A stretch of DNA of 63,948 nucleotides, counting the filler, from Raillietiella orientalis (Eukaryota): NCBI GenBank assembly GCA_036172245.1. It is 3 parts of 3 records of this genome, joined end to end, with 100 filler letters (N's around TTAATTAATTAA, not from the genome) between each part and the next. Parts side by side here need not be neighbours in the genome. Positions count along the whole stretch, not along the records: positions 1 to 30,988 come from JAYWIR010000204.1; 2 more parts are not named here. The stretch is one strand, 5' to 3'. Below, in pieces: positions 1 to 63,948 of this stretch (positions are counted from its first letter, which is position 1; every line of letters begins with the position of its first letter). The notes under the pieces are model-generated. The model searched no databases. It was not told where the DNA came from and saw only the letters and a program-made list of their open reading frames with translations. The translations under genes and the position numbers were made by a program.

Positions 1-37
1 CACCACAAAAGCACGTCCACCCTCTCAGGCGGCGGGT

Positions 38-1742
38 TGTTCACACCCGGATGTGCCGGGGCATTTATTTCATAGAAATAAACTAACAGAAAAATTGTCG
101 CGTGGCGAACCCGAAGGTTCACCACTCCATAACAGCTTGCTGGTTACCGGCTCCGTGCCGGAGAGGTCCTTCCGATGCGCGGGGATGGGAAATAAAGAAA
201 AACAAAAAGAAACAAAAAGTTCAAATGTGGGGGGGGAACAAATGTTGTAGGGATGGGAGGGCGGGGAAGGGATCACGGTGCGCGTGGAGAGGTCCTCTAG
301 ATCCTATTCAGGATCCGCACAAGCTGAGTCCTTTCAGCGCCCAAGTGGCGCCACTTGCAGAAACTTCGCGCGAAAACGCGAGTCCAGTGTAAGGCGTTGC
401 CGGTTGGCTGACGCCTTCTTCTGGTGGCGTTCCAAGCCGCCACTATTCCTCTGATGCAGCAGAGGACTGCTACACTAGCGGGCGGGGAGAAGGCGTCACT
501 ACAGAAGAGGCGCCTGAAAACGTCCTTTGGGCCGAATCCGCGCAAGTCCAGGATCGCCGCGAGACGATCCCATAAAGGGCGGATGGCACTGCACTCGATG
601 AGAAGGTGGGGGAAGGTCTCTTTTTCCCCGCACCGGTCACAATAAGGATCCAAAGCCCCCCGGGTTGTGTGATGAAGGCGTGCTTTGAATGGAAGTCCCC
701 AGAGGACCACAAGCAACGCCACATCCTGCCATTTCAGGGGGAGGGATGCACTGTTCCAGGACGCTGGGGGCCACTTCATCTCCTCCGGAGATAGTCCGAG
801 TAGCTCGCCCCAGCGTCGAATTCCGTTGGGCGGGACACTCGGCGTCGCAGCGTCAGCTAGTTCCGGCGTTGGAGCGACGTTAATCGGGCACACCACTTTG
901 GTGTGGCCCTTCGCGCCGCACGTTGGGCAAACCGCGTCCGGGCACCGCTTTTTCAAATGCCCGAACGACTTACAGTTTCCTCAAAATTTAGGTTTCCCCA
1001 CAAACCAAATGTCTACGAACTCGTCGCCAATTTGGAGCTTGTGGGGAAGCTGTACGCTTTCTCGAAGCGTCACGCGCGCGCCTACTCGCCCACTAAATGC
1101 ACCGTTCACTCCGAAGGTGTTGGGCTTTCTCCACATCGCGAAAATGCTTGCGTATTTTTCCAGTTCAGCGCGGATGGCGTTCTCATCCATCCGCTCTGTT
1201 GTCCCTGTTAGGTGGACCACAATGGAGTGGTCCACCGTGTGTGGGAGCAAATTCCTGCCCTCAAATTGTACGGGCGTGCAGAGCATCTTGTGGGTAATTG
1301 CTGCATCCTTGCAGATGAGCTCCGCCAACTGCCCTCCGCTCCGTATAGAGAGGCAAAGAATTTCATGGTCGGCAATGCCCATCTTTTTGATGGCATTGCC
1401 GAACTTTCTCGCCCTTAACGGGGAATATAAATTGCCTACCTTGTACAGCAGGACCGGATTGTATCCCTCCTGTATGTAGGAATTGATTTCGGCGGCGACA
1501 TCGGGCGTTTCCGCCGCTGCCACCGCGCTCCAGGCCCTCGCCGTAGTGGCGGGTTCAGAAGAAGTGGTGGGGCGTGATCCCACCTCCTTTGGCTTGGGAG
1601 ACGCGGTCTCCCCGCCTCCCTCACCTGAAACTGCGGCGTTCACAGGCATTTCTGCCTGTCAACGGCCGCGAAACTCACATGAAACACCAGAAAAGAAAAA
1701 CTCCTTATCCACGGAGCGCACAACAATTGCGTCCGCCGTGCA
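38..1742 (-). mobile_element. Internally deleted, non-autonomous L1/Tx1-like LINE (ORF1 fused to ORF2 C-terminal zf-RVT; no EN/RT)
   Basis: ORF1 homologous to the other ORF1 copies (YNPVLLYKVGNLYS, VDIWFVGKP, two CCHC knuckles) runs directly into the ORF2 C-terminus (ELADAAT...CDRCGEKETFPHLLIEC). It is followed by a 3' UTR and the family 3' hairpin at 38-69. Confidence 0.85.
297..1649 (-). pseudogene. Chimeric ORF1p/zf-RVT protein (~450 codons) with one in-frame TGA at 981-983
   Basis: ORFs 981..1649 and 297..956 are in the same frame: ...GKPKF*GNCKSFGHLKKRCPDAVCPTCGAKGHTKVVCP. The TGA replaces the first Cys of knuckle 1. Confidence 0.8.
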
Positions 1743-4083
1743 CCGCGCAGTCACGCGCTACTACTCCTCGTTGGACGCGGAGGAGCCCACGGAACGCAGT
1801 CTCTCCGAGCTGCTCCTTCCGACGGGCAACCCTGCAATCGACGAGGAGGAACGCGCCAGATTGGATTGGCTTTTCACGGCGGAAGAAGTATCTTTTGCCA
1901 TAGCGGGCCTGAAAAGGCGTAAGGCGCCTGGGGAAGATGGCCTGCCCGCGGAGTTTTTTCAGTGCTTCGCGGCGGAGCTCGTCCCCCTGGTGCTAAGCCT
2001 TTCCTCGCTGATGCGTGAGACAGGAGATGTTCCCGCTTCTTTCCGCTCAGCAAAGGTGCGGCTCCTGCCGAAAGGCGGTGATTTGCGCCACCTCAGTAAC
2101 TGGCGTCCGATCACATTGGTGAATTCGGACGTCAAGTTGTTCTCCAGGCTATGGGTCGCGCGCCTGGGGAGAATCGCAGAGTCCTTGGTAAGTCCGGAGC
2201 AGACGTATGCTGTTTCGGGGCGGTCCATGGACGCGAATCTCTTCTTCGCGCGAACATGGTTCGAGTTGCAGCAGCGCGTGGCGCAGCAGAGCCAGGCAGC
2301 CGAAATCGCCGCTGCCAAAGGAAAGCGGCGGTGTTCAATGCACGATTGAACGCCGGGAGCCTTAGCGGTCGCCGTCGATCTCTGCAAAGCGTTCGACAGC
2401 GTAAATCAGGACCTCCTTCTGGAGCCTCTGGGACGCCTAGGGCTCCCGACGCACCTCATCGCCTACTTGCGCTCCTGCTGGCGCTACGCGTTATGCTGTA
2501 TCTCTTTCAGCGGGCGTCACGTGTACGGTGTTTCCATACGGCGGGGTATCAGGCAGAGAGACAGATTAAGCCCCCTCCTCTTCAGCATCTTCTTTGAGTT
2601 GGTTCTGAGGGCGTACAGGCTGACGCTATCCAACCTGCCGAGCTCCTGCCCGGGAACAGCGGCCGTGGCCGCCTATGCTGACGACCTTCTCCTGCTGCTG
2701 CCCATGTCCACCCCGGCGTTCCCTTGGGCGCCTTCTGTTCAGCAGAAGCGTGATCGGACTGCCTTCACAAGGCAGACTGCTCTGGGCCCGCTCCAAGTCT
2801 GCAGGTTTCTCCTGTCGGAACGGGCCTTCGTGTGGAACATTTTAGTTGCCACCCTCCTCCGTCCCCTCTTTTTTGTTTGTCCCCCTCCCTACTCGGCTGA
2901 GCGCCGGGCGCAAGGCCTGTTGCGTAACGCCCTGTGGGGACCGGAGAGGTCCAGGATACGCCTGAAGGACTTGGCGTTTCCTCGGCGGGATGCAGGTTTG
3001 GGCATCCTGACGCTGGAGCCGATCGAACTGCTAGTGCAGTTCTGCATGCTGGCACTTTGTGCGCAGCTCTGGACTACTCCCTGGTGTGCTCCAGCGCGGC
3101 TGCTGCTGCGACGCAGCACGGGTGGCGACGGACTACGTTCGTTGCATTTGCGCACGGAGCGCGCCCAGAGAGCATTCGGCTTCCCTTTGAAACAGCTCGC
3201 CACGCTTCTGGGAAAGCATGAGTGGATCTCCTGCCGGCCGACGAACTTCAACGCCTGGAGGCAGGAAGCCTTATCGTCCTGGGAAGCGCAACAGGATGTG
3301 TCGCGTTTGGAACTCCGTTGCGTGAAACTTTCCCCATACTGTCCAGTGGGGGAGGTGCTGGAAGACCAGGACCAGTGGACACTCCTATTCGCTACGGCAC
3401 TCGCCGCAGCACTGTGTGCACTGATGGTGCGAGATGACAGTGACCTGCCGGCGAGGTGGGAGATCACTAGCGAAATCGCAGGCGAAACCCGACTGCTGGG
3501 CGGCTGGCGGACTTGCGAAGTGGCAGACGCTGCCACAGCTCGCATTCTTGCTAAGGGGCTTCTCCGGTGGAGTGAGCTCCTCGGGGTGCCCACCGATGAA
3601 CTTGTGGTCCCTTCTGCGTGTTTGGACGCGACTCTCTTCCCCCTTCGGTGGAAGAAGGACGCTTTTCTGCTGGTGCATTTGGGTTTGTACTGCAACCAGA
3701 GGGCGCACCTGATTTCCGGTGGAGTTGCGTCCTCGAACTGTGCCAAATGCGGAGCGGTGGAATCGCTTCCGCATTTGCTGTTGGAGTGCGGTGCCCTCCA
3801 GGAGCTGTGGCAGCGGCTGTTTTCAGCGGTCCTGCATCCTGGACACACCGCACTGGATTGGATGCGCCGCTTCTACTCGCGTGGCGAACTTTGTCTTGGA
3901 GCGTTCGACGCAATCATCTGCTGCGTCCGCGCCATTGTCAGAGCCCGCTACGTATTGCAGATGCGGGCAGTCTCAACATCGGTCCCCGACACCGCAGCCT
4001 GCAACCTGCAAATGGCTGCCGGGTGGCCACATCTTGGAGCAAAAGTGAGGATGGAGATCGGCGGCTTTCACCGCCGGTTCTAA
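1743..4083 (+). pseudogene. LINE ORF2 reverse transcriptase + zf-RVT (5'-interrupted, TGA at 2347-2349, deletion after YADD)
   Basis: ORFs 1483..2349 and 2467..4083 share a frame across one TGA. Relative to the copy at 29468-30565, the segment SSLEYFF...YL after LPMSTP is missing. Confidence 0.85.
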
Positions 4084-4290
4084 GAACAGGAACGATTAGA
4101 CTGTAAACCTCTATCCCCGCCCTCCCACCCAGTTTATTTATTTATTGTCCCACCCCCTCCGGTTCCGAACTCTCAGTGTGTCCGTACTGCGTTCCGGGAA
4201 ATCTACTCCCCATTTTCTGTTCCTCTTGCCTCGGAAAACAGTTCTCAGTTGATATCATAATAAACGTCCCGGCGCAACCGGGTAATAAAC
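1743..4290 (+). mobile_element. L1/Tx1-like LINE, 3' part (RT, zf-RVT, 3' UTR, terminal hairpin)
   Basis: RT motifs KAPGEDGLPAEFF, WRPITLVNSDVKLF, VDLCKAFDSV, GIRQRDRLSPLLF and YADD; zf-RVT CAKCGAVESLPHLLLEC; 3' motif at 4259-4290. Confidence 0.92.
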
Positions 4291-5480
4291 GACAACGCTG
4301 CATTCTTCAATTTGCTCGCTTGCCTGCTGTTTTTTCTGGCGGTACGCGAGCTTTTTGTCCATCCTCCTCTCCTTCTTTGGTTTTTGGCCGTTGCCAACTG
4401 CCACCCAGGCTCCTGGCTTGTTCCCTCGACTTGTTCGGCGTTGTTCGCCGGGATCTCGGGTGCGGCCTGGGCCTTGGGCGCGGGTGGCACAGCCTTGGCG
4501 GCATCTTTCGCCGCCAGCCTTCTCTGCAGAAGCCATGCACGTTTTTAAAGGTATCTCTAGGAAAGCACCCGCACTGCTGCTTTAGGGCACACCTCCCTCG
4601 TGTGTCTCATGGTTGCGCATACTTGGCACTGCACATTAAGACACCTCTTTTTGATGTGGCCCGACGTATTGCAGAAGCCACATTATTTCGGTTTCCCCAC
4701 ATACCAGAGGTCGACGGTTTCGCCTTCGACCACCAGTTTGTGAAGAAGAGTGCAGTTCTCATAAACGGTCACGCGCGCAGCAGTAAGGCCGTGCTGCAGC
4801 CCCGTGTAGTCCTAGAAAGGACTAACTTTCGTCCACTGCGCGTGGACCGTTCCAAATTTTCTAGCGCGGCGCGAACCTGTTCCTTGCGCATTCGCGCGGT
4901 ACCACCTAACAGGTGGACCACCATGCTGCGGTCCGCCGTAATAGGGAGGAGCCTGCGCGTCCTTATCACCACGGGGGTTTGAAGCTGTCGTTGGGCCAGC
5001 TCTGCTTGTTTGCAGATGACCTCAACGTACTGACCCCCGCTGCGGATGGTCATAGCGCTGAGCTCCTCCTCTTTCACCTCGAGAGCGCGCATGCCCTTCG
5101 AAAAGGCGCGCGCGTTCTCTAAAGAATATAAATTGCTTACTTTGTAGAACAATGAGGGGTTGTACTTCTCCTCTACATACTCCGACAATTCCGCCGCGGC
5201 TGCAGGCGATGGCGCCGACACAACGGCGCCCCACGCCCGCGCTGCAGGGGGACCGATTCTGTGGGGGCGCATGCCCCCACTTCCATCGCCTCCGGGGGCG
5301 ACGTTGCCGCCTCCCCCTGGCTCTCCATCGCCTCTGGGGGTGGCGTTGCCGCTGCTTCCTGGCCGTCACTGGTGTTCGCGTCATGGATCGCTGCCTGATC
5401 GACCACCGAACCACACGACGCTTGCACTGGGGGAGACTTCCTGGCATGAGGAGCATCGAGAAAACACGTCCACACTAGAG
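4291..5480 (-). mobile_element. LINE 5' part (5' motif + frameshifted ORF1), cut in the ORF1 tail
   Basis: ARAWGAVVSAPS, YNPSLFYKVSNLYS, ADRSMVVHLLG and a knuckle region near 4570-4690; 5' motif GGACGTGTTTT at 5461-5471 (minus). Confidence 0.88.
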
Positions 5481-7541
5481 CACGCAAAGCGTTCGACTGC
5501 GTGACTCAGGATCTCCACCTGAAGCTCCTGGTACGCCTCGGTCTGCCGGTGAACCTCGTGGCCTCTTTGCGCGCCTGCTGGCGGCATTCGCTCAATTTTA
5601 TTTCTTTTAGCAGCTGCCACGTGTACGGCGTGCCGGTGTGCCAGGGCGTCAGGCAAGGTAAAAGCTTAAGCCCATTGCCCTCTAGAATCTTCTTTGAGTT
5701 GGTGCAGAAGGCGTACAGGCTGACGCTGTATAACCTGGAGAGCTTTTGTCCAGAACGCCGTCCGCGGCTTTCTATGCTGACGGTCTTCTTCTCCTTTTAC
5801 CCATGTCTTCCAGTCTCGCGGACTTCTTCGAGGTGATTCGCCGGGGACTGGGCGTAAGCGTAAACCGGAGCAAGAGCGTGGTCGTTCCTATTGGTACGGC
5901 GTGGGAGGGGCAGTCCTTCTGGATCCACCTGGGGATCGCGACTGCTTTCTCCATTTTATATCTAGGCGTTCCACTGGGGAACATCAGCTTAGTGGAAGTG
6001 TAGTGGGACGTTTTCGGAAGGCTACGAGTGCACTGCGCCCGTTCTGCCATGGCAGGTTCGGGCCGCGATATGGAACACTTTCGTTGCCCTCCTCTTGCGC
6101 TTCCTGTTTTTTCTTTGCCCGCCATCAGACTCGGCGAAGCTTCAGGCGCACACCCTGTTGACGAATGGACTGTGGGATCCTGCGCGGTCCAGGTTCCGCC
6201 TGAAAGTCTTGGCGGCTCCGCGTCGGGATGCTAGCTTAGGCATCCTGACGCTGGGGAGAATCGAACTGCTGGTGCAGCTTCGGATGTTGGCCCTGTGCGC
6301 CAACCTTTGTTTCACCACGTGGTGCGCTCCTGCGCGCCTGCTCCTGCGGCAATGTACCGGCAGCAATGAACTTCTGTCGCTGCGACCGCACACGTAGCGC
6401 TCCACGAGTAGCTTCGGTTTCCCGTTTGAACCACTCTACCGGCATTTGGCAGCCCAATCATGGATCTCCTGCCGTTCAACGAACTCTGATTCCTGGTGGC
6501 AAAAACCGTTGCATGGCTGGGAAAAGCACCAGGGTGTTTCTCTCCTGGATCTTCGTTGCATTCACCTCTTCCCGTACTGCACGGTGGATGAGGAGTTCAA
6601 CAGCCAGGAGAAGTGTACTCGCCTGGCCGTCACGCCCCTCGCCGACGCGCTGTCAGCCCTCAGAGCAAGAGATGACAGCTGCGAACCGGCGAGATGGGAG
6701 GTCGCTGCACCATCGTAGGAAGAACACGACCTATTGGCGGCTGTAGGACTTGCGAGCTGGCAGACGCCGCAACGCCTCCCCACATCCCGAAGGGACTATT
6801 TCGATGGAGTGAACTCTTGAGTGTGGCCCCCGAAGAACTTGTGGTCCCTCCCTCCTATATAAACACTTCTGTGTTCTCCCTTTAGTGGAAGCAGTACGTC
6901 ATCATACTGCTGCATTGGGGTTTTCACTCCAACCAGCGGACGAACCTTGTTTCCGGAAGAGTTGTCTCCTCAAACTGTAAGCGGTACGAAGAAGTGGAAA
7001 CACTCCCGCACCTGCTACTGGACTGCGGTGCTCTCCTAGGAGAGTGGCGGAGGCTGGCCTCAGCTCTTCTGCACCAGGGGGACACCACGAGAGACTTGAT
7101 GCGCCGCTTCTTTACGCCAGGCGTCTTTGGGTAATGTCGTTGCAACCGTGTGTTGCACCCGCGCCATCCAAAAGGCTCACCGAGAGTTGGAGACGCTGGC
7201 CAACCTTCGTCAGCTCACCGGATTAGCCAGCACAAGCATGTCGTCGGCTGCCGAGTGGGCTCAACTGCCACAGGACGTAAGGAGAGAGATCGCCGGCATC
7301 CATCGCTGGTTTTGAAAGGAAGGAACGGCGTTACCAAAGTCCGCTGTCTCCGGCCCTTCATATTTTCATTTTTTTTATAGTAGTGTATTTGTGGTCCCCT
7401 CTCTTCCTTTCCGTACTTTTGGCATACCGACCTGCGTGTCTGGGATCCCACCCCCTTCGTCTCTTGTTTTTTCCTTTTTCCAAGAACTCTGTACCTTGAT
7501 AGTTTCTTAATAAACGCCCCGGCGCACCCGGGTGATGAACA
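5481..7541 (+). mobile_element. LINE 3' part (RT from KAFD onward, zf-RVT, 3' UTR, hairpin), degenerate
   Basis: KAFDCV, GVRQGKSLSPL, YADG (mutated YADD), YLGVPLG, TCELADAAT; several stops and frameshifts; 3' motif at 7509-7541. Confidence 0.9.
7509..7541 (+). other. Family-wide LINE 3'-terminal signal (AATAAA + CCCGG-N5-CCGGG hairpin + TGATGAACA); representative copy
   Basis: Also at 38-69(-), 4259-4290(+), 10069-10098(-), 11021-11050(+), 14570-14602(+), 27089-27119(+), 28507-28540(-). Confidence 0.85.
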
Positions 7542-9560
7542 GTTCGTACCCCGCGATGGTCTCGTTCTCCTGGACCTCTGCCGCGGTGTTAACGTGGATC
7601 TCTCGAAGCAGGCTCAGGTCGAGTTCACGCAGGGTGTCGGCCGTATCTCGCCTGTTACCTTGGTCGCGCAGCCCGTTGACATTCCGCGACGACTGTCGAG
7701 CCCAGGTGTTACTCCTGGAAAAGTTGCAGTACGGCGTCCGTCACCTGCTGGGGCGGGATGCTATGTGGAGGAGGAGGGTTATGTGCTCAAGGCACCTGGT
7801 CCCCCTCCTCCATGGGTAACGGCTCGTCGAGCGGGTCACACGCAGTTGGGGTCGCGCCTACCGGTTGGCTCTCCTCCATGGGGGCGGGCTGTTCAGGGTC
7901 GGCGCCTGCAGGAAGGACTTCACCCACCTGCTCACCCTCCTCCATGGGGTGGCCAGCTCGACGGCTTCCGAGCGTGGGAGTTCCCCCTCCGGGAATCTCA
8001 CGCTTCCGCTACCTTTCTGCTTCTCCTCCTCTCTGGTGGAGGGCAGGCGCCTCCTGGGCTTCTGGGGCTAGCGTCCCGACTTCCTGGTGGGCGCCTCCGC
8101 GGAGGAGGACGAACTTCGGTCCCCCAGGTCGCATTCACCTGCAGGGGCCTTCTTTGCTGGAGCCGGCCTTTGCACGGCCTTGCGCGGGAAGTTCTCACGC
8201 TCCTCCGGCGTGGCCGCGAGCTCCTCCGCCGCCTTCGCGTAGGCGGCGTCCTCGCCGGCGGCGAGCGCTTCGCGAGGCTAACCCTCTGTTTGCACAGAGG
8301 GTTCGCCGTCGCGAACCTCGGGCGCGCCAGAAACGGCGAGGGGAGGCTCGTCGCCCCGGGTGGCAGCCTCGGGAGCGATGACGAGTTTCAGTGCTACCTA
8401 GCACTCGCGGAAAGTTTTCGATCGCGTACCGGGTTTCTTTGTTTTCGCGATCTTCTTTTTCCCTGCTTTCTCCGGTTCTTCGTTGGAACCCTTCCTCTCT
8501 TTTCTGGCTTTTACAACCTGCCAGCCTACTTAACCTTCTTATGCTTGGTACGGTTGTTCCTCCGAATTTTGCGCCGGAGGTTCAGGTGCTGGCAGCTTCT
8601 CCCGTCCACTTTCTGCCTTCGGTCTTGCGACCTTTAATGCGCGTTTCCCCTGCGCTTTTTTGGCGGCAGGAGGAAGCGGGGTGGGGCGCTTGGGGCACAC
8701 GCACCGAACGTGACCTCGTTCTTCGCACAGGTAGTACTATATGTTCGGATACCTTTTGCGTAGGTGTCCTACTGTGTTACAGTGCCCACAGTAGCGTGGT
8801 TTTCCCACGTATCAGAGGTCTACGGCTTCCTGGGAGAACTCGAGCTTGTGAGGTAGCGCTCTACCCTCCTTCACGGTGACACACGCTGCGGCCTGGCCCC
8901 CGAAAACGCTATTGTAGCCCTCAAAAATAGAAGCTTTTAACCTCAGCTCGTGAACCTCTCCGAATTTTTTCAATTCCTCACCAACCGCAGACCGCATCAT
9001 GCGGCTGGTGATGCCGGTCCGATGCACCACTACGGAGCGGTCCATCGTGACTGGTAGGATCTTGCGCCCATCCCTGTCCAGCGGGGTGGTGATCAGACTT
9101 TGCGTCAAGTAATTTCCTTACAGACAACCTGGACCCGCTGACCCCCGCTAAGCACGGAGAGGCCGTCACGATCCTTTGCTAAAAATATTGGCGTTCTGCA
9201 GCGCTTTCGTGAAGGCGCGTGCAGTTCGCCCATAGAAAAGCTTGCCTACCTGGTAGAGTAGCGAAGGTTCATAACCCGCTACCTTGTAGGCTTCCATCTC
9301 GGTCATGGCTTTCGCGCTAGGCGCGGCACCCATGGCTCTCCAACTCCTCGCCTTGCGCGGAGAGGGCGATTCCGGGGATGATGGCCCTGTTCCATTTGGC
9401 TGTGGGGGAGTACTAGCCTCCCCCACGCTTACATTAAGCGCAGTGTTCTCTGGCATCGTCGCCATCGGACACCGGCGATGTGTGAAAACACGAATACTAG
9501 CAAAGAAACTCTCTCCAAGCCTGGCTGACGAAGCGTGAAAAAAACACGTCTGTACTCGAC
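7542..9560 (-). mobile_element. LINE 5' part: 5' motif, degenerate ORF1 (ATG 9465 to TAA 7709) and start of the APE endonuclease
   Basis: Colinear with the copy at 60992-63050 (SPRKARSWRAM, YEPSLLYQVG, MDRSVVVH, three PMEE repeats). An EIHV-containing EN start lies at 7542-7690. Confidence 0.88.
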
Positions 9561-10068
9561 GAGTGGAATCTGGGGACCGGGTCCGCAACGAAAATTCGTA
9601 TTTGTATGCCCGTGGTTACGCGAAGAAATCAACGTACGTCGCTTGGCAGAATACCGCGTCGAGACAGAGAGCGAAGCCTGGCAATCCGGGTCGGCCAGCT
9701 TGCTGGACGACCAGTGCCGGGAACACATATCCCCGGCGTCGGTACGGAATCTCCTGTTGTGCTATTATTCCTCCCTTTATGCGAGACCCCCCCGGTACGA
9801 GACGATTTTTGGCGCTTGCTTCCAGATGCTGCCCTTGTAATAGGGGAGGAGGAGAAGTTGAGCTCCGACGAGCCTTCTACACCGGCAAAATTCTCGCCGG
9901 TAACCAAAGGCTCAAGAGGCGTTAAGCTCCTAGGGAGGACGGCTTGACCGCAAATTTTCTCCAGTGCTTAGCGGAAGAACTGGCACTCCCGGTGCTTCAG
10001 TTGACAAGACTGATACGAGACGAAGACTTTGGGCAGCCAAGATAAACCACAGGAGCAACGAAACGTTG
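9561..10068 (+). mobile_element. Degenerate LINE ORF2 fragment (EN-RT linker to RT start)
   Basis: NVRRLAEYR..EAWQSG, YYSSLYAR and APREDGLTANFLQC match 63770-63930 and 1760-1990. Confidence 0.8.
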
Positions 10069-10690
10069 ATGTTCACCCGGATGAGCCGGGACATTGATTT
10101 TAAAAATTCTTACAAAGCAAAATTTCATGATAAAATCATTTGTTTTCAATGTTTGGTTTTTCTTTTATTTTTCTGGTCGACACACATGACCAAACTGTCT
10201 TCGGGCACTTATCCTTACCGACCCGTAAGTCTATAAAGTTCCCTATTGGCGCACGGGATGCAAGAAAACCAAAAAATAGATTGAAATAAGCAAACAACAA
10301 AAACGATGGAAGGCACAAGGTTTTTTTGGAGGGGAGAAAAGGGAAGGGATCACAGTGCACCGTAGAAAGGGCTTTGTATCCGGGTTTGGATGCGAAGAAG
10401 TGCCGACCAATTTTTTGTGAAGTCGCCTCCCACGGGAAGACTTCTGCAAAGAGACGGTTGCTCAGTGATAGCATTGCAACATCTTCGTCCTCTCCTTGTT
10501 GCCGTCCACTTCTCCAGAATTCCGCGTAAGCAGCAGAGCACTGCTACACCTGCGGGGCTGAAATGTGTCTTGCAACTGGAGGCGTCTAAAAATGTTTTTT
10601 CGGTCGCCAATGCCACAATGTGTAGGGCAGATGAGTGTCTATCCCTCATCTGGCGGAGAGCAACACACTCCACCATCTCTTTGCAGGAGG
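10069..10690 (-). mobile_element. LINE 3' end (zf-RVT tail, 3' UTR, hairpin)
   Basis: VAVLCCLRGILEKWTATRRGRR matches VAVLCCIRGIVAAWNATRRRR of 297..956; CCCGG-CTCAT-CCGGG-TGAAC at 10071-10090 (minus). Confidence 0.8.
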
Positions 10691-11052
10691 CGTCAATTCA
10701 GTGCGTACTAAGAAAACTTCTGTTGGCACTTGGTGGCATCCATACCCGGATGCAAAGGCCTCCATACGGAGTACCGCGATCAGTTCTATTCCCCCCCCCT
10801 TCCAAAAAGCATTGTCTTCCCAGTCGTTTGCTTTTTTTTTTTCCCTGTATCTTTTTAGCCTTCTGAGCCTGTGAAGAGGTCCTTACCTGCTTGAAGCTCG
10901 GTAAGGACAAGTGTTTAAAGACCTTCAGAACTCTATCTGCTGAAACATAAAAAAAAAAATCTTTATTGATTTTTTTAAAAGACAGCGTTTTATGGAATTT
11001 TGATACAAGAAAATTTCAATAATAAAAGCCCCGGATTACTCGAGTGAAGATC
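10691..11052 (+). mobile_element. LINE 3' UTR fragment with degenerate terminal motif
   Basis: Similar to the reverse complement of 10070-10430; AATAAAAGCCCCGGATTACTCGAGTGAAGA at 11021-11050. Confidence 0.7.
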
Positions 11053-13700
11053 CACGAAGATTTACTCGACTACGCTTGAACTAGATTATGAAAAACCCAC
11101 GCAACTTGCTGTTGGCCCCTTCTACCTTTCCTCCTACCTTGCTGCTCTTCCTCACGAACACTAGGGACTGAAACATTCGGGAACTGTTGGAGGTGTCCTG
11201 TTTCGTTGAAGGCACAAGGAAACTCTTAGAAGCGTGCACGATACAAGAGTTATTCGACGTTTCGTCTTCGAGCCCAAGTCTAAAACACTTCTGCATCGAA
11301 GCGAACTGCTCGGACCATGATCTTTTTGAGGACTGTGTCAAGATGATCTCGCGAAAATAATTTAAAAGGAGCGCATGTCAGATGCCGAAGACGAATCTAA
11401 ACGAACAGTGATTTACTTCCTGCCTTCCCTTCCTACAATAAATGTTTCTTCTTTTTCAATTCTTTCCCTTTATTTGTGTATTTCTTTTTCCTTTTCTCTT
11501 GTCCTTCAAGATCAGCGTTGTGTAGAAGAAGTTTATTGATGGATACTTCGACATATCCGGTTGTTAGACATCGTTTGGGGTTGAGCATTTCCAGCTCTTC
11601 TCGTAGGGCGGGCACTCTGTCCTGCACTACCAGATTTGGCGCTCAGCGCTTGCCTTTCACTCTGCAAGATGCTCGACGTCAACGATTCTGGAAACGGTCA
11701 CCGTCTGCAGAAATTCTCAATTGTTAGCTACGACTTCCCCGGATCCGCGTGGAAGGCGATGCAAAGAGAACCGGCTGCAGAGCTCTCCGACAAGTCTTTT
11801 GAAATGGTCACTGTGCGAATGTTTTTTGATTTCGAAGTCGCAAAGACGCTGACAAAGATGTTCAGCAGCTTCCCAATAGCTATGCAATTCCCTTTATAAG
11901 CTCCTGTTGTTTTACGGAAGCCTCTTGCTTATCGTGAGAAGCTCGAATCTATGCTGGTCCGACAACTCAGGTCGTATTTTTCCTGTCCTCTTTACGCGGG
12001 AATACAGGTTATAATCGAAGACCAAATGAACCAGCGATCTTTCCTTCCTAGGTTTCTGTCCTTGAAGTTGGTTGCATGCACATACGCGCACATCTAGATG
12101 GCTAGCGAGCACACCCTTGAGCACATGTAGTCGTCCGAAAGCAGGCAGACTTTGAAGTCCCTCGCGAATATGCGAACCAATAATGGGCTGAAGATCTTCA
12201 GCCAGTGGCACTGCACTTTGCAAAAGAATACTATCATTTTGGCGAGACAGCTCACGCCACTCGGCTCGTAGACGTTCGTAGCGAAAAGATCGATTGACTC
12301 GCACCATTTGACGACAGCTTGGTAAAATAGACTGGTCTTGTCGTAACGAACGCCATGCATTGATTTCTCCAATTTGCCTGTTGCGAGGAACGTCACTGCA
12401 TTTGTCCGTCCGACACCGCACCACAAAGGTGGCTTTCCCTCATGGCGTTGCTCTATTTCGGCAGGGTTTAATATTGGTAGGGTTTCTTTTTTGTAAAGTC
12501 GCCAGTTTATGGTGCTCATTTATGACTTCCAAAAGCTCATGGGAGTCTATTTCTTATGATTCTATGATTCTTGCTGGAGTTAAATCAAAATTAGGAGGGT
12601 ATGGAACGGTGAAGTATAATTATGGAAGAGAAGAAGCACGAGCTCCAAGGAGTGAACGACGTTTCCCACTAGTCTCCTCTTTTCGGCGTCTTGAATTTTG
12701 GTCACGTTCGCGCAAGCAACATACTGATGCCTATAAGACGCATTTCCTCTTAAAAGTTCCGAGGAGATGTCAGCTGTTTGCTAGTTTTATCCGTCAGAAG
12801 GACAGGGAGCACACCACTGGTTGGACGCCAATTTCGCCCACGGCTGCCCTCGCTCTGCATGCAGCCGTGTAGAAACTCTGCAGTGCTTCCCTGAATCTTC
12901 TTCTTCTCTTCCTCAGAAGCTAAGCACGTGCACCCTATTCACCTGCTTCCGTTTTCAAGGTCTTGTCCTGGTTCTTTATCCTGAGAGACTCTGGCAATTC
13001 TGCCGAACGCGCAGACTTGTGGTAGGGGAAAAACCAATCGATGATCCCTCAAAAGCAACTTCATGAAAGTCAGGAAAGACTGCCTCTTTGCCTTCAGAGA
13101 AAAACTGGCCGTGTTTGCTAGCTCCACGGCAGTCCTGACTTTGGGTACGTGATCACAGCGTCTCTTTTGGTGACGGTTGTTTCCCGGATGCGCGCGATTT
13201 CTATAGCGAATCGCCTTATCGCGTGAGGAACCTTCCCACGAGTCCTCACCGCGCAACGCTTTTCCGGGAATCACGGAATGTAGTTTTCGAGCGCGTCTTG
13301 TAAGCTTTTAATTTCTGCTCTTTTCTACAACCGTGCGTTTTACTTTACCATCGTCGGAGGCGATCGCGTATCACTACCCGACAACTTCCGAAGTTTCCTC
13401 CACGGCCGACAAAGGCCCTGCCTTCGCAGCAGCTTTGAACGGCTTCTTCTTGGTCTCGTCGGCAACTGTTAATGCTCGTCCTCTCACTGTGTAGGTGTGA
13501 AACGGTTCTCAACTGCGTGCCTGCGCGCGGTAACTGTTTTGGAGTTCCGACTTTCCAAGGTAGATTTTTCCTGCCTCCGTCGAGACATAAACGGTAACCA
13601 GTACCTGCGGTGGATCGTTTTCAACCCACAAAAGCTTTTGTGGACTTCATTCACCCTCCTTGCACCGTGCTATCCTCCCTCAAAGAAGCAAGGGACATAA
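11053..13700 (-). mobile_element. Highly degenerate LINE: probable ORF1 tail, APE endonuclease and linker
   Basis: GRTNAVTFL...GVRYDKTSLFYQAVVKWCESIDLFATNVYEPSG aligns with the EN at 62873-63292. ELSDQH resembles LSDH. DHFKRLVGELCSRFSLHRLPRGSG resembles DLFKASVREFCEEFLLHRLPPGFG. Confidence 0.65.
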
Positions 13701-13879
13701 AAAAGGAGGCATCCTGAGAAGTGTCCTACCTCATCGGATGCAGGAAAGAAATCATTAAGGCGTGGATAACCCGGGAACCAGCGAAAGCTGCAACATCGAG
13801 TGTCCCACCAAATGGAATTGGCGCTGGGACGAGCTGCTCGGTATTCCCACTGAGAAGGTGAATTGTCCTTCAACGTCTC

Positions 13880-14602
13880 GTGACTACGGCACCCTCTCCC
13901 TGCAGTGGTAGGAGACGGTGTAGCTTCTGCTCCATTGGGGACTTTGTGAGCAGAGAAACTCCTTTCTCATGGTCCTCCGGGAGTATGGATTATAATTGTA
14001 CATTGTACCAGGAATGGGAGACCTTTCCCTACTTAGTCATTAAGTGTTTTTCCCTGCGCCAGATGTAAAATCGACTCTTATCGACCCTAAACATTCCGAT
14101 TAGAAATCCGAAAAACATTTTCATACGCCTCCTGTTGCAAGAAGCCATGCCAGCCCCCGCATGTGTAGCGGTGCTCTGTTGCATACTTGTTATTTTGGAC
14201 AAGTGGACTGCAACCAGGAGAGAACGAAGAAGTCGGAATTCTATCCACTGTGCAACCATCTCTTTAACATTTGCCGCCACTTGTTCTCATCTAAACCCGG
14301 ATGCAGAGGCTCTCCACGGCATACCGTGATCCCTTTCCTTCTCTTCCCACCCTATAGACATTGTCCCCCAAGCATTTTTACTTTTCTCGGTTTCTTTGTT
14401 TTGTTTTGTTTTCTCTTTTCCCCGTCCCATTTGTCAGTGGAGAGGACCTCATCGGCATACATTTCGGAAATGACAAGTGCTTAAGACAATAAGAACAGTG
14501 TGTTCTGAATGGAAAACAAGTACAGACGACAGAACTTGATTATAAAATACTTAATTGTAAAAATTTTTAATAAGAAAAGCTTCGGCTTACCCGGGTAAAA
14601 AT
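13880..14602 (+). mobile_element. Degenerate LINE 3' end (zf-RVT, 3' UTR, hairpin remnant)
   Basis: CVAVLCCILVILDKWTATRRERR; ETFPYLVIKC resembles ETFPHLLIEC; TTCGGCTTACCCGGGTAAAA at 14581-14600. Confidence 0.75.
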
Positions 14603-14609
14603 CCAAGGT

Positions 14610-15430
14610 GGATAGGATCTCTCGTTATTTAGCTTTTTTTTTCGGCCACTCAAGCGTGTAAGAGTGGAACAGGCGCGCTTTGCGTCATCGTTATTGCTAT
14701 TCTTTACATATTTTGTCACCGCCAATCACTCGGCCTTCATGAAGCGCGATGGCGCAAGTGTGGTTACCCGACCTCTGGCAAGAGCGCTTGCCATAGCCGC
14801 GAGTTTTCCGAGATTCATTTTTTGGGGGCTCTCCTGCCCCGAGAGGGGCTCTGGACGCTTGACGAGCGAGGTCTTTTGCTGTTTGTCAGCATTTGATTCC
14901 ATTTTTGCTGCCTTCTACCGCGCCTTTTGTTTTTCTTCTGCGGAGTTTTTTTTTACCGCGACCTTTTTCGCACGGCAAAGCGTTGAATCTGCCTTCTTGC
15001 TTGTAATTTCCATACAATTTCTTACGTTGTTTCCGGATAACCTATTGTATCGGAATTGACATAAAGGGCAATTTTTGGATTGGTGCCCCCGATCTCCACA
15101 TTTTTGGTATTATGGAGTCTTAAATGCTCACCACAGATGAACGAAAGTGTTTTTCACCTATGGCTTTGTAGGCAGAAGACGACACTCGGGCGTGATGAGC
15201 CACGCCGCATTGGTTCCGCTGTGAATGGACAGGATGTCCTTTAAGGCGCTCCGAACCATCCATAGTGCCTGGACCTTGGCAAATCTCGCCAAAGCGTTCT
15301 ATATTTCGCGATCGAAAACCTCGAACTGCGAATACTCGAATTTGAATAAATAATAACTACAATTGTTATACGATGGATACAAGTCAACAGGAAAGCATTA
15401 TAAATCACTTCGCAGAATACCGAATGGTCA
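14610..15430 (-). mobile_element. Probable degenerate ORF1/gag-like remnant
   Basis: Zinc-knuckle remnant YQKCGDRGHQSKNCP (~15063-15110) followed by a Lys/Arg-rich tail. Confidence 0.4.
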
Positions 15431-16045
15431 TGAAATGTTGTGAACACAACGCTGAAAACTATTAGTTTCTCATGCTATTTGGAATTTTCAAGGGTTCAGT
15501 TGACACATTGAGCATGTTGTGGTGATTTGTCAGTACATCATCTGAAGTTCTCATCGCCATACTAGGAATTATGAGTTCTGCGACTCTTATGTAGCCGCAG
15601 TTCGTATACTCTTAAAAGACAAAACCGGAAGCTACAAGGACTTTATTCTACGCAGCAACTCAATTGCTACGTCGTTTAATTAGTTTCTCCCTTCAACTTC
15701 ACCGTCACAACTTTTCCTGCAGGCCAACTGCATCTTAGACTGCCAGGTACTGGCTGAAGGTTACGGCCTCTATTCAATCTGGAAAATTTCTCAGGTTTCT
15801 TTTGGGAATCCAATAATCTTCAGCGAAATCCAAAAATACATCCAATAAAGATAGCTCACATGCAATTCTATGAGGAACTGTTACGATAGAATTTAGAAAC
15901 AGTGTAAGAAAAGAAGCCGATACACGCCCAAATAACCACAACCCCATTCAAGAGAAATTATGGGTGATCTGAGAAGGAACTTGTTCAGAAATCGAGTGCT
16001 TTCTTACGGAGAGAAATGCTTTCTTTGCTCACACATACCACAACT

Positions 16046-16548
16046 TCAACATGTGCAAGTACAATATTTGTTACGCAATGTCACACACCATGCGTCATAA
16101 TGAATGGAAACATGAAATATAAACTCATAGCCCAAAATGCTACAAGCAAAGCATTTGGAGAACCAAGCTAGAATGTACAAGAATACGTACGTTACAATTC
16201 TGTGTGGGTAGTTCACAGTGCAAGAATCTTCTGGACCATCAAACAAAAAATTAATATACTCCATTTGATAAGGTCCTTCCACCTAGAGGCATTATAATAA
16301 CCAGTGGCTAAGTGCACTTCACTTACCTCGATGTCCAGCAGACAACTATCCGCAGGACCAACAGAAAATTCATTAGTATATATCATTTCACACTTTGTAG
16401 CAGTGTTGTCGAAAAGTAGAACGCAAGGCCCTTCCAAACGCGTAAAGAATAGTAGATCCACTATGAGTCTATCGTTATTCAAAGTAACGTTTTTATTGAC
16501 ACAAGCGCAGTCGGTTGGGGTGCTGCAGAACATACTAACAGTGGTCAT
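16046..16548 (-). CDS. Exons of a short-intron host gene or pseudogene, unknown Cys-containing protein (full extent unresolved, perhaps ~15.5-17.0 kb)
   Basis: A 44-nt intron GAG|GTAAGT...CTAG|GTG (16283-16326) joins ORFs 16213..16548 and 16046..16282 in frame (..LDIE|VEGPYQM..). The joined protein has an internal repeat, EMIYTNEFSVGPADSC / QMEYINFLFDGPEDSC. More GT..AG intron-like segments lie nearby. Confidence 0.5.
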
Positions 16549-19079
16549 CTACACAAAATTAAATTCGGTGACATTTTAAAATACTTAAAAACTTTGGAGC
16601 AGAAAGGAGAACACCAACATGCACAATTAGAGCATTAAATTTTTTTCATAGGAAAAATCTAACTTCAAATGCAACAAATACCCAGGAAAGCATGCAGAAA
16701 GCGAGAATAATTTACCCTGAAGAAAACAAGAAGAAATAGTTTCTCAGAGACTCAAGTTCAGTCGCCATACTACCCAAGAGCAATTACTTCAGGAAAAAAT
16801 AAAACAGTTGTAGACACCACTTCTTCAGCTACGGCAGAAGAACTAGAAAACACAAAATGAAAACCATGCCAAAGAGAGTAACAATGCCCATCTCCTGCTT
16901 CAGCAATCATCCTTACAACGAAAAACCAGATTCCCCAATGCATCCTGCCTCCGATAGGTCCAAACAGAATGAGTCCGAATAACCAATGCCGCACTCTAAC
17001 GCAATGCACTAATAACGCATCTGAAGGAATAAGCAATTACGCAGACTGCAGACCTATAAAAACCGTGGTCAACACTTGCAACGAAATGACTCAAACTTGT
17101 GCAGAACACACAGCTTTCGAAAACATCCCACTCCAGTACACGTGATGCAAAGATCCAGGATACCCAGCTGAAGGGGCGTTTGCTGCCAGACGGAGATGCA
17201 AAGCGAGTACAGAATCAAGACGACAAGGTGCGTGCGGCTCGTCGAGAGAAAGCTGTGATAGCAATTTACCAATTCATCAAGCCACACGGCGAAGAACTTT
17301 ATGTTCCTACTCCAAACGTCTTGGCCGCTGAGTTCTTGCAACGGTTCCCATTCACCAGACCTGCAAAGAGAGATCCGGATACTCGCTGAATGATATGCAT
17401 GTCGAGACAGAAAGATATGGCAGCCTGACAAATCGTCCACAGCAAGAGGTGATGTTGAAAAGACAATGGGAAGCTATCGGAATTCGTATCAGTCTCTCTG
17501 TTTGAATCAGTTGCAACTCGCTGCAAAATACTGTACAGTACGGTGCAAATGCAACAAGATGTCCTTCAGCTAAAACATCACGACAGATCCATCCAACACT
17601 CCTGACACTCATCTCTTTTACGTGCATCGTTCCGTGTTTCCAACGCAACTCACCCCACTATCCAGCAGATCGGCTACGATAATGCTCACTTTCTCGCAAA
17701 AAAGGTAACGAGCGTACCGCTCTTAGCTCATAGAATCCTAGAAGTTGTTCCCACTGCCAGCATCGGCTGCGTGTACGCCATCGCCATATACATTTCCCGC
17801 GAGAAGAACGATATATTTAGACGATAGTGTAAGAACGATAGATTATTCAAAATACCGTTTAGATAGCCTGCCGGCTAGCCAAGGATACTTTGAGGAATTT
17901 TTTTGCAGGTGAGGCAGTCTCGAGCAGAGTGGTTCTCCTCCAGAGATATTCATTGAAACATCAGCAGGAACATTAGCCATGAACCCGGCGCGCGTTTCAC
18001 TCGCCTCCACTTCCTGTATAGTTTGCGAAACGGAAGAGCGATGTACTGCGCAGACTGAAGAGCATCGTCCAAGAAGGTGTGACGCGGTTGCATCCAGTTC
18101 AGAGTTCAGCCGTTACAGTTCCGGTCCTTACTGCGTCATCTGACTTTCTAAATTCAAAGATTTGTAAATCAAACGAATATCCAGAAGAGCCCAATTCCAG
18201 CAAGCAGACTGGAAAAAAACCCAATGCACGACATGAGCGAGCGTCAGCACAAAGAGTTCAGGTGCAAAATGAGGTGCAAGAAGCAAACGAAAGGGAAAAG
18301 CAAAATAATTTTCACGATAACGGATGGGTTCATCGTACGAGAATGAACAGAGGAAGGCAAATTGTTCCTCAACACGGAAATAAGCAAGAAGCTCACAGCT
18401 ACGATGCAGACCACTGTAACGTAGAGCCGAAAGTGCCTGATGATGCTACCGCATCTACTTCAAACCATCGCTGCAGCCAAAAACAAAAAATGGCAACACT
18501 CATCGAAGAGAACGGATCCGAATCCAAGTGCCTTTTCCGGATGCGCTATTAACTTTTCGAAAGCTGAACTCTTCTGTGTGGACGGAAGCCGCTAATAGCA
18601 TAGGAAGGCAGTTCCTACTTGGAAACGGAAAATAAAGACCCAAGTGAAAAGGAATTGATTGCAAAAGACATTTATGCTGCACAGAGACAGACTCTTCAGC
18701 TTCGTCCATGACGATTCAAGAGAGAAGATCTTGAATTTCGGCAACGCGTGTTCATAAAAGGCTGATCTCGCAAAACCGCAGTGCGATGGCTCCTTAGTGA
18801 TACGCTGCAATAAAACTCCAGACGCTATAAATACACGTTTTTTGGAGTAAAATCCATGGGTTGGTTGCTCGAAGGAGCAGAAGCTTGAAGATTTTATTAT
18901 CGCCGTTCTTTGTAAAGTAATATTTCAATGTCGATAGATGCCTTAGAGTCTAGTCGGATGAAGTAGAAATTTCTGGGAATCTAACTCGGATAAGATTGAC
19001 AATTTTCATCAAGCGTAACAAGTCAATGCAGTACGGAGGTGCTGATCCATGCGGTTCTGCTCACTGGTGGACAAAATGT

Positions 19080-19920
19080 GCACAAAGCAGAAAACGCATT
19101 TTGGTGGAATGTCAACCCTCTCCATCGTGATATTCCCTGTGCGAAGCAATCGAAGGCAATATGAACTTTTACTAGGGAATTCTTATGCTTAAATTCCATG
19201 GAATATTCTGCGAGATCAATTCACCTTACGCAAAGGGAAGCATGCTGGTTACAAGAGCATCTCTAATCAAATTGCAATCTGCGCTCTAAAAGCCATTTAG
19301 CAATCCCTCGGGGGACTGAGCCACTGACGCATCACAGATGCACTTTTCTCCAGCTGAGGTTCACCAGGTGAGGTTGCAACGATGAGAAAAGCAGCCAATG
19401 CTAAAGTCACGAAAGCGTTTTTTCGTTGCCTTTTCCGGTTTCACGGCACCTGCCAAAAATTGAAGGTTGTCTGGAATTAATTGAGTGCCTCCTTCAAGTT
19501 CAAATACAGAGATGCGAAAATGTTTGTGGACTGGAGCACACGGATATTTACACATCTTGCACCACAATACGTAATTTTCATTCGATAAGTGGATTTTGGG
19601 ATTTCAAAGTTGATTTTCTTCATGTTTTCTTGTGTACCAGCAGTGTGCAAGAAAGTCGACTTTTCAGAATGGAACAATGATGCATTCTTATCTTATTGTT
19701 CACTTTTTAAAGATCAACCGCGGCCGTTTCTAAAATCAAGAAATTGGGATGAAATGTTGCTTCACATCATAATTAACTGCACCAGGCCAAATTGCCTGTT
19801 CGCCAGGCGTTTCCTTGCGATCCTGAGAGGGATAAAAATGCTGCGGCGGATATAGCCATATGAATGAAGCAGAGGACTCTGTGGGTAGAATCGTGTTTGC
19901 CACGAGATCTGTCACTGAGA
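19080..19920 (-). repeat. Arm 1 of a diverged ~0.8-kb inverted duplication; decayed hAT-like transposase segment
   Basis: Reverse complement of ~21850-22680 (e.g. TTTCACGGCACCTGCCAAAAATTGA, GCCATTTAGCAATCC). Translation IPDN...GCFSHRCNL resembles the hAT DN...CxxHxxNL signature. Confidence 0.7.
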
Positions 19921-21849
19921 AAGGGAATAGGTATGACTGTGTCAGAATTCTGCTGCAGGTTCGAAGTTAGAATGCAAACATTTAGTTCATTCAAGAGACA
20001 CCAAATGAAAAAAAATCAACAAGTGGTCCTCTAAATAACCACGAAGGAGAAGCACTGCAAATTGCATGTCTTTATTGTAGGTCCATCACAAGCCTGGGAT
20101 CGTAAAAATGTGGGCGTAATGTATGACGTGGAAGTCGTAGGATATTTTTGGATGTGCTGACGCTCTTTATGGTGAACACGTGCATCCAAAAACACTGAAG
20201 ACATTTGATGTAGCAGTTGCTACAGGGAGTACACCGAAAGGAAATGAAGGAGATTCGCAGTCGGAAAAAATCTGCGTACTGCGCCGGTGGGAATTAAGCA
20301 TCAGAGTGCCCAATGCTGCAAGCGCACCACAATCAGCGACGACGAGTGCCGCCTTTTTTCGAACGAGGAGACCCAGAAGAATAATGGAAGCCCTTACTCT
20401 GATCTCTTACTGAATTGTAATTCCAAATAAACAAACCAAGTTTATTTTGAATCGATGGGAAGAAAGAAGGATTACCTTTGTTTGAGTTCTGTAAGGAAAT
20501 GAGATGATGAAGGAAACTGGAAAATCGACTGCAGGGGGAAAGAGTAGGGAGTGTGGATCCCTTGAAAACTGATGGGTTGCGATCGTGGAATACAGAGAGC
20601 ATACAGCTGATTGCGGGCTGGCATTTCTTCAGAGATTCTCTTTCTGGTAGAAAGATGTGGAAGCTCAGACTGTTGAAAGGCTGTTGGATTTTTTGTAGAA
20701 AGTGGAAAGGGACGGTATATGGAAGAAAGGTTCCAGTATGCAAGTGCGAATATTTGTTATTGAGAATAGATGTTCGATTGATTTCACGGACTGAGTGGTG
20801 AGATACATTGGTGGTATCTTGAATGTGCTTTTTTGCGAAAGCCATTTAGTTATATGGGAGTGCAAGTAGTTCTTTCTTCAAGTTCTTAAATTGTCATTGC
20901 AATAGATGAATTTATAACGGTCATATGCTAGAGATGATAATTTCTCGATTTCGAGGGGTGTGAACGCACCCCTCGAAATAGTTGGCGACACGCACCGAAA
21001 ATAAGAAGACAAACAGAATTGCTTCCTGCTGCTCTCCGTAGCAAGAAGCTGAGTTCGAATCACTTTCCACGGAAACAAGTGGACGTCTATGACACTCGAA
21101 CGATGCTAACCTTGGCCTCAAAGAAACGTGAAAGAAATTTCAGGAGACCTTTGGCTTGTGTATCAACAAGCCTGCAGCGTGTCGTGATTAGCAAATGAGG
21201 AACATCTCTTTCTTATACCACAAGAGCAGCAACACAAGAAAAAGTAAGCACAAGGACTGAAAAACTCGAAAAAATTGGAGTACCGCGAGGGTTGCTTTGC
21301 TTGGATGAATGGCAACACTGAATACATGGAACATTCGACGCCGTGCTTGCAGAATTCGCTACATGGAAACTGTAAAATGATGTGACGAACCGAAAGCAGC
21401 TCCCCTGCCGCGTAGCTGAAGATTTAAGTGAGCTGATGTTGTGGACTGCCAAACGTCGAACGTTTGGTAAGTACGGCGAGTTGTCCGAATGGATTCTGTT
21501 CTGCATTCCCTCTTTCAAACAGGCCAGGGTACAACACTTTCATTTCAGAATAAATTTCAGGTTCTTCGTGCTAACTGTAAAAAAAAAAGCAAAAGCCATT
21601 TCATCACCAGATACACACACGCAAAAGAAGAAACGGAAAGATCAAACAAAGATCCTTTACCATTCAGTTGAGAAAGGCAGCAAAGTTTGCGAACGTTTGC
21701 GGGAACACCGTTGTGTGAAAACAAAGCTTGGCAGAGATCTGAACCTTTTGCATCAAATGGAGACAAGAAATAAGTTTTAATCTAAACATTGCAAAAAAAG
21801 GTTATTATAGCACGTTTGGTGTCATATTCGAATGGTTCCAGGGAAACTC

Positions 21850-22680
21850 TTGTGCAGATCTAGTGAGCAATGCTGAGATTGGAACAACAGGAATTTGCCG
21901 AGCAATTGGTTTCTCCTGCTGAAATCACTGCGTCATCTAGACATTTCGTAAGAAAAACATTCTGCACATCGTATAGTGGCGGCGTTTGATCTTCGAAAAG
22001 CAAACCGTTGGATAGCAATGCATCTTCATGCCCTCATGAAAAGTAGAAATCCCTGCTGGCTCCTGGTACATAGAAAAAAATGAAAGAAAATCAACTTCGA
22101 AACAAGTTCGAAACAGCACAAGCGTCATCCACGGATGAAAATGATCCACCGTCATCCACCGTCATCGGATGAAAATCAACTGGTGGCGTGGTACAAAATG
22201 AGGAAACTTCTGTAAGTTTCAGCCCACACGCCTATTCACATTTGTTCGTTTGAACTTGAAGGGGACGCACGAAATCCCAAACAAACGTCAATTTTTGGCA
22301 GGTGCCGTGAAACCTGAAGTGGCAATGGAACAACGCTTTCGTGATTTGCAGGGTGGCTGCTTTTCTCATCGTTACCACCACACTTCGTAAATAGCAGCTG
22401 GAGGGGAGTGAACCTGTCATGAGTCAGTTGCTCAGTCCCCCGAAGGATTGCTAAATGGCTTTTAGCACGCAGATTGCAATTTGGTTAGAGATGCTCTTGT
22501 AAGCAGCATGCTTCCCATCGCGTAAGGTCAATTGATCTCGCAGAATACTCCATAGACTTAGAGCTTAAGAACGCCCTACTAAAAGGTCAAATTGTTTTTG
22601 ATTGCTTCGCACAGGAAATATCTTCATCATGATGGAGGGTGGAAGCTTTTCGCCGAAATGCGTATTCTCACTTGCACTGG
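21850..22680 (+). repeat. Arm 2 of the inverted duplication; decayed hAT-like segment
   Basis: IPNKRQFLAGAVKPEVAMEQRFRDLQGGCFSHRYH versus IPDNLQFLAGAVKPEKATKKRFRDFSIGCFSHRCNL in arm 1. Confidence 0.7.
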
Positions 22681-24767
22681 TCAGAGTCCTCGTTCTGGAA
22701 GGAAACTAAGTGATAAGAGAAGAAGATTCAATAAGAAAAACAAAAGGTCTTCTTCTGCCTACGGATTTCAGTTCTGATGACTGAGCGTGCTACTGATCAT
22801 GTCGCATCTAGAAAGCATTAGCCAGAGAAACCGAGTGGTTCCTCTGGAGAATCCGCTTAAGATGGAAGCAAACAGGAAAAACTGGAAGGAAACGACGAAT
22901 AAAACTCAAGAATATAGTTTGGAATCTTTCAGGAGGAGCTGGAGCCCACGTATCACAGAGTATTCCGTTAACATCTTCTCAAGGATGTCTGCGATCTCTT
23001 GGTTACGTGAGATTAAAAGTTATGCGGATACTGTTCCACAACAAAAAAAGAAATCGCATGGGCTACCTCTGACCCTGTCCACAAGATTCTCTGCAGCAGA
23101 CGAATAAGGGAGAGACGAAATTGCCGAGAGCGAAGATGCTCCTGAATCATTCCTTCCAACGATTTAGTGGTAAATGGAAGAACGCTATCTGCCGCTTTCC
23201 CCCCACAACAGAGGTCAACGCTTAGGTGTAAAAAAGTATTCGCTCTTGCTTTTACGGACAAAACGCGTGGAAAACCTGTGGAAGAGCTGACTGCTTTTCT
23301 TCGATGAGAGCGATCTCTGAGTCGCATGGGATCCTTCCCGATTTGTTATTCCTATGCTTTGTTCCCTTCTAAAGAATGCGCCGAATGCACCGCGCATGTG
23401 TCGCTCGCAAGCAGCTATTCCTCATCCACTGCATACAATTCCATGCCCAAAACTCACGTCTGACTTCATTCCCGGGAGAGCCCCCTCAACGTGAGCAGGG
23501 AATGCCTCGCACGGGTGTTTTTCCTGCTGCTTATCGAATGAAAAGAAGCAAACACCGAGAAAGGCAGAGTAATCGTTTCCCCTTATCAGTCAGCCATATC
23601 TTTCCTTTTTAATATGCATAGCATTCTTAGAGCATCCTGTGATCTCTTCTTGAGCGTAATGTGTGTGGAAATCGTTAAAGGAAGTCGGTGGTTAAGTCGT
23701 TTGTAGTAATTGCGAAAAGTTCTTCGCAGTGTGGTCGCTTGGAATGGTTAATTGCAATTTCTGCTTTCTTTAGACGCGCTGCACGCAGCTTGTTTGGTCT
23801 TGCTTCTGCACCCTCTCTGATTCTCCATCTGGAAGCAAACTCCCCTACAGTGGGAAACCTGCATCTTTGCATCACGTGTACTGGGGGGTGATGATTTCGT
23901 GAGCTGTTGGTGTTGGACAAGTTTTGTTCTTGTCGCTACAGGTGTTGACCGCGGTTCTTATTGGTTTGCGGTCTGCAGAGTTTCTTATTTCTGAAGAAGA
24001 TTTGGTGAAGTTCTGTAGGACGCGGAATTCGTTATAAGGTCTCATCCCGTGTGCAGTTATGGAAGTCAGGATGCTGTGGCGAATCTTCTTCTCCTACGTA
24101 AGGGAATCCATCTGCATATCAGCGTTTCTCCTCTTGAATTCTGTTTTTTTCTGTTAAGAACTTTCTTATCTGGCGTACTTTTTAGATTCATGTTCTGGGA
24201 ACCTTTTTTTTTTTTTTTGGGCTTGCAATTTCTCTTTTGAACGTGTTTGTATTGTCCAGAGGATCTTCGTCATTCCACTGTGCCTGCACTGTCTGTCTTT
24301 TTGTGTTTCCTTGGAGATTGGGATTTGTTGGCGCGTGTTTCGATTGTGCCTTCATGCAGTTTACTTCGTATGTACTCTTTTGCTGCTCAACGTACGGTTC
24401 TGCTTAAGTGGCTCTATGAATTTTGTTGGATGTCCTATAGAATGGTTTGCTTTTTGTTGATATTTCTAGTCGATTGATTTCTCCAAAGTAGTACTGACAT
24501 TTTCACTTCACCCACTGAGCGGTCTTTTATTTGTTCAATTTTGTGTTCTCCGCGATGTTCGATGCGTTTTCCCATCTCATTGCAGTATGCAAGCAGTTCA
24601 ATGTATTTGGAACGAACGACTGTGCCAAATGGTTGTCGTTGTTCTCTTTGGAGAAATACGCTCGTTCTTTTGATTGTGTTATTTTCAAGAGCACTTGCCT
24701 TAGCGTGAAGGAGCATGCCAGTTGTAATGTGATGATTTCTTTGCTCTTTTCCTTTCCTTGATACCCT

Positions 24768-24985
24768 CTGCAGTTCGACGCTGTCGTCAAACAGCCAGCT
24801 CTCTTCCTATCTTTCCCCATAATAAAAGACTTCAAACATTACTGCAAACATTTACGAAAAATAGAAACGACAGCATCAGCAACAACGAAGTGCGCATAAG
24901 TGTTACGAGAACCAATGCAGAAGTCTTTTATTGAGGGGAAAGATAGGAAGAGAACTGGCTGTTTGACGACAGCGTCGAACTCCAG
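24768..24985. repeat. Fold-back element: 66-bp inverted arms with an 86-bp loop
   Basis: 24768-24833 is the reverse complement of 24920-24985 with 4 mismatches. Confidence 0.9.
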
Positions 24986-26399
24986 CCACGTCTCAATGAG
25001 GACAGATGGTGCTCAACCGAATCGAAGAGTTTACTGATCGGCATTGCGTGAGTGGCGTGCGGAAACCTTTTTCTTATAGCTGTGTCTACTGCTCAACCTA
25101 CTTCTCTTGTGTACATTTTTTCTCGCATGCTTTCTTTCGAGTGTAAGGAAATTTTTTGTAGCCATTTTACGTCATCGGGAAGCTTTGTACTCCATGTGTC
25201 CTTTCAAACGCTAAAGTGTCACCGAATCCTTTTTCTTTCAGACTGTGCTGTTGAGCTATGGTGCGCATCGCGCAGCATCTTCTAACAAGGGAAACATTAC
25301 GATTCCATTGGAGAGATCGCTCGCACGTGTCATTGCCGTTGTGGACAAGACTGGGCCATGTTCTTCTGTTTTCAACAACAATTATGGAAACTGTCAACTT
25401 ATGTTCACTAATTCGCGGGTTCGAGCGCCACGTGGCTCGTGTTCCCTGTCTTTCACTGTAAGCGCAGGTTTGCTATGTAGTAAAACTTAGCGGAATTTCA
25501 GCTGCCAGACTTCCAAGGAACTATGAATGTGAAATTCACTTTAAATGCATTTAACGGGGAATGCTTCCTACAGCCTACAGGAGGTGCATCTCGAAGGTTT
25601 GTTTCCATTCGATTCTTTGTGTGTGTTGAGATGCGCTGCACTCTGAACAGTAGTGTCGCTCTTTATTTTTGTTGAAGAGAAGTTTGTAGAAACGTGGATA
25701 ACGGTGGACTAATTTCAACTACATGGAACTGTCTGCTTTGTCTTCCTTGAATTAGAAGGGGTGTGTAAACGTGCATGTTTCGAGAACAGTTGTTTCCATG
25801 TGTTACTATGTTCGCAGTGGAAAAAGTTTCCTAAATATATTTGACATTCTTTTACTCTTCATTTCATCTTGTGATGTTTCAGTCACACAAGAATACAAAA
25901 ACTCACGATTATCATTAAAAAAGTTTGAATCCACGTATCCATCATGTGTGTGTTGCATCTTTTGATAACGTATTGTACTTTGTTTATGCTTCAGGCTAAC
26001 TCCTGGAACAAATCATGGAACTGTTCCCAGCAAAGTGCAGTGTAGGTGGAACCCTAACCCAAATAAGGACTTCGCAGTTATACTGTCGAGTCCAACTCCG
26101 TGAGCAAACTATTCTCTCAGGGGTTTAGAAAGGTTCGGTAACATCATTCACTGATGACAATAAAAAGTATTTCCAATTTATTTGAAACTACCTGAAGTAC
26201 ATTTTTCTTGCTTTCCAATATAAAGGACACTGAAGATCTCAAATATTCGACGTAAGCAGAACAGAAGGCACGGGAATTTAAAATTGAAATACTTTCAGAC
26301 ATTCAATCGAAGTATTAGGAATATTCTAGTCTCGGTTTTGGATCCATGTGACCGAACGCCTGTAGTCGGTATTTCATTTTCTGTTCGGACTAGCGAATG

Positions 26400-27119
26400 T
26401 GTGGATTCCAGTTGTGCAGACTCTTGTGAAAGGGAAATTCCTTCCCGCACCTCCTAATCGAGTGTGCGGCCCTCCTTCCAATGTCCAATGGAGCGTTGTC
26501 GAAAGTGTCCATTCCAGCTGGCAACAGTAACAGCATTTCACGTGGCTCCCTGCTTCAAGACGCCTTCCCAGCTGTCTCGTGTATGGCACGTTTCTGTTTC
26601 GTGCGCGGAATCCTGGACAAGTGGCCTGCGTCAGGGATCATCCGCAACATCCGGAATGCCATTCACTGGAAAGCCATTTCCATTAGAAAAATTGCCCATG
26701 ACACTGCCTTTAAACTCTAGCACCTGTACTTGTCCACGTCTTGTTCGCCTCCGTCTTGCAGAAGACCATCCGTGGCGAGCAGTGATCACTTCTCTCCACC
26801 CATCGGAGAACACCGCTCTCTTAGTTCTCTTTGTTCCCTCTTGTTTTATTTGTGGGTTCTGTCTTCAACGGCTTTATATTTAACAAGGCGTCCTGCGTCA
26901 GGTGTCCTGGATTGGGAACGATTGTGTAGGTACGCTTCATTCTTTAATGTCGAGGGGAGTAGGCCTTACAAGCACTCAAGTCGGTACACAAGTGCAAAAC
27001 AATACGGAAATGTGTTCCAACAGGAACACAAAACAATGAAAAATCAATCGACTGCAATTAAAAATTGTAATTTTGTTTTTTTAAATTGATAAAAGCCCCG
27101 GCTTATCCGGGTGAAAACA
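26400..27119 (+). mobile_element. Degenerate LINE 3' end with terminal hairpin
   Basis: FCFVRGILDKWPASG...NAIHWKAI resembles LCCIRGIVAAWNAT...NALHWTRV; ATAAAAGCCCCGGCTTATCCGGGTGAAAACA at 27089-27119. Confidence 0.75.
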
Positions 27120-28506
27120 TTCTTAAATGTTCCGCCAAACCAATATTGAGCGGATGCGTCTGCACCGCGCTACAGAGCAAAAATAGTGTCGGGGAACTTC
27201 TGTTTAGGTGTGTGTACGTGCATAGAGTTGCCTAAGTTTCATGAGAGCGAGGCCTGTGGGCAACGCGATCGAAATTAGAGTAGGGAAGGCGAATCTTCTC
27301 TTCAAGTGAAGGATGTGCAAGCGACCGTTCCTACGGAATGCACCTCATGCTATTTGAAGGAGTTCTAGCAAAAGCCACCGCCTATAAGGCAACAAACTGC
27401 ACGTGGGCAATTATACGCAAGGTAAATGGCATGTACTTGGAGACACCTTACCCGTGTTCGCCTATGAACTCCAAAGATTTGAAGTTAAGGAAGAAGACTT
27501 TTAAGGTCTTACCGTGCAGAGTGGGTGTCAGCGCATCAAGAAGAATTGCGAAGACGTAACTGTGGTATAGCGCTTGCTAAGAACGCTATGTTGCTATGCC
27601 GACGCAACTACTTCCCTGTCTCCGAAGAACGGCAAGTAGTGATCGAAATGAAAGGCATCACTGGTCAGATGAATAAAAACGCAGTAAGAAAGTAACCCCA
27701 GCATCACGGGAACTTGCGCGCGCTTTGGAGCATGTCCTACCACATTGGGGAGTACGAGAATCCTTTCAGAGTACCGTTCGCCGGGCTCGCAACCATCGAA
27801 AAAAACTCAAGGTTTTTCCAGAAGATCTAGTTGGGAAACAAGTCCGTGCATTTATGGTATGTGAAGAAGTCTGAGTAACGCGGGCACACTGATGCTACGG
27901 ATTACTTAAAAAACTGGTGCCCGAACATGCAGGGAAACCTTTGTGAAGAGAAGGGTCACAGGTCACATGCCTGGCGTTCTCCCAAAAAGAGAAGCCCAGG
28001 CTTTTCATTCCCAAACTATCAAACAGAAGTATCGCGAACAAAGTGCCGACAACGCCGGCGGAAGCCAAGACTGGCAGGTGGTAAAGACCCGAAACAACGT
28101 TCAGCGAGCCCAATAAGGGCGAAAAAACCTGGCTCAACGAGCCTGCGGATCCGGAGGATTTTTGTGGTTTCTGTCTGCGCGCGTCGGCAGAAGAGCACAC
28201 TGTAGCTCTCACCTGCGACGCATGGCCGTTGCGATTCGAAAGTACGCCTAGATCAACTGCCTCCCAGGGAACTAATTTGCATGGTTAGACGAGTCAGTCT
28301 CCTCCTGGGAAAAGATCCACGTTTCGGCGGGCACAAGGAACACTTGCATGAAAAGGCACGCCCACGGGACGCTGCAGAAGACCGTACAGTCCCACGACCA
28401 GCTTCTGTGTCCCTTGATAACCCTCTTTGCCCATGTGCTGCCCTTCCTTTTGAATACCAGAGACAGTAGCCAACAGGGTATCAAAAAACCACTCACTCAT
28501 GCTCGA
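27120..28506 (+). mobile_element. Highly degenerate LINE 5' part (ORF1)
   Basis: VHLWYVKKSE*RGHTDATDYLKNWCPNMQGNLCEEKGHRSHAW (27846-27975) aligns with VDLWYVGKPHYCGNCDAVGHVRRRCPNIECHFCGDKG. Confidence 0.65.
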
Positions 28507-30600
28507 TGTTTATCAGCCGGGTGCGCTAAAACGTTTATACAAAACTATCCGGGAACAGAGCTCCTTGACAAAGGGGAAAACAAGATACGAAAGGGATGGG
28601 ATCCCCGACACCCAGGTCGTTATGGCGAAAGTCCAGAACGGGAGGAAAAGCACCACAAATAGACTACTGTAAAAAAAAAAAAAAGAAAACTATGGAGGGC
28701 AGGGGACAGGGGTCTTTGGTGAGTCCTTTCCTTCCTTTCAAAACCGGCGATGCATGCCGGCGATCTCTCTCATTACGTCCTGTGGCAGTTAGGCCCACTC
28801 GGCAGCCAACGACATGCTTTTGGTGGCTAATCCGGTGAGCTGACGAATGATGGCAAGCTTCTCCAACTCTCGATGAGCCTTGTCGATGGCGCGGGTGCAA
28901 CACACGGCTGCAACGACATCACCCAAAGACAGGCCGCCTGGCGTGAAGAAGCGGCGCGTCAAGTCCCCCACGGTGTCCAACTGGTTCAGGAGGCATAAGG
29001 CCAGCCTCCGCCAAAGTCCTTGAAGGGCACCGCAGTCAGGGAGCAGGTGCGGGAGCGTTTCCACTTCCCCGCACCGCTTACAGTTTGGGGAGACGACTCC
29101 CCCGGAAACAACGTTCGTCCGCTGGTTGGAGTGAAAACCCCAATGCATCAGCATGACGACGTGTTGCTTCTACGAAAAAAAGAACACAGAAGTGTCCAAA
29201 CAGGAGGGAGGGATTACAAGTTCTTCGGGGGGCACACTCAAGTGTTCACTTCACCGAAGGAGTCCCTTGGAGATGTGGCGAGGCGTGGCGGCGTCTGCCA
29301 GCTCGCACGTCCTCCAGCCGCAAATAAGTCGTGTTGTTCCTGCAATGGCGCAGGCGATCCTTCATCTCGCCGGTTAGCAGCTGTCATCTCTTGCCCTGAG
29401 GTCTGACACTGCATTGACGAGGAGGTTGAGGGTCAGGCGGGTTCACTTCTCCTGGCTGCTGCGGACCTCATCCACTGGGCAATACGGGGAGAGGTGAACG
29501 CAACGGAGTTTCAAAAGGGAAACATCCTGGTGCTTTGCCCAGCCACGCTACGGTTTCTGCCGCCAGTATTATAAGTTCCTTGGGCGGCAGGAGATCCATT
29601 CCTGGGCTGCCAGGAGCCGGTAGAGCGGTTTCAAGGGGAAACCGAAGCTTCTCGTGGCGCGCTCCGTGTGCGGCCGCAGCGACAGAAGTCCATCGCTGCC
29701 TGTGCAGCGCCGCAGAAGCAGGCGCGCGGGAGCAGACCACGGAGTGGACCAAAGGTTGGCGCACAGGGCCAACATTCGAAGCTGCACCTGCGGCTCGATT
29801 CTCTCCAGCGTCCGTATGCCTAAGCCAGCATCCCGACGCGGAGCCGCCAAGTCTTTGAGGCGGATCCTGGACCTCGCAGAACCCCATAGAGAGTTCCTCA
29901 ACAGGCTGTGCGTCTGGAGCTCTGCCGAGTAAGGGGGAGGGCAAACAAAAAGCAGGGGCGCAAAAGGGGGAAACGAAGGTGTTCCATATCGTGGCACGCT
30001 CTTGCAAGACGAACCCGCCATACTGGAACGGGATTAGCGCACTCGTAGCCTTACGAAGGCAGTCCGACCACACTTCCACTGGGATGATGTTCATCCGCGG
30101 AACGCCCAGATATTGGTTGGACAAAGCGGTCGGGATCCTTAGGCGGATCCAGTCGGACTGCCCCTTCCACGCCGCACCAATAGGTACGACCACGCTCTTG
30201 CTCCTGTTAACGCTCATGCCCGCTCCCCGGCTGATCAGCTCGAAGAAATACTCGAGACTGGACGCCGGGGTGTTCATGGGTAAACGGAAAAGCAGGTCGT
30301 CAGTATAGGCCGTCAAGGAGGGCGTTCCTGGACAAGAGCACGGCAGGTTGGCCAGCGAAAGCCTGTACGCCCTCAGCACCAACTCAAAGAAGATGCTAAA
30401 GAGCAACGGGCTTAAGCTGTCGCCCTGCCTGATACTTCGTCGCACCGCCACGCCGTACACGTGGCAGCCGCTAAAAGAGATGGAAATGAGCGCGTGGCGC
30501 CAGCAAGCGCTCAAAAAGGCCACGAGGCGCACCGGGAGATCGAGGCGTTCCAGGAGCTCCAGCATGAAATCCTGATTTACGCAGTCGAACGCCTTGTGTG
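28507..30600 (-). mobile_element. LINE 3' part (RT from KAFD, zf-RVT, 3' UTR); paralogue of 5481-7541
   Basis: SIRQGDSLSPLLFSIFFE, YTDD, YLGVP, CKRCGEVETLPHLLPDC; the 3' UTR matches 7315-7541; hairpin remnant at 28507-28540. Confidence 0.92.
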
Positions 30601-30988
30601 CTCCAAGGCGGACGTGTTTTCTCGGTGCCTCTTGTGCCAGGATGTCTTCCCCAGTGCAAGCGTCGTGTGGTTCGGTGCTCGATCAGGCAGCGATGCCTGA
30701 CGCGACCACCTGGGATGGCCAGGAGGCGGCGTCAACGTGGCCCCCAGAGCCGATGGAGGTGGGGGCATCCGCCCCCACAGAATCGGTTTCCGCTGCAGCG
30801 CGGGCGTGGAACGCGGTTGCGTCTGCGCAATCGCCTGCAGCCGCGGCGGAATTGTTGGCCTATGTAGAGGAGGGGTATAACCCTTCATTGTTGTACAAGG
30901 TAGGTAATCTCTATTCCTTAGAGAGCGCGTGCGCCTTCTCGAAGGGCATGCGCGCTCTCGATGTGAAAGAGGAGGAGCTCAGCGCTAT
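30601..30988 (+). mobile_element. LINE 5' end and ORF1 start (ATG 30642), truncated by the assembly gap
   Basis: GGCGGACGTGTTTT at 30607-30620; ARAWNAVASAQSP..YNPSLLYKVGNLYSLE; paralogue of 5050-5480. Confidence 0.88.
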
Positions 30989-31088
30989 NNNNNNNNNNNN
31001 NNNNNNNNNNNNNNNNNNNNNNNNNNNNNNNNTTAATTAATTAANNNNNNNNNNNNNNNNNNNNNNNNNNNNNNNNNNNNNNNNNNNN
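30989..31088. other. Artificial contig linker
   Basis: 44 N + TTAATTAATTAA (stops in all six frames) + 44 N. Confidence 0.97.
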
Positions 31089-34000
31089 TGTCTCAGGATT
31101 CCGACCGAATTCATCGGGAAGCGGCCATGGTCGTTTACGTGCAAGTGCGGAGATTTGGACGGAAAACAACACATTGGAAATAGAAAAGATAAGGGAATTT
31201 TTGTGATGTAGAAAAGATAGAGGAATTTCTTTGATGCATTCTTAAGATTCTATTGGTATGCTGGAAGTGGAAGTAGACAGCCTCCAACCATTTTGAGGTC
31301 TCAGGATTTCGACCGAATTCTTCGGGAACCGGCCATGGTCGTTTTGGTGCAAGTGCGGAGATTTGGACGGAAAATACCACATTGGAAATAGAAAAGATAG
31401 ACGAATTTCTTTGATGCATTTTAAAGATTCTATTTCTATTCTGGAAGTGGAAGTAGATTGATTCCAACCATTTTGATGTCTCAGGATTTCTTCCGAATTC
31501 ATCGGGAACCGGCCATGGTCGATTTGGTGCAAGTGCGGAGATTTAGACGGAAAACACCACATTGGAAATAGAAAAGATAGAGGAATTTCTTTTATGCATT
31601 TTGTAGATTCTATTTCTATGCTGGAAGTGGAAGTAGACAGCTTCCAACCATTTTGAGGTCTCAGGATTTCGACCGAATTCTTCGGGAACCGGCCATGGTC
31701 GTTTTGGTGCAAGTGCGGAGATTTGGACGGAAAATACCACATTGGAAATAGAAAAGATAGAGGGATTTCTTTGATGCATTTTGAGGATTCTATTTATATG
31801 CTGAAAGTGGAAGTAGACAGCTTCCAACCATTTTGAGGTCTCAGGATTTCGACCGAATTCTTCGGGAACCGGCCATGGTCGTTTTCGTGCAAGTGCGGAG
31901 ATTTGAACGGAAAACATCACATTGGAAATAGAAAAGATAGAGGAATTTCTTTGATGCATTTTGAAGATTCTATTTCTATGCTGGAAGTGGAAGTAGACAG
32001 CTTCCAGCCATTTTCATGTTTCAGGCTTGCGACCGAATTCATCCGGAACCGGCCATGGTCGTGTTGGTGCAAGTGCGAAGATTTGGACGGAAAACACCAC
32101 ATTGGAAATAGAAAACATAGAGGAATTTTTGTGATGCATTTTGATGATTCTTTTTTTGTGCTGGAAGACGAAGTAGATTGATTCCAACCATTTTGATGTC
32201 TCAGGATTGCGACCGAATTCATCGGGAAGCGGTTATGGTCGTTTTGGTGCTAGTGCGGAGATTTGGACGGAAAACACCACATTGGAAATAGAAAAGATAG
32301 AGGAATTTTTTTGATGCATTTTGAAGATTCTATTTCTATGCTGGAAGAGGAAGTAGATTGATTCCAACCATTTTGATGTCTGAGGATTCCGACCGAATTC
32401 ATCGGGAAGCGGCCATGGTCGTTTACGTGCAAGTGCGGAGATTTGGACGGAAAACAACACATTGGAAATAGAAAACATAGAAATTTTGTGAGTAAATTTT
32501 CAAGATTCTATTTCTGTGCTAGAGTCAGTGGATTGATTCCCAACCATTTTGATGTCTAAGGATTGCGACCGAAATTATCGAGACCGGCCATGGTCATTGG
32601 GCTAAGTACGGAGATTTGGACGGAAAACACCATTGGAAATAGTATAGAAAGATAGAATTTTTTGGATGCATAATTGTAGTGTTCACATGCTGGGTGGAGA
32701 GTAGTGCTTGCAGCCATTTGATGTCTCACGATTACGACCGAATTCATCGGGAAGCAACCATGGTCGTTTTGGTGCAAGTGCGAAAGATTTAAAGGTCGTT
32801 TACGTGGAAATAGAAAAGATAGAGGAATTGTTTGTGCATTTGAAGATTCTATTTCTGTGCTGGAAGACGAAGTGGATTGATTCCAACCATTTTGATGTCT
32901 CAGGATTGCGACCGAATTAGTCGGGAAGCGACCATGGTCGTTTTGGTGCAAGTGCGGAGATTTGGACGGAAAACACCACATTGGAAATAGAAAAGATAGT
33001 TGAATTTTTTTTATGCATTTTGGGGATTCTATTTCTATGCTGGAAGAGGAAGTAGATTGATTCCAACCATTTTGATGTCTCAGGATTGCGACCGAATTCA
33101 TCGGGAAGCGGCCATGGTCGTTTACAAGCAAGTGCGGAGATTTGGACGGAAAACCCCACATTGGAAATAGAAAACATAGAGGAATTTTTGTGATGCATTT
33201 TGAAGATTCTATTTCTATGCTGGAAGTGGAAGTAGACAGCTTCCAACCATTTTGAGGTCTCAAGATTTCGACCGAATTCTTCGGGAACCGGCCATGGTCG
33301 TTTTGGTGCAAGTGCGGAGATTTGGACGGCAAATACCACATTGGAAATAGAAAAGATAGAGGAATTTCTTTGATGCATTTTGAATATTCTATTTCTATGC
33401 TGGAAGTGGAAGTAGACAGCTTCCAACCATTTTCATGTCTCAGGCATGCGACCGAATTCCTCCGGAACCGGCCATGGTCGTTTTGGTGCAAGTGCGGAGA
33501 TTTGGAAGGAAAACACCACATTGGAAATAGAAAACATAGAGGAATTTTTGTGATGCATTTTTGGAATTCTATTTCTATGCTGGAAATTGAAGTAGACAGC
33601 TTCCAGCCGGAAGGTCACTGCATGATTTTCAGGCAAATTCTTCTGAACCAACCCATGGTCGTTTTGGTGCAAGTGCGGAGATTTGGACGGAAAATACCAT
33701 TGGAAATAAAAGAATGAGAGAATTTCTTTGATGCATTTGAAGGTTCTATTTCTATGCTGGAAGTGGAAGTAGACAGCATCCAAACCATTTTCATGTCTCA
33801 GGCATGCGACCGAATTCATCCCGAACCGTCCATGGTCGTTTTGGTGCAAGTGCGGAGATTTGGAAGGAAAACACCACATTGGAAATAGAAAAGATAGAGG
33901 AATTTCTTTGATGCATTTTGAAGATTCTATTTCTATGCTGGAAGTGGAAGTAGACAGCTTCCAACCATTTTGAGGTCTCAGGATTTCGACCGAATTCTTC

Positions 34001-37000
34001 GGGAACCGGCCATGGTCGTTTTGGTGCAAGTGCGGAGATTTGGACGGAAAAAACCACATTGGAAATAGAAAAGATAGAGGAATTTCTTTGATGCATTTTG
34101 AAGATTCTATTTCTATGCTGGAAGTGGAAGTAGACAACTTCCAACCATTTTGAGGTCTCAGGATTTCGACCGAATTCTTCGGGAACCGGCCATGGTCGTT
34201 TTGGTGCAAGTGCGGAGATTTGGACGGAAAACAGCACATTGGAAATAGAAAAGCTAAAGGAATTTCTTTGATGCATTTTAAAGATTCTATTTCTCTGCTG
34301 GAAGTGGAAGTAGACAGCTTCCAACCATTCTGAGGTCTCAGGATTGCGACCGAATTCATCGTGAAGCGGCCATGGTCGTTTACATGCAAGTGCGGAGATT
34401 TGGACGGAAAACACCACATTGGAAATAGAAAAGATAGAGGAATTTTTTTGATCCACTTTGAAGATTCTATTTGGATGTAGGAAGTGGAAGTAGATTGCTT
34501 CCAACCATTTTGATGTCTCAGGATTACGACCGAATTCATCGGGAAACGGCCATGGTCATTTTGGTGCAAGTGCGGAGATTTGGACGGAAAACACCACATT
34601 GGAAATAGAAAAGATAGAGGAATTTTTTGGATGCACTTTGAAGATTGTATTTCTATGCTGGAAGTGGAAGTAGATTGATTCCAACCATTTTCAGGTCTCA
34701 GGGTTGCGACCGAATTCATCGGGAAGCGGCCATGGTCGTTTACGTGCAAGTGCGGAGATTTGGACGGAAAACACCACATTGGAAATAGAAAAGATAGAGG
34801 AATTTCTTTGATGCATTTTGAAGATTCTATTTCTATGCTGGAACTGGAAGTAGACAGCTTCCAACCATTTTGAGGTCTCAGGATTTCGACCGAATTCTTC
34901 GGGAACCGGCCATGGTCGTTTACATGCAAGTGCGGAGATTTGGACGGAAAACACCACATTGGAAATAAAAAAGATAGAGGAATTTGTTTGATGCACTTTG
35001 AAGATTCTATTTCTATGCTGGAAGACGAAGTAGATTGCTTCCAACCATTTTGATGTCTCAGGATTGCGACCGAAATCATCGGGAACCGCCCATGGTCATT
35101 TAAGTGCAAGTGCGGAGTTTTGGCGGGAAAACACCGCATTGAAAATAGAAAAAAGAGAGGAATTTTTTTGATGCACTTTGAAGATTCTATTTGGATGCAG
35201 GAAGTGAAAATAGATTGCTTCCGGCTCCATTTGTAGTCTCGGAAGTTTCGACCAGATTCTTCGGGAACCAACCATGGTCGTTTTGGTGCAAGTGCGGAGA
35301 TTTGGACAGAAAATGCCACATTGGAAATAGAAGATGGAAATTTTGCATTACATTTTTGAAGATTCTATTTCTCACGGAAGTGGAAGTAGACAGCTTCCAA
35401 CCATTTTGAGGTCTCAGGATTTCGACCGAATTCTTCGGGAACCGGCCATGGTCGTTTTGGTGCAAGTGCGGAGATTTGGACGGAAAATACCACATTGGAA
35501 ATAGAAAAGATAGACGAATTTGTTTGATGCATTTTGAAGATTCTATTTCTATGCTGAAAGTGGAAGTAGACAGCTTCCAACCATTTTGAGGTCTCAGGAT
35601 TTCGACCGAATTCTTCGGGAACCGGCCATGGTCGTTTTGGTGCAAGTGCGGAGATTTGGACGGAAAATACCACATTGGAAATAGAAAAGATAGAGGAATT
35701 TCTTTGATGCATTTTGAAGATTCTATTTCTATGCTGAAAGTGGAAGTAGACCGCTTCCAACCATTTTGAGGTCTCATGATTTCGACCGAATTCTTCGGGA
35801 ACCGGCCATGGTCGTTTTGGTGCAAGTGCGGAGATTTGGACGGAAAACACCATACAGAAATAGAAAAGATAGACGAATTTGTTTGATGCACTTTGAAGAT
35901 TCTATCTCGATGCAGGAAGTGGAAGTAGATTGATTCCACCCATTTTGAGGTCTCAGGATTTCGACCTAATTCATCGGGAACCGGCCATGGTCGTTTTGGT
36001 GCAAGTGCGGAGATTTGGACGGAAAACACCACATTGGAAATAGAAAAGATAGAGGAATTTCTTTAATGCATTTTGAAGATTCTATTTCTATGCTGAAAGT
36101 GGAAGTAGACAGCTTCCAACCATTTTGAGGTCTCACGATTTCGACCGAATTCTTCGGGAACCGGCCATGGTCGTTTTGGTGCAAGTGCGGAGATTTGGAC
36201 GGAAAATACCACATTAGAAATAGAAAAGATAGACGAATTTGTTTGATGCATTTTTGGAATTCTATTTCTATGCTGGAGGTGGAAGTAGATTGATTCCAAC
36301 CATTTTGATGTCTCGGATTCTTTCAAATTCATCGGGAACCATGCATGGTCGTTTTCGATCTGGTCTGAAATTGGACGGAAAATGTACATTGGAAATAGAA
36401 AAGATAGAGGAATTTCTTTGATGCATTTTTAAGATTCTATTTCTATGCTGGAAGTGGAAGTAGACAGCTTCCAACCATTTTCATGTCTCAGGATTGCGAC
36501 CGAATTCATCCGGAAACGGCCATGGTCGTGTTGGTGCAAGTGCGAAGATTTGGACGGAAAACACCACATTGGAAATAGAAAACATAGAGGAATTTTTGTG
36601 ATGAATTTTGATGATTCTTTTTTTGTGCTGGAAGACGAAGTAGATTGATTCCAACCATTTTGATGTCTCAGGATTGCGACCAGATTCGTAAGGAACCGAC
36701 CATGGTCGTGTTGGTGCAAGTGCGGAGATTTGGAAGGAAAACACCACATTGGAAATAGAAAAGATAGAGGAATTTCTTTGATGCATTTTTAAGATTCTAT
36801 TTCTCTGAAGTGGAAAGTGATTGCTTCCAACCAGAATTTTAGAGATCTCAAGGATTGCATTAGATTGTGGGGAAAGCAACCATGGTCGTTTACATGCAAG
36901 TGCGGAGATTTGGACTGAAAACACCACATTGGAATTAGAAAACACAGAGGAATTTGTTTGATGCACTTTGATGATTTTATCTCTATGCTGGGAGTGGAAG

Positions 37001-40000
37001 TAGATGGCTTCCAACCATTTTGAGGTCTCAGGATTGCGAGCGAATTCATCGAGAAGCGGCCATGGTCGTTTTGGGGCAAGTGCGAAGATTTGGACGGAAA
37101 ACACCACATTGGAAATAGAAAACTTCGAGGAATTTTTGTGATGCATTTTGATGATTCTTTTTTTGTGCTGGAAGACGAAGTAGATTGATTCCAACCATTT
37201 TGATGTCTCAGGATAGCGACCGAATTCATCGGGAACCGACCATGGTCGTTTTGGTGCTAGTGCGGAGATTTGGAAGGAAAACACCACATTAGAAATAGAA
37301 AACATAGAGGAATTTCTGTGATGCATTTTGAAGATTCTATTTATATGCTGGAAGACGAAGTAGATTGATTCCAACCATTTCGATGTCTCAGGATTGCGAC
37401 CGAATTCATCGGGAACCGGCCATGGTCGTTTACATGCAAGTGCGGAGATTTGGACGGAAAACACCACATTGGAAATAGAAAACATAGAGGAATTTTTGTG
37501 ATGCATTTTGAAGATTCTATTTCTATGCTGGGAGTGGAAGTAGACAGCTTCCAACCATTTTCATGTCTCAGGCATGCGACCGAATTCATCCGGAACCGGC
37601 CATGGTCGTTTTGGTGCAAGTGCGGAGATTTGGAAGGAAAACACCACATTGGAAATAGAAAAGATATAGGAATTTCTTTGATGCATTTTGAAGATTCTAT
37701 TTCTATGCTGGAAGTGGAAGTAGACAGCTTCCAACCATTTTGAGGTCTCAAGATTTCGACCGAATTCTTCGGGAACCGGCCAAGGTCGTTTTGGTGCAAG
37801 TGCGGAGATTTGGACGGAAAATACCACATTGGAAATAGAAAAGATAGAGGAATTTCTTTGATGCATTTTAAAGGTTCTATTTCTATGCTGGAAGTGGAAG
37901 TAGACAGCTTCCAACCATTTTCATGTCTCAGACATGCGACCGAATTCATCCGGAACCGGCCATGGTCGTTTTGGTGCAAGTGCGGAGATTTTGAAGGAAA
38001 ACACCACATTGAAATAGAAAAGATAGAGGAATTTGCTTGTGCATTTTTTCTTCTTCTATGCTGGAAGTGGAAGTAGACAGCTTCCAACCATTTTGAGGTC
38101 TCAGATTTCGACCGGGAATTCTTCGGGAACCGACATGGTCGTTTTGGTGCAAGTGCGGAGATTTGGACGGAAAATACCACATTGGAAATAGAAAAGATAG
38201 ACGAATTTCTTTGATGCATTTTGAAGGTTCTATTTCTATGCTGGAAGTGGAAGTAGACAGCTTCCAACCATTTTGAGGTCTCAGGATTTCGACCGAATTC
38301 TTCGGGAACCGGCCATGGTCGTTTTGGTGCAAGTGCGGAGATTTGGACGGAAAACAGCACATTGGAAATAGAAAACATACAGGAATTTCTGTGATGCATT
38401 TTGAAGATTCTATTTCTATGCTGGAAGACGAAGTAGATTGATTCCAACCATTTCGATGTCTCAGGATTGCGACCGAATTCATCGGGAACCGGCCATGTTC
38501 GTTTTGGTTCAAGTGCGAAGATTTGGACGGAAAACACCACAATGGAAATAGAAAACATAGAGGAATTTTTGTGATGCATTTTGAAGATTCTATTTCTGTG
38601 CTGGAAGTCGAAGTGGATTGATTCCAACCATTTGGATGTCTAAGGATTGCGACCGAAATAATCGGGAACCGGCCATGGTCGTTTAGGTACAAGTGCGGAG
38701 ATTTGGACGGAAAACACCACATTGGAAATAGAAAACATAGAGGAATTTTTGTGATGCATTTTAAAGATTCTATTTCTATGCTGGAAGACGAAGTAGATTG
38801 CTTCCAACCATTTTGATGTCTCAGGATTGCTTCCGAATTCATCGGGAACCGGCCATGGTCGTTTTGGTGCAAGTGCGGAGATTTGGACGGAAAACACCAC
38901 ATTGGAAATAGAAAAGATAGTGGAATTTTTTTGATGCATTTTGGGGATTCTATTTCTATGCTGGAAGAGGAAGTAGATTGATTGCAACCATTTTGATGTC
39001 TCAGGATTGCTACCGAATTCATCGGGAAGCGGCCATGGTCGTTTACATGCAAGTGCGGAGATTTGGACGGAAAACACCACATTGGAAATAGAAAAGATAG
39101 AGGAATTTGTTTGATGCACTTTGAAGATTCTATTTCTATGCTGGAAGAGGAAATAGATTGATTCCAATTATTTTGATGTCTCAGGATTGCGACCGAGTTC
39201 ATCCGGAACCGGCCATGGTCGTGTTGGTGCAAGTGCGAAGATTAGGAAGGAAAACACCACATTGGAAATAGAAAAGATAGAGGAATTTCTTTGATGCATT
39301 TTGAAGATTCTATTTCTATGCTGGAAGTGAAAGTAGACAGCTTCCAACCATTTTGAGGTCTCAAGTTTTCGACCGAATTCTTCGGGAACCGGCCATGGTC
39401 GTTTTGGTGCAAGTGCGGAGATTTGGACGGAAAACAACACATTGGAAATAGAAAAGATAGAGGAATTTCTTTGATGCATTTGAAGATTCTATTTCTATGC
39501 TGGAAGTGGAAGTAGACAGCTTCCAACCATTTTGAGGTCTCAAGATTTCGACTTAATTCTTCGGGAACCGGCCATGGTCGTTTTGGTGCAAGTGCGGAGA
39601 TTTGGACGGAAAATACCACATTAGAAATAGAAAAGATAGACGAATTTGTTTGATGCATTTTGAAGATTCTATTTCTATGCTGGAAGTGGAAGTAGATTGA
39701 TTCCAACCATTTTGATGTCTCAGGATTGCTTCCGAATTCATCGGGAACCGGCCATGGTCGATTTGGTTCAAGTGCGGAGATTTGGACGGAAAATACCACA
39801 TTGGAAATAGAAAAGATAGAGGAATTTCTTTGATGCATTTTGAGGATTCTATTTCTATGCTGAAAGTGGAAGTAGACAGCTTCCAACCATTTTGAGGTCT
39901 CACGATTTCGACCGAATTCTTCGGGAACCGGCCATGGTCGTTTTGGTGCAAGTGCGGAGATTTAGACGGAAAATACCACATTGGAAATAGAAAAGATAGA

Positions 40001-43000
40001 GGAATTTCTTTGATGCATTTTGAAGATTCTATTTCTATGCTGGAAGTGGAAGTAGACAGCTTCCAACCATTTCATGTCTCAGGATTGCGACCGAATTCAT
40101 CCGGAAACGGCCATGGTCGTGTTGGTGCAAGTGCGAAGATTTGGACGGAAAACACCACATTGGAAATATAAAACATAGAGGAATTTTTGTGATGCATTTT
40201 GATGATTCTTTTTTTGTGCTGGAAGACGAAGTAGATTGATTCCAACCATTTTGATGTCTCAGGATTGCGACCGAATTCATCGGGAACCGACCATGGTCGT
40301 TTTGGTGCTAGTGCGGAGATTTGGACGGAAAACACCACATTGGAAATAGAACAGATAAAGGAATTTTTCGGAAGCAATTTGAAGATTCTATTTGGATGCA
40401 GGAAGTGGAAGTAGATTGCTTCCAACCGTTTTGATGTCTCAGGATTGCGACCGAATTCATCGGGAAACGGCCATGGTCGTTTTGGTGCAAGTGCGGAGAT
40501 TTGGACGGAAAACACCACATTGGAATTAGAAAACACAGAGGAATTTGTTTGATGCACTTTGATGATTTTATCTCTATGCTGGGAGTGGAAGTAGATGGCT
40601 TCCAACCATTTTGAGGTCTCAGGATTGCGAGCGAATTCATCGAGAAGCGGCCATGGTCGTTTTGGGGCAAGTGCGAAGATTTGGACGGAAAACACCACAT
40701 TTGAAATAGAAAACATAGAGGAATTTTTGTGATGCATTTTGATGATTCTTTTTTTTTGCTGGAAGACGAAGTAGATTGATTACAACCATTTTGATGTCTC
40801 AGGATAGCGGCCGAATTCATCGAGAACCGACCACCTTGGTCGTTTTTGGTGCTAGTGCGGAGATTTGGAAGAGGAAAAACACCACATTAGAAATAAACAT
40901 AGAGGAATTTCTGTGATGCATTTTGAAGATTCTATTTCTATGCTGGAAGACGAAGTAGATTGATTCCAACCATTTCGATGTCTCAGGATTGCGACCGAAT
41001 TCATCGGGAACCGGCCACGGTCGTTTTGGTGCAAGTGCGAAGATTTGGACGGAAAACACAATAATGGAAATAGAAAACATAGAGGAATTTTTGTGATGCA
41101 TTTTCAAGATTCTATTTCTGTGCTGGAAGTCGAAGTGGATTGATTCCAACCATTTTGATGTCTAAGGATTGCGACCGAAATTATCGGGAACCGGCCATGG
41201 TCGTTTAGGTACAAGTGCGGAGATTTGGACGGAAAACACCACATTGGAAATAGAAAAGATAGAGGAATTTTTTGGATGCACTTTAAAGATTCTATTTCTA
41301 TGCTGGGAGTGGAAGTAGATTGCTTGCAGCCATTTTGAGGTCTCACGATTGCGACCGAATTCATCGGGAAGCGACCATGGTCGTTTTGGTGCAAGTGCGA
41401 AGATTTAAACGGAACACACCACATTGGAAATAGAAAAGATAGAGGAATTCATTTGATGCATTTTGAAGATTCTATTTCTGTGCTGGAAGACGAAGTGGAT
41501 TGATTCCAACCATTTTGATGTCTCAGGATTGCGACCGAATTCATCGGGAAGCGACCATGGTCGTTTTGGTGCAAGTGCGGAGATTTGGACGGAAAACACC
41601 ACATTGGAAATAGAAAAGATAGTTGAATTTTTTTTATGCATTTTGGGGATTCTATTTCTATGCTGGAAGAGGAAGTAGATTGATTCCAACCATTTTGATG
41701 TCTCAGGATTGCGACCGAATTCATCGGGAAGCGGCCATGGTCGTTTACATGCAAGTGCGGAGATTTGGACGGAAAACACCACATTGGAAATAGAAAACAT
41801 AGAGGAATTTTTGTGATGCATTTTGAACATTCTATTTCTATGCTGGAAGTGGAAGTAGACAGCTTCCAACCATTTTGAGGTCTCAAGATTTCGACCGAAT
41901 TCTTCGGGAACCGGCCATGGTCGTTTTGGTGCAAGTGCGGAGATTTGGACGGCAAATACCACATTGGAAATAGAAAAGATAGAGGAATTTCTTTGATGCA
42001 TTTTGAAGGTTCTATTTCTATGCTGGGAGTGGAAGTAGACAGCTTCGAACCATTTTCATGTCTCAGGCATGCGACCGAATTCATCCGGAACCGGCCATGG
42101 TCGTTTTGGTGCAAGTGCGGAGATTTGGAAGGAAAACACCACATTGGAAATAGAAAAGATAGAGGAATTTCTTTGATGCATTTTGAAGATTCTATTTCTA
42201 TGCTGGAAGTGGAAGTAGACAGCTTCCAACCATTTTGAGGTCTCAAGATTTCGACCGAATTCTTCGGGAACCGGCCATGGTCGTTTTGGTGAAGTGCGGA
42301 GATTTGGACGGAAAATACCACATTGGAAATAGAAAAGATAGAGGAATTTCTTTGATGCATTTTAAAGGTTCTATTTCTATGCTGGAAGTGGAAGTAGACA
42401 GCTTCCAACCATTTTCATGTCTCAGGCATGCGACCGAATTCATCCGGAACCGGCCATGGTCGTTTTGGTGCAAGTGCGGAGATTTGGAAGGAAAACACCA
42501 CATTGGAAATAGAAAAGATAGAGGAATTTCTTTGATGCATTTTGAAGATTCTATTTCTATGCTGGAAGTGGAAGTAGACAGCTTCCAACCATTTTGAGGT
42601 CTCAAGATTTCGACCGAATTCTTCGGGAACCGGCCATGGTCGTTTTGGTGCAAGTGCGGAGATTTGGACGGAAAATACCACATTGGAAATAGAAAAGATA
42701 GAGGAATTTCTTTGATGCATTTGAAGGTTCTATTTCTATGCTGGAAGTGGAAGTAGACAGCTTCCAACCATTTTGAGGTCTCAGGATTTCGACCGAATTC
42801 TTCGGGAACCGGCCATGGTCGTTTTGGTGCAAGTGCGGAGATTTGGACGGAAAACAGCACATTGGAAATAGAAAACATACAGGCGTCTGCTAGATGGGGA
42901 AAGGTGAGTAAACATTTTATGCTGGAAGACGAAGTAAATCCTCTTATGCCATTTCGGGATAAAAAAAAACATTTTCATGTCTCCGGATTGCGACCGAATT

Positions 43001-46000
43001 CATCGGGAACCGGCCATGGTCGTTTTGGTGCAAGTGCGAAGATTTGGACGGAAAACACCACAATGGAAATAGAAAACATAGAGGAATTTTTGTGATGCAT
43101 TTTGAAGATTCTATTTCTGTGCTGGCAGTCGAAGTGGATTGATTCCAACCATTTTGATGTCTAAGGATTGCGACCGAAATAATCGGGAACCGGCCATGGT
43201 CGTTTAGGTACAAGTGCGGAGATTTGGACGGAAAACACCACATTTGAAATAGAAAAGATAGAGGAAATTCTGTGATGCATTTTGAAGATTCTATTTCTAT
43301 GCTGAAAGACGAAGTAGATTGATTCCAACCATTTTGAGGTCTCAAGATTTCGACCGAATTCTTCGGGAACCGGCCATGGTCGTTTTGGTGCAAGTGCGGA
43401 GATTTGGACGGAAAATACCACATTGGAAATAGAAAAGATAGAGGGATTTCTTTGATGCATTTTGAGGATTCTATTTCTATGCTGAAAGTGGAAGTAGACA
43501 GCTTCCAACCATTTTGAGGTCTCAGGATTTCGAACGAATTCTTCGGGAACCGGCCATGGTCGTTTTCGTGCAAGTGCGGAGATTTGAACGGAAAACATCA
43601 CATTGGAAATAGAAAAGATAGAGGAATTTCTTTGATGCATTTTGAAGATTCTATTTCTATGCTGGAAGTGGAAGTAGACAGCTTCCAACCATTTTCATGT
43701 CTCAGGATTGCGACCGAATTCATCCGGAAACGGCCATGGTCGTGTTGGTGCAAGTGCGAAGATTTGGACGGAAAACACCACATTGGAAATAGAAAACATA
43801 GAGGAATTTTTGTGATGCATTTTGATGATTCTTTTTTTGTGCTGGAAGACGAAGTAGATTGATTCCAACCATTTTGATGTCTCAGGATAGCGACCGAACT
43901 CATCGGGAACCGACCATGGTCGTTTTGGTGCTAGTGCGGAGATTTGGAAGGAAAACACCACATTAGAAATAGAAAACATAGAGGAATTTCTGTGATGCAT
44001 TTTGAAGATTCTATTTCTATGCTGGAAGACGAAGTAGATTGATTCCAACCATTTCGATGTCTCAGGATTGCGACCGAATTCATCGGGAACCGGCCATGGT
44101 CGTTTTGGTGCAAGTGCGAAGATTTGGACGGAAAACACAATAATGGAAATAGAAAACATAGAGGAATTTTTGTGATGCATTTTCAAGATTCTATTTCTGT
44201 GCTGGAAGTCGAAGTGGATTGATTCCAACCATTTTGATGTCTAAGGATTGCGACCGAAATTATCGGGAACCGGCCATGGTCGTTTAGGTACAAGTGCGGA
44301 GATTTGGACGGAAAACACCACATTGGGAATAGAAAAGATAGAGGAATTTTTTGGATGCACTTTAAAGATTCTATTTCTATGCTGGGAGTGGAAGTAGATT
44401 GCTTGCAGCCATTTTGAGGTCTCACGATTGCGACCGAATTCATCGGGAAGCGACCATGGTCGTTTTGGTGCAAGTGCGAAGATTTAAACGGAACACACCA
44501 CATTGGAAATAGAAAAGATAGAGGAATTCATTTGATGCATTTTGAAGATTCTATTTCTGTGCTGGAAGACGAAGTGGATTGATTCCAACCATTTTGATGT
44601 CTCAGGATTGCGACCGAATTCATCGGGAAGCGACCATGGTCGTTTTGGTGCAAGTGCGGAGATTTGGACGGAAAACACCACATTGGAAATAGAAAAGATA
44701 GTTGAATTTTTTTTATGCATTTTGGGGATTCTATTTCTATGCTGGAAGAGGAAGTAGATTGATTCCAACCATTTTGATGTCTCAGGATTGCGACCGAATT
44801 CATCGGGAAGCGGCCATGGTCGTTTACATGCAAGTGCGGAGATTTGGACGGAAAACACCACATTGGAAATAGAAAACATAGAGGAATTTTTGTGATGCAT
44901 TTTGAACATTCTATTTCTATGCTGGAAGTGGAAGTAGACAGCTTCCAACCATTTTGAGGTCTCAAGATTTCGACCGAATTCTTCGGGAACCGGCCATGGT
45001 CGTTTTGGTGCAAGTGCGGAGATTTGGACGGCAAATACCACATTGGAAATAGAAAAGATAGAGGAATTTCTTTGATGCATTTTGAAGGTTCTATTTCTAT
45101 GCTGGGAGTGGAAGTAGACAGCTTCGAACCATTTTCATGTCTCAGGCATGCGACCGAATTCATCCGGAACCGGCCATGGTCGTTTTGGTGCAAGTGCGGA
45201 GATTTGGAAGGAAAACACCACATTGGAAATAGAAAAGATAGAGGAATTTCTTTGATGCATTTTGAAGATTCTATTTCTATGCTGGAAGTGGAAGTAGACA
45301 GCTTCCAACCATTTTGAGGTCTCAAGATTTCGACCGAATTCTTCGGGAACCGGCCATGGTCGTTTTGGTGCAAGTGCGGAGATTTGGACGGAAAATACCA
45401 CATTGGAAATAGAAAAGATAGAGGAATTTCTTTGATGCATTTTAAAGGTTCTATTTCTATGCTGGAAGTGGAAGTAGACAGCTTCCAACCATTTTCATGT
45501 CTCAGGCATGCGACCGAATTCATCCGGAACCGGCCATGGTCGTTTTGGTGCAAGTGCGGAGATTTGGAAGGAAAACACCACATTGGAAATAGAAAAGATA
45601 GAGGAATTTCTTTGATGCATTTTGAAGATTCTATTTCTATGCTGGAAGTGGAAGTAGACAGCTTCCAACCATTTTGAGGTCTCAAGATTTCGACCGAATT
45701 CTTCGGGAACCGGCCATGGTCGTTTTGGTGCAAGTGCGGAGATTTGGACGGAAAATACCACATTGGAAATAGAAAAGATAGAGGAATTTCTTTGATGCAT
45801 TTTGAAGGTTCTATTTCTATGCTGGAAGTGGAAGTAGACAGCTTCCAACCATTTTGAGGTCTCAGGATTTCGACCGAATTCTTCGGGAACCGGCCATGGT
45901 CGTTTTGGTGCAAGTGCGGAGATTTGGACGGAAAACAGCACATTGGAAATAGAAAACATACAGGAATTTCTGTGATGCATTTTGAAGATTCTATTTCTAT

Positions 46001-49000
46001 GCTGGAAGACGAAGTAGATTGATTCCAACCATTTCGATGTCTCAGGATTGCGACCGAATTCATCGGGAACCGGCCATGGTCGTTTTGGTGCAAGTGCGAA
46101 GATTTGGACGGAAAACACCACAATGGAAATAGAAAACATAGAGGAATTTTTGTGATGCATTTTGAAGATTCTATTTCTGTGCTGGAAGTCGAAGTGGATT
46201 GATTCCAACCATTTTGATGTCTAAGGATTGCGACCGAAATAATCGGGAACCGGCCATGGTCGTTTAGGTACAAGTGCGGAGATTTGGACGGAAAACACCA
46301 CATTGGAAATAGAAAAGATAGAGGAAATTCTGTGATGCATTTTGAAGATTCTATTTCTATGCTGGAAGACGAAGTAGATTGATTCCAACCATTTCGATGT
46401 CTCAGGATTGCGACCGAATTCATCGGGAAGCGACCATGGTCGTTTTGGTGCAAGTGCGGAGATTTGGACGGAAAACACCACATTGGAAATAGAAAAGATA
46501 GTGGAATTTTTTTGATGCATTTTGGGGATTCTATTTCTATGCTGGAAGAGGAAGTAGATTGATTGCAACCATTTTGATGTCTCAGGATTGCTACCGAATT
46601 CATCGGGAAGCGGCCATGGTCGTTTACATGCAAGTGCGGAGATTTGGACGGAAAACACCACATTGGAAATAAAAAAGATAGAGGAATTTGTTTGATGCAC
46701 TTTGAAGATTCTATTTCTATGCTGGAAGAGGAAATAGATTGATTCCAATTATTTTGATGTCTCAGGATTGCGACCGAGTTCATCCGGAACCGGCCATGGT
46801 CGTGTTGGTGCAAGTGCGAAGATTAGGAAGGAAAACACCACATTGGAAATAGAAAAGATAGAGGAATTTCTTTGATGCATTTTGAAGATTCTATTTCTAT
46901 GCTGGAAGTGGAAGTAGACAGCTTCCAACCATTTTGAGGTCTCAGGATTTCGACCGAATTCTTCGGGAACCGGCCATGGTCGTTTTGGTGCAAGTGCGGA
47001 GATTTGGACGGAAAATACCACATTGGAAATAGAAAAGATAGAGGAATTTCTTTGATGCATTTTGAAGATTCTATTTCTATGCTGGAAGTGGAAGTAGACA
47101 GCCTCCAACCATTTTGAGGTCTCAGGATTTCTACCGAATTCTTCGGGAACCGGCCATGGTCGTTTTGGTGCAAGTGCGGAGATTTGGACGGAAAATACCA
47201 CATTAGAAATAGAAAAGATAGACGAATTTGTTTGATGCATTTTGAAGATTCTATTTCTATGCTGGAAGTGGAAGTAGATTGATTCCAACCATTTTGATGT
47301 CTCAGGATTGCTTCCGAATTCATCGGGAACCGGCCATGGTCGATTTGGTGCAAGTGCGGAGATTTGGACGGAAAATACCACATTGGAAATAGAAAATTTA
47401 GAGGAATTTCTTTGATGCATTTTGAGGATTCTATTTCTATGCTGAAAGTGGAAGTAGACAGCTTCCAACCATTTTGAGGTCTCACGATTTCGACCGAATT
47501 CTTCGGGAACCGGCCATGGTCGTTTTCGTGCAAGTGCGGAGATTTGGACGGAAAACATCACATTGGAAATAGAAAAGATAGAGGAATTTCTTTGATGCAT
47601 TTTGAAGATTCTATTTCTATGCTGAAAGTGGAAGTAGACAGCTTCCAACCATTTTCATGTCTCAGGATTGCGACCGAATTCATCCGGAAACGGCCATGGT
47701 CGTGTTGGTGCAAGTGCGAAGATTTGGACGGAAAACACCACATTGGAAATAGAAAACATAGAGGAATTTTTGTGATGCATTTTGATGATTCTTTTTTTGT
47801 GCTGGAAGACGAAGTAGATTGATTCCAACCATTTTGATGTCTCAGGATAGCGACCGAACTCATCGGGAACCGACCATGGTCGTTTTGGTGCTAGTGCGGA
47901 GATTTGGAAGGAAAACACCACATTAGAAATAGAAAAGATAGAGGAATTTTTTGGATGCACTTTGAAGATTCTATTTCTCTGCTGGAAGTGGAAGTAGATT
48001 GCTTCCAACCATTTTGAGGTCTCAGGATTGCGACCGAATTCATCGGGAAGCGGCCATGGTCGTTTACATGCAAGTGCGGAGATTTGGACGGAAAACACCA
48101 CATTGGAATTAGAAAACACAGAGGAATTTGTTTGATGCACTTTGATGATTTTATCTCTATGCTGGGAGTGGAAGTAGATGGCTTCCAACCATTTTGAGGT
48201 CTCAGGATTGCGAGCGAATTCATCGAGAAGCGGCCATGGTCGTTTTGGGGCAAGTGCGAAGATTTGGACGGAAAACACCACATTGGAAATAGAAAACATA
48301 GAGGAATTTTTGTGATGCATTTTGATGATTCTTTTTTTGTGCTGGAAGACGAAGTAGATTGATTCCAACCATTTTGATGTCTCAGGATAGCGACCGAATT
48401 CATCGGGAACCGACCATGGTCGTTTTGGTGCTAGTGCGGAGATTTGGAAGGAAAACACCACATTAGAAATAGAAAACATAGAGGAATTTCTGTGATGCAT
48501 TTTGAAGATTCTATTTCTATGCTGGAAGACGAAGTAGATTGATTCCAACCATTTCGATGTCTCAGGATTGCGACCGAATTCATCGGGAACCGGCCATGGT
48601 CGTTTTGGTGCAAGTGCGAAGATTTGGACGGAAAACACAATAATGGAAATAGAAAACATAGAGGAATTTTTGTGATGCATTTTCAAGATTCTATTTCTGT
48701 GCTGGAAGTCGAAGTGGATTGATTCCAACCATTTTGATGTCTAAGGATTGCGACCGAAATTATCGGGAACCGGCCATGGTCGTTTAGGTACAAGTGCGGA
48801 GATTTGGACGGAAAACACCACATTGGAAATAGAAAAGATAGAGGAATTTTTTGGATGCACTTTAAAGATTCTATTTCTATGCTGGGAGTGGAAGTAGATT
48901 GCTTGCAGCCATTTTGAGGTCTCACGATTGCGACCGAATTCATCGGGAAGCGACCATGGTCGTTTTGGTGCAAGTGCGAAGATTTAAACGGAACACACCA

Positions 49001-52000
49001 CATTGGAAATAAAAAAGATAGAGGAATTCATTTGATGCATTTTGAAGATTCTATTTCTGTGCTGGAAGACGAAGTGGATTGATTCCAACCATTTTGATGT
49101 CTCAGGATTGCGACCGAATTCATCGGGAAGCGACCATAGTCGTTTTGGTGCAAGTGCGGAGATTTGGACGGAAAACACCACATTGGAAATAGAAAAGATA
49201 GTTGAATTTTTTTTATGCATTTTGGGGATTCTATTTCTATGCTGGAAGAGGTAGTAGATTGATTCCAACCATTTTGATGTCTCAGGATTGCGACCGAATT
49301 CATCGGGAAGCGGCCATGGTCGTTTACATGCAAGTGCGGAGATTTGGACGGAAAACACCACATTGGAAATAGAAAACATAGAGGAATTTTTGTGATGCAT
49401 TTTGAAGATTCTATTTCTATGCTGGAAGTGGAAGTAGACAGCTTCCAACCATTTTGAGGTCTCAAGATTTCGACCGAATTCTTCGGGAACCGGCCATGGT
49501 CGTTTTGGTGCAAGTGCGGAGATTTGGACGGAAAATACCACATTAGAAATAGAAAAGATAGAGGAAATTCTTTGATGCATTTTGAAGGTTCTATTTCTAT
49601 GCTGGGAGTGGAAGTAGACAGCTTCCAACCATTTTCATGTCTCAGGCATGCGACCGAATTCATCCGGAACCGGCCATGGTCGTTTTGGTGCAAGTGCGGA
49701 GATTTGGAAGGAAAACACCACATTGGAAATAGAAAAGATAGAGGAATTTCTTTGATGCATTTTGAAGATTCTATTTCTATGCTGGAAGTGGAAGTAGACA
49801 GCTTCCAACCATTTTGAGGTCTCAAGATTTCGACCGAATTCTTCGGGAACCGGCCATGGTCGTTTTGGTGCAAGTGCGGAGATTTGGACGGAAAATACCA
49901 CATTGGAAATAGAAAAGATAGAGGAATTTCTTTGATGCATTTTGAAGGTTCTATTTCTATGCTGGAAGTGGAAGTAGACAGCTTCCAACCATTTTCATGT
50001 CTCAGGCATGCGACCGAATTCATCCGGAACCGGCCATGGTCGTTTTGGTGCAAGTGCGGAGATTTGGAAGGAAAACACCACATTGGAAATAGAAAAGATA
50101 GAGGAATTTCTTTGATGCATTTTGAAGATTCTATTTCTATGCTGGAAGTGGAAGTAGACAGCTTCCAACCATTTTGAGGTCTCAAGATTTCGACCGAATT
50201 CTTCGGGAACCGGCCATGGTCGTTTTGGTGCAAGTGCGGAGATTTGGACGGAAAATACCACATTGGAAATAGAAAAGATAGAGGAATTTCTTTGATGCAT
50301 TTTGAAGGTTCTATTTCTATGCTGGAAGTGGAAGTAGACAGCTTCCAACCATTTTGAGGTCTCAGGATTTCGACCGAATTCTTCGGGAACCGGCCATGGT
50401 CGTTTTGGTGCAAGTGCGGAGATTTGGACGGAAAACAGCACATTGGAAATAGAAAAGCTAAAGGAATTTCTTTGATGCATTTTAAAGATTCTATTTCTCT
50501 GCTGGAAGTGGAAGTAGACAGCTTCCAACCATTCTGAGGTCTCAGGATTGCGACCGAATTCATCGTGAAGCGGCCATGGTCGTTTACATGCAAGTGCGGA
50601 GATTTGGACGGAAAACACCACATTGGAAATAGAAAAGATAGTTGAATTTTTTTTATGCATTTTGGGGATTCTATTTCTATGCTGGAAGAGGTAGTAGATT
50701 GATTCCAACCATTTTGATGTCTCAGGATTGCGACCGAATTCATCGGGAAGCGGCCATGGTCGTTTACATGCAAGTGCGGAGATTTGGACGGAAAACACCA
50801 CATTGGAAATAGAAAACATAGAGGAATTTTTGTGATGCATTTTGAAGATTCTATTTCTATGCTGGAAGTGGAAGTAGACAGCTTCCAACCATTTTGAGGT
50901 CTCAAGATTTCGACCGAATTCTTCGGGAACCGGCCATGGTCGTTTTGGTGCAAGTGCGGAGATTTGGACGGAAAATACCACATTGGAAATAGAAAAGATA
51001 GAGGAAATTCTTTGATGCATTTTGAAGGTTCTATTTCTATGCTGGGAGTGGAAGTAGACAGCTTCCAACCATTTTCATGTCTCAGGCATGCGACCGAATT
51101 CATCCGGAACCGGCCATGGTCGTTTTGGTGCAAGTGCGGAGATTTGGAAGGAAAACACCACATTGGAAATAGAAAAGATAGAGGAATTTCTTTGATGCAT
51201 TTTGAAGATTCTATTTCTATGCTGGAAGTGGAAGTAGACAGCTTCCAACCATTTTGAGGTCTCAAGATTTCGACCGAATTCTTCGGGAACCGGCCATGGT
51301 CGTTTTGGTGCAAGTGCGGAGATTTGGACGGAAAATACCACATTGGAAATAGAAAAGATAGAGGAATTTCTTTGATGCATTTTGAAGGTTCTATTTCTAT
51401 GCTGGAAGTGGAAGTAGACAGCTTCCAACCATTTTCATGTCTCAGGCATGCGACCGAATTCATCCGGAACCGGCCATGGTCGTTTTGGTGCAAGTGCGGA
51501 GATTTGGAAGGAAAACACCACATTGGAAATAGAAAACATAGAGGAATTTCTTTGATGCATTTTGAAGATTCTATTTCTATGCTGGAAGTGGAAGTAGACA
51601 GCTTCCAACCATTTTGAGGTCTCAAGATTTCGACCGAATTCTTCGGGAACCGGCCATGGTCGTTTTGGTGCAAGTGCGGAGATTTGGACGGAAAATACCA
51701 CATTGGAAATAGAAAAGATAGAGGAATTTCTTTGATGCATTTTGAAGGTTCTATTTCTATGCTGGAAGTGGAAGTAGACAGCTTCCAACCATTTTGAGGT
51801 CTCAGGATTTCGACCGAATTCTTCGGGAACCGGCCATGGTCGTTTTGGTGCAAGTGCGGAGATTTGGACGGAAAACAGCACATTGGAAATAGAAAAGATA
51901 AAGGAATTTCTTTGATGCATTTTAAAGATTCTATTTCTCTGCTGGAAGTGGAAGTAGACAGCTTCCAACCATTCTGAGGTCTCAGGATTTCGACCGAATT

Positions 52001-55000
52001 CATCGGGAAGCGGCCATGGTCGTTTACATGCAAGTGCGGAGATTTGGACAGAAAACACCACATTGGAATTAGAAAACACAGAGGAATTTGTTTGAAGCAC
52101 TTTGATGATTTTATCTCTATGCTGGGAGTGGAAGTAGATGGCTTCCAACCATTTTGAGGTCTCAGGATTGCGAGCGAATTCATCGGGAAGCGGCCATGGT
52201 CGTTTTGGTGCAAGTGCGAAGATTTGGACGGAAAAAACCACATTGGAAATAGAAAACATACAGGAATTTCTGTGATGCATTTTGAAGATTCTATTTCTGT
52301 GCTGGAAGTCGAAGTGGATTGATTCCAACCATTTTGATGTCTAAGGATTGCGACCGAAATAATCGGGAACCGGCCATGGTCGTTTAGGTACAAGTGCGGA
52401 GATTTGGACGGAAAACACCACATTGGAAATAGAAAAGATAGAGGAATTTCTGTGATGCATTTTGAAGATTCTATTTCTATGCTGGAAGACGAAGTAGATT
52501 GATTCCAACCATTTCGATGTCTCAGGATTGCGACCGAATTCATCGGGAAGCGACCATGGTCGTTTTGGTGCAAGTGCGGAGATTTGGACGGAAAACACCA
52601 CATTTGAAATAGAAAAGATAGTGGAATTTTTTTGATGCATTTTGGGGATTCTATTTCTATGCTGGAAGAGGAAGTAGATTGATTGCAACCATTTTGATGT
52701 CTCAGGATTGCTACCGAATTCATCGGGAAGCGTCCATGGTCGTTTACATGCAAGTGCGGAGATTTGGACGGAAAACACCACATTGGAAATAAAAAAGATA
52801 GAGGAATTTGTTTGATGCACTTTGAAGATTCTATTTCTATGCTGGAAGAGGAAATAGATTGATTCCAATTATTTTGATGTCTCAGGATTGCGACCGAGTT
52901 CATCCGGAACCGGCCATGGTCGTGTTGGTGCAAGTGCGAAGATTAGGAAGGAAAACACCACATTGGAAATAGAAAAGATAGAGGAATTTCTTTGATGCAT
53001 TTTGAAGATTCTATTTCTATGCTGGAAGTGGAAGTAGACAGCTTCCAACCATTTTGAGGTCTCATGATTTCGACCGAATTCTTCGGGAACCGGCCATGGT
53101 CGTTTTGGTGCAAGTGCGGAGATTTGGACGGAAAATACCACATTGGAAATAGAAAAGATAGAGGAATTTCTTTGATGCATTTTGAAGATTCTATTTCTAT
53201 GCTGGAAGTGGAAGTAGACAGCCTCCAACCATTTTGAGGTCTCAGGATTTCGACCGAATTCTTCGGGAACCGGCCATGGTCGTTTTGGTGCAAGTGCGGA
53301 GATTTGGACGGAAAATACCACATTAGAAATAGAAAAGATAGACGAATTTGTTTGATGCATTTTGAAGATTCTATTTCTATGCTGGAAGTGGAAGTAGATT
53401 GATTCCAACCATTTTGATGTCTCAGGATTGCTTCCGAATTCATCGGGAACCGGCCATGGTCGATTTGGTGCAAGTGCGGAGATTTGGACGGAAAATACCA
53501 CATTGGAAATAGAAAAGATAGAGGAATTTCTTTGATGCATTTTGAGGATTCTATTTCTATGCTGAAAGTGGAAGTAGACAGCTTCCAACCATTTTGAGGT
53601 CTCACGATTTCGACCGAATTCTTCGGGAACCGGCCATGGTCGTTTTCGTGCAAGTGCGGAGATTTGGACGGAAAACATCACATTGGAAATAGAAAAGATA
53701 GAGGAATTTCTTTGATGCATTTTGAAGATTCTATTTCTATGCTGAAAGTGGAAGTAGACAGCTTCCAACCATTTTCATGTCTCAGGATTGCGACCGAATT
53801 CATCCGGAAACGGCCATGGTCGTGTTGGTGCAAGTGCGAAGATTTGGACGGAAAACACCACATTGGAAATAGAAAACATAGAGGAATTTTTGTGATGCAT
53901 TTTGATGATTCTTTTTTTGTGCTGGAAGACGAAGTAGATTGATTCCAACCATTTTGATGTCTCAGGATAGCGACCGAATTCATCGGGAACCGACCATGGT
54001 CGTTTTGGTGCTAGTGCGGAGATTTGGAAGGAAAACACCACATTAGAAATAGAAAAGATAGAGGAATTTTTTGGATGCACTTTGAAGATTCTATTTCTCT
54101 GCTGGAAGTGGAAGTAGATTGCTTCCAACCATTTTGAGGTCTCAGGATTGCGACCGAATTCATCGGGAAGCGGCCATGGTCGTTTACATGCAAGTGCGGA
54201 GATTTGGACGGAAAACACCACATTGGAATTAGAAAACACAGAGGAATTTGTTTGATGCACTTTGATGATTTTATCTCTATGCTGGGACTGGAAGTAGATG
54301 GCTTCCAACCATTTTGAGGTCTCAGGATTGCGAGCGAATTCATCGAGAAGCGGCCATGGTCGTTTTGGTGCAAGTGCGAAGATTTGGACGGAAAACACCA
54401 CATTGGAAATAGAAAACATAGAGGAATTTCTGTGATGCATTTTGAAGATTCTATTTCTATGCTGGAAGACGAAGTAGATTGATTCCAACCATTTCGATGT
54501 CTCAGGATTGCGACCGAATTCATCGGGAACCGGCCATGGTCGTTTTGGTGCAAGTGCGAAGATTTGGACGGAAAACACCATAATGGAAATAGAAAACATA
54601 GAGGAATATTTGTGATGCATTTTTAAGATTCTATTTCTGTGCTGGAAGTCGAAGTGGATTGATTCCAACCATTTTGATGTCTAAGGATTGCGACCGAAAT
54701 TATCGGGAACCGGCCATGGTCGTTTAGGTACAAGTGCGGAGATTTGGACGGAAAACACCACATTGGAAATAGAAAAGATAGAGGAATTTTTTGGATGCAC
54801 TTTAAAGATTCTATTTCTATGCTGGGAGTGGAAGTAGATTGCTTGCAGCCATCAGGATTTCGACCGAATTCATCGGGAACCGGCCATGGTCGTTTTGGTG
54901 CAAGTGCGGAGATTTGGACGGAAAATACCACATTGGAAATAGAAAAGATAGAGGAATTTCTTTGATGCATTTTGAAGATTCTATTTCTATGCTGGAAGTA

Positions 55001-58000
55001 AAAGTAGATTGATTCCAACCATTTTGATGTCTCAGGATTGCTTCCGAATTCATCGGGAACCGGCCATGGTCGATTTGGTGCAAGTGCGGAGATTTGGACG
55101 GAAAACACCACATTGGAAATAGAAAAGATAGAGGAATTTCTTTGATGCATTTTGAAGATTCTATTTCTATGCTGGAAGTGGAAGTAGACAGCTTCCAACC
55201 ATTTTCATGTCTCACGATTGCGACCGAATTCATCCGGAAACGGCCATGGTCGTGTTGGTGCAAGTGCGAAGATTTGGACGGAAAACACCACATTGGAAAT
55301 AGAAAACATAGAGGAATTTTGTGATGCATTTTGATGATTCTTTTTTTGTGCTGGAAGACGAAGTAGATTGATTCCAACCATTTTGATGTCTCAGGATTGC
55401 GACCGAATTCATCGGGAAGCGGCCATGGTCGTTTACATGCAAGTGCGGAGATTTGGACGGAAAACAACACATTGGAAATAGAAAAGATAGAGGAATTTCT
55501 TTGATGCATTTTGAAGATTCTATTTCTATGCTGGAAGAGGAAATAGATTGATTCCAACCATTTTGATGTCTCAGGATTGCGACCGAGTTCATCCGGAACC
55601 GGCCATGGTCGTGTTGGTGCAAGTGCGGAGATTTGGAAGGAAAACACCACATTGGAAATAGAAAACATAGAGGAATTTTTGTGATGCATTTTTAAGATTC
55701 TATTTCTATGCTGGAAGACAAAGTAGATTGCTTCCAACCATTTTGATGTCTCAGGATTGCTTCCGAATTCATCGGGAACCGGCCATGGTCGTTTTGGTGC
55801 AAGTGCGGAGATTTGGACGGAAAACACCACATTGGAAATAGAAAAGATAAAGGAATTTCTTTGATGCATTTTGAAGATTCTATTTCTATGCTGGAAGTGG
55901 AAGTAGACAGCTTCCAACCATTTTGAGGTCTCAGGATTTCGACCGAATTCTTCGGGAACCGGCCATGGTCGTTTACATGCAAGTGCGGAGATTTGGACGG
56001 AAAACACCACATTGGAAATAGAAAAGATAGAGGAATTTTTTTAATGCATTTTGAAGATTCTATTTCTATGCTGGAAGTGGAAGTAGACAGCTTCCAACCA
56101 TTTTGAGGTCTCAGGATTTCGACCGAATTCTTCGGGAACCGGCCATGGTCGTTTTGGTGCAAGTGCGGAGATTTCGACGGAAAACACCACACTGGAAATA
56201 GAAAAGATAAAGGAATTTTTTTGATGCACTTTAAAGATTCTATTTCTATGCTGGAAGAGGAAGTAGATTGATTCCAATCATTTTGTTCTCTCAGGATTTC
56301 GACTGAATTCATCGGGAAGCGGACATGGTCGTTTACGTGCAAGTGTGCGGAGATTTAGACGGAAAACACCACATTGGAAATAGAAAAGATAGAGGAATTT
56401 CTTTGATGCATTTTGAAGATTCTATTTCTATGCTGAAAGTGGAAGTAGACAGCTTCCAACCATTTGGAGGTCTCAGGATTTCGACCGAATTCTTCGGGAA
56501 CCGGCCGCGGTCGTTTTGGTGCAAGTGCGGAGATTTGGACGGAAAATACCACATTGAAATAGAAAAGATAAAGGAATTTTTTTGATGCATTTTGAAGATT
56601 CTATCTCGATGCAGGAAGTGGAAATAGATTGATTTCAACCATTTTCATGTCTGAGGATTGCGACCGAATTTTTCGGGAACCGGCCATGTTCATTTAGGTG
56701 CAAGTGGGGAGATTTGGACGGAAAACACCACATTGGAAATAGAAAAGATAGAGGAATTTTTGTGATGCATTTTGAAGATTCTATTTCTATGCTGGAAGTG
56801 GAAGTAGACAGCTCAACCATTTTGAGGTCTCAGATTTCGACCGAATTCTTCGGGAACCGGCCATGGTCGTTTTGGTGCAAGTGCGGAGATTTGGACGGAA
56901 AATACCACATTGGAAATAGAAAAGATAGACGAATTTCTTTGATGCATTTTGAAGATTCTATTTCTATGCTTTAAGACGAAGTAGATTGCTTCCAACCATT
57001 TTGATGTCTAAGGATTGCTTCTGAATTCATCGGGAACCGGCCATGGTCGTTTTGGTGCAAGTGCGGAGATTTGGACGGAAAACACCACATTGGAAATAGA
57101 AAAGATAGAGGAATTTCTTGAACGCATTTTGAAGATTCTATTTCTATGCTGGAAGTGGAAGTAGACAGCTTCCAACCATTTTGAGGTCTCAGGATTTCGA
57201 CCGAATTCTGGAACCGGCCACGTTTTGGTGCAAGGAGATTTGGACGGAAAACATCACTGGAAATAGAATTGATAGAGGAAATTGAAGCATTCTGAATATT
57301 CTATTTTATGCTGAAGTGGCGAGACAGCTTCCAACCATTTTCATGTCTCAGGCATGCGACCGAATTCATCCGGAAACGGCCATGGTCGTTTTGGTGCAAG
57401 TGCGGAGATTTGGAAGGAAAACACCACATTGGAAATAGAAAACATAGAGGAATTTCTTTGATGCATTTTGAAGATTCTATTTCTATGCTGGAAGTGGGAG
57501 TAGACAGCTTCCAACCATTTTGAGGTCTCAAGATCGACCGAATTCTTCGGAACCGGCCATGGTCGTTTTGGTGCAAGTGCGGAGATTTGGACGGAAAATA
57601 CCACATTGGAAATAGAAAAGATAGATAATTTTCTTTGATGCATTTTGAAGATTCTATTTCTATGCTGAAAGTGGGAGTAAGACAGCTTCCAACCATTTTC
57701 ATATCTCATGCATGCGACCGAATTCATCCGGAACCGGCTATGGTCGTTTTGGTGCAAGTGCGGAGATTTGGAAGGAAAACACCACATTGGAAATAGAAAA
57801 GATAGAGGAATTTCTTTGATGCATTTTGAAGATTCTATCTCTATGCTGGAAGTGGAAGTAGATTGATTCCAACCATTTTGATGTCTCAGGATTGCTTCCG
57901 AATTCATCGGGAACCGGCCATGGTCGATTTGGTGCAAGTGCGGAGATTTGGACGGAAAACACCACATTGGAAATAGAAAAGATAGAGGAATTTATTTGAT

Positions 58001-60756
58001 GCATTTTGAAGATTCTATTTCTATGCTGGAAGTGGAAGTAGACAACTTCCAACCATTTTGAGGTCTCAGGATTTCGACCGAATTCTTCGGGAACCGGCCA
58101 TGGTCGTTTTGGTGCTAGTGCGGAGATTTGGACGGAAAACACCACATTGGAAATAGAAAAGATAGAGGAATTTCTTTGATGCATTTTGAAGATTCTATTT
58201 CTATGCTGGAAGTGGAAGTAGACAGCTTCAAACCATTTTGAGGTCTCAGGATTTCGACCGAATTCTTCGGGAACCGGCCATGGTCGTTTGGGCAAGTGCG
58301 AAGATTTGGACGGAAAACACCACATTGGAAATAGAAAACATAGAGGAATTTTTGTGATGCATTTTGATGATTCTTTTTTTGTGCTGGAAGACGAAGTAGA
58401 TTGATTCCAACCATTTTGATGTCTCAGGATAGCGACCGAATTCATCGGGAACCGACCATGGTCGTTTTGGTGCTAGTGCGGAGATTTGGAAGGAAAACAC
58501 CACATTAGAAATAGAAAACATAGAGGAATTTCTGTGATGCATTTTGAAGATTCTATTTCTATGCTGGAAGACGAAGTAGATTGATTCCAACCATTTCGAT
58601 GTCTCAGGATTGCGACCGAATTCATCGGGAACCGGCCATGGTCGTTTACATGCAAGTGCGGAGATTTGGACGGAAAACACCACATTGGAAATAGAAAACA
58701 TAGAGGAATTTTTGTGATGCATTTTGAAGATTCTATTTCTATGCTGGAAGTGGAAGTAGACAGCTTCCAACCATTTTGAGGTCTCAAGATTTCGACCGAA
58801 TTCTTCGGGAACCGGCCATGGTCGTTTTGGTGCAAGTGCGGAGATTTGGACGGAAAATACCACATTGGAAATAGAAAAGATAGAGGAATTTCTTTGATGC
58901 ATTTTGAAGATTCTATTTCTATGCTGGAAGTGGAAGTAGACAGCTTCCAACCATTTTCATGTCTCAGGCATGCGACCGAATTCATCCGGAACCGGCCATG
59001 GTCGTTTTGGTGCAAGTGCGGAGATTTGGAAGGAAAACACCACATTGGAAATAGAAAAGATAGAGGAATTTCTTTGATGCATTTTGAAGATTCTATTTCT
59101 ATGCTGGAAGTGGAAGTAGACAGCTTCCAACCATTTTGAGGTCTCAAGATTTCGACCGAATTCTTCGGGAACCGGCCATGGTCGTTTTGGTGCAAGTGCG
59201 GAGATTTGGACGGAAAATACCACATTGGAAATAGAAAAGATAGAGGAATTTCTTTGATGCATTTTAAAGGTTCTATTTCTATGCTGGAAGTGGAAGTAGA
59301 CAGCTTCCAACCATTTTCATGTCTCAGGCATGCGACCGAATTCATCCGGAACCGGCCATGGTCGTTTTGGTGCAAGTGCGGAGATTTGGAAGGAAAACAC
59401 CACATTGGAAATAGAAAAGATAGAGGAATTTCTTTGATGCATTTTGAAGATTCTATTTCTATGCTGGAAGTGGAAGTAGACAGCTTCCAACCATTTTGAG
59501 GTCTCAAGATTTCGACCGAATTCTTCGGGAACCGGCCATGGTCGTTTTGGTGCAAGTGCGGAGATTTGGACGGAAAATACCACATTGGAAATAGAAAAGA
59601 TAGAGGAATTTCTTTGATGCATTTTGAAGGTTCTATTTCTATGCTGGAAGTGGAAGTAGACAGCTTCCAACCATTTTGAGGTCTCAGGATTTCGACCGAA
59701 TTCTTCGGGAACCGGCCATGGTCGTTTTGGTGCAAGTGCGGAGATTTGGACGGAAAACAGCACATTGGAAATAGAAAACATACAGGAATTTCTGTGATGC
59801 ATTTTGAAGATTCTATTTCTATGCTGGAAGACGAAGTAGATTGATTCCAACCATTTCGATGTCTCAGGATTGCGACCGAATTCATCGGGAACCGGCCATG
59901 GTCGTTTTGGTGCAAGTGCGAAGATTTGGACGGAAAACACCACAATGGAAATAGAAAACATAGAGGAATTTTTGTGATGCATTTTGAAGATTCTATTTCT
60001 GTGCTGGAAGTCGAAGTGGATTGATTCCAACCATTTTGATGTCTAAGGATTGCGACCGAAATAATCGGGAACCGGCCATGGTCGTTTAGGTACAAGTGCG
60101 GAGATTTGGACGGAAAACACCACATTGGAAATAGAAAAGATAGAGGAAATTCTGTGATGCATTTTGAAGATTCTATTTCTATGCTGGAAGACGAAGTAGA
60201 TTGATTCCAACCATTTCGATGTCTCAGGATTGCGACCGAATTCATCGGGAAGCGACCATGGTCGTTTTGGTGCAAGTGCGGAGATTTGGACGGAAAACAC
60301 CACATTGGAAATAGAAAAGATAGTGGAATTTTTTTGATGCATTTTGGGGATTCTATTTCTATGCTGGAAGAGGAAGTAGATTGATTGCAACCATTTTGAT
60401 GTCTCAGGATTGCTACCGAATTCATCGGGAAGCGGCCATGGTCGTTTACATGCAAGTGCGGAGATTTGGACGGAAAACACCACATTGGAAATAAAAAAGA
60501 TAGAGGAATTTGTTTGATGCACTTTGAAGATTCTATTTCTATGCTGGAAGAGGAAATAGATTGATTCCAATTATTTTGATGTCTCAGGATTGCGACCGAG
60601 TTCATCCGGAACCGGCCATGGTCGTGTTGGTGCAAGTGCGAAGATTAGGAAGGAAAACACCACATTGGAAATAGAAAAGATAGAGGAATTTCTTTGATGC
60701 ATTTTGAAGATTCTATTTCTATGCTGGAAGTGGAAGTAGACAGCTTCCAACCATTT
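31089..60756. repeat. 180-bp tandem satellite array (~165 monomers) with higher-order repeats; centromere-like
   Basis: Consensus GACCGAATTC(A/T)TCGGGAACCGGCCATGGTCGTTTTGGTGCAAGTGCGGAGATTTGGACGGAAAACACCACATTGGAAATAGAAAAGATAGAGGAATTTCTTTGATGCATTTTGAAGATTCTATTTCTATGCTGGAAGTGGAAGTAGACAGCTTCCAACCATTTTGAGGTCTCAGGATTTC, head-to-tail, one orientation, no spacers or insertions. The centromeric role is inference. Confidence 0.97.
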
Positions 60757-60856
60757 NNNNNNNNNNNNNNNNNNNNNNNNNNNNNNNNNNNNNNNNNNNN
60801 TTAATTAATTAANNNNNNNNNNNNNNNNNNNNNNNNNNNNNNNNNNNNNNNNNNNN
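60757..60856. other. Artificial contig linker
   Basis: 44 N + TTAATTAATTAA + 44 N. Confidence 0.97.
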
Positions 60857-60991
60857 CCTACCCGGATTGCCAGGCTTGCCTCTCGGCTGCCGCTCGATAC
60901 TCTACTAACCTGCGCATTTTGGGGGTTCTCGCGTAACGTCGGGCTTCAAGTTAGCACCTTTCGTTACGCGGCTTCTCCCCAAATCCCTCTC
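60857..60991 (-). mobile_element. LINE ORF2 linker fragment (antisense to the adjacent element)
   Basis: GFGEKPRNERC*LEARRYARTPKMRRLVEYRAAAERQAWQSG is homologous to 63713-63840 and 9561-9690. Confidence 0.8.
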
Positions 60992-61012
60992 CTCGAGAGC
61001 GGACGTGTTTTT
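60992..61012 (+). promoter_or_regulatory. Conserved LINE 5'-terminal motif (GGACGTGTTTT), candidate internal promoter; representative copy
   Basis: Also at 30601-30620(+), 5461-5480(-), 9541-9560(-) and 7-28(-). In the four copies where ORF1 is visible it lies just upstream of ORF1. Promoter function is inference. Confidence 0.5.
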
Positions 61013-61086
61013 CCGGCGCTCCGCGAACGAGCAGCGGAAAGCGGCTTTTTGGTTCAGTGTGTGCTTTTTCACATCGTTGGTGTCCG

Positions 61087-62840
61087 ATGGCATCGCTGCC
61101 AGAGGACACCACGATAGAGGTAGGCGTGAGGGAGGCTAGCCACCCCCCACGACCTACAGAATTAGGGGCACCCGCCCCGGAATCGCCCTCGTCGCCCAAG
61201 ACGAGGAGCTGGAGCGCCATGGTCGCCGCGCCGAGCGCGGAAACCTTGGCTGAGCAAGCGGCCTACAGGGCCTCCGGATATAAACCATCCCTGGTTTATA
61301 AGGTATGAAACACTGTTCGACGGTCGCACCGCGCGTGCCTTTAGCAAGGCACTACAGGAATTCCCCGTGCGTGAGGAGGATCTTGACGGCCTCGCCGTAC
61401 TCAGCGGGGGGAAACGCGTGGAGGTCGTCTGCAAAGACGTAGCCCTAGCGCAGCGCCTCATCAACACCCCGCTGAATGTGGCTGGCCAAAAGATCCTACC
61501 CGTTAGCATGGACCGCTCCGTAATGGTCCATCTAACGGGGATCACGAACCGCATGACGCGCTCTGCGGTGAACGCGGAATTGAAAAAATACGGAGATGTG
61601 CACGCGCTGTGGCCAAAGCCAACCATTTTTGACGGCTATAACAGCCTCTTTGGTGGCCAGGCAGCAGCGCGTGTCACTGTGAACGAGGGTGTTGGGTTAC
61701 CCCACAAACTAAAGGTCGCGAAGGAGCCCGTAGACCTCTGGTATGTGGGGAAACCCCACTATTGTGGCAACTGCGATGCGGTAGGGCATGTGCGCAGGCG
61801 GTGCCCGAATATCGAGTGCCACTTTTGCGGGGACAAAGGGACACGTCCGTCGTGTGTGCCCTAAACGCCCCACCCCGGTGCCACCTGCTGCCAAAAAGGC
61901 ACAGGCGAAAAAAATGAATAAGGTCGAAAGACCTCATCGCGAAAATGTCCGGCCCCAGCAGCCTCCTCCTCCTCCTCCAACCCAGGCAGCGACGGAAAAA
62001 ACCTCCAAAGACGCGGGCGAGGAAGAAGGATGGACGCTGGTAAAGGCCAGAAAAGTACCCAAAAAGCGTTCACAAGAGAAGGCGGAGAAAAAGTCGGTCG
62101 CGAAAGCGAAAAAACCTGGTCCGCGATCTAAAACTCTCCGCGAGTGTTCGGTAGCACTGGAGCGCATCAGCGTTCCCGAGGCTGCCACCCGGGGCGACGA
62201 GCCCCCCCTCGCCGCTTCCGCCGCGCCCGAGGTTCGCGACGGCGAACCCTCTGTTTGCACAGAGGGTGAAACGCGCGACGCGCTCGCCGCCGGCGAGAAC
62301 GCCGCCTTCGCGAAGGCAGCTTAGGAGCTCGCGGCCACGCTGGCTGAGCGTGAGAACCCCTCACGCAAGGACGTGCGAAGGCCGGCTCCGCCGAAGAAGG
62401 CATCCGCAGGTGAGTGCGACCTGGTAGCCGGAAGTGCATCCGCCTCCTCGGAGGCACCCCCACGGAAGACGGGAAGCAAGTCCCAAAATCCGAGGAAGCG
62501 CCTCCCCTCCACGAGCGAGGAGGAGAAGCAGGAAGTCGCCGGCAGCGTGGCAATCCCGGAGGGGGAGCTCCAACGCGCGGAAGCCGTCGAGCAGGACACC
62601 CCCATGGAGGAGGGTGAGCAGAAGGGCGAAATCCCCCCTGCCGTCGCGGATCCTGAGGAGCCCACCCCTATGGAGGAGGGCCATCAGGTAGGCGCGACCC
62701 CACCTGAGGGTGAATCGCCCGACACGCCGTCACCGATGGAAGAGGGTGGCCAGGTGCTAGAGGCACCTGTCCCTCCTCCTCCACCTAGCGTCCCGCCCCA
62801 ACAGGTGGCGGACGCCGCACAGCCGATTTCCCAGGAATAA
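61087..62840 (+). pseudogene. LINE ORF1p (putative RNA-binding domain, two CCHC knuckles, basic then acidic Pro/Glu tail); frameshifts and a stop
   Basis: Assembled from ORFs 61057..61308, 61367..61864, 61788..62324 and 62373..62840; CGNCDAVGHVRRRC and CHFCGDKG(H)VRRVC. Confidence 0.85.
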
Positions 62841-62872
62841 CACCTGGGCTCGCCTGTCGCCGTCGAATCCGC

Positions 62873-63948
62873 GTGGCCAGTTGGAACGTCAACGGGCTGC
62901 ACGACGACGGCAACAGACGAGATACGTCCGACACCCTGCGTGACTTCGACCTGGCCCTGCTGCAGGAGATCCACGTGATCACCTCGGCAGACGTCCAAGA
63001 AATCAAGACGATCGCGGGGAGTCGACTGCATTGGCGATGCGGCGCCCGCAACACCTGCGGGGTCGCGTTCTTCGTCAAGTCGGCCATCGATGCTGCCGTG
63101 AAGGGCGTACGCTTTGATGACGACGGTCGGGTCGGTCAGCTGATTCTCAGCTGGTCCGACTCGATCGAATTGATAGTCACGAAAGTGTACGCCTCGAGCG
63201 GAAAAGGGGGATACAGCGACCGTACCAGGCTGCTGGAAACCCTGAAGCGCGATTGGCTGGCCGACACGAATGTGCGGAAGCACACCCGATAGCTGGAGAC
63301 TTCAATCTCCGTCTGCTGTTAGGTGAGCCCGAAGCACAAGAACGCACGCCCAACGAGTTGTGCGCTGCCATGCGCACGTGCAACTTGTTGGCGGACGCGG
63401 AGGGAATGGACCGCAGCATCGATCACTTCTTCCTGGATGTCGACCTGTGCTCGCGGGTCGGCAAACGGGGAAAAGTTGCGTCGACGCTGTCGGACCATAC
63501 CAGGATCATCGCCGAGGTTTGCCTGCGCGACAAAGGACCCCCGTCAAGGGCGTGGCGGCTGCCTGGGAACTGGACACGGCTCTCAGGTGCGAAAGAACAC
63601 TTTCGCGAATTCCTGAGAGGCGTCACCCTCCGCAGTCTCCAAGACTGGGACCTCTTCAAGGCCTCGGTTCGCGAGTTCTGCGAAGAGTTTCTTCTGCACC
63701 GCCTGCCCCCCGGATTCGGGGAGGGGGCTTGGAACCATCGGGCTTATCTACAGGCCCGCCGGTACGAGAGGACCCCGAATGTCCGTCGCCTCGCGGAATA
63801 TCGAGCCGGGGCCGAACGCGAAGCCTGGCAATCCGGGTCGGACAGCTTGCTGGACGACCAGGGCCGGGAGCGATCCGCCCCACCCGCGATCAGGGACCTC
63901 GTGCGACGTTATTACTCCTCCCTCTACGCTAGGGCACTCCCAGAGCGG
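62873..63948 (+). pseudogene. LINE ORF2 N-terminus: APE endonuclease + linker
   Basis: SWNVNGL, LLQEIH, GVAFF, GDFN (~63295), IDHFF (~63418), LSDH (~63488); frameshifted near 63290. Confidence 0.9.

Follow-up and report, generated by a model that had tools for sequence, protein, structure and literature searches.

Nested LINE copies in Raillietiella orientalis begin antisense at recurrent codons of sibling LINE enzyme genes, suggesting that the elements aim at one another

In the Tx1 clade of APE-type LINEs, the landing site can be another repeat, transposons included, with a fixed position and orientation (excerpts of PMC4494074). Examples in these excerpts are Tx1 in the Tx1D piggyBac element, Tx1-Mar in Mariner-N4_AMi, Tx1-8_Crp and Tx1-4_AMi in LTR retrotransposons, and Keno in U2 snRNA genes (PMC4494074). 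Green algae (Coccomyxa subellipsoidea, Chlamydomonas) harbor Zepp and ZeppL, L1-type LINEs rich in G+C that land in copies already present, so that LINE-only islands form (excerpts of PMC3446292 and PMC8226300). Zepp nesting results in tandem arrays consisting chiefly of 5'-truncated 3' ends (excerpt of PMC8226300, citing Higashiyama 1997). No LINE that targets coding motifs of sibling LINEs was found in the literature searched, which was represented by partial texts.

The window analyzed here is a stretch of 63,948 nucleotides from R. orientalis (GCA_036172245.1), composed of three contigs joined by two artificial spacers (N44 + TTAATTAATTAA + N44; 30989-31088 and 60757-60856). Contig 1 is best explained as beginning inside a nest of L1/Tx1-group LINE copies of at least four lineages. 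ORF1 of these elements carries CCHC knuckles, and ORF2 comprises an AP-endonuclease, a reverse transcriptase (RT) and a C-terminal CCHC. The elements lack poly(A), and their 3' terminus is a short G+C hairpin. The initial annotation took them for one LINE family. The 3' UTRs and ORF1s instead distinguish several L1/Tx1-like lineages, with 35-46% ORF1 identity between them, and the lineages found at the three ORF2 sites described below differ from each other to this extent.

The window opens with a minus-strand LINE 5' terminus (edge(-), 1-32; 5'-terminus motif at 8-18), truncated by the window start and separated by 6-8 nt from the 3' end of A(-), to which it is head-to-tail. A(-) (39-1742, minus strand) has both canonical termini; the element is supported by translation, ORF1 matches, the 3' hairpin motif and a Pfam zf-RVT match (E=2.1e-5). 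Its ORF1 (984-1658) continues near 872-890 straight into the C-terminal CCHC portion of ORF2 (300-980) and the 3' UTR, and because of this direct fusion A(-) lacks endonuclease and RT. At position 860, three contigs from run X1 diverge. A(+) (1743-4293, plus strand) is a host ORF2 that extends from the PPA/IRD site (P0002 residue ~13) to the canonical 3' end, where the motif is present. It was identified by tblastn (P0002 13-604, E=1.4e-149), RVT_1 and zf-RVT, and its LLPKGG and KAFD codons are undamaged in translation. The A(+) 3' end interrupts B(-) (4294-5483, minus strand), a K-lineage LINE with an intact 5' terminus (5' motif 5461-5471), ~290 nt past its ORF1 (4581-5242). The B(-) ORF1 shares 46% amino acid identity with that of A(-), and the B(-) flank at the A(+) 3' junction aligns to E(+) 62017-62131 (z=5.4). 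B(+) (5484-7540, plus strand) is host ORF2 that opens 2 nt ahead of the KAFD K codon and extends as far as the canonical 3' end (tblastn, P0002 230-586; blastn, 80.4% to 28507-30988). Its 3' end interrupts D(-) (7541-9565, minus strand), a G-lineage LINE with an intact 5' terminus (5' motif 9541-9551), ORF1, a ~1 kb spacer and the first ~50 endonuclease residues. D(-) shares 73.5% identity with 60857-63019 (blastn) and aligns locally to E(+) 62883-63019 (z=41). The adjoining G(+) (9566-10070, plus strand) is host ORF2 that starts with the G codon of GFGE, within the endonuclease-RT linker, and stops ~5 codons short of LLPKGG. It is supported by nhmmer (E(+) model 2726-2949, E=2e-24; A(+) 18-281, E=1.8e-13) and by protein alignment to P0002 56-108 (z=15).

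Right of 10.1 kb, the nest is degraded and readable in part only. H(-) (10071-10680, minus strand) is a 5'-truncated LINE with the ORF2 C-terminus and 3' UTR, identified by its 3' motif and by nhmmer (A(-) model 1139-1694, E=1.1e-23). Its canonical 3' end adjoins G(+), and this host is not resumed beyond the truncated 5' end; a simple nest does not fit the H(-)/I(+) region. Of I(+) (10681-11052, plus strand) just a 3' UTR is present, and its canonical 3' end is degenerate (3' UTR alignment; nhmmer, A(-) model 1370-1606, E=1.8e-6). A single minus-strand fragment had been proposed for 11052-13800. Support was obtained for 11572-12429 only, leaving 11053-11571 and 12430-13765 without assignment. 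The supported piece, F(-) (11572-12429, minus strand), is an old host LINE from the endonuclease to the RT N-terminus (tblastn; nhmmer, E(+) model 2043-2900, that is E 63029-63886, E=4e-24), and its left end is at the same PPA/IRD position as the A(+) start. J(+) (13718-14604, plus strand) is a 5'-truncated LINE with the ORF2 C-terminus, 3' UTR and 3' end (tblastn; nhmmer, A(-) model 866-1602, E=2.6e-52). N(-) (15053-15292, minus strand) is an ORF1 remnant (tblastn to E(+) ORF1 residues 139-220, E=1.7e-4), and the stretch between it and J(+), 14605-15052, was assigned by eye only.

O(+) (26402-27118, plus strand) is a 5'-truncated LINE with a canonical 3' end (nhmmer E=6.4e-8; tblastn; 3' motif 27096-27113) that lies head-to-tail with P(+), ~20-25 nt ahead of its 5' end. 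P(+) (27140-28506, plus strand) is an old LINE in which a 5' region and ORF1 (27148-27989; nhmmer, E(+) model 11-881, E=5e-17) precede a piece spanning the RT thumb to the C-terminus (28123-28467; tblastn, P0002 522-589, E=1e-7). It is interrupted by the 3' end of C(-) (28507-30597, minus strand), a host ORF2 from KAFD to the 3' end (nhmmer, B(+) model 2-2058; RVT_1, E=8.3e-9) that has its lineage and junction register in common with B(+). C(+) (30598-30988, plus strand) is a K-lineage 5' terminus and ORF1 start (5' motif 30610-30620) that runs into the end of contig 1 and shares 87.6% identity with B(-). Contig 3 starts within E-host(-) (60857-60986, minus strand), an ORF2 linker piece that begins at the G codon of GFGE and aligns to D/G; it shares 68.5% identity with E(+) 63712-63841. 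E(+) (60987-63948, plus strand) is a G-lineage LINE that comprises a 5' terminus, ORF1 and spacer, the endonuclease (from 62876) and the RT N-terminus (three-frame translation; Exo_endo_phos, E=2.7e-7; tblastn, P0002 1-34 at 63847-63948), and it runs off the window.

Junctions within 1-15430 are at 38/39, 1737-1747, 4290-4293, 5483/5484, 7540/7541, 9565/9566, 10068-10071, ~10673-10690, 11049-11052, ~13718-13766 and 14601-14604, and further junctions are at 28507/28508, 30597/30598 and 60986/60987. The coordinates in the initial annotation proved correct to ~15 bases. It had the pattern recur at 28506, 30600 and 60991; opposite-strand junctions are present there, but given the two spacers they are to be read as elsewhere in the assembly, with 60991 on another contig than 1-15430. 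Counting fragments with blastn, tblastn or nhmmer support, the strand order is -,-,+,-,+,-,+,-,+,-,+,- in 1-15430, +,+,-,+ in 26430-30988 and -,+ in 60857-63948. Opposite strands are found in 13 of 15 adjacent LINE fragment pairs (binomial 0.0037), or in 11 of 13 with two possibly duplicated pairs left out (0.011). The alternation, described earlier as strict, is broken by two same-strand head-to-tail pairs, at 38 and 27118. Three discontinuities without a change of strand lie inside A(-) (near 872-890), P(+) (near 27989-28123) and N(-) (near 14950-15053), and including them as junctions lowers the bias (13/18, 0.048; or 11/16, 0.105). All five full-length 5' ends reported to abut an opposite-strand ORF2 (1742, 5480, 9560, 30601 and 60992) do so; two more, at ~30 and ~27140, adjoin a same-strand 3' end. 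Most 3' ends also face an opposite-strand copy, with the earlier tally of six of eight now seven of nine (five search-supported, two by eye only) and the other two facing a same-strand 5' end. In all seven independent host-insert pairs, the insert is antisense to its host (p=0.008): A(-) in A(+), A(+) in B(-), B(-) in B(+), B(+) in D(-), D(-) in G(+), H(-) in G(+) and C(-) in P(+). The proposal that a family preferentially inserts antisense into its own copies thus holds for orientation, but lineages with 35-46% ORF1 identity sit in other lineages. Such insertion, in the conjecture of the initial annotation, would leave host genes unharmed and create a cluster that yields dsRNA. No element with both junctions in one host and a target-site duplication was found within the window.

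Three ORF2 codon positions occur at junctions, each seen twice in the window and in the same register. The KAFD site, 2 nt before the K codon, is joined at 5483/5484 (B) and 30597/30598 (C) to the intact 5' termini of B(-) and C(+). The site before GFGE, in the endonuclease-RT linker, is joined at 9565/9566 and 60986/60987 to those of D(-) and E(+). The PPA/IRD site, ~13 residues into the P0002-aligned region, is found at 1738-1747, with the intact 5' terminus of A(-), and at 11569-11572, the break of the old F(-). Three pairs among 10 mapped host breakpoints coincide within 10 nt, as in 0.13% of random sets in simulation (p=0.0013). If B/C and D/E are each counted once, since they may be copies of single events, one coincidence among 8 breakpoints remains, expected by chance in 9.9%. 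The PPA/IRD pair is not one duplicated event, because it combines a young G+C-rich host beside a 5' terminus with an old degraded host that has a different neighbor. The canonical 3' ends of B(+) and C(-) have unrelated flanks (D(-) endonuclease versus P(+) ORF2), so that each host appears to have been inserted separately. Inserts are closer to each other than their hosts are (B/C, 87.6% versus 82.3%, p=0.013; D/E, 74.9% versus 65.1%, p=0.016), as expected if younger elements had landed independently in older hosts; these gaps are modest, and block identity within the D/E insert ranges from 68% to 82%. In the lineage with visible 3' junctions, A(+) lies in the ORF1-ORF2 spacer of its host (near E 62148), B(+) at endonuclease residue ~50 and C(-) in the C-terminal part of ORF2. 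All three are antisense although the positions differ, so orientation may be set by something besides site recognition. GDFN, a further candidate site, is intact in 2/2 copies in the window, which counts against target-site recognition.

These sequence comparisons suggest that the LINEs aim at one another, with several copies starting at the same codon of the host's enzyme gene. We give about even credence to the reading that the lineages are target-specific and enter sibling LINEs antisense at conserved codons. The comparisons establish the geometry, register and orientation, and that the two arms of a pair are distinct elements; the endonuclease specificity, the independence of the paired events and the order of events are what we infer. 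The endonuclease of a lineage would nick a sibling LINE on its sense strand where a conserved coding motif lies, and target-primed reverse transcription would then place the new copy antisense. The new copy would serve as the landing site for the next lineage, producing an alternating chain, and the two head-to-tail pairs would result from a second hit beside a site already occupied. Walking rightward from the contig 1 start, each element exits into its host on the opposite strand, and three lineages each end with an intact 5' terminus at their own fixed host ORF2 codon (GFGE, PPA/IRD and KAFD). This reading is weakest in that B/C and D/E, two of its three site pairs, could be copies of one event.

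Such copying is central to a rather unlikely alternative, an ordinary LINE graveyard without site recognition. KAFD and GFGE composites, each an antisense 5' part plus a host 3' part, would have been copied after a single event, by DNA duplication or as a retrotransposed chimeric transcript that has the host's 3' end as its own. Strand bias would reflect retention, with direct-repeat nests lost by recombination and inverted nests persisting. Similarity is indeed unbroken across the junction (B/C, 80.4% over 2527 bases; D/E, 73.5% over 2180 bases) and each junction is present in two copies only, but the B-C similarity ends exactly at the canonical 3' end, beyond which the flanks are unrelated, and transcription of a chimera would have to begin >1.1 kb within the antisense element. 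The internally deleted A(-) and P(+) could be recombination scars, and family-1 3' ends lack a common host position. The greater closeness of inserts than of hosts in both pairs and the PPA/IRD coincidence, which represents clearly different events, argue the other way. We also consider it improbable that the pattern is chance, that is, random orientation and position of nested insertions over-read from a small sample. The sample is small, conservative counts give p=0.105 for strand bias and p=0.099 for site coincidence, and several by-eye site assignments in the degraded part failed on testing; the 13/15 opposite pairs (p=0.0037), the 7/7 antisense inserts and the three coincident breakpoint pairs speak against it.

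In L1, 5' inversion by twin priming yields head-to-head LINE arms at one locus, both from one RNA. The head-to-head pairs here might likewise be single events, through twin priming, reverse transcription on LINE RNAs primed by both ends of a break (the two-RNA version) or an RT template switch at the RNA 5' end, and the geometry fits, with 3' ends outward and an intact or truncated 5' end meeting the 5' side of the other arm. The arms, however, are different elements in both pairs with overlapping element coordinates: E-host is no closer to E(+) (68.5%) than E(+) is to G(+) (68.2%), and A(-) and A(+) share 48%. The one-RNA form of twin priming is thereby ruled out for the A and E pairs, both testable ones. 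Against the two-RNA version, B(-) does not continue to the left of A(-), where a further 5' terminus lies instead. If truncation were random, its position would not be repeated to the nucleotide in two diverged copies. Single events are improbable overall. An assembly artefact, in which collapsed or chimerically joined repeats gave false strand switches, is very improbable. The window does concatenate contigs ending in young LINE copies, and the only public run found consists of short contigs, with none among the matches listed bridging a junction. The KAFD and GFGE junctions nevertheless recur in register on different contigs, in copies 13-35% diverged, and are therefore not assembly joins; junctions also coincide exactly with canonical element termini.

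Compared with known systems, the proposed target-specific antisense insertion at this locus resembles Zepp in that LINEs insert into LINEs. It differs from Zepp, as described in the excerpts, in that the nested copies are mostly antisense, several of them with a full-length 5' end, and head-to-tail arrangement accounts for 2/15 adjacencies. Unlike the products of twin priming, the arms overlap and differ by 31-52%. R1/R2-type rDNA-specific LINEs can occupy their target site in tandem. As far as the partial sources describe them, they have a precise target site and fixed orientation in common with the LINEs here, but their target is a host multicopy gene, not the ORF of another LINE, and R2 uses a different endonuclease. 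The Tx1 clade also has the layout of endonuclease, RT and C-terminal CCHC. Each site in the present LINEs has two instances only. What sets the present LINEs apart from the Tx1 clade is the putative target, namely protein-coding motifs of sibling LINEs, always entered antisense and with a codon of its own for each lineage.

The window joins three contigs through two identical artificial spacers (N44, TTAATTAATTAA, N44) at 30989-31088 and 60757-60856. Contig 1 (1-30988) and contig 3 (60857-63948) bear LINE sequences, and contig 2 (31089-60756) is a satellite throughout, with a 180-bp unit present in 164.5 copies at 88% matches (TRF). The G+C content of the satellite is 0.41-0.42, its GC skew is strong and stays at about +0.22 throughout, and its many long minus-strand "ORFs" are the repeat read in frame. 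Because the spacers are artificial, adjacency across them is meaningless, including that of the LINEs that apparently flank the satellite. Both LINE-bearing contigs start or stop within young LINE copies, an expected break point for an assembler. An AT-richer stretch of contig 1 at 15.4-26.4 kb contains two inverted repeat pairs of 72-78% identity (16928-17431 with 23583-24086; 19089-19725 with 21978-22668), both flanking the middle of the stretch. No Pfam family was found there in ORFs of at least 60 aa, and the inverted repeats may be two inverted copies of one unnamed repeat.

Stop-to-stop ORFs were searched in three Pfam scans (22, 114 and 140 ORFs). Reverse transcriptase domains (RVT_1) were identified at 2350-4080(+) (E=2.1e-10) and 29468-30682(-) (E=8.3e-9), with weak RT matches at 1480-2346(+) and 5450-5833(+). 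An AP-endonuclease domain (Exo_endo_phos; E=2.7e-7; 31 bits, cutoff 24.5) was the one such match among 140 ORFs scanned and lies at about 62876-63190(+) in E(+), the LINE fragment that fills most of contig 3. The endonuclease sits N-terminal to the RT, and its GDFN motif can be read in the E(+) translation. A zf-RVT match C-terminal to the RT, at 300-980(-), reaches 25.5 bits (E=2.1e-5), under the curated 27.5, and a C..C..H..C pattern after the RT is visible by eye in translations. Two CX2CX4HX4C knuckles are likewise seen by eye in ORF1, where Pfam zf-CCHC reaches only E=0.047 and no RRM family was matched in Pfam. Matches to APOBEC3 (E=0.031) and a holin (E=0.013) were discarded as noise. 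The family is sparse in the protein libraries, with a single close relative, P0002 (E=2.1e-93), and only 7 of 2120 matches at E<=1e-10; P0002 matches the window by tblastn with E=1.4e-149. The Atlas yielded RVT_1/zf-RVT clusters only, and a related-locus search with P0002 gave seven distant loci with 22-61% identity over short segments, which were left out of the analysis.

The LINE copies have no poly(A) and terminate with a short G+C hairpin and then ...GAAC; full-length copies start with a common 5' terminus containing GGACGTGTTTT. AATAAA-like letters, a 5+5 G+C hairpin and ...GAAC can be seen at the 3' ends at 39-75, 4260-4293, 7510-7540, 10071-10100, 27090-27118 and 28508-28540. ATC follows several 3' ends and may have come from the element or from the target. 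Judging from their predicted domains, the elements are APE-type LINEs of the L1/Tx1 group, an assignment no finer than that group.

The fragments were mapped by blastn of the window against itself, by tblastn with library relatives and the window's own ORFs, and by nhmmer queried with the best copies. Contig 1 begins with edge(-), a 5' terminus only, followed by A(-), with both termini and an internal deletion; A(+), ORF2 from PPA|IRD to the 3' end; B(-), a 5' terminus with ORF1; B(+), ORF2 from KAFD to the 3' end; and D(-), a 5' terminus up to endonuclease residue ~50. Next are G(+), from GFGE to near LLPKGG; H(-), a C-terminus with 3' UTR; I(+), a 3' UTR alone; F(-) at 11572-12429, from the endonuclease to the RT N-terminus; J(+), a C-terminus, 3' UTR and 3' end; and N(-), an ORF1 remnant. 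O(+), P(+), C(-) and C(+) follow in this order at 26.4-31 kb, and contig 3 carries E-host(-) and then E(+). The junction coordinates of the initial annotation were accurate to about 15 bases. The stretch that it gave as a single minus-strand fragment, 11052-13800, is not one piece: it was supported at 11572-12429 only, and no significant match to anything was found for 11053-11571 and 12430-13765. In the N-terminal part of the B(-) ORF1 region, a 42-bp unit occurs twice at 5282-5363 (82% matches).

The strict alternation of strands proposed for this nest holds as a bias, the strand changing in 13 of 15 adjacent pairs (p=0.0037), but not without exception. Two pairs are same-strand and head-to-tail: the edge(-) 5' terminus lies 6-8 nt from the A(-) 3' end, and the O(+) 3' end lies about 20-25 nt ahead of the P(+) 5' terminus. 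With two possibly duplicated pairs left out, 11 of 13 pairs are opposite (p=0.011). Internal same-strand jumps occur in A(-) near 872-890, in P(+) near 27989-28123 and in N(-); including them as same-strand junctions lowers the bias to 13/18 (p=0.048) or 11/16 (p=0.105). A(-) (39-1742) has both canonical termini, but its ORF1 is fused near 872-890 to the ORF2 C-terminus, leaving no endonuclease or RT. Three contigs of run X1 depart from the window sequence at 860, so other copies continue normally. The jumps in P(+) and N(-) resemble that of A(-) and lie just after ORF1. In both head-to-tail spacers (1-39; 27118-27148) the opposite strand contains GGCGG, a possible resemblance to the LLPKGG codons noticed by eye. 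At the other positions where the pattern had been said to recur, similar junctions are present, but in other parts of the assembly.

The fragments had been ascribed to one family; 3' UTR groups and ORF1 identities of 35-46% separate several lineages instead. In 3' UTR alignments, A(+), B(+) and C(-) form one group (59-80% alike), and A(-), H(-), I(+), J(+) and perhaps O(+) form a second. ORF1 identity among A(-), B(-), D(-) and E(+) is 35-46%, except for D/E at 67%. Among the lineages, K contains B(-) and C(+), G contains D(-) and E(+), and A(-) represents a third.

For the nesting order, we infer that of the two partners at a junction, the one showing its canonical terminus is the insert and the one broken internally is the host. 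On this rule, A(-) lies inside A(+), B(-) inside B(+), D(-) and H(-) inside G(+), and C(-) inside P(+) on the far side of contig 1. The A(+) 3' end interrupts the ORF1-ORF2 spacer of B(-), close to E(+) 62148 (z=5.4), and the B(+) 3' end lies inside D(-), at endonuclease residue ~50 (E(+) 63019; z=41). The insert is antisense to its host in all seven host-insert pairs (p=0.008). Any nest read from its centre outwards shows a linear chain, which is therefore unremarkable; the constant antisense orientation is the remarkable feature. Beyond the truncated 5' end of H(-) there is no return to the host G(+), and the 3'-UTR-only I(+) comes next, head-to-head. G+C content is 0.56-0.62 in the inner, well-preserved copies and falls to 0.35-0.50 among the degraded copies farther out, against a contig 1 background of 0.43. 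This gradient fits with the inner copies being younger, with G(+) (0.547) and H(-) (0.455) off the trend. The CpG observed/expected ratio on contig 1 is 0.75-1.2, showing no depletion, and since it is steady the G+C decay is not CpG-driven.

Three positions in ORF2 recur as host breakpoints. At KAFD, the host is broken 2 nt ahead of the K codon, where it meets the intact 5' ends of B(-) and C(+), at 5483|5484 and 30597|30598; a scan of metagenomes for this junction pattern returned no match, and looking up two junctions by sequence in an index of analysed stretches gave none either. At GFGE, which sits in an LPPGFGEG linker, the 5' termini of D(-) and E(+) adjoin the host directly before the G codon, at 9565|9566 and 60986|60987, and nhmmer places 9566 at E(+) 63712. 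At PPA|IRD, the A(-) 5' terminus adjoins A(+) at 1738-1747, corresponding to P0002 residue 13-15, and the end of the old host F(-), 11569-11572, corresponds by nhmmer to E(+) 63886, the PPA|IRD position within <=9 nt. Ten host breakpoints were mapped objectively, and three pairs of them lie within 10 nt of each other, an outcome reached in 0.13% of simulated random sets. The insert is objectively antisense at five of the six junctions of these sites; at the sixth, 11569-11572, the neighbouring fragment M(+) was placed by eye only. In addition, the H(-) 3' end in G(+) falls within about 5 codons of LLPKGG. The endonuclease GDFN codons are uninterrupted in both copies that hold them, E(+) (~63400-63450) and F(-) (11572-12429). 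Each of the A(+), B(+) and C(-) 3' ends falls at a host position of its own, and all three are antisense, so the target-site claim holds at most for some lineages. For this group, either there is an unseen recognition feature or orientation is set by something besides site recognition. For no insert in the window were both junctions mapped to a single host, hence no target-site duplication was found.

Shuffling tests overturned several readings made by eye in the degraded part. Four second-group 3' ends (H, I, M and J) had seemed to lie at LLPKGG|D; objective tests retained only H(-) in G(+), the host of M mapping to PPA|IRD and the hosts of I and J having no placement. M(+), a candidate two-junction insert between F(-) and Q(-), failed significance tests, and F(-) and Q(-) could not be kept as two host halves with a duplication, their overlap being dissimilar and Q(-) lacking a significant match. 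J(+) together with 12430-13717 was considered as one insert at the endonuclease site used by B(+) and was dropped, as F(-) by eye seems to continue upstream and 12430-13765 has no assignable match. A by-eye placement of the P(+) right end at PPA|IRD was contradicted by colinear tblastn matches. A strand-asymmetric nick motif was also rejected as the source of bias, as CG..GAT occurs 42 times sense versus 50 antisense and GAT 153 versus 167.

Opposite-strand LINE arms could also arise by twin-priming 5' inversion, in which both arms derive from one RNA. This reading is rejected for the A and E pairs: unlike in such an inversion, the overlapping arms belong to different elements in both testable pairs. 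E-host and E(+) are 68.5% identical, no closer than E(+) and G(+) at 68.2%, and A(-) and A(+) are 48% identical. Assembly error is unlikely at the KAFD and GFGE junctions, since these recur in diverged copies on separate contigs; among the contigs listed from one public run (share 0.07; 221-598 bases), none bridged a junction.

The PPA|IRD pair clearly represents two events. The KAFD (B/C) and GFGE (D/E) pairs might each be one event that was copied afterwards: a chimeric transcript ending at the host 3' end could have retrotransposed as one unit, and block identity within the D/E insert alone ranges from 68% to 82%. If both pairs are collapsed, one coincidence remains among eight breakpoints (p=0.099). 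Against such copying, similarity between B(+) and C(-) stops exactly at the canonical 3' ends, with unrelated flanks beyond (the D(-) endonuclease versus the P(+) ORF2), so that the hosts look like separate retrotransposition events. The inserts are also closer to each other than the hosts are, with 331/378 (87.6%) versus 1692/2055 (82.3%) identical for B/C (p=0.013) and 1495/1995 (74.9%) versus 84/129 (65.1%) for D/E (p=0.016). This difference points to independence in both pairs, as does the nature of the host parts, RT coding sequence expected to be better conserved than the inserts. Independent events are likely for KAFD and GFGE.

The initial annotation had proposed a family that targets itself in antisense. 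Most of the observation stands, with antisense nesting in seven of seven pairs, but a single self-targeting family oversimplifies it. The best-supported reading, to which we give about an even chance, is cross-lineage, antisense and partly site-specific LINE nesting. A more specific proposal, held tentatively and at slightly less than even chance, is that a guild of LINE lineages homes, always backwards, onto conserved codons (the GFGE linker, PPA|IRD and KAFD) of each other's endonuclease-RT gene, a form of hyperparasitism. Each landing would disable a competitor LINE and make the next landing pad, and LINE-only islands would self-assemble away from host genes. A conserved enzyme motif would be a target that the host element could hardly mutate away.

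If this hyperparasitism is real, coding motifs of sibling LINEs, hit in antisense by several lineages, would represent a new type of target. Such nesting would account for LINE-only islands, such as those put forward as algal centromeres, growing without a chromosomal address, and would offer a natural set of sequence-specific AP-endonucleases with known targets. Since the target motif is needed by the host element, an arms race would be testable. If the shared junctions are duplicates, the locus would be an ordinary repeat graveyard with an odd strand bias.

Among known target-specific LINEs, the sites used are rRNA, snRNA, microsatellite and transposon sequences. In the literature searched, no report was found of a LINE that targets the coding motifs of another LINE. 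Tx1-clade LINEs aimed at transposons have been described, with Tx1 targeting Tx1D, Tx1-Mar targeting Mariner and two families targeting LTR retrotransposons (PMC4494074). Zepp and ZeppL LINEs are described as targeting their own existing copies and forming LINE islands, which are tandem arrays of truncated 3' ends (PMC8226300, PMC3446292). Like Zepp, the LINEs here insert into existing LINE copies, as seen in seven host-insert pairs. Unlike the same-orientation tandem arrays of Zepp, same-strand adjacencies make up only 2 of 15 here, and the R. orientalis contigs carry seven full-length 5' termini.

Follow-up and report, generated by a model that had tools for sequence, protein, structure and literature searches.

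The two head-to-head junctions in this 63,948-nucleotide stretch of Raillietiella orientalis DNA (GCA_036172245.1; the whole stretch, hereafter the window) most probably each mark the 5′ end of one LINE family, B2, inserted antisense, through target-primed reverse transcription, into the reverse transcriptase (RT) codons DLxKAFDC of sibling LINE families. From comparison of the sequences we put the probability of this reading at about 0.88. Across the copies compared, the insertion point proves fixed and the events many and independent. The first 10 kb of the window form an alternating nest, in the order B1 (minus strand), A1 3′ half (plus), B2 5′ part (minus), A2 3′ half (plus) and B3 5′ part (minus). 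The elements of this nest and those of the second junction are as follows.

39–1716, minus strand: LINE B1, internally deleted, with the N-terminal half of ORF1 fused to the C-terminal zf-RVT region of ORF2; head-to-head with A1 (from the ORF list and Pfam).
1717–4290, plus strand: LINE family A1, 3′ half; its 3′ end lies at A1's recurrent antisense site in B2 ORF1.
4291–5482, minus strand: LINE family B2, 5′ part (5′ UTR and N-terminal ORF1; open frame 4769–5365), 89% identical to the first 1.2 kb of full-length B2.
5483–5496, plus strand: 5′-side copy of the 14-bp target duplication, reading RKAFD; putative first nick at 5496|5497.
5497–7541, plus strand: host LINE family A2, 3′ half, with the rest of RT, a C-terminal zinc motif and a 3′ UTR ending in AATAAA-hairpin; decayed.
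7549–9563, minus strand: LINE family B3/F5, 5′ part (5′ UTR, ORF1 and EN start), which hosts the A2 3′ end at A2's recurrent antisense EN site.
28507–30584, minus strand: second A2 host, 3′ half; its 3′ end abuts the ORF1 tail of a distant family (plus strand).
30585–30598, minus strand: 5′-side copy of the 14-bp target at the second junction, reading HKAFD; the uninterrupted A2 allele is RKAFD.
30599–30988, plus strand: second B2 copy, 5′ 390 bp, cut by the contig end.

The junction strings are exact at 5461–5497 (plus) and 30620–30584 (minus), as an earlier, sequence-only reading of this DNA had given them, and the two copies are as diverged as it claimed, with 80.4% identity between 5052–7541 and 30988–28507. 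The B2 parts differ by 15% and the host parts by 21%, at least as much as an average pair. The aligned stretch is bounded by the contig end (30988) and by the 3′ terminus of the host. Past those 3′ termini the hosts are again different, as it had noted: an antisense EN region at 7549, and ORF1 of a distant family on the plus strand at about 27440–28090. Two of its details need correction. The boundary that it drew at 5480 is misplaced: element-linked sequence reaches 5485 at the least, and probably 5491. Within 5483–5496, the RNA leader of B2 has probably templated the initial 3 to about 9 bases, and the first nick would fall after TTCGA, at 5496|5497. The antisense part, which it described as antisense ORF1, is no ORF1-only piece but the 5′ part of a full-length LINE, ended at 4290 by the later insertion of the A1 3′ end, and at 30988 by the contig end. 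The A1 3′ half itself carries an uninterrupted target site, DLCKAFDS, at 2377–2400.

Other features lie around these junctions. In B1, the zinc-knuckle region of ORF1 continues in frame into the C-terminal zf-RVT region of ORF2, and B1 may be a non-autonomous family, because near-identical pieces recur at loci L031, L036, L045, L050, L066 and L067; at L036 and L045, its 5′ end joins the EN–RT linker of A1 at the identical point. A second recurrent head-to-head junction, between the B3/F5 5′ end and the EN–RT linker of another family (9563–9700 and 60857–61000), is common to two contigs at 73%. Nested inverted repeats of 72–78% pair 16928–17431 with 23583–24086 and 19089–19594 with 22154–22668, and a self-inverted stretch occupies 24768–24985; the inverted repeats within 16928–24985 are probably decayed elements. 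A 180-bp satellite with 164.5 copies (31209–60756) belongs to a separate contig, set off by N spacers at 30989–31088 and 60757–60856, and adjoins the LINE nests only because of how the window was assembled. The same nests also contain, at L064:2420–4801 (minus strand), the ORF2 of a far more distant LINE, 30% identical to B2 and with the motif DMEKAFD. An Rfam search of 4000–10200 gave no match, nor did a phage search.

Genome-wide junctions and the independence of the insertions

The sequence-only reading had reckoned with the case that just these two instances exist; genome-wide, the assembly of 491 contigs holds about 200–230 junctions. A 311-bp junction query against this genome returned 40 scored matches of 1116 candidates. 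With up to 1 mismatch, a pattern of the B2 5′ end alone is found 204 times; lengthened into the (H/R)KA codons and allowed up to 2 mismatches, it is found 232 times. Each reversed control gives 0, which puts the junction far outside what chance would yield. The B2 3′ end has 298 genomic matches. In 10-kb stretches from 37 loci, B2 is at many of them continuous through ORF1, EN and RT to its own 3′ end, beyond which the 5′ half of the host appears. All 18 B2 end-pairs (8 read through, 10 paired by coordinates only) are flanked at the 3′ side by host RT codons ending DLxKAF (15) or by another B2 (3), and the three tandem pairs have a single target copy between the elements. Sixty further full-length 5′ ends, the first 60 new ones among 100 listed matches of the B2-only pattern, are without exception followed by an (H/R)KAFD-like 14-mer, which leads into RT in 50, into the 3′ end of a tandem B2 in 8 and into other sequence in 2. 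The hosts comprise at least seven RT families, often merely 60–80% alike, with A1 included and B2 itself rarely.

Twin priming, in which the RNA 5′ end of a 5′-inverted LINE meets an interior position of that very element head-to-head, yields just this geometry of an antisense 5′ end against sense mid-ORF2, and on geometry alone it fits. Its probability is nonetheless close to nil, as the two halves come from different families and the antisense part has its own RT and 3′ end, with the 5′ half of the host beyond.

A more substantial alternative is movement or duplication, as one unit, of a bidirectional composite that consists of the antisense B2 5′ part and the sense RT half. The sequence-only reading had left this open beside targeting of the RT site by one subfamily, and had proposed comparing the two halves over all instances. 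In that comparison, made on clean A2-host loci with 1.15 kb of B2 and 1.55 kb of host, a Mantel test on shared derived bases finds the B2 and host halves uncorrelated (r=0.01, p=0.38, n=24), in line with repeated site-specific insertion. A single duplicated pair lifts r to 0.15 (p=0.014) when the duplicate L049 is included (25 loci). The controls inside each half do correlate, at r=0.23 (p=0.002) for one and r=0.35 (p=0.0002) for the other. Secondary insertions in some rows had distorted the test on an earlier set, hence the restriction to clean loci. Near-identical duplicates were dropped throughout (L031, L034, L048 and L193/194; L098–L100 from the 3′-end sample). Because the trees of the halves are star-like, with few supported forks, the case for incongruence is carried chiefly by the Mantel test and the diversity of host families. 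Two B2 'subfamilies', a and b, suggested by a 380-bp tree, fail over 1.15 kb and are mere terminal tags, so the two window copies are not assigned to different subfamilies.

True duplicates do exist, as a composite would produce: hosts at L044/L049 are 97% identical, L033/L034 and L046/L048 are duplicated, and window positions 1–11917 match G000:C53:173936–185852, on another contig, at 98.9% over 11.9 kb, either as a recent segmental duplication or as an alternative haplotype. Some junction copies are therefore plain duplicates, a caveat to repeated insertion. Many loci also repeat a multi-junction stack (A1 3′ end, B2, A2, B3 EN), but such stacks are expected without movement as a unit, because A1 and A2-like ends each repeatedly hit a fixed site of their own. 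Against the composite stand the completeness of B2, with its own RT and 3′ end and host halves on both sides, the spread of hosts over many RT families and the lack of correlation between halves. As a general account it is largely refuted and highly improbable, and it is true for individual duplicated segments; of the two alternatives in the sequence-only reading, targeting of the RT site is the one that stands. The left half of the nest is absent within 11 kb of the first junction in its C53 duplicate, and the contig end cuts the second. Both window junctions thus stay unclosed on the left, and their origin as insertions is drawn from class membership.

The B2 element and its target site

B2 is an L1-group LINE of autonomous type, about 5.55 kb long (5,484–5,576 bp at 8 loci), with ORF1, an APE endonuclease, RT and zf-RVT. 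Pfam models Exo_endo_phos, RVT_1 and zf-RVT match B2 and sibling frames, and the nest families are all of L1-group type. The zf-CCHC model scores above cut-off in two sibling ORF1 frames and CCHC spacing is visible in window frames; the B2 ORF1 frame of the window, which ends before the knuckle, has no zf-CCHC match. The best solved-structure match across linker and RT is LINE-1 ORF2p (E=8e-41, with R2 at 4e-14), and DLRKAFD aligns to DAEKAFD of human LINE-1 ORF2p at D600, a catalytic aspartate. Protein-database searches returned no named close relative, the relatives found being at most about 30% identical, bar two unnamed fragments, and the protein and structure search matches include no named Tx1 reference. 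Where human L1 nicks T/A-rich DNA and has a poly(A) end, B2 appears to cut a GC-rich quasi-palindrome and ends AATAAA-hairpin-GAAAA straight on the target, with no 3′ poly(A) tail in any of 38 ends. Every family here has a 3′ end with AATAAA and then a CCCGG...CCGGG hairpin with family-specific loop, again without poly(A) (window positions 4268, 7518, 60 (minus) and 10090 (minus), and many loci); the hairpin folds better than shuffles in 1 of 4 ends. Target-site duplications of 13–15 bp flank 5′-truncated B2 copies.

On the B2 strand the preferred site is GCAG^TCGAACGCCTT, the reverse complement of the K-A-F-D-C codons, and B2 is therefore always antisense to its host. The target duplication is about 14 bp and begins at TCG(A). 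Of 41 B2 3′ ends retrieved in contig order, 3 were duplicates; 26–27 of the remaining 38 lie at the RT site or a regenerated copy of it and 11 lie in unrelated DNA (17 RT and 4 tandem classified by script, 5 RT by their flanks at L076, L079, L082, L096 and L173, L092 ambiguous, 11 unrelated). ATC follows the element's GAAA at 38 of 38. Off-target copies have duplications of 13–15 bp that start TCG(A), with the exception of L176, which starts TCT; these are often preceded by GCAC, GCAG or GGCG, and the sites retain little beyond TCG(A). Since off-target duplications also begin at TCG, the cut site is read from the target, and the constraint on both sides of the nick argues for an endonuclease rather than pairing of the RNA tail alone. 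The base just past the nick is C in 25 of 31 filled A2 sites and in 20 of 67 uninterrupted ones (p=3e-6). The 9-bp core GCASTCGAR occurs 10,086 times in comparison with 671 uninterrupted DL(H/R)KAFD(C/S) sites, so that the core alone does not explain why the RT site takes about 70% of the 3′ ends sampled. In our proposed scheme, the B2 endonuclease would read the RT-site sequence and nick the coding strand of the host after TTCGA, the second nick following about 14 nt away; judged from the duplication boundaries, both this recognition and the placement of the nick are likely.

Alternatively, insertion may be only weakly directed by sequence, through the TCGA core, and the RT site may dominate because long insertions elsewhere are purged or because chromatin in LINE clusters is permissive. 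The sparse off-target sites, with little more than TCG(A), fit this, as does the length of the copies there: none of the 11 off-target copies exceeds 1.1 kb, and of the 27 on-target copies 13 reach at least 1.49 kb (p=0.006), a bias that is compatible both with purging of long copies and with leader-aided completion. Weak direction would, however, have to account for the same base being struck every time inside clusters, and for the RT-site share in the face of so many core sites; purging would not single out one codon in kilobases of LINE DNA that is just as dispensable. We consider it improbable and retain recognition of the RT site by the endonuclease.

Bases of the 5′-side duplication

The 5′-side duplication often has the bases of B2 instead of those of the host, which suggests a leader carried by the element. 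Its first codon tracks the B2 terminal tag across hosts, being CGC in 14 of 14 junctions with one tag (p=4e-11) and CAT in 7 of 8 with another (p=2e-8). In hosts with the AAA allele, the 5′-side copy reads AAG in 15 of 20 and keeps the host base in the other 5; the 3′-side copy keeps host AAA in all 6 informative pairs. In GCA hosts, position 9 is altered in 6 of 10. At L183/184, both flanks match uninterrupted A1 at 97–99% and the 3′-side copy has A1's allele, while the 5′-side copy differs by three bases toward the B2-typical form before A1 sequence resumes past the nick. L191/192 is alike in a different host; across both loci the flanks match one uninterrupted family each at 92–99%. Among A1 hosts, the non-host bases end at or before the nick in 4 of 5, and a host-specific base two places past the nick is retained. 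Differences beyond the nick at L062 and unlike flanks at L195/196 point to recombination at these two loci. Among the 60 full-length 5′ ends there is no clear case of B2 at an unrelated site (L242 is ambiguous).

A full-length B2 RNA may begin inside the donor's upstream target copy, such that the end of its cDNA would pair with the 14-nt overhang and prime the second strand precisely, and donor bases would thereby be written into the 5′-side duplication. By analogy and from these allele patterns, we moderately favour this combination of a target-derived leader, overhang pairing and donor-base writing. Its rival also accepts site-specific insertion and traces the mismatched 5′-side copies to ectopic gene conversion that took place afterwards between junction copies of B2. 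As every flank is homologous RT, tracts could extend outward from B2; L062 and L195/196 look recombinant, the terminal tags form no clades over 1.15 kb of B2, and the AAA-host junctions that keep the host base would also fit. But the non-host bases stop by the nick in most A1 hosts, and the 3′-side copy keeps host AAA throughout, though conversion from the B2 3′ end could equally alter it. Conversion is on this evidence the less likely account but a serious rival, and a templated leader remains the one that we prefer.

A T-to-G change in the 5′-side copy (KAFD to KAVD), considered as a heritable mark of the leader, was rejected: it also lies beside 5′-truncated B2 (L264, L267), is found at three distinct uninterrupted RT sites of 20 and crosses all terminal tags. 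It occurs in 11 of 31 A2 junctions, 9 of 59 others and 0 of 67 uninterrupted A2 sites. The change is a mutation hot spot at position 10 of the 14-mer, frequent in the 5′-side copy beside full-length and truncated B2 alike (for example L032, L185/186, L264 and L267) and rare where the site is uninterrupted, and it extends the palindrome around TCGA; a quasi-palindrome template switch at integration is possible. Separately, the antisense strand of the B2 5′ UTR is open and in frame with the C-terminal half of the host RT (L032:6570–8498, L043, L052), and predicted stop-free frames of over 640 codons span the B2–host junction at these three loci.

Sibling families, known systems and meaning

The siblings of B2 have recurrent sites of their own. 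Of 30 sampled A1 3′ ends, 15 are antisense in B2-type ORF1, at one position or close to it, and A2-like 3′ ends lie antisense at the EN start in 8 of 30 sampled, one of them a duplicate; these fixed sites of A1 and A2 would build the alternating nest of the window. The RT motif of B2 itself uses different codons: 153 B2 sites stand uninterrupted, and of the 52 junctions assigned to a host family 2 lie in B2. A2 has 67 uninterrupted sites as against at least 26 filled, in a sample enriched for A2 by the first query. Together these counts suggest that B2 spares its own RT motif (self-avoidance), but this is tempered by the enrichment for A2 and by B2 being probably the younger family. It is conceivable, although we hold it at somewhat below even odds, that the families form a guild in which sibling endonucleases are tuned to each other's coding motifs (RT, EN start and ORF1), with B2 adding self-avoidance, through its different codons at the motif, and a target-derived leader that overwrites its site.

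Tx1-clade LINEs are described inside transposons (PMC4494074), with Tx1 in Tx1D (piggyBac), Tx1-Mar in Mariner-N4_AMi, Tx1-8_Crp and Tx1-4_AMi in LTR retrotransposons and Tx1-9_AMi in Harbinger. B2 resembles the target-specific Tx1 elements as an APE-type, L1-group LINE with fixed site and orientation inside a mobile element, and by the measure used there for target specificity, more than 20% of flanks in one repeat (PMC4494074), it qualifies with 26–27 of the 38 sampled 3′ ends and no fewer than 58 of the 60 full-length 5′ ends at the RT site or a regenerated copy. What sets B2 apart from these Tx1 elements is its target, the conserved catalytic motif in the RT of sibling LINEs, together with the fixed sites that the siblings have in one another. 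In its behaviour, B2 is like a target-specific Tx1 or R1 element. Zepp and ZeppL of Coccomyxa and Chlamydomonas (PMC8226300) are L1-clade elements that form nested clusters via insertion into existing LINE copies. There, Zepp targets itself and builds tandem arrays mostly of 3′ ends, whereas B2 strikes one base, antisense, in mostly other families and is often full-length; B2 itself hosts so few of the assigned junctions that self-insertion of the Zepp kind is not its pattern. For R1A of the Drosophila melanogaster type, PMC2718515 infers full-length transcripts with upstream target sequence that anneals at the 5′ junction. The R1A group is, like B2, site-specific and APE-type, with a 14-bp duplication in its ancestral form (PMC2718515). 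As there described, R1A targets 28S rDNA and has a leader with a 9-bp target deletion, in contrast to B2, whose inferred leader would overlap the duplication and replace host bases. The general list of targets of site-specific LINEs in PMC5035012 includes transposons. In a literature search with limited coverage of subscription journals and Repbase Reports, no paper described a LINE whose target is the RT motif of its siblings. New here are the genome-wide counts, the independence test of the halves and the replacement of alleles at the 5′ junction.

The targeting by B2 is real, with ordinary basic chemistry and an unusual target. Known site-specific LINEs use rRNA, snRNA and tRNA genes, microsatellites, telomeres and other transposon classes, all of them safe multicopy sites. 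The harbour of B2 would be self-renewing, because selection acting on the rival LINEs preserves the protein motif that it targets; every insertion also cuts the RT of a competitor in two at the catalytic motif. With several close relatives among its endonucleases, each directed to a different site, this genome offers a natural series for the gain of APE specificity. Allele replacement at the 5′ junction, for its part, gives genetic access to second-strand priming, which of all steps in LINE integration is understood least. The guild, if true, would be a case of LINE hyperparasitism, in which families mutually disable one another, with self-avoidance.
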